Origin: Haliotis cracherodii
Taxonomy: Eukaryota
Assembly (NCBI RefSeq): GCF_022045235.1
Contig: NW_027266286.1
Location: 22,258,001 to 22,322,000 of the forward strand
Direction of reading: 5' to 3'
DNA length: 64,000 bases
The translations under genes were made by a program, and so were the position numbers. Below the pieces are notes generated by a model, which saw only the letters and a program-made list of their open reading frames with translations, made no database searches and had not been told where the DNA came from. Shown here piece by piece: positions 1 through 64,000 of this stretch (the stretch's first letter is position 1; each line of letters starts with the position of its first letter).

Positions 1-13000: not shown

Positions 13001-15383
13001 CCTTATGTTTCACTGCCTTTCTGCAAAAGACATCTGATGGGGAAGTCGTTCTTGTGGTTCATCGGTGTCTGATGACCGCTTTGATCCATGTTTTCAATGT
13101 GGCATATCTATTAGGGCTGGGATGGGTAACTCGGGTACTTGGGTCGGGTGGGTCATGAGTAGGACCCGGGTACCCACAGGACACATGGTTAGTCAAGTCA
13201 TGTATTGTTTAATGACCAAAGCTCACTATAGCTCAGTGGTTACACTACAAGTCGCTAATTTCTCATTTCTTTCTGAAGATGCACACATTCCTTTTGATTA
13301 GGGCTGGGACGGGTAACTCGGGTACTTTGGTCGGATGGGTCCTGAGTAGGACCCAGGTACCCACAATACTATCCGGACCCATGGTTATTCACATGATAAA
13401 TTATGTATGACAAAACCTCACTATAGTTCAGCAGTTACACTACAAGTCGCTAGTGTTCACATTTCTTTCTGATGATGCACACATTCCTTTTGACTTCTTC
13501 AGTAAGTTTGAGTGAAGATGAAGTTTCAGTCAAGTTTGTACGCATGATCTGATCGTTTGATACATATATCTAAATAGTTTCTGTCAGGGCTGCAGTAAGA
13601 CAATTCCCAATCAGACATTTTATTCCCAACTCTTGAGACCTACAGTGGGTACCCGAGTAGGGTTGGGTAACAGGGGGTTTGGTACCCGGGTAGGGTCATG
13701 TTATTATCGGAGCCCGGGTAGTAAGTGTAGACTCGTCCCAGCCCTAATATCGATGATGCCGAGCCAGGAGCATTGATGAGGGAGTTGTCTATAATGAAAT
13801 AGGAACTATCTCTCAACTGAATTCCCGTGAAGATTCCGGGGTAAAATAGGTCTTCAGCAACCCATGCTTGCCGTAAAATGTGACTATGCTTGTCGTAAAA
13901 GGTGACTAACGGGATAGGGTGGTCAGGCTCGCTGACTTGGTTGATGCATGTCATCGACTCCAATTGCGTGGATCGATGCTCATGATGTCAATCACTGGAT
14001 TGTCTGGTCCAGACTCGATTATTTACAGACTGCCGTCATACAGCTGGAATATTGCTGAGTGTGGAGTTAAACAACCAACCAACTCAACTGGTGGTACAGA
14101 ACCGCTTCACTTCACTTCACAGGGGAATAAGGTCTTCATGACCATGATCGAATTCATAAACCTTCAATGTGAAGATGCTGTACCCACTGAGCATCGCTAT
14201 TCAAGCGATACCTTCTAGGGCTGGGACGAGTAGCTCGGATCGGGTAGCTCGGGTCGGGTGAGTACTGAGTAAGACCCCGGTACCCACAGGACTACCCGGA
14301 CCCATGGGACCTGTGAAGATCTGGGGTAGAATAGGTCTTCAGCAATCCGTACCTGTGTTTAGTCACGTGATATAGTGTTTAATGACCCAAAATTGTCTAA
14401 AACTCTATGGTCACACTACAAGTCACAAGTTTGCATTTCTTTATGACTGTGCACCAATTCCTTCTGACTTATATATGTTTGAATAAAGATAAAACTTTCA
14501 GGCAACTTCAGTGAATGCATGACCAGATCGTTTTATTGTTGTTTCTCAACACAGTTTGCCAGGTGTACTGTCAAACTTTTCCCTATCGGACTGTTTGTGC
14601 CTATCTCATGAGACCCACAGCGGGTACATGGGTAGGGTCAGGTAATATGGGGGTGGCTACCCGGGTAGTAAATTTGGACTCGTCCCAGCCCTAATACCTT
14701 CCATCTCCAGTTATGATTGCCCCACAACGGAGCTCTAGATAACTTTTTGAGCAATTCAGTTTTTACTTGACGGTATCTATTTTAATTGGGTTATTACATT
14801 TTTCATTGGATAACCAATATTATTTCATTCATCTGTTCATCACTATTGGGTTTTCCAAAAAATGAGTAAACATTTTGAGATATTTGAAATAATGTTTGAG
14901 ATGTACCATAACGGTTCTAAATATAGGCTTGCTCATAAATGTGTTTCGGAAATTAGCTCTGTTGTTCGCATGCCGAAAAAGCTTCATTGGGTATTTACGC
15001 ATGCTGTTTTCAAACAAGTTTTCCATTTAATGGTAATTGGGTTTTGAATAATTTTGGGGGGTATTTTATGCAAACACGCAGCTTATCTGTAACTCTGCCC
15101 ACAAGTTATGATGTCAGAGATTTATGTGGAGCTAGTGAGTTGACCGATGCCCAGATTGCTCATGAGTTACACATGGGAGGAATGTTGGCAATATTACATA
15201 TAATTACACGTTGTGTGTTGATGTTTGATGTGTAATGCATATTTTTATGGTCCTAATTGCCTACCATTTGTGTTACAGTCTGGAGGGTTTCGAGGTCATC
15301 CACCAATTTCGCAGCTACAGCGTGGCCAAACCACTGGCAACAGTGTACGGCAGAGGGCCCAGTCAGCCAGACACTACCACTAG
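1042..15383 (+). CDS. CEP126: CEP126 (KIAA1377)-like centrosomal protein gene, multi-exon, 5' end upstream of window
   Basis: Phase-consistent AG/GT exons: 1042-1164, 2046-3771, 4853-4991, 5528-6430, 7570-7710, 8317-8388, 9971-10044, 15279-15383 (TAG stop). Spliced peptide has ETNKRRKAQAQKRKYEVKREERRRQEILNQRREEQQRATEKYQR, RTPTDDEINWLWEKVRTCL, VTESMATFLAAE and SALSMEEQKLLESLEHLNDKL, which match from memory the conserved blocks of CEP126. The last two exons are less certain. Confidence 0.8.
4199..4662. mobile_element. hAT-like MITE (different internal sequence)
   Basis: TAGGGCTG...CAGCCCTA termini, imperfect 8-bp TSD ending ttctac. Confidence 0.6.
5095..5570. repeat. ~80-bp tandem repeat x6 spanning a CEP126 splice acceptor
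   Basis: Unit ...gatccattatcttag|gagcctccaaggct..cagccaa; the last copy is the start of exon 5528. Confidence 0.9.
8884..9048 (+). mobile_element. tRNA-derived SINE family A (representative copy)
   Basis: A box TAGCCTAGTGG, B box GGTTCGATTCC, (ACTC)n tail, TSD cttacatgttg. Other copies: +505-665, +1493-1645, +8408-8530, -9096-9269, -17358-17518, -18747-18908, -19048-19220, -30209-30376, -46906-47066, -47442-47612, +50762-50850, +52683-52850, -58492-58654, -59347-59505. Confidence 0.9.
9096..9269 (-). mobile_element. SINE family A
   Basis: Reverse copy, TSD gtttagttgga. Confidence 0.9.
10640..12660. repeat. Purine/G-rich minisatellite (51-71-bp units)
   Basis: Recurring ggtaggacaagatatggatat..ggtaggagtcagatggaagggg. 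Confidence 0.95.
13112..13746. mobile_element. hAT-like MITE with duplicated left end
   Basis: Left ~187 bp present twice (13112 and 13299); right TIR ends at 13746. Confidence 0.75.
13823..14082 (+). mobile_element. SINE family B
   Basis: Forward copy, TSD ctcaactg. Confidence 0.85.
14216..14693. mobile_element. hAT-like MITE (TAGGGCTGGGACG...CGTCCCAGCCCTA)
   Basis: 8-bp TSD ataccttc; related copies at 13112-13746 (left end duplicated), 49357-49762 and 57842-58262. Confidence 0.85.
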
Positions 15384-16168
15384 AGGGCGCCTTTGCATGA
15401 ACACGTTGTAGCCGAGTAGTTCTTCAGATGAGACAAAAGGGGATTATGATGAACGTTCCTATGGAACTCAGCTAGAGGCGGAACTTGCTGTGGTAATACA
15501 CGACTGGTTTCTTCTCATGGTCATGTGACTGTCATGTGACTGTCATTTGACCTGGTGTAATGTGTTGTACCTTGTTGTTTTCGACAAAACAAGGTGTGTA
15601 GACACAACAGTAGGTCGTGGAATGACGAAGATGCTACACTATAGTGATTAGCTGGACTCGGCTGTTACTGTAAGCCACGGCACAAGACTGGGAGACGTGT
15701 TCAAGACAGCTGATGTAACTGTGCTACATCAGGCAAAGATCTGTGATAATTTATTATTGTTGTAGTATAGCCATTTTACTAGTTACCAAATTAATTTATC
15801 AACGCTTCTGGCAAGTGAAGCATTGTTGGATTGAGCTGATTCAGACACTTGACGTTACTTGATGGTTCTGTGATGTCCCATGATGCAATGCCATGCAGGA
15901 CCGATCTAGGATGCCCTTGAATGACATAACAGGGTGAAGCGCTCTCCTTTTAATTAATTCTAAATGTACAAAGCCTGTTTACAGAATCTAAAGCTTTATG
16001 CTGTATCAGCCTCCGATCATATGACCTTAGATTTACTCCGTCCATTGTTATTTTACTTGTTGTTACGTTACAAAGTTTGTGCATGTTTATGTTGAGTGAT
16101 TCTGTTTCTACGAATCAATGCTAGTTGTCTTATTGTAAGCCAGATTATCATTCCGTCCACTTTATTAG

Positions 16169-16655
16169 CAATCTCATTAAAATCAGACCTTAGTTCTCGC
16201 TACCGCTAAACAAAGATCTGAAGACATCCCATTAGGGGTCAGGTCAGAACGACCTTTCATCCGACCAATGAGAGCGTCGCTTACCAGATCATGAAAGTGA
16301 GTCCGAATGTGATTTCTAATCATACAACCTCGAAAACTTTAACACGGGGTATACCGAACGATAGTTACAGGTTTAACGACTGAATCCATACAATCTAGAC
16401 CATCCATTAGCCATTCCAGAATGTTCTTTTGTTTAGGTTTCAAATTTTTAATCGAGAATTTGTCAAAATATGTTTCGAAGCGTTGTCGCCAATTTGAAAT
16501 TATTGCCGTTAAGCACAAGAAAGCTGCCTTCTGATTGGTCATTCTATTGGTCGGTCAAAGTTTGCACAAGGTTGGTCTGACGTGACCCGTAATGGGATGT
16601 CCTCAGATCTTTATTTAGCGGTAGCGAGAACTAAGGTCTGATTTTAATGAGATTG
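16169..16655. mobile_element. Mutator-like MITE (~490 bp, ~80-bp TIR CAATCTCATTAAAATCAG...)
   Basis: Long TIRs, 9-bp TSD ctttattag. Confidence 0.85.
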
Positions 16656-18191
16656 CTTTATTAGAGAAGTATATATATTTTGTTGCTGCAGTTTATGTAG
16701 AATGTATTTTATTGTTCCAACTTTATATTTTCTACAAGTTAGCTAGATACAAATGTTATCAAGGCTGTCCTGGGTATGGTGTAACAGCTTCATGATATTT
16801 TCAATGTTACCTCAATTCTTCAATTTGATTAAGTGCCTTGAAAGTGTTCTTAATGAATCTGTGTTATTAATGATATCACAATTGATAGTACATGTAGTCT
16901 GTATTATTGATGTTAACCAGGATAGAAAAAAACATTCCAGTATTGCAGTACATGTTTGTTGAAGATATTTCCAAATTGTCTTGTTCCCGTTTTTTTGTTG
17001 ACAATTATTGAGAACTTGTAAATCATGTCTTTTCAAATTAGGTGCTTTCTAACATTCCTGAGAGCTGCAATAAACTGAGATTTTTGCTAACTTGTAGACT
17101 TGCTAGTTTTCCCCCCCCCCCACTTTACATGGACAGGATAATGTGTTCCAGGAGGGACAGGATAAAGTTGCACCCTGATCCCATAAATTTAGCAAACATA
17201 GGCCTCTCAGCTGCCAATGTCATTTCTGTAAAAACGTAATAGGAACAAGTTTGTAGTTTAGCACCACTGTGGCCACACTCAGCAATATTCCAGCTACATG
17301 ACTGTGAGTCTGACCACCTGATCCTGTTAGTCGCCTCTTACGACAATCATGGGTTGTTGAGTGAGTATGGTTTTATGCTGCTTTTAGCAATATTCCAGCA
17401 GTATCACAGCGGGGGACACCAGAAACGGGCTTCATACATTGTAGCCATGTCGGGAATCGAACACGTGTCTTCGGTGTGAAGGGAGAACGGTTTAACCACT
17501 ATGCTACCCTACCGCCCCTCATGGGTTGCTGAAGAACTATTCTACCCTGATCTTAACGGGTTAATGGGAATATGTGCACATAATCTTCCAGTACCCACAG
17601 ATTGATGATGTCAAGCCTTAGAAAGCATGACAAATTACATGCAACACAGGGATTAGTGATGTAGTATGGTAAATAAACTTTAGAGGTATTGAGTGTGTTC
17701 AAAGATCAATTTTGTGCTGACAAGTAAGGGCAAGTCACACAAATATGAATTTTATTTGACATGCACAAATAAATATAAGGTTACATTTTCAATAATAGGT
17801 TGCACTTTTGCATGTTTTTTTGAGCCCTGTGATCAGTTTTACAAAAAACAAAAACACGGAATTTGTTTTCATTTTTTCTTTACAAATACATGGTATTACA
17901 AAATAAATATATATCTAATTATAGTACACAATATATATTGGTAATATACAAGTGTATACATACTGACCTCTAATACACCAGGCGTTTGGCTGATCAGGAT
18001 CAACTGCCTGACAGTGGTCAAGACAGTGGTCAAGACAGTGGTCAAGACGTGTCATTATTGAAATATTAACGTTGGACTGGTAGATTACAAATTGTACGAT
18101 CTGCCGCCAGCTTCTGACATCCACCCCTCGGTGTGTGTGTCCAGCCACTGAGAGACCTGTTGTCATATAATTCCATGTCATGGGGATCATG

Positions 18192-18701
18192 CAATCTCAT
18201 TAAAATCAGATCTTAGTTCTTGCTACCGCTAAACAAAGATCTGAGGACATCCCAATAGGGGTCACGTCAGCACGACCTTTCATCCAACCAAGCAGAGTGT
18301 CGCTTACCAGATCCTGAAAGTGACAGTCGAAATGTGTCTTCTAATCCTGCATCCTCGAAATATTTAACAGAGGGTATTCCGAACGACAGTTACGGGTTTT
18401 ATGATTATTTCCATACTATCTAGGCCATCTATAAGTCATTCCAGAATGTTGTTTTGGTCAGTTTTAATTTTTTTTAATCGAGAATATGTCAAAATATGTT
18501 TCGAAGCGTAGTCGCCAGTTTGAAACTAGTCCGTAAAGCTCGAGATAGCTGCCTTCTGATTGGCAAATGTCGATTTCTTGTCAGTCATTTCATTGGTCAG
18601 TCAATGTTTGCGAAAGATCGTGCCGACATGACCCATAATGGGATGTCCTCAGATATTTGGTTAGCGGTAGCAAAAACTATGATCTGATTTTAATGAGATT
18701 G
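18192..18701. mobile_element. Mutator-like MITE
   Basis: Same TIRs, TSD ggggatcatg. Confidence 0.85.
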
Positions 18702-19047
18702 GGGGATCATGTACACTGGCTTGTCTCAAGAACTTACATGCCACATGAGTGAGTGAGTGAGTGAGTGAGTGCCGCTTTTAGTAATATTCCAGCAATATCA
18801 CGACAGGGGACACAGAGAAATTGGCTTCACACATTTTACCCATGTGGGGAATCCAGGTCTTCAGCGTGATGAGTGAACGCATTAACCACTCGCCTACCCC
18901 ACCATCCCTACATACCACATGTAATAGCTACAATTCTTGACTACAGTGTAAAACACCTTTCACTCACTACATCAATTTTCTGACTGAATCATAACTGTTG
19001 ACATCTAACACTGGTCTGATGCAAGCAGTGTGTAATCCCTAATAGCA

Positions 19048-19220
19048 GTGAGGGAGTGTGTGAGTATGGTTTTACACCGCTTTTAGCAATATTCCAGCAA
19101 TATCACGACAGGGGACACCAGAAATGGGCTTCACACATTGTACCCATGTCGGGAATCGAACCCGGGTCTTCGGCGTGACGAGCGAACGCTTTAACCACTA
19201 GGCTACCCAACCGCACCCCC
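19048..19220 (-). mobile_element. SINE family A in probable CEP162 3' UTR
   Basis: Full copy, TSD ccctaatagca, ~220 bp downstream of the CEP162 stop. Confidence 0.85.
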
Positions 19221-19438
19221 TAATAGCAACTGCAGCACTTTGAGAGTCAGATTTCATTGAGGTGATGACAGTGAGAGTTAGGATTATCTCATGCATGGTA
19301 CTGCCCTGGCTGTGTACCATGGCTCCCTGAGAGCACATTCAGCACCTGCTGAACAGGTTATCACAGTTTAAAGTTTGATGTTCCTCAGAACATCTTGTCA
19401 TGAGACCCTGAGCTAATGTCACGACATGTTTCTGGATG

Positions 19439-22400
19439 TCATGAATGAATGGAGCTGACAGGTAACATGACACCTTGTTTCTGGAGGAGGCGCAGAACGT
19501 CCAGGATTGAGTCCAGCTCTGCCCGAAACTTCTCGATCTCTTTGTTCTTCACTTCGACAATCTTCCTCCATTTCTCTCCTTCCTGGTCGAGCTCAAGGGA
19601 AGCAACTCTCTGAGTGTTGGCTATGATCTGCTTCAGTTCAGATTCCCGCTGCTCGTGGCGGTTCTCCATCTGAATAATCTTCTCCTGCAGAGTCTCGAAG
19701 TGACGCATTTCCTGTAATAGATAAAACGTTAGATCTCAGGTGTTGCCCATCCAAGAAACTTCAACAGTGAGAGGACCCATGAAGATTCCGGGGTAGAATA
19801 GGTCTTCAGCAACCCATACTTGCCGTAAAAGGTGATGTTCATGATAATAATCACTGGATTGTCTGGTCCAGACTCGATTATTTACAGACCGCCGTCATAT
19901 AGCTGGAATATTGCTGAGTGCGGCGTTAAACAACAAACCAACCAACCAATCAACAGTGAGAATCAAACTGATCAAAATGAGATCACAGAAAAGTGAGTAG
20001 GTTTGGTTACGATTGCTTTGAACACAAAGTATCAGCTTGATGAGGGAAGAAAGCCCTGATCACAGTGGGCCAACAACCAGCATGATGTGTCATCCCTGAT
20101 CTGCCACACTGAAGCCCATGTGTACAGTGAGAAGGCCAAAACTTACAGGAGAGTGACTCTTCTTGGCCTCTTGCAGCAGGTCCTGGAGCTTCTCAATCTG
20201 ATTCTGCTTGGCAGCTTCCCGTATCTTGAGGATGGATATCTGCTCTGCATCAACCTCTGACTTGGCCAGCTGCTGTTGCAGGTGCTGGATCATCACCTGG
20301 AACAGAACAGAGATTGAGGTGGTGTTCTGGGAGAGACCAGTCGATTGGTGAGGGATTGAGGTGGTGTTCTGGGAGAGATCAGTCAATCAATTGGTGAGGG
20401 ATTGAGGTGGCCTGGGAGATATCAATCAATCAATTGGTGAGGGATCGATGTGTTCTGGGAGAGATCAGTCAATTGGTGAGGGATTGAGGTGGTGTTCTGG
20501 GAGAGACCAGTCGATTGGTGAGGGATTGAGGTGGTGTTCTGGGAGAGATCAGTCAATCAATTGGTGAGGGATTGAGGTGGCCTGGGAGATATCAATCAAT
20601 CAATTGGTGAGGGATCGATGTGTTCTGGGAGAGATCAGTCAATTGGTGAGGGATTGAGGTGGTGTTCTGGGAGAGACCAGTCGATTGGTGAGGGATTGAG
20701 GTGGTGTTCTGGGAGAGATCAGTCAATCAATTGGTGAGGGATTGAGGTGGCCTGGGAGATATCAATCAATCAATTGGTGAGGGATCGATGTGTTCTGGGA
20801 GAGATCAGTCAATTGGTGAGGGATTGAGGTGGTGTTCTGGGAGAGATCAGTCAATTGGTGAGGGATTGAGGTGGTGTTCTGGGAGAGATCAGTCAGTTGG
20901 TGAGGGATTGAGGTGGTGTTCTGGGAGAGATCAGTCAGTTGGTGAGGGATTGAGGTGGTGTTCTGGGAGAGATCAGTCAATTGGTGAGAGATTGAGGTGG
21001 TGTTCTGGGAGAGATCAGTCAATTGGTGAGGGACTGAGGTGGTGTTCTGGGAGAGATCAGTCAATTGGTGAGAGATTGAGGTGGTGTTCTGGGAGAGATC
21101 AGTCAATTGGTGAGGGACTGAGGTGGTGTTCTGGGAGAGATCAGTCGGTTGGTGAGGGATTGAGGTGGTGTTCTCGGAGAGATTGGTCAACTGGTGAGGG
21201 ATCGATGTGTTCTGGGAGAGATCAGTCAACTGGTGAGAGATTGAGGTGGTGTTCTGGGAGAGATCAGTCAATTGGTGAGGGATCGATGTGTTCTGGGAGA
21301 GATCAGTCAACTGGTGAGAGATTGAGGTGGTGTTCTGGGAGAGATCAGTCAATTGGTGAGGGATCGATGTGTTCTGGGAGAGATCAGTCAACTGGTGAGA
21401 AATTGAGGTGGTGTTCTGGGAGAGATCAGTCAGTTGGTGAGGGATTGAGGTGGTGTTCTCGGAGAGATCGGTCAACTGGTGAGGGATTGAGGCAGTGTTC
21501 TGGGAGAGATCAGTCAATTGGTGAGGGATTGAGGTGGTGTTCTGGGAGAGATCAGTCGGTTGGTGAGGGATTGAGGTGGTGTTCTGGGAGAGATCAGTCG
21601 GTTGGTGAGGGATTGAGGTGGTGTTCCGGGAGAGATCAGTAACTGGTGAGGGATTGAGGTGGTGTTCTGGGAGAGATCAGTCGGTTGGTGAGAGATTGAG
21701 GTGGTGTTCTGGGAGAGATCAGTCGGTTGGTGAGGGATTGAGGTGGTGTTCTGGGAGAGATCAGTCAGTTGGTGAGGGATTGAGGTGGTGTTCTGGGAGA
21801 GATCAGTCAGTTGGTGAGAGATTGAGGTGGTGTTCTGGGAGAGATCAGTCGGTTGGTGAGGGATTGAGGTGGTGTTCCGGGAGAGATCAGTCAACTGGTG
21901 AGGGATTGAGGTGGTGTTCTGGGAGAGATCAGTCGGTTGGTGAGAGATTGAGGTGGTGTTCTGGGAGAGATCAGTCGGTTGGTGAGGGATTGAGGTGGTG
22001 TTCTGGGAGAGATCAGTCAGTTGGTGAGGGATTGAGGTGGTGTTCTGGGAGAGATCAGTCGGTTGGTGAGAGATTGAGGTGGTGTTCTGGGAGAGATCAG
22101 TCAGTTGGTGAGGGATTGAGGTGGTGTTCTGGGAGAGATCAGTCAATTGGTGAGAGATTGAGGTGGTGTTCTGGGAGAGATCAGTCGGTTGGTGAGGGAT
22201 TGAGGTGGTGTTCTCGGAGAGATCGGTCAACTGGTGAGGGATTGAGGTGGTGTTCTGGGAGAGATCAGTCGGTTGGTGAGGGATTGAGGTGGTGTTCTGG
22301 GAGAGATCAGTCAATTGGTGAGGGATTGAGGTGGTGTTCTGGGAGAGATCAGTCAGCTGGTGAGGGATTGAGGTGGTGTTCTGGGAGAGATCAGTCAACT

Positions 22401-25400
22401 GGTGAGGGATTGAGGTGGTGTTCTGGGAGAGATCAGTCAATTGGTGAGGGATTGAGGTGGTGTTCTGGGAGAGATCAGTCGGTTGGTGAGGGATTGAGGT
22501 GGTGTTCTGGGAGAGATCAGTCAATTGGTGAGGGATTGAGGTGGTGTTCTGGGAGAGATCAGTCGGTTGGTGAGGGATTGAGGTGGTGTTCTGGGAGAGA
22601 TCAGTCAACTGGTGGGGGATTGAGGTGGTGTTCTGGTAGAAATGAAATGAGTCCATAGGTAACAGAGTGCAGATAGTAACACCAAGCCCTGGGAGATGTT
22701 GCCCAAGAGATGTGAGGTTTCCAGCAGTGGGATTTAAGACACTTTTGTTCAGTCATATCACTCAAATCAGTACTTTTCAGTTTGAGTTTGACGGATGGTT
22801 TGGTTCAGCAGGCTTGAACTCAGACAGAGTATTAGTTGGCATGGTGGTGCTGAGTGGGCTGCGTGAGGCTGGGGAAGGATTAGGGTACTAGTTTTCGGAG
22901 GTGGAGTGGGGTTGTTTTCACTGGTGTGGAATGATGTGTGATGTATGGAAGAAAGGAAGGCCTACCTCCTGACTGTCACACTTGCCGTGCAGCTCAGCCA
23001 GTTTGGAGGAGGAGTGTTGGAAGGCCTGGTCACTGAGCACTCTCTGCAGTTCTTGCTGGTGGGACAGTCGCAGGCTGTCAATCTGAAACAGGGGAGACAA
23101 CTCTTCGTTGAATGGATCTTACAAACTTTGGCTCAAAGTCAATATCATTAAAATCAGACCTTAGTTCTCGCTATCGCTAAACAATGATCTGAGGACATCC
23201 CATTAAGGGTCACGTCAGAGTGACTTTTCATCCAACCAATCAGAGCGTCGCTTACCAGATCATGAAAGTGACTGTCGGAATGTGTTTTCTAATCATGCAA
23301 CCACGAAATATTTAACACGGGGTATTACGAACGACAGTTATGGCCATATATAAGCCATTCTAGAATGTTCTTATCAGTTTTAATTTTTTTTAATCGAGAA
23401 TACATCAAAATATGTTTCGAAGCGTAGTCGCCAGTTTAAAACTAGTCTCAAAAAGCTCGAGAAAGCTGCCTTCTGATTGGCTAACGTCGATTTCTTGTCA
23501 ATCATTTCACTGGTCGGTCAAAATTCGCGAAAGTTCGTTCTGACATGACCCGTACTGGGATGTCCTCAGATCTTTATTTGGCGGTAGGGAGAACTAAGAT
23601 CTGATTTTAATGAGATTGACTCAAAATTGGCCCAAGTTAAGCCTTCAACTTACTACAACAAGTACTACAACATCTAAAAAACGTACCATTGGTAATATCA
23701 AACCTTATAAGAAAAGATCTTTAACAATTTATATAAAATGTCAACGCCTGAGAATAATCAGTCTTGATTATCTGTTGAAATATTCCATTCGGCGTAAAAG
23801 GCAAAATATGGTTGAAAATTTTTACAAACCTGTAGAGGTTATGAATTCTCTGATGAAATCCTCCTTGGGGCACTTATTGCATTTTCCTTGCTCAAGAAAA
23901 TCTACATGACATAGTTGTAACCATTTTCCTTAATAAAAAATGTTACCACACAAAAAACTTCGTTTTTGTATGATATACGACCACCCTTACGGGGCCTCAC
24001 CACCAACGGCGCCTCACGCCAGGGGGAGCAACTCTCACCCAAATCACTTTCCATATGTCAAATGCTGACGGAATGTGGGGCGGTGGGTGGCCGTGCCCCA
24101 AGGAGGATTTCATCAGAGAATTCATAACCTCTACAGGTTTGTAAAATTCTCTTTCTGATTAAATCCTCCTTGGGGCACTTATTGCATCAGGACAGACTCC
24201 CAAAGATAATCTAGGAAGTGGCATCCGTCAGCAACAGGCGTAAATAAATACATCGTATTTAAATATTCAACAGAATAAAATATTGAGTTCAATAAATGGA
24301 ACCAACCTTATCGTGAGGCACCACCGTCGAAAGGCGGGGGCTAGAGACAGGGCGTGGTCGACCATATATTATGATAAAGCCTGTTTTTGCGGCTTGTCAT
24401 AAGTTGAGAACTCGAAACACCTCCCACCCCCACACTTTTTTTGAACAAGTGATGTAGGGGCGTAGATCACGAGAGACCATAACCAGCGCTGAGCTAGGCC
24501 AGAGGGTCCCCGAGGATCGAAGGAGCGCGTGCGCAAAATACGAGTATTATCGAGTAGTAAGGAATGATATTTATCGACCGCAGAAGATAAAATCCGGACC
24601 ATTACCGAACAGTATAACCGGAGGACTGTCTAAAATCTCGAATGCTCAATCGGCTAGAGATTAGAACTTTGCCCCGTTCGGAGAACTGACTGACCAAACC
24701 GAGTACGCTCGCTTGAGCGTCTGTCGAGTTGGTAAGGTTTGATGAATCGTGCTCGGCTGGCTCCAAATAGCCGCGGAGCAGATCTGCTCAATGTGCAGAG
24801 CCGCGGCGTACGCTTTTGACGCAGCCACTGCTCTAACCTAATGAGCCTTCAACCTGGTAGGGGGGTCCCTGCCTGTAAGCGTATACGCTGTACAAATGGT
24901 TGAAACTATCCACCTCGAGATAGATTGTTTACTCGCAGGTGAGCCAACCTTCCTACCGCCGTAACAGCAAAATAGTTGGTTATCCTTACGGACACCAATA
25001 TTTCTGCTGATATAGGCCTTGAGAGTCGTGCGGACATCCAAGACATGAGCATGTCTTGCAGTGGTCCCCGACGAGGAAGGCTGTGAAAGAGCAGGTAGCT
25101 CAATAGGAGCCGTTCACGTGGAAGCGTGTGCGACCCTTTGACGGTAAGAGTCCGGTAGTCGAAAACTGACTCTGTCCCGGTGATATTTATCGACTGCATG
25201 GAAGACAGTTATTTCGGGATCGGCTGACATAACACGAATGTCGCCTACCCGTCTGCCGGACGTTACCACTACAAGGAATGCCGTCTCCCAGCTCAACAGC
25301 TGAAGAGAGAGAGACGACAGATCCCGAAAGGAAGGACCGGACAGCCAATCGAGAATGATTGACAAGTCCCAAGACTGATCCGCCGAACTGGCGGTCGGAT

Positions 25401-39400: not shown

Positions 39401-42400
39401 TGAACTAAGGGGTGTCGATGGTGAACTAGGGTATGCTGAACTAGGGGATGTCGATGCTGAACTAGGGGACGTTGATGCTGAACTAGGGGATGTCGATGCT
39501 GAACTAAGGGATGTCGATGCTGAACTAAGGGATGTCGATGCTGAACTAGGGGACGTCGATGCTGAACTAGGGGATGTTGATGCTGAACTAGAGGATGTCG
39601 ATGCTGAACTAAGGGATGTCGATGCTGAACTAGAGGATGTCGATGCTGAACTGGGGATGTCGATGCTGAACTGGGGATGTCGATGCTGAACTAGGGGACG
39701 TCGATGCTGAACTAGAGGATGTCGATGCTGAACTAAGGGATGTCGATGCTGAACTAGGGAATGTCAATGCTGAACTAGGGGATGTCGATGCTGAACTAGG
39801 GCATGTCGATGCTGAACTTGGGAACGTCGATGCTGAACCAGGGATTGTTGATGCTGAACTAGGGGATGTCGATGCTGAACTAGGGGATGTCGATGCTGAA
39901 CTAGGGGATGTCGATGCTGAACTAGGGGACGTCGATGCTGAACTAGGGAATGTCGATGCTGAACTAGGGGACGTCGATGCTGAACTAAGGGGTGTCGATG
40001 CTGAACTAGGGCATGTCTATGATGAACTAGGGGATGTCGATGCTGAACTAAGGGGTGTCGATGGTGAACTAGGGTATGCTGAACTAGGGGATGTCGATGC
40101 GGAATTAGGGGATGTCGATGCTGAACTAGGGGACGTTGATGCTGAACTAGGGGATGTCAATGCTGAACTAAGGGATGTTGATGCTGAACTAAGTGATGTC
40201 AATGCTGAACTAGGGGATGTCGATGCTGAACAGGGGATGTCGATGATGAACTAGGGGACGTCGATGCTGAACTAGAGGATGTCGATGCTGAACTAAGGGA
40301 TGTCGATGCTGAACTAGGGAATGTCAATGCTGAACTAGGGGATGTCGATGCTGAACTAGGGCAGGTCGATGCTGAACTAGGGCATGTCGATGCTGAACTT
40401 GGGAACGTCGATGCTGAACTAGGGATTGTTGATGCTGAACTAGGGGATGTCGATGCTGAACTAGGGGATGTCGATGCTGAACTAGGGGACGTTGATGCTG
40501 AACTAGGGGACGTCGATGCTGAACTAGGGGATGTCGATGCTGAACTAGGGGATGTCGATGCTGAACTAGGGGGCGTAGATGCTGAACTAGGGGGTGTAGA
40601 TGCTGAACTAGGGGACGTCAATGCTGAACTAGGGGATGTCGATGCTGAGCTGGGTTAAATGAAGGTTGAATCATGTTCTGAAAGGTTATCGTACCTTGGC
40701 AGCCAGGACAAAGTTTTCCTGCTTCAGTTTGAACATCTCCTGCTCATGTTCCACCTTGACCTGGTCCATCTCCTCCTTATGCTGCTGCTGGAGGGTCCGC
40801 ATCTCACCTGGATAACACACATGGAATTATCACCTGGATAACAAGGAGGGAATTATCACCTGGATAACACACAGGGAATTATCACCTGGATAACACACAG
40901 GGAATTATCACCTGGATAACATGGAGGGAAATATCACCTGGATAACAAGGAGGGAAATATCACCTGGATAACATGGAGGGAAATATCACCTGGATAACAT
41001 GGAGGGAAATATCACCTGGATAACATGGAGGGGTATATCACCTGGATAACATGGAGGGAAATATCACCTGGATAACATGGAGGGAAATATCACCTGGATA
41101 ACATGGAGGGAAATATCACCTGGATAACATGGAGGGAAATATCACCTGGATAACATAGAGGGGTATATTACCTGGATAACATGGAGGGAAATATCACCTG
41201 GATAACATGGAGGGAATTATCACAGATAACATAGAGGGAAATATCACCTGGATAACATGGAGGGAAATATCACCTGGATAACATGGAGGGAAATATCACC
41301 TGGATAACATGGAGGGAAATATCACCTGACCTGGATAACATGGAGGGAATATCACCTGGATAACACAAAGGGAATTATCGCCTGAATAACACCGGGAAAT
41401 GCGCCTAAATATAAAGGAGGGATATTTCACATGGATAACATGGCTACATAGAGATCAACAGGGGATACATACTTCACCAAGGTACTTTGGACAAATATCT
41501 AACCTGGATAACACAGGTAGTTATATGTGTTCACATGGCCACACAGGGAAGTTGGACTTACCCTGCAGACTAGCCAGTCTCTTCCTCTCTTCACCCAGCT
41601 CCTGCTGCAGCTCTCGCTCCACACTCGATGTCTTCTCCATCCGCTGACTGGCCGAAACTGAAGGCTCCTCTGACGAGTACTTCACCTGACAAGGGAGAAT
41701 GGGGTTGTGTGTATGTTGATGTGTGCACATGTGCTTAAAGACTGTAGCAAGGGAGTGGCTGACACGACTGTCCAGTGCCAATCAGGTCACATTTGATAAT
41801 CATAACCAATGCACTTTCAGCAACTACTGTGCCAGCAATACACAATATACAAAATTCCAATACAACATACACATAGCTTCCTTATACAACATAGATGGAG
41901 GCGTAGCTTCCTGTTACGAAATGCATGGACCCCTAGCTACCCAATACAACACGAGTGGACCCCTAACTTCCCATTACAACACGAGTGGACCCCTAGCTTC
42001 CCATTACAACACGAGTGGACCCCTAACTTCCCATTACAACACGAGTGGAGCCTTAGCTTCCCATTACAACACGAGTGGAGCCCTAGCTTCCCATTACAAC
42101 TCCAGTGGAGCCCTAGCTTCCCATTACACGAGTGGAGCCCTAGCTTCCCATTACAACACGAGTGGAGCCCTAGCTTCCCATTACAACTCCAGTGGAGCCC
42201 TAGCTTCCCATTACACGAGTGGAGCCCTAGCTTCCCATTACAACTCCAGTGGAGCCCTAGCTTCCCATTACAACACGAGTGGAGCCCTAGCTTCCCATTA
42301 AAACATGAGTGGAGCCCTAGCTTCCAATTACAACATGAGTAGACCCCTAGCTTCCCATTACAACATGAGTGGAGCCCTAGCTTCCCATTACAACACGAAT

Positions 42401-45400
42401 GAAGCCCTAGCTTCCAATTACAACACGAGTGGAGCCCTAGCTTCCCATTACAACACGAGTGGAGCCCTAGCTTCCCATTACAACACGAGTGGAGCCCTAG
42501 CTTCCCATTACAACACGAGTGGAGCCCTAGCTACCCATTACAACACGAGTGGAGCCCTAGCTTCCCATTACAACACGAGTGGAGCCCTAGCTTCCCATTA
42601 CAACAAGAGTGGAGCCCTAGCTTCCTTTTACAACACGAGTGGAGCCTTAGCTTCCCATTACACGAGTGGAGCCCTAGCTTTCCATTACAACACGAGTGGA
42701 GCCTTAGCTTCCCATTACAACTCGAGTGGAGCCCTAGCTTCCCATTACAACACGAGTGGACCCCTAGCTTCCCATTACAACACGAATGGAGCCCTCGCTT
42801 CCGAATTTCAATCTTGACTCAAACCTACTTCTGGGACTCCCTTCCCTGTAAAATGGTCTCGGATGTAACTTGCAAACGACTCCACAGACTGCAACAGACG
42901 TGTCTCAGGCACTTTCCCTTGAAGATTGTGGTGGGCGGTCCTTGGAGACTGGGTACCTGGAAGTGCAGAAAAACACAGTCCAAACTCAGCACAGCTTGTT
43001 TCCTTTGCAATGAGCTAAGTCACAGAGCCTGCCTACGTATCGGAGTAGAATATCTGATGGTAATGTTTCTGTCCATGTAGTAGGAACAAACACCATATCC
43101 AGGGAAGAGAATGGATATTATCCTTTTCAGCTGAAACTTCTTTGGAGTGGAGTGTGGTCCATAATTTGGGGATATTTTTGGGGAAGCCATCAGATTTTGT
43201 CAAATTTGTGGTTACTAAATTCGCGGAAATTTCACGGATCCGCTGAAGGCTTTCACCCATGCAGGATTGGACCCTCCCTTACTTGGTGTAAACTTGGTCT
43301 TGTGGTTGAATAACCTTGCATGTAAGGAAGTTAGTACGAAGACTCAGAAGACTTCTCAATTTTCTTTAAGAAAGTCAAACCTATTGGGTTTGAAGACCTT
43401 GCATGGTAGGATGCGCCACCGTTATGCTCGCACTGACACACTACTAGTACCTGTAACTTTGTGTCTGCTCACGTCTGCCGGGGACCAGGTCCGGTTGCCA
43501 GGTCGTGTTGATTTGCCAGGTGACCTTGATGGTGAACGTGAAGGTGAACGACTAACGGAGCGCTTCCCATACCCCGAACTCTGGATGTGGGAAAATCTGG
43601 ATCGGGACTTCTTACCTGAAACAAACACGAAAGTTGTAAGTCATGAGTTTGTTTGTTTTGTTTGTTTGTTTGTTGTTTAACGCCACACTCAGCAATATTC
43701 CAGCTATATGAAGGTGGTCTGTAAAATAATCGAGTCTGGACCAGACAATCCAGTGATCGACATCATGAGCATCGATCCACGCAATTGGGATTGATGACAT
43801 GTATCAACCAAGTCAGCGAGCCTGACCACCTGATCCCGTTAGTCACCTTTTACAACAAGCATAGTCGCCTTTTATGGCAAGCATGGGTTGCTGAAGACCT
43901 ATTCTACCCCGGATCTTCACGGGTCTGTAAATCATGAGACTGTGGGTACACGTTGAATATATTCTCATATTTAGGGCAGCACCAACATATATATTTATTA
44001 ATACACGTCTTTCAGTCCCTCACCAACTTTTTTGTTCATCTGCTTTGTTTTCAGTTACACTAAATTTTGTGTGAAAACAAAATCAAGAACGCAGGTCATG
44101 TCATTAAGATCCTAACAGAGATCAGTGAGAACCTGATTGATCTCACTGACCTAACATATTGACAAAAGACCACCTTCCTGATTCCACGATTCATCAGATG
44201 ACGAAAGGTTATAAAATACAGTAACCATGGTAACCTGACTCACCTTTAACCTCATCTGTCCTGGCATTGGTGAAGGTACCACTGGCGCCATCTGTCTTTT
44301 CCTTCACAGACTGCCAACAGACATGGTGTGTATGTTATACTGACATGTAGACAAGGTAGTGTAGCTGATGTATGTGTGAACGTGAGAGTAGTCATCATAT
44401 GTTATCCAGCCTTAGAAGTTAGTCTTTTTTATGACTAGTCTAGGGGAGGTGAGGTGAAATGGAGTTTAACGTCGCGTCCAAGATTATTGCACTTATATAG
44501 CGACGTGCATGTACGTGTGTGTGTGTGTGTGGCTGCTTGTACTAGTCCGATTTATAGTGCTAGCTCACTGAGATACCATGCCGCAGTTTAACATGAATAC
44601 CCCACTCAGACACAGTATACTGACTCCGAGCCGACCAGTCCTTGTTTTAGCCCCTTAATGCCGAGCGCCAGACAGGGTAACAACAAGTACCATCCCATAA
44701 CGTCTTTTGGTATGACGCGGCCATGGAACAAACCCCAGACCTTCCGCTCTCCGGGTGGACTCTCTACCACTAGACCACGGTGGCTGTCCTAACTGACAAG
44801 TGGCCGTGTTTAACCCCGTGGTATATCATATTCTCATTCCTAATTTACCACACTCAACAACAGCCTTGAGGTTTGTAGTCAGGGGCAACAGCTACTTGCC
44901 TCAAGGTGTGAGGTGACTTGGATCATAATGACGTGTCAGTTATTGCATAACACATGACAGAGCTCCAGATAAGCTTTTGGTGTTGTGGGTATTTTACCCA
45001 TGCATTTAAAAATCATTGGGTATCAGTAATTCTATCTGGGTATTCAAATTTCTGTTACCCACTAGTTTTTACACATGTGGGTATTTAAGTTAAATATTTA
45101 AAAACACTATTCATCTAGTCCCTGCAAACTGGTGTCGTGTGGGTTCGAGAGCTTTATAGGACTCCAAAATACCACGATACTTTCACAAGAAAGTGTGATG
45201 ACCAATGATCATGATGTTACTGTCATCGTGGAGTTTGGCAAGGTTGACGGAATGCCTGTTTATAATTTCAAAATGATTTGCGGATTTGCTAAACAAATAC
45301 GCAGGGTTACTTCACAAAATTTTGATGATTCGCACAAGTTTTATTTTTGTAGCGTATCTGTAATGTCATTTTGCTGCGTATTTCTGCAGATACGCAGCTT

Positions 45401-48400
45401 ATCTGGAGCTCTGCATGATTAGGTATACAACAATCACCAGTGACACCCATTAGTTGGGTTAGACAGCAACTGTTGACATTAGCAAACAATACACAGCAAA
45501 CCATATGTGTTATCATACATGGGAGAGTTCAAGGTCAGGCCGATGTGGCATAAACGGTGGATCTTCTCCCAGTTCCACAAACTTTAGTGATCTTAGGACT
45601 AAGACGATCTTATAGACTTACAAGAGTCAATGTGCCAAGGTCGTTCAGTGGAACAGAACCCTGGTCGATAACATATTGGATGGCATACACAGGGTTCACT
45701 CCAGGAATTTTCAGACATGGTCCCATTATGTGAAAATTTCAAATATTCCAGAGGTACACCCACACTTGCCCATACAGCACAATGTCAAAATGCCCCATTG
45801 TATTTGGCCTTTTTAAGAATTTACGGGTTAAAAGCACGAGGTCCCCCCTAGAATTATCCCTGCATAACAATGCTGTTTGTTTCTTGTTCAATGCTGCACT
45901 CAGCCATATTATGGCTATATTGTTGCAGTCTGCAAATAATCGAGTCTGGACTAGTGAAAAGGTAACACAGAGGATCGCATATACTACATGTATTTGTTCT
46001 ACAGGTTATATATTGGAATACACCATCTATTCTATCTGGCAAACATGCTATATACTGGATATTATAGTCTACAGCTTACATATCGGGTATAATATATAGC
46101 CTACATGTAACATACTGCATGACATATAAAGACTACTTGAAACATATTGAAAGAATGAGTATCGTAACACATTTGTACACATTCTGATTCTTCAGCTGAA
46201 GCAAAATGAGGTCGCGTTTGCAAATTGATAACATTATATAAAACAAAGATAGACTTCAGTGAAATAAAGTTGACATTTGATATGTTTTTAATCATTTTCA
46301 CTCATAATGACAATGAGCAACATACAGAATAACCTGTCAGAAACTCTGAATCATGAAATTCCTGTCCTCTCAGCTTGTTTGACATTTTCTAATACTGGAT
46401 TACTGGATAGTATACACGATATGACCTACATTGTACTCTAGATGGCATGCACCGTCTCATGTACATGTTCAGTGTTCCCAGTCTGTCTGTAGTTGTTGAT
46501 TATCTAGCAGGTTTGATTAAACCTGTTTGACTGTTTGATTAAAATTACATCCTTGAATCCCAAGTTTTGGATAACATTTGAATGACAGTTCTAGTGTCTA
46601 TAATATGATGTCTACTGGTCTACTGGTATTCTAGAAGACAGGGACACTTATGGTATGGTATATATTCAGTGGCTTACACAGTTGGTGTTCGTGTTATCAC
46701 GGGAATGCAAACATGCAAAATTTGGATTAAAATAAAATAATTAAATGCTATGTTTTACTATCAAACACCCTTCAAATATTATGAAATGGATCTGCAGTGA
46801 AGACATTCAGGAGGTAGGAATGTGTTTATTGAAGCAGCTTGCAAAGCCAAATTCATACTGAAGCTAAATAATTCCTCATTGCATTGATTTCACCTGATAA
46901 TTTCGGTGAGTAATGCGCTTTTATGACGCTTTTAGCAATATTCAAGCAATATTGCAGCAGGGGACACCAGAAATGGGCTTCACACATTGTACCCATGTCG
47001 GGAATCAAACCCAGGTTTTCGGTGTGACAAGTGAACGCTTTAACAACTAGGCTACCCGTCCGCCCTCTGATAGATTCAAATGCAATGCATACATTTTTGT
47101 AATCACATTTCACTCTTTGTGTTTTCATGTATAGAATGGGGTGTTCAAAAGTAAAACAGATTTCATTATTTTATTAAGTACTTGCGTTTCTGTGATGGTA
47201 TATACTGCACAGTTCTCCACAACAACCTCTCCACACATCACAATATTAACATAAAACCAACACCTGCTTAACCCTGCACATTCCATGAAGACATTAATAT
47301 GAAACTAACCACACTTGCCAATCTTGCACAATCTAAGAATTTAAATAATGTTATACAAGACATGCATGCTAATCTTGCACATTCCACAAACGAAAATAAT
47401 GTTAAACAAGACACGCTCACTACTCTTGCACATTCCACAAATGAGTGAGTGAGTGAGTGAGTATGGTTTTACGCTGCTTTTAGAAATATTCCAGCAATAT
47501 CACAGCGGGGGACACCAGAAATGGGCTTCAGACACTGTACCCATGTCGGGAATCGAACCCGGGTCTTTGGCGTGACGAGCGAACGCTTTAACCACTAGGC
47601 TACCTGACCGCCCTTCCACAAATGAAAATAATGTTAAACAACCCACACCTGCTGATCTTGCACATTCCACAAATGAAAATAATGTTAAAAAACACACTCT
47701 CTACTCTTGCACATTCCAAGCATGAAAATAATGTTAAAAAACACGCTCGCTACTCTTGCACATTCCAAGCTTGAAAATAATGTTAAAAACACACTCGCTA
47801 CTCTTGCACATTCCATGAACTTGAATACTGTTAACCAACCCACACCTGTTGGTGTAGCACACACGTGACATGATGGAGACAGTGTTGTGAAACCCGTGCA
47901 TTGCACACAGACATGAAGCTCCTGGCGACACATGCAGTACTTGCATACAGGCGCTGGATGCTGCGGCCTCTCGATCCCTTCAATAGTCACAGGGTTTATA
48001 CAGTAAACAAATACATATATGACAAACAAAATATTGTAAAGACATAATCTTGAACCAACAGAGTTGTATACATGTTTCACCATGATAGATTCTTGTTGTA
48101 CAGAGAGAGTAACTTACGACGGCGATGACGGGCTGGTACACCTCTGTGTCGTCCGTGTGGGAGTGGTCGAAGCCCCCTCGTTGGTCCTCCTCCATGTGCT
48201 GCTGATGTGCTAGACCTGAGAGAACAAGGTTAATGCTGATGTGAGTCAGGTACAAACTACAACAGTAATGTTACTTGTCAGTTTAAACCTAGCTCATATT
48301 ACTCCACACAGCTGGGGGCGCCACGGTAGTCACTCAAGTTGGACATCCCCTCCCCTCCATCCGTATCTTGTGAATCTGCCCTTACCTCTGAACAGAGCTG

Positions 48401-51400
48401 TGACTGTCAAGTTCAACATCCCCTCCCCTCCCCTCCCCTCCATCCCATCTATCAAGTCTCACCTTTCCCATGACTGTTCGGGCTCCCAGAGCTGTGACTG
48501 TGGGCGCTACGGTAGTCACTCATGAGTCGAACATCATCTTCTCTGTCCTCCGCTCCCCTCCCCTCCCCTCCCCTCCCCTCCCCTCCATCCCATCTACAAA
48601 GTCTCACCTTTCCCATGTCTGTTCAGGCTCCCGGACTGTGACTGTGGGCGCTGCGGTAGGCACTCATGAGTCGAACATCCCCTCCCCTCCCCTCCGCTCC
48701 CCTCCCCTCCATCCTATCTACCAAGTCTCACCTTTCCCATGACTGTTCGGGCTCCCAGAGCTGTGACTGTGGGCGCTGCGGTAGTCACTCATGAGTCGAA
48801 CATCCCCTCCCCTCCCCTCCGCTCCCCTCCCCTCCCCTCCATCCCATCTACCAAGTCTCACCTTTCCCATGACTGTTCGGGCTCCCAGAGCTGTGACTGT
48901 GGGCGCTGCGGTAGTCACTCATGAGTCGAACATCCCCTCCCCTCCCCTCCCCTCCCCTCCATCCCATCTACCAAGTCTCACCTTTCCCATGACTGTTCGG
49001 GCTCCCAGAGCTGTGACTGTGGGCGCTGCGGTAGTCACTCATGAGTCGAACATCCCCTCCCCTCCCCTCCGCTCCCCTCCCCTCCCCTCCATCCTATCTA
49101 CCAAGTCTCACCTTTCCCATGACTGTTCGGGCTCCCAGAGCTGTGACTGTGGGCGCTACGGTAGTCACTCATGAGTCGAACATCATCTTCTCTGTCCTCC
49201 TTCTCCTTCACTCGTTTCTCCAGCTCCCCCATCTCCCGGAATATATCATCCACAGTCCGGTCTGCAACCATTGATCAAAAAACTGATTCTTCCAACCATG
49301 CAGGAGTCCTAGGCCTAGCACACATTCAGTAGTGCTGTAGCCATCTAACAACAGGTTAGGGCTGGGATGGGCAACTCGGGTACTCGGGCCAGGTAGGTAC
49401 TTAATAGGACCCATGTACTCACAGGACTACCCGGACCCGTGGTTAGTCACGTGATATATTGTCTAATGACAAAAATTATCTAGAACTCCATGGTTACACT
49501 ACAAGTCACTAATGTTCACATTTCTTTCTGACTATGCACACATTCCTTCTAACTTTTACAAGTTTGAATTAGATGAAGCTTCACTCAACTTCGGTGTATG
49601 CATGACCAGATTGTTTAAATGGGAATCTAAATACTTCTTGCCAGAGCTCGAATAAAACAGTTCCCATTTGGACATTTTGTACCCAACTCTTGAGACCTAC
49701 AGCGGGTACTGTACTAGGGGGTTGGGTAACCGGGTAGTAAATTTGGACGTGTCCCAGCCCTACACCACTCAAAATGTGTTTCATCGATGATGACCACAAA
49801 GGGTAAGAACAAGAAGAGATTTACCCTCTGGCCCATCCCAGAACCTAACCTTCCCGAAAGAGTAACTCTCTGGTACAACTGTGTTTTCATGTCCAGTAGA
49901 GGTTTAATCTGGGCAACTTTTAAGTCTTACAGTTAACCTTAGGATCATCACAAGGACCCCTTGACTTTCATATTTCAAATGGGGGCACGGGTGGCGGCAT
50001 GAATTGCTGTGCAGAGTTGCGTCCCTTGGGCACACCAGAAACCTATGATTGTGGGTTCGAATCCCGGTTCGCTCCCGGTTTATCAGCACCATACTCGTGC
50101 TCATGGGTTTCACTGAAGTGGTAAACGTCTGAGACCTGCATCACTTCGGGGTTTCCTCCCACAATAAGCTGACACGCCGCGATATAACTGGAATACTGTT
50201 AAAAGCGGCATTAAACCCAACTCACTCACTCTTATTTCAAATACTCCCTACATAGCCCTACATTGTAACACGATCCAGTACCTGATCTCTCCTTCTCTCG
50301 CTGCTGCTTTGCTGTGGCCGGGTCTGGCAGGTTCCCAGTGTGGGAGTCATGTCCGAGGACGCCGGTGAGAGGGTCGTCCTGTTTGATGGTGGGAGAGAGT
50401 CCTACCTCTCTCAGCGCCTCCTGTAGAGCCTCCATCTCTCTGCTGGTGTTGGTGCCCATCATCCCTGGGTACACAACAGATGCATCAGGGGTCGATTTAA
50501 CTGCTGACCCGTTGGTCTGTGGCCAGTTAAAATTACAAAGGGCATGATTGTCAAAGTTTCACCCCTTCTCCATGTGTTTTTTTTTTAATTGGACAATGCT
50601 TGTAAATCATGTAATTTTGATGAGAAAATTTTTAGGGGGGGGATGAGGTCGTGTGAAGGGGTAACTCAAAGAGAGATATATGTTGATCATCTTAATAGAA
50701 TGACAACTGGACGCCATTTTGCAATGTTGTGTACAACATCTCTATTTGCTCATAAATCACAATACAATGTGTGAAGCCCATTTCTGGTGTCCCCCGCCGT
50801 GATATTGCTGGAATATTGCTAAAAGCGGCGTAAAACCATAATCACTCACTCATAAATCACTTTGAAATGAGGCAAATGGAATACAAGATTTAATCTCAGG
50901 GTGTGGGAAAAGGCATTTCAGGGGTGAGGAGTTATTACATTTTCAGAGCCCCGCTAGGTGGCTAAAGGACCACGGGTTCAGCCAATTGTCTGCCTCCACC
51001 ATTTAGTTGTAGGCCAGTTAGATTGGAGAAGCGCCAGTAACTTTTAAAAAGACCACGCCCTGTTGGCTACATACAAATTTGTTGTTTAATGTACCCTGTG
51101 ACTCCTCTACTTACACTAAATATTACAGCACACATCACACATCACTGTCACCACTGATCACCACTTAACATCATCTTTTACCACAACTTACTGAAAATAC
51201 TGTATTCGACATAATAAGCGCCCCACTCTAATAAGCGCCCACAGCGATATTTGCTAATATATTGACTAGTGAACAATCCCAATTAGCACCCCTTCGGATT
51301 GATCAATCTACACAAGACTTATTTATTCGCGTATAATACGCACTCGTGTTTTATGCACCCTTAATTATAGGCAATTAAATTCTGGATGAATATATCTGTA

Positions 51401-54400
51401 TTTCGTATATAAACATTTCAGGCTGTCAGCATAAACCATGAAATTTATCTTTCAACTATGTTGTTTTTCACCAAAATAATATTCTAATAAGAGCCCCCAA
51501 TTTCTAATTTTGAGAGCGCCCTGGGCGCTTATTACGTCGAACACGGTAAACATAATAAATAATGACCCTTCTCACTAAAAACTTCACATAACACCATAGA
51601 TCATGTTGATTGTAAATACATTACATCATGTCCAGACAACATCACCACAGATCGTTGAATAAATAAATGAATTGAACTTGTATCAGAAGTTACCTGTGCC
51701 TGTCCGTGTCTTCAGCGTGTCAGGAAATGTTTGCCCCAGGTTGTCATGGTTACCCTCCCTGCTGCCATCGAATGGCGCGCTGGCCTTGGGGGAAGTGGTG
51801 GTGTTGAGGGTGGAGTCGAGGGAGTCGAGCAGCGAGACTGTAGGTGAAGCCGGGTACATAGAGTGATGTACATCATGTATAGCTGGTGGGTTGGTGTTTG
51901 TTTGTTTGTTGTTTTATGCCGCACACAGCAATATTCTAGCTATATGACGGCGGTCTGTAAATAATCGAGTCTGGACCAGAAAATCCAGTGATTGACAACA
52001 TGAGCATCGATCTACGCAACTGGGATCGATGACATGCATCAACCAAGTCAGCGAGCCTGACCACTAGATCCCGTTAGTCGCCTCTTACTGCAAGCATAGT
52101 TGCCTTTTACGGCAAGCATGGGTTGGTAAAGACCTATTCTAACCCGGATCCTCATGGGTCTATAGAGTGATGTACATCATGTATAGCTGGTGGGTTGGTG
52201 ACATCTGTTGCCGTATTATGACTTACAGCATCAGTATTAGTATCAGCAATCAACATTGAGTGAGTGAGTGAGTGAGTGAGTGAGTGAGTGAGTGAGTGAT
52301 GCCAGGACAACTAGCTTTTACAAAAATCACCAATTATTTATAAAGTATTTAACTTTAAAATGTCTTTACATTTACAGATTAAATAATAAAAAACATCAGC
52401 AACATACCTTTGGACAGCATACTCGGCTTTTGTTGTGATGAGTCCTACAATGGGGAAAAAACAAACCTTATTTCCAGAGGCAAGGCAGTGTTAGAAACTG
52501 GCACTAGTTCTGTAGTCCTTGCCAAACTGCCCAATAGTTAATGCATCATGAGGACTGCCCATGCATGTAAACAATGACATAACAATGATAAAACAAAGAA
52601 TATAAGTAAAATATTTGTTATTGAAGTATATACAGGATTGGGCAATTTGGGGGACTGGTTGCTAATGACACTGGGGGGGGGGGGGGGGCGGTCTGGTAGC
52701 CTGGTGGTTAAAGCGTTCGCTCGTCACGCCAAAGACCCGGGTTCGATTCCCAACATGGGTACAATGTGTGAAGCCCATTTCTGGTGTGCCCCGCCGTGAT
52801 ATTGCTTTAATATTGCTAAAAGTGGCGTACAACCATACCCACTCACTCACTAATGACCCTGGGACTTAGTGGTAATGCGTCGGATGTGTCCTAGGGTTAC
52901 CCTTAGCACGCAGGGTACTTGCGGACATTTGTTGTTTTGTTTTTTATAAAAATACACATAGTTCATTGAGCTGGTCGCAATGTGGAGTATGCTACATCAA
53001 TATATCGGAGAAAACATTCCGATTTCCACTGTCTGAGTGTGGTGTGGTTCTTAAATAAACTAAAAATTAAATTATGTACAATAGCTAAGGTATCATTAGG
53101 ACTAGCAAAATTTGCCATTTTTAAGGGCTTAGCTATATGTTGACATTATAAGGACTAGTGGACTAAAACTGTTAGTTTCTATTGCTGCATGACAATGTAT
53201 TACAAATTGTCTTAACACATGAAAACTAATGTCAACAATCATGAAAATGTTCCTCAATAATCATAATAGACCCTTAGTTCAAAGCCTGAGTCTTGTAAAT
53301 ACATATTTGGTCTCGTAAGCTCAGCTCCTTATCACGCTCATAGTCCATACACTACATTAAACTCTAGTTAGGCTTGGAGACTCAAACATTCTTGTCACTG
53401 CCTGAATGATGCCAGTGTATCTCAACGAGAATGACAAGTTACCTTGACAAGCATGAAACTTATCTCAAAAAGCTATCAATTTATCTTAACAAGCATGACA
53501 AAGTCTCTCAAGCATGACAATGTCTCCCAAGCATGACAAAGTCTCTCAAGCATGACAATGTCTCTCAAGCAAGACAAAGTCTCTCAAGCATGACAATGTC
53601 TCTCAAGCATGACAAAGTCTCTCAAGCATGACAAAGTCTCTCAAGCATGACAATGTCTCTCAAACATGATAATGTCTCTCAAGCATGACAATGTCTCTCA
53701 GGCATGACAATGTCTCTCAAGCATGACAATGTCTCTCAGGCATGACAATGTCTCTCAAGCATGACAATGTCTCCCAAGCATGACAATGTCTCTCAAGCAT
53801 GACAATGTCTCTCAAGCATGACAATGTCTCTCAAGCATGACAATGTCTCTCAAGCATGACCCTGAAAGAGACTTACCCTCTCTGTTGGACCTCCATGACT
53901 ACCGGAAACCCTGGAGTGATCCAGCATCGGTGCACTTTGGGAGTGGTCCACCGCCACACCAGCTAACTTGGGGGACAGCGTTGTGGCAGTCTGACTCAGC
54001 TCCCGGTTCAGTTGTCCGTAGTCTATTGTGCCCTCAGCTTCCACCTCCTGCAGCAAGCAATGTCTGCTGTAACTTGGGAACTTCTCACATCTCATAGTAA
54101 AGAAAGTTAACTTGTGATACTCGCCTAATACTTTAATAGAACATATTTATCAAATGTCTCACAGTTAGCGAAAACTCACACTACGGAGCCTCTGGTTGTC
54201 CATAAAACTCAACAATGGAGATAACTCACAGTATAAAACCTCTATTTTATTTACTAACTCACATCATAAAACCACTATTTTATTTACTAACTCACTGTAT
54301 AAAACCTCTATTTTATTTACTCACATCATAAAACCTCTATTTTATTTACTAACTAACATCATAGAACCACTATTTTTTTTTACTAACTCACAGTATAAAA

Positions 54401-57400
54401 CCTCTATTTTATTTACTCACATCATAAAACCTCTATTTTATTTACTAACTCACATCATAGAACCTCTATTTTTTTACTAACTCACATTATTGAACCTCTA
54501 TTTCATTTAGTCACTCACATTATAGAACCTCTATTTTATTTACTAACTCACATTATAGAACCCCTAATTTATTTACTAACACACATAATAAAACCTCTAT
54601 TTTATTTACTCACATAATAAAACCACTATTTTATTTACTAACTCAAATCATAAAACCTCTATTATATTTACTAACTCACATCATAAAACCTCTATTTTAT
54701 TTACTAACTCAAATCATAAAACCTCTATTTTAATTACCAACTCACATAATAAAACCTCTATTTTATTTACTCACATAATAAAACCACTATTTCATTTACT
54801 AACTCACATCATAAAACCTCTATTTTATTTACTAACTCACATAATAAAACCTCTATTTTATTTACTAACTCACATAATAAAACCTCTATTTTATTTACTA
54901 ACTCACATTATAGAACCTCTGTTTTAATTACTAACTCACATCATAAAACCTCTATTTTATTTACTAACTCACATTATAGAACCTTTATTTCATTTACTAA
55001 CTCACATCATAGAACCTCTATTTTTTTACTAACTCACATTATTGAACCTCTATTTCATTTAGTCACTCACATTATAGAACCTCTAATTTATTTACTAACA
55101 CACATCATAAAACCTCTATTTTATTTACTCACATAATAAAACCACTATTTTATTTACTCACTCACAGCATAAAACCTCTATTTTATTTACTAACTCAAAT
55201 CATAAAACCTCTATTTTATTTACTAACTCAAATCATAAAACCTCTATTTTATTTACTAACACATGATTAAACCTCTATTTTATTTATTAACTCACATTAT
55301 AGAATCTCTATTTTATTTTCTAACTCACATAATTGAACCTCTATTTCATTTACTAACTCACATTATAGAACTTCTATTTTATTTACTAACTCACATTATA
55401 TAATCTCTATTTTATTTACTAACTCACATTATTGAACCTCTATTTCATTTACTAACTCACATTATAGAACCTCTATTTTATTTACTAACTCAAATTATAA
55501 AGCTCTAGTTTATTTACTAACTCACATTATAAAGCTGTATTTTATTTACTCATTCACATTACTGAACCTCTATTTCATTTACTAACTCACATTATAGAAC
55601 CTCCATATTATTTACTAACCCTCACATCATAAAGCTCTATTTTATTTACTAACTCACATTATAGAACCTCTGTTTATCTACAATCTCAATCATGGAAATA
55701 TTTCACTATATAAAACAGACCCTGGAGGATCTCATGACACTGTAGGAGGTGGGGATGCATACTTTTTTCACCTGACTCAATGCCTGTGTCAACTGCACTA
55801 TCATGTGTATTAGGGGTAATGGGTCACCACTCCCTGTCTGCAAAGCCCGGACCAGAAGCTGTGAATTACCCACCATCTCACCAACAGGGATTACTCACGT
55901 TATAGAACCTCTGTTTATCGGCTAATTCATCAAGGGTGTCCATGCCAACTTTTTCAGGGCTGTCTTGTCTGTCAGTTAACATGTCTGAAGGAAGATGCAT
56001 GTTATTATCACCAGACACATGGAGGACTACACAGTAATGCTTTCCTAACTACAGTCAAGTCTCGTTAATCCGACACTCGTTTATCCGACAATCGGCTTTA
56101 TCCGACACTAATGATGGGAACCGATTTAATCAGTGCTATTTAGACCCATTAATCCGACAGTCTCGCACTCCGACTCCGTCACACCTAATTTGCAACAAAT
56201 TGCTGGAATCACTCATTAATCAGTCTCGTTAATCTGACACAGTGATCAGCGTACTCCGTGGTCATCTGCCCGCGAGTACACAGCCAGTGTTTTGATGCGA
56301 GACGAGTCGGCGAGTAGCTGCATATTTCAACGGATGCAGAGATAAACATGTTTAACAATAAACAATAATCAAAACAGGATTAATCACATGCCAGATTACC
56401 TCAATCTCATTAAAATCGGATACAAGTTCTCGCTACTTTTAACAGTATTCCAGTTATATTGCGGCGTGTCAGCTAAATGTTGGAGGAAAGCCTGAAGTGA
56501 TGCAGGTCTCAGACGTTTACCACTTCGGTAAAACCCACGAGCACGGGTATGGTGCCGACAAACCTAGAAACATAATCGGGGCGAACTGGGATTCAAACCC
56601 ACAATCATAGGTTTCTGGCCTGCCCAAGGGACGCAACTCTGCACAGCGAATCGCGGCGCCTTAGACGACTGGGCCACTCGTGTCCCCCTGTCCATGAGAG
56701 GTCACCCACACAAGTCTCACCTGCTGTGCAACTGTCTCGTGTCGTGTCCAAGCTGGAGTCAAAGCCAACAATCCTACAAAAGAACACAGTATTAGGGATG
56801 ACTAGCGCACGATTTAACTGAAGCAATTGCTGCAAATCTATACCCAAAAATGATTCATCTACTCTAAAACACAGGTTTCATGGCTTTATTTCACATAATA
56901 ACATGGGCATACATGCACTACTTTCAAGATTCGGTATATAGTTAGGCTAAAACATATAATAGTCTTGGTTCTCAGGCACCCCTGCATCATCATAAAGTTC
57001 ACTGCACGTTTCGTTTTTATTTTCATTTAAAAAAAATATATTAAAAAATCCTGGAATATTCCAACAGCAGTCAAATACTGTATTCCAGTAATTCACTCAT
57101 CAAGGAATACATTTATGTAGGTTGATTGTATTTGGTTACACAACTGTTTATTTGGTAACATACTAGTTTGAACAATTAAGAAAATAAAAACACACCGCCC
57201 GCCCACACTATATTTTCAAAAGCCATTACCTGAGAACCAATTCTTATATTTTTTTAAGCCTAAGGGGTGCTGTTTGAGAGTTAAAAGAGGTACCCGAAAC
57301 AGTCTGATGGAAAGTTATAACTGTGAATGTTATGTCATTTCAAACAAGGAATATTTTAAAAAAAAGCTAATGAAGGAATATTTAATGGAGCCTGAGAGAA

Positions 57401-60400
57401 CTTAACAGTCTGATACAAAGTTATAACTGTGTCACGTCATTTCAAACAAGGAATATTTTGAAAAAAAGCTGACGTTTTTTAAAATACTTAATAGAGCTTT
57501 TGATTATCAATATTTTGATGGTATTAGATAACGGAAACCATCGAACCGTCTAACATGGTATCAATGTCAACTATTGATATTTTAACTGGTGATCAATAAA
57601 TGTCATTGGACCACATCACTGAATTATAGTTCACTATTTTGTAACGTCTGAGTCCTACAGCATCTACCCAAATGTCGTGTTGAGATCACACCCACCTGGC
57701 AGCTTCTCCTGCGTCATTCTCTTCCGACTTCTCCGATACTGGAACAAGATTACAAGTATACTGCATCTCTTCTATCAGTGTTTGAAATAAAAAAAATTGC
57801 CAGACTGCCATCAAGGCACACAGACTCTAGAAGCTGCAGGCTAGGGCTGGGACGAGTCCAAATTTACTACCCGGGTACCAGATCCCCTATTACCCGGTCC
57901 TACCCGGTCCTACCCGGTACCCACTGCAGGTCTCAAGATTTGGGAACAAAATGTCTGATTGGGAATTGTTTTATCGCTGCCCTGGCCAAAACTATTTAGA
58001 TTCTTGTATCAAAGGATCAATACACTGAAGTTGACTGAAGTTTTATCTTTACTCAAACATATACCTGCCAAAAAGAATGTGTGCATCGTCAGAAAGAAAT
58101 GCGAACATTAGCGCATGTGGTGTAACCAATGAGCTATGGTGAGTTTTTGTCATCAAACAATATATCACGTGACTAACCACGGGTCCGGGTAGTCCTGTCG
58201 GTACCAGGATCCTACTCAGGTCCTACCCGACCCGAGTACCCGAGTTACCCGTCCCAGCCCTACTGCAGGCCCTGACTAAACTCTTCCAGCCCTAATTTAA
58301 AAAACTGCAGCTTATTGTGACAAATAAATCAAGACATAAATTTACCACAGGCCAAAAAGACCAATACAAATTTGAAACTATGGGCCCATCCCAAGATCTA
58401 CCTGCCATGGGCCTACGGGCAGGTGCTGTTTTTTAACACTGTTTACTATCTGTTAGGTCTTTCTCTCTTCTCTGTTCACACTTTAGAAAGTAAGTGAGTG
58501 AGTATGGTTTTACGCCGCTTTTAACAATATTCCAGCAATATCACTGAGGGGGACACCAGAAATGGGTTTCACACATTGTACCCATGTCGGGAATCGAACC
58601 CGTGTCTTCGGCGTGACGACTGAATGCTTTAACCATTAGGCTCCCCGGCCGCCCCTTTTACAAAGAGATTGAAATACATTTCTCCATGTTAAATATAACT
58701 ATCAACATGAGATAATTCAATCTCATTAAAATCAGACCTTAGTTCTAGCTAAACAAAGATCTGAGGACATCCCATTACGGGTCACGTCAGAACGACCTCT
58801 CGCAAACTTTGACCGATCAATGAAATGACTGGCAGAAATGGACATTAGCCAATCAGAAAGCAGCTTTCTCGAGCTTTATTACATTAGTTTCAAACTGGCG
58901 ACTACGCTTCGAAACATATTTTGATGTATTCTCGGTTAAAATTTTTAAAACTGATAAGAAGAACAATCTGGAATGGCTTACAGATGGCCTAGATTGTATG
59001 GATAAAATAATAAAACCCATAAATGTCGTTTGGAATACCCTCTGTTAAATATTTCGAGGTTGCATGATCCGAAAACACATTCCGTCTGTCACTTTCAGGA
59101 TCTGGTAACTTACGCTCTGATTGGTTGGATGAAAGCTTGTTCTGTTGTGAACCGTAATGGGATGTCCTCAGATCTTTGTTCAGCGATAGCAAGAACTAAG
59201 ATCTGATTTTAATGAGATTGGAGATAATTACGTGTAATGTAAACTAGCTCAGACAAGGGCTCCTTTACCGTGCTTGCTAACTCTGAAGAAGTAACTATGT
59301 GCAAGAACACAGAGGAGAAAGTCCATTTGATTTGACATGGTTCTTCGAGTGAGTATGGTTTTACGCCGCTTTTAGCAATATTCCAGCAATATCACGGCGG
59401 GGGACACCAGAAATGGGCTTCACACATTGTACCCAAGTCGGGAATCGAACCCGGGTCTTCGGCGTGACGAGCGAACGCTTTAACCACTAGGCTACCTGAC
59501 CGCCCCGGTTCTTCAACGAACACGATGAGGATATCAGCACATCACAGTGTCATCAGGACCTCATCTTTGGCACGTTCAAACTCAAGTCTGACACATGAGT
59601 GAGCGATTTGTTACGCTGCTTTAGCAATATGCACCATACTGTGCCGTGTGTATAACTGAGTCTACCACATCATGATTGTGTGAGCAACGTGTGTTTTCTA
59701 AACATACTACACACTTACTGTCTTCCAAGCTGTCTTTGCTCATGGAAGCTTCTGTCCGCCCTCGGCCGGCTCGTTTCGGGGACACCTAAAGCAAAACACT
59801 TATATCACCAAACAATGAAACTGTTTTTATATACTCATTCTATCTCACACTGTGCATTTCTCTTTCTTCTTTCAATCTTGGTGTGGAAACGCTCTTAAAC
59901 AAAGTTTCCAGCTTTAAAAAACATTACACCCGAACACATCCCAGTATCACCATGATCACGACCCAAACAAATGGGTCACGTACTGTAGCCCTGTGCATAT
60001 CAACCAAGTCAAACTGACCACCTGACAAAATCTGCAATATCATTCTTTCTTAGAGTGGACAGGCTAGTGCATTCTGATGTGGGTATGGTTGGGTGGGCAT
60101 TTAGCGTGTGAGATAGGGTAAGTATATAAATATACAATTGATTGTAAAATTTTCAAATTTTTAAACTTATCCTACCTCACACAATGCATTTTATCCCACA
60201 GTTGGACAATGAGGCGCTGAAACCCTAGCCTGTAATGGACTGCAGCCTTGAGATGTACACTAGGAAGCTGGTGTTTAACAAAGCTCCAACCATTAAGATT
60301 GTTACATAGTTAAGTGTGAAAAAAGACATGAACTTGTGAGTGGGTAAAACACTATAAAAAGTGCCAAAACCCATTTACATTACCAGGACACAACATCTTG

Positions 60401-63400
60401 AAATCGGGTATAACATCTGTGTGTGTGTCTTCATATAGAACATCAATTCAAAAACAACCACATAGTTTTAAAGAAGGGAACGTATACAACCACAACTTCT
60501 AACCAATTCGGAAGGGGTCTCCTGTCCATTAGTTCAAGACAAACACCAAAAACTCTCTCAGACATAAGGCTGATCAGCTTGGCATCTCTGTTTACACTTC
60601 GTCAAAGCTGTCAATCACGCTGTGAGGTTGATTCATGCTAACGGAGGAGAGGTAACGATAAATAATATCCATGAGGCTCTTTAAACCAATATTCAACAAC
60701 ACATGCTCAAGGCAGAGATGCGCTGAATCGGCCGTGCCTTGCAAAGTCTTCAGTGTTGAAGACCGGAGTGTCTACAGATGAGTTAGCCGTGTGCGAAATA
60801 CGCATAATGACGGAAAGCACATGTTAAATCTCCAATAGTAAGTAAGTAAGATGAGTTATTTCCCCTTCAAAAGGGTATCCAGTTCAGGAACCCGAGTCTA
60901 AATGGAGGTGGAGGTGACAGTTCGAGTCTCGTGTGGATTGGATGGTAGGAGGCAATCCAGTGAAGGTATAGGCCTGCAGAATCGCCCAATGGAGCCAGGA
61001 GACCGTGAGGTGAGGTGAGGTGAGGTGAGGTGAGGTGAGGTGAGGTGAGGTGAGGTGAGGTGAGGTGAAATTGGGTTTAACGTCGCGTCCAAGATTATTG
61101 CACTTATATAGCGACGTGCATGCACGTGTATGTCTGTGTGAGGCTGCTTGTACTAGTCCGGACTGATGCCGATTTATAGTGCTAGCCCACTGAGATACCA
61201 TGCCGCAGTTTAACATGCATACCCCACTCAGACACAGTATACTGACTCCGAGCCGACCAGTCCTTGTTTTAGCCCCTTAATGTCGAGCGCCAGACAGTGT
61301 AACAACAAGTACCATCTTTTAACGTCTTTTGGTATGACGCGGCCGGGGATCGAACCCCGGACCTTCCGCTCTCCGGGCTGACGCTCTACCACAAGACCAC
61401 GGAGGCGGCCAGGAGACCTGATACATGATACTTTCATGGTAGCTGCTGTGGAGATGGGATGCAGAGTCTCTTCCTGGAACATTGTAGTGTTGCAGAAGCC
61501 ATCGGGTAAATGTGGAGGGCTCTGACCGGGTATAAGGAGATGTCTTCAAGATGGATGCCAACAGAGGCATGGTGAACAGCTAATCTTGTGGGCCCAGAAG
61601 TTATTTCTTTGCCATGAAGTCCCAACGAAGTTGCAGGTAGACCTTCCCATGGTGCAGCCACTCAAACTGGACTTCCATGACGTCAAGAGAATGTAACTTG
61701 AGCAACTGTAGCAAAGGCCAGGAGAAAAATGTCTTCAAAGTGACATGTTCAAATCTCTTTTCTTCCAAGAGTTCATAGTCTTTTGAAGTCAGATGGAATA
61801 GAATTACATTGAGGTCCCAAGTAGGAGGACGGAACCGGACAATGGTCAGCCAACTCATAGGATCAAATGAGAGCCAAGAGTACAAGTAGTGGCAATAATG
61901 TAACCAGAGTGGAACCTTTTAGCTCCCGTGTCAACCTCAAGTGCTGTAAATATTCAGCAACTTGTTGGAGAGAAGTGGTGGTCGGTGAGCTGATGTCACG
62001 TGCATGCATTAACCTTTAAGGTCTTCCAAGTAATGTCAAACAAGGCCTTAGTGGAGGTGCGATACACTCCAGTGATGATCGTGGCTACACTTTTCGAATA
62101 ACCAACCAGTGACTTCTGGGCCCACTTGCACATAGCGATCTTAGCGCTAAGACTATTGTAAGCCTGTGTTAAGGTATGGAAGTTACAATCATCTTAGCGC
62201 TAAGATCGCTTTGTGCAAGTGGGCACAGGGCCCCGTTCCTCAAACCGATCTTAGCACTACGATGATCGTAACCCTATGTTATAGTATGGGACTTACGATC
62301 ACCTTAGCGCTAAGATCGCTTTGAGGAACGGGGCCCTGGAGTTGAGGCAAACACAGAGATGGAGGATGTACGGCGATGGGTGCAGCAGGTGTGAGTGAGG
62401 CTGGAGAAGATCAGCTCGCAGAGGAGAGGATGGAGTCTTCTTTCTGCGCTGTTTACCAATACTGTGAACCAACTTCCAGCTGGCCAATGAGGTGTAACAA
62501 AAAGCAGTTGAAGTTGGTTGGGGGTTGCTGCCTTTTGAAGTACCCGAGGAAGAAGGTATATCAGGGGAAAGGCGTAAGTGTTGAGATTCTCCCACGAGAT
62601 GGCCAGAGTGTCATGGTGGATCACATATTGATGATGTACCAAACTAATGAGATGTTGTCCGACTGGATTATGAGCTGCGATGCACAGAGGATCTCAGCCA
62701 GAATTCTAAGTTGTTGATATGGAGCCTCTTGGGTTTCTTAGATGAAGAAGGCCCATGTTCCTTATCTCTAGGCAGAAAATATTGGTTTGCGAAAAGCTTC
62801 CTCTGGTGAGTGGGAACACTGTGAGCAGCAATGAGTTACACACACCCCGGCAGTCACAGCAAAGATCGTGTAGATCTGCTGCAGAACTGGTTTGTCTGCA
62901 ACTTTTTACATGCCGGGCGTTTATCAATGTCGGTTACCATAATTCACCACAGAATGTTGATTAGGTGTACAAGGAAGCTAAGAAAGAGAATGACATGGCA
63001 TAAGGTGATCAAAGTGCTTAGGTCAGGTTGTACGGGATTACAGTGTGTGACCCATTTGTTTCCGTAGTGACCATGGTAATGCTGGGATGTGTTTGAGTGT
63101 GACGTTTTTTGAAGCTGGAAACTTTGTTCAAGGGCGTTTCTACACGAAGATGGAAAGAAGGAGAAATGCATAGTGTGAGATAGGATAAGTTTTAAAATGA
63201 CATTATTTATCTTAAATCAAAGATTTCATATCTGAATCTGTAAATATCAAACTACCAGGACTATAACAGTTTACTCGTTTGCTTTTCCCGGACAGGAAAT
63301 CATTGCTTAGCATCTGTACCCCAAACTCACATCTTTCTTTCTGACACGTGTCTTCTCCTGCTTGGATTTCACCTTCCCAACTCCAGTTTTTCCACCTTTC

Positions 63401-63476
63401 ACCGACTTCTCAGATGAACTCTTTTTTTCAGGGCTTTTCTTTGTCTTCATGAAACTCTTCCCACTTGCTGTCAAAC
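19439..63476 (-). CDS. CEP162: CEP162 (KIAA1009/QN1)-like centrosomal protein gene, 29 coding exons in window, 5' end beyond window
   Basis: Phase-consistent exons (plus coordinates): 63331-63476, 59719-59785, 57696-57738, 56721-56773, 55899-55984, 53877-54047, 52408-52444, 51694-51837, 50282-50464, 49112-49261, 48118-48215, 44244-44310, 43451-43615, 42829-42956, 41562-41685, 40695-40807, 38962-39215, 38166-38316, 37406-37555, 34012-34173, 33420-33503, 32985-33212, 32237-32456, 31486-31632, 30656-30828, 30401-30508, 22966-23082, 20147-20296, 19439-19711 (TGA). Diagnostic peptides: [96 protein letters not shown]. Confidence 0.9.
20310..22636. repeat. 42-bp minisatellite (~55 copies)
   Basis: Unit gggattgaggtggtgttctgggagagatcagtcaattggtga; 14-aa periodic ORFs on both strands. 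Confidence 0.95.
23140..23618. mobile_element. Mutator-like MITE
   Basis: Same TIRs, degenerate 9-bp TSD. Confidence 0.85.
24093..24187. repeat. DIRS internal complementary region (ICR)
   Basis: First half is the reverse complement of 23820-23873 and second half is the reverse complement of 30067-30107, joined at gtaaaa|ttctc (circle-junction mimic). Confidence 0.9.
24700..25700 (-). pseudogene. DIRS tyrosine recombinase (frameshifted, premature stop)
   Basis: Fragments LEFLQSRLDDGLAASTVRGYSTAIAAFH, FLVVVTSGRRVGDIR, SKQSISRWI, and AH*VRAVAAS..ICSAAIWS (HxxR motif containing a TAG), followed by a frameshifted FIKPY. Confidence 0.85.
25860..26150 (-). pseudogene. DIRS DNA adenine-methyltransferase-like domain
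   Basis: VDLFASVMNHQTPTFCS...DAFQLDW..ILWAFPPVPLISKVL, the typical DIRS MT motifs downstream of RNase H. Confidence 0.8.
26150..27400 (-). pseudogene. DIRS reverse transcriptase - RNase H (frameshifted)
   Basis: YQFRVLPFGIFTAPRVFTKLM and YLDDWLL (RT); TVQTDASLSGWGG, HINVLELRAV and YLPGVDNVRTDALSR (RNase H), spread over several frames. Confidence 0.9.
27500..29400 (-). pseudogene. DIRS gag-like ORF1 remnant
   Basis: Position upstream of RT; N-terminal Cys pair (LCTGC), Pro-rich low-complexity segment, internal 183-193 bp repeats; multiple stops and frameshifts. Confidence 0.55.
30209..30376 (-). mobile_element. SINE family A
   Basis: Full copy, TSD cctactgctgaga. Confidence 0.9.
30895..31270. 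repeat. 21-bp tandem repeat
   Basis: Unit ctctttaacctcatcatacaa. Confidence 0.85.
31812..32240. repeat. 35-bp tandem repeat including a CEP162 splice donor
   Basis: Unit actgactgtgtgtaagactgtgtgagagtgctggt. Confidence 0.9.
32474..32866. repeat. 23-bp variant tandem repeat
   Basis: Alternating cacatgatctccacagagactgg / cacatgatgtcaatggagactgg. Confidence 0.9.
33610..33930. repeat. 96-bp tandem repeat x3
   Basis: 32-aa periodic ORFs; the intron also borders a (TAA)/(TGA) microsatellite at 33351-33410 in the neighbouring intron. Confidence 0.85.
34463..37430. repeat. ~60-66-bp minisatellite (~45 copies)
   Basis: Unit caagaccctcactgatctcctaccaaccccatctctccctggccagttctaggaacatctttgtca. Confidence 0.95.
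38346..38760 (+). mobile_element. Putative non-autonomous Helitron/Helentron-like element
   Basis: Starts AACAAGAG, internal (GGAC)n microsatellite, 3' GC-rich hairpin ccccccaac..gttgggtggggg. Confidence 0.45.
39276..40650. repeat. 21-bp minisatellite (~65 copies)
   Basis: Unit gatgtcgatgctgaactaggg; fills most of the intron 39216-40694. Confidence 0.95.
40804..41400. repeat. 26-bp minisatellite built on a CEP162 splice acceptor
   Basis: Unit atcacctggataacatggagggaaat. Confidence 0.95.
41925..42802. repeat. 30-bp minisatellite
   Basis: Unit caacacgagtggagccctagcttcccatta. Confidence 0.95.
43646..43925 (-). mobile_element. SINE family B (non-tRNA structured head, (AAAC)n tail; representative copy)
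   Basis: ~280 bp, starts GACCCGTGAAGATCC, ends GCTGGAATATTGCTGAGTGTGGCGTTAAACAAC(AAAC)n, TSD tgtaa(g/a)tcatgag. Other copies: -127-452, -1194-1450, +13823-14082, +14307-14350 (fragment), -17257-17562, +19773-19950, -45873-45950, -51897-52160. Confidence 0.85.
44445..44790 (-). mobile_element. SINE family C
   Basis: Homologous to 61005-61390. Confidence 0.8.
44959..45412. mobile_element. TIR element (CAGAGCTCCAGATAAGC termini)
   Basis: 17-bp inverted termini; related copy ~14728-15098 flanked by cccacaa duplication. Confidence 0.6.
47260..47830. repeat. ~49-bp degenerate tandem repeat
   Basis: Recurring ctcttgcacattcca..gaaaataatgttaaa. Confidence 0.75.
47442..47612 (-). mobile_element. SINE family A inserted in a ~49-bp tandem repeat
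   Basis: TSD ttccacaaatga. Confidence 0.85.
48415..49185. repeat. ~120-bp tandem repeat containing an exon 3' half plus donor
   Basis: Unit = (CCCCT)n + caagtctcac|ctttcccatgactgttcgggctcc..gagtcgaacatc. Confidence 0.92.
49357..49762. mobile_element. hAT-like MITE
   Basis: TAGGGCTGGG...CCCAGCCCTA termini; internal homology to 14216-14693. Confidence 0.75.
49980..50231 (+). mobile_element. tRNA-derived SINE family D
   Basis: B box GGTTCGAATCCC, GGTTTCCTCCCAC motif (V-domain-like), shared tail plus (ACTC)n; second copy at -56440-56690. Confidence 0.7.
51200..51546. mobile_element. Tc1/mariner-pogo-like MITE
   Basis: ~24-bp TIRs (ctgtattcgacataataagcgccc / gggcgcttattacgtcgaacacgg) flanked by TA. 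Confidence 0.65.
51897..52160 (-). mobile_element. SINE family B with 39-bp flanking duplication
   Basis: 51858-51896 is identical to 52162-52200. Confidence 0.85.
52683..52850 (+). mobile_element. SINE family A
   Basis: Full copy, TSD taatgac(a/c)ctggg. Confidence 0.85.
53445..53860. repeat. 19-bp tandem repeat
   Basis: Unit caagcatgacaatgtctct, ending ~16 bp from the donor at 53876. Confidence 0.9.
54222..55680. repeat. AT-rich ~33-bp minisatellite derived from a CEP162 donor junction
   Basis: Unit tactaactcacattatagaacctctattttatt. Confidence 0.92.
57842..58262. mobile_element. hAT-like MITE (reverse orientation)
   Basis: 8-bp TSD ctgcaggc. Confidence 0.85.
58718..59220. mobile_element. 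Mutator-like MITE (opposite orientation)
   Basis: Same TIRs, 9-bp TSD gagataatt. Confidence 0.85.
59347..59505 (-). mobile_element. SINE family A
   Basis: Full copy, TSD ggttcttc. Confidence 0.85.
61005..61390 (-). mobile_element. tRNA-derived SINE family C, (CTCAC)n tail, nested in the old DIRS YR region
   Basis: Head GTGGTCTTGTGGTAGAGCG..GGTTCGATCCCC, TSD ccaggagacc; second copy at -44445-44790. The central region resembles, from memory, the MetaSINE domain. Confidence 0.8.
62118..62338. mobile_element. Two adjacent ~110-bp palindromic MITEs
   Basis: gggccc..gcgatcttagcgctaag..cttagcgctaagatcgc..gggccc hairpins; other copies at ~205-296, 3965-4073 and 7370-7472. Confidence 0.7.
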
Positions 63477-64000
63477 CTAAAATTGATAACCCTCCTTAAT
63501 AACAGAAAGAAGTCAACTCTAGTACTATCTATTGCAGTGTTGCTGATACAGGTCCATTGTCTGGGTGAGGCAAATCAGATGCTATTTTTACATACCGAGG
63601 TGGGCTTTACACCATCTTCTAGAGGCAAGGGAGTTTACTGACTTTAAAAGGAATCGTGGAGTTAGGCTGGACTAACAAGTCTATGCATAGCCCAATCAAA
63701 ATCTTGTAACTATATGGACATCCGGTTCATAATCAACATGGCAACCTCCATGCTGAATTTGTTAGATTGCAGGATTTGCAGATTGTGTACCATCAACTGG
63801 GCAGCGACACCTATTTTCAAAATCTTTTCATGTTTTAAATCAAGGTGCTCAGGTGATATGAAGCACTTCGCGAGGTGAGACCCGTTTCATAACAATACAG
63901 ATCTTGATTATCAAAGAGATTGTCTTGAATTGGGAACCGACATCTTGTATGAAGCAAATGCAAGTGATATGAGAGGTGGAATCTGATCAGTAGGGGGGAC

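Follow-up and report, generated by a model that had tools for sequence, protein, structure and literature searches.

Results

A SINE family with a structured head

On the minus strand of the window, by which we mean the whole 64-kb stretch of Haliotis cracherodii DNA analysed here, lies a complete SINE copy whose parts, together with the other heads, are listed in Table 1. The ∼280-bp SINE flanked by target-site duplications (TSDs) is a real element, the 5' ends of which peak at G1, and at least eight copies or fragments of it are present inside the window.

Table 1. Parts of the SINE copy and of its head, and further heads in the window
Feature	Positions	Strand	Evidence
Whole SINE copy: LP-type head, body, LINE-like tail, (CAAA)n repeat	43648..43925	(-)	
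5' TSD, 13 bp, adjoining G1	43926..43938	(-)	
3' TSD, 1 mismatch to the 5' copy	43635..43647	(-)	
Tail like the 3' end of EN-RT-RNase H LINEs of the same genome and of a tRNA-headed SINE	43675..43716	(-)	shuffle test
Two unpaired 5' bases, G1 and A2, ahead of PK1	43924..43925	(-)	sequence
PK1 stem S1, 5' strand CCCG	43920..43923	(-)	covariation
Stem S2 (formerly P2), 5' strand; 1-nt U loop before it at 43919	43912..43918	(-)	7/7 pairs changed on both sides
PK1 stem S1, 3' strand CGGG	43908..43911	(-)	covariation
PK1 loop 3, ending in conserved AGAAUA; long insertions 5' of AGAAUA in relatives	43900..43907	(-)	
Stem S2, 3' strand	43893..43899	(-)	pair counts
P3 hairpin of 4 bp, whose loop (43888-43884) supplies the 5' strand of PK2	43880..43892	(-)	covariation
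First P4 unit, degenerate, within the 22-nt duplication	43864..43878	(-)	
Second P4 unit: stem and 7-nt loop, T-arm-like; CpG-decayed, still pairing	43842..43856	(-)	
UAA linker plus the G-run on its 3' side, which supplies the 3' strand of PK2; PK2 has just 3 bp in the Haliotis SINE family	43832..43841	(-)	
Head copy, single P4	381..452	(-)	
Head copy, duplicated P4, previously overlooked	13822..13915	(+)	
Head fragment without 3' part	14308..14348	(+)	
Head copy interrupted by a tRNA-headed SINE inserted in P3	17306..17562	(-)	
Head copy, internal deletion behind P4	19774..19835	(+)	
Head copy, duplicated P4	52067..52160	(-)	

The sequence at 43925-43832 on the minus strand matches its description in the original prediction, and the five copies listed there all start with GACC(C/T). 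The starts given as 452, 43925 and 52160 were correct, whereas two others were off by one base, as G1 lies at 14308 and 19774. Heads at 13822 and 17562, and a truncated one near 1471, had been overlooked. The 22-nt duplication of the P4 module is real (43883-43862 and 43861-43840), but it is the majority form and not the mark of a mere subfamily: two P4 units were found in 23 of the 34 scored copies, one in eight, three in two and none in one. A set of 38 position-picked 10-kb stretches (380 kb) contained 45 heads, which extrapolates to ∼1.4 × 10^5 heads genome-wide.

The head almost certainly corresponds to a published LINE-derived domain

Neither Rfam nor ARAGORN returned a tRNA or other Rfam family match on the head, which does not show the homology expected of a tRNA-, 5S- or 7SL-derived Pol III head. 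The B-box consensus includes T55 and C56, and the P4 loop lacks both. T-runs of 5–8 in the head of several relatives also argue against a Pol III promoter.

From its sequence, the head is almost certainly the LP domain of mollusc SINEs and of Nimb and RTE LINEs. LP-SINEs were described from Haliotis and other molluscs as having a ∼70-bp head in common with Nimb-17_LMi, I-3_DR and RTE-9_CPB (Matetovici et al. 2016, PMC4758252). LP stands for 'LINE promoter', and in the available text of that paper the head is presented only as a presumed promoter; it is also found in pectinoid MESC SINEs, and the named SINEs are Hdi_LP and Hmi_LP. The SINE family and the sequence of its head are already known, and we infer identity with the exact Hdi_LP family. 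Shared with the LP-SINEs are the LINE-derived ∼70-bp head, the lack of a tRNA head, the TSDs and the terminal tandem repeat, the last two of which we found here as well; the Hmi_LP consensus, given as 255 bp, is comparable in length to the Haliotis cracherodii SINE. Compared by eye, the 'Nimb-17 homology' block of scallop in the accessible Supplementary Figure S2 of the same paper has the C-run start, AGAAU, the P4 block and the 3' G-run in common with our head, and its S2 sequence differs yet still pairs.

The available text of PMC4758252 differs from our analysis in that it proposes a promoter and gives no fold, virus occurrence or HDV-like leader for the LP head. It was the only paper on LP-SINEs that our literature search found. 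In the openly accessible text that it covered, the search gave no match to the literal motif sequence and no published description of the double-pseudoknot fold, the viral occurrence or the upstream HDV-like leader described below; a survey at listing level of the literature on exoribonuclease-resistant RNAs (xrRNAs) and retrotransposons gave no description of the fold either. Kojima (2018) reported that 5'-UTR domains of RTE elements occur in SINE bodies, and the one 23-bp motif printed in the available part of that paper is a different sequence.

Covariation supports two pseudoknots

The original prediction had folded the head by hand into a four-way junction, in which the 5' end pairs with the 3' end (P1), three hairpins (P2, P3 and P4) follow, and loops 2 and 3 kiss. 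We examined these pairings by a partner-swap permutation, in which the own partner of a strand is compared with the partners taken from other families, each family being represented by one sequence picked by eye. The set of 22 representatives was obtained under a stricter register rule (L156 and L208 dropped, the window copy used for L214), with three registers still off. We observed the following. In this set, pairing of the 5' end with loop 2 (PK1) gave p = 1.5 × 10^-4, pairing of loop 3 with the 3' segment (PK2) gave p = 1 × 10^-4, and S2 and P3 were each matched in 0 of 20,000 permutations; these p-values are optimistic because the families are related, and relatedness inflates the fold statistics. 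P1 and the kiss, on the other hand, showed no covariation, with p = 0.91 and 0.18 in the 22 families, 0.84 and 0.13 in 16 look-alike groups, across which the covariation pattern of the two pseudoknots persisted, and 0.81 and 0.55 in the viruses; the seven viruses alone gave p = 0.009 for PK1 and 0.03 for PK2. With 24 representatives, some of whose registers were mis-set, PK1 gave p = 1.5 × 10^-4, PK2 0 of 20,000, P1 p = 0.94 and the kiss p = 0.34.

Column counts over 24 model-aligned sequences, for which S2, P3 and P4 had been fitted by the alignment model and the pseudoknots had not, pointed in the same direction. Paired cells amounted to 87.8%, compared with 68.4% for shuffled and 35–45% for slid partners; all seven S2 pairs and three of the four P3 pairs were changed on both sides, and pairing in fixed register was 86.5% for PK1 and 67.8% for PK2. 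PK2 is the weaker of the two, with fewer than 4 bp within 9 nt in 8 of the 22 representatives, the Haliotis SINE included. Single-copy folding energies were unremarkable (z of -2.0 to +0.2 in five copies).

Thus P2, P3 and P4 are upheld by covariation and pair counts, and of the proposed topology three of four stems stand, while the two pairs of C-rich and G-rich strands had been cross-assigned. It is hardly credible that the RNA functions as a four-way junction with kissing loops. Both of its disputed helices can form in the sequence of the Haliotis SINE family, 4 bp each, as can PK1 and PK2; across families, however, neither covaries, and the compensatory change cited in its favour, in P1 of the copy ending at 452, is independent CpG decay: the 3' change accompanies the 5' P1 change in 1 of 12 copies and occurs in 5 of the 54 copies that lack the 5' change (Fisher p = 1.0). 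We consider a double pseudoknot acting at the level of RNA to be very likely. The broader idea was borne out: the head is a conserved, structured RNA derived from LINE 5' ends, and it fits none of the known ribozyme families.

The 5' ends of the SINE follow PK1

We collected 5' ends from 444 kb (the 38 stretches plus the window), taking the first BLAST-aligned base as the start. The ends were sharp and not heterogeneous, 25 of 53 heads starting at G1 and 36 of 53 within bases 1–3. TSDs could be called in 33 of 66 G1-starting copies when all SINE sets were pooled. Among these 33, 17 TSDs abut G1 and eight overlap it by 1–2 bases; five end 2–8 bases earlier, and three leave one extra base (G, C and C). 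A cap-derived extra G was not apparent, a single extra G occurring in 1 of the 33 TSD-called copies; the argument is a weak one, as the inserting enzyme may or may not copy a cap. Three small-RNA runs of a related label yielded 39 reads in total (6, 31 and 2), too few for an end test and without a G1 start peak.

The starting bases vary by family: GA in the Haliotis SINE, A in 14 of 21 copies of one metagenome family and G in 14 of 16 of another. The distance from the start to the conserved block varies by >100 nt among relatives. Two metagenome families carry insertions of 60–77 and 141–154 nt in PK1 loop 3, always 5' of AGAAUA; these long-loop relatives (60–154 nt) keep the start, and at least five of seven S2 pairs form in 13 of the 15 that could be parsed out of 17. 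What first looked like a separate 'half-motif' class is therefore the whole motif, enlarged by long insertions in the loop.

These ends could in principle be transcription starts. As proposed in 2016, the head would be an internal Pol II promoter, the RNA fold having a second, separate role as in Pr77 of L1Tc. The terminal position of the head, its purine starts and its placement ahead of or instead of tRNA heads agree with this (as far as PMC4758252 is available); the starts are always purines, as are transcription starts, the same layout recurs in L126, L135 and L149, and a dual promoter and ribozyme has a precedent in the accessible part of PMC3383444. We nevertheless regard the promoter as very unlikely. 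Covarying pairs and an occurrence in RNA viruses need no role of the DNA, the variable spacing from start to conserved block does not suit it, and neither a cap-derived G nor a LINE copy starting at the motif was seen.

LINEs of the same genome carry the motif behind an HDV-like leader

Intact LINEs were located in the Haliotis cracherodii genome by an endonuclease query, and 20 loci were examined. As expected of an LP head, the motif is homologous to LINE 5' ends: it was found in 18 of the 20 intact EN-RT loci, at +58, and, among the genome contig relatives described below, ahead of ORF1/EN in L208. ORF2 comprised EN, RT and RNase H in both LINEs scanned, which is consistent with the I group, and from the available text of PMC4758252 we infer Nimb. 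The SINE tail scored above all 200 shuffles against the LINE tail in three of six loci and not in two; in a fourth locus that exceeded all shuffles, the match lay on a tRNA-SINE copy within the locus. As the likeness extends to only part of the loci, the mobilising partner is likely a related subfamily. A pattern search for a divergent LINE head gave SINE copies only among the 30 of 47 matches viewed.

All motif-bearing LINEs open with the same 57-nt leader. In five of five loci RF02682 (HDV-F-prausnitzii) aligned over exactly the extent of the leader, at 27.5–29 bits, below the gathering score of 44, and E of 0.16–0.38. A purpose-made HDV descriptor matched four of four LINE leaders and none of 28 other upstream regions, and the leader has the HDV helix order with G1.U, L3, GG and the C of J4/2. 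By sequence this putative ribozyme fits the family of HDV-like ribozymes known from R2, L1Tc/ingi and RTE elements (PMC3383444 and PMC5786205, in their available parts). The SINE head differs in that it is a separate module behind this leader and lacks the HDV order P1-P2-P3-L3-P1-P1.1-P4-J4/2-P2.

The LINE motif has 549 exact matches, of which the first 30 were inspected: the start of the leader is intact in 28, and two are cut inside the leader. Together with 19 earlier occurrences, one of them shared, none of 48 LINE copies starts at the motif, and its position at +58 behind the leader along with this count argues against cleavage or initiation at the motif edge. Median identity over 40 sampled LINE pairs was 98% for the leader, 92% for the motif, 87% for the downstream UTR and 79% for the ORF2 protein.

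These data bear on catalysis by the head itself. A new class of self-cleaving ribozyme would cut 1–2 nt 5' of PK1, be attenuated or silent in the HDV-led LINE and be inefficient in viruses. It would account for the sharp TSD-abutting ends without an extra G and for the compact double pseudoknot with near-invariant unpaired bases; moreover, the HDV-led LINE copies differ at two to three near-invariant bases, which could mean relaxed catalysis. Against it, no LINE copy starts at the motif in spite of a median identity that exceeds that of the ORF2 protein, and in the window copy none of the Rfam ribozyme models gave a hit at E up to 10. The models for hammerhead, twister, twister-sister, pistol, hatchet and hairpin ribozymes were likewise without a match in the window copy at E up to 10 and in seven viral loci at E up to 1, in line with the earlier failure to fit the fold to known ribozyme topologies. 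Catalysis is the weaker reading because the LINEs carry a separate HDV-like leader and no copy starts at the motif; the head is probably not a ribozyme, and a new cleaving class of this kind seems to us quite improbable.

The motif occurs in RNA viruses and other relatives

Relatives were seeded on the P4 block, and as this seed recovered nearly all of them, part of the P4 invariance is a product of the search. Seven of 11 P4-seed loci in viral contigs held the whole motif, and a looser seed added one more; metagenomes gave at least 122 loci, mostly animal SINE heads. In a genome contig collection, 9 of 25 P4-seed matches held much or all of the motif. An occurrence in bacteria was considered for these and rejected, as the nine loci resemble retroelement DNA of animals or other eukaryotes: they show LINE ORFs and microsatellite tails, and most of them lie close to the end of a contig.

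The viral set consists of six distinct RNA-virus contigs (L047 and L061 being near-duplicates) and one DNA-virus contig of 212 kb, in which the motif is intergenic. In all six RNA-virus contigs it lies 3' of the last long ORF, in the 3' UTR, with AGAAUA 29–222 nt past the stop and P4 14–119 nt before the contig end, and L045 has a tandem second copy that is cut off. Three of the contigs encode an RdRP_3 domain, one RdRP_4 and two only a capsid domain (Pfam). A covariance model built from 22 non-viral sequences found eight of eight viral loci at 44–75 bits and gave at most 18.8 bits to 15 decoy loci chosen by a similar pattern. No new full motif was present among the 121 matches listed by a PK1-only scan of viral contigs. 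Residence in the 3' UTRs of six RNA-virus contigs indicates that the motif works as RNA.

For the ribozyme, linear RNA viruses offer a precedent, as ribozymes do occur in their UTRs. Those in the available text of PMC13725137, however, are mostly in UTRs preceding ORFs, and a cut at the motif would remove the viral 3' end. Both the ribozyme and the Pol II promoter must be switched off in the LINE and fit the viruses poorly.

Discussion

A possible exoribonuclease roadblock as the best explanation

Our preferred, though tentative, explanation is that the SINE head may act as an exoribonuclease-resistant RNA that sets the 5' end of the SINE. A passive block to a 5'-to-3' exonuclease fits three features: in unrelated families the SINE ends lie 1–2 nt before PK1, the HDV-led LINE lacks ends of this kind, and the motif resides in viral 3' UTRs. 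That the ends track PK1, and not a fixed sequence or spacing, counts for a roadblock, and the 0 of 48 LINE starts at the motif are as expected of a passive block and not of a cutter or an initiator. SINE copies would be transcribed inside host Pol II transcripts, enzymes of the XRN1/XRN2 type would trim the RNA until halted by PK1, and the protein of an I-group (Nimb-like) LINE could then bind the shared tail and insert the trimmed RNA. For the LINE, end formation would be the task of the HDV-like leader, with the motif as a second guard; in viruses the motif would leave a stable 3'-terminal RNA. The conserved half comprising P4 and PK2 may brace PK1 or bind a host factor.

Known xrRNAs are pseudoknot-based, often tandem, and located in viral 3' UTRs (PMC8374639, available text). 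With those of flaviviruses (1a, 1b and 2), Tombusviridae/Luteoviridae and Benyviridae, as covered in that text, the motif shares a pseudoknot engaging the 5' strand (PK1), the viral 3' UTR location and, in places, tandem copies. It differs in layout, as a second pseudoknot with a hairpin nested inside it comes after the H-type PK1; the supported model has no central three-way junction, which flavivirus classes 1 and 2 possess. It also occurs in retrotransposons, and whereas the hallmark of xrRNAs is an XRN1 block by a ring of 15–16 nt around the 5' end, the LP motif, known here from sequence, is a candidate for such resistance. Some observations speak against a roadblock. At 14–119 nt from the contig end, the viral motif would protect little RNA; none of the LINE copies seen had been trimmed to the motif, which leaves the LINE without a positive sign of trimming; and the near-invariance of P4, which comes partly from the P4-seeded search, is not explained by a mechanical block.

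If the roadblock holds, cellular genomes would encode an xrRNA at about 10^5 copies. We think it somewhat probable that the motif represents an undescribed, horizontally mobile class of RNA, a double pseudoknot with a T-arm-like hairpin found in animal LINEs, SINEs and unrelated RNA viruses, which would give promoterless retrotransposons exact 5' ends by stopping host exonuclease or, less likely, by new self-cleavage chemistry. This addresses how SINEs without Pol III promoters are transcribed and acquire exact ends; the available text of PMC4758252 left the transcription of LP-SINEs to experiment, and that of the 2021 review PMC8374639 noted that xrRNAs had yet to be discovered in cellular RNA. 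The 75-nt motif can be made in vitro, which renders both the SINE-end and the cellular-xrRNA questions testable. The motif would in addition be an RNA module that retrotransposons and RNA viruses have exchanged, and possibly a stabilising part for tools of RNA-templated gene insertion.

A possible role in binding the ribosome

In two viral contigs the motif keeps close to the contig end and not to the stop codon, a placement that suits a 3'-terminal enhancer better than a roadblock. The head could accordingly be a binder of ribosomes or translation factors resembling the TSS of TCV. In viruses it would act as a 3' cap-independent enhancer, in the uncapped LINE RNA it would aid translation from behind the HDV-like cut, and in the SINE it would be a ribosome tether that catches nascent ORF2 protein, with the 5' ends set otherwise or as a second job of PK1. 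We hold this to be rather unlikely, albeit not mutually exclusive with the roadblock. The TSS (H4a/psi3, H4b/psi2, H5), located towards the 3' end of tombus-type genomes, combines three hairpins with two stacked pseudoknots (PMC5336357 and PMC5712577, available parts). The motif has the same plan and, in viruses, a similar position, PK2 being weak or missing in 8 of the 22 representatives; tombus-type RdRP_3 is present in three of the six RNA-virus contigs, and in LINE 5' UTRs the motif follows directly on the HDV-like leader. However, the TSS is ∼100 nt compared with ∼75 nt for the LP motif, the likeness being one of plan; P4 is far shorter than H5, the SINE lacks a 5-A run ahead of PK1, no Rfam match was obtained, and the motif also resides at the 5' ends of animal retrotransposons. 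Binding alone would leave unexplained why the SINE ends are fixed at PK1, which the roadblock accounts for.

P4 itself, a 5-bp stem with a 7-nt loop, has a geometry like that of the tRNA T-arm. Relative to the T-loop consensus sequences YGNRA and UUCRA (bioRxiv 10.1101/2022.12.26.521914, available text), the U, the R, the A and the 7-nt loop fit, whereas position 2 is A, outside the G/U consensus, and this weighs against the binder. The pair below P4 varies (U.U, G-C, G.U, U-A and A-U), as do loop positions 3–4, and this, like the T-arm geometry, counts in favour of the binder.

LINEs carrying the HDV-like leader

LINEs of the source genome G000 (L290-L339) were observed to start with a 57-nt HDV-like ribozyme candidate having a minimal P4 (e.g. 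L293:1846-1902), and the LP motif adjoins the 3' strand of the candidate's P2. These LINEs are intact (EN-RT-RNase H) and represent several subfamilies. They form dense clusters at C2:20.8-21.75 Mb and C6:4.2-5.7 Mb, where several nested LINE-into-LINE insertions were also seen.

Other occurrences of the LP motif

The motif is present in tandem in an animal element (L101:1362-1520) and at the 3' end of the RNA-virus contig L045, and the LP head is partly duplicated at L008 of G000. An intergenic copy lies in a 212-kb DNA-virus contig (L049:9978-10057), ~110 nt upstream of the start of a 1056-codon ORF. Eukaryotic-type retroelement sequence in bacterial genome assemblies (L192, L194, L197, L198, L199, L200, L207, L208 and L209) sits mostly close to contig ends, and is likely to reflect contamination or chimeric joins.

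tRNA-like segments and SINEs

A tRNA-like segment directly follows the LP head at L083, L126, L135, L149 and L154, the same layout as that reported for the scallop MESC SINEs. In the window, a tRNA-headed SINE was mobile later than its LP-head host copy, as it is inserted in the latter's P3 with a TSD. The Rfam tRNA matches probably belong not to tRNA genes but to the heads of a second, similarly tailed SINE family.

tRNA-related features of the window
Feature	Position	Strand	Remark
tRNA-headed SINE inside P3 hairpin of LP-head copy	17360-17520	-	~9-bp TSD
Rfam tRNA matches	8890-8961, 19148-19206, 47538-47609, 59430-59501		one is tRNA-His by ARAGORN

GC skew is strong in the blocks 10001-14000, 20001-24000, 34001-38000 and 54001-56000 of the window, reaching +0.58 and -0.54; these blocks are probably tandem repeats.
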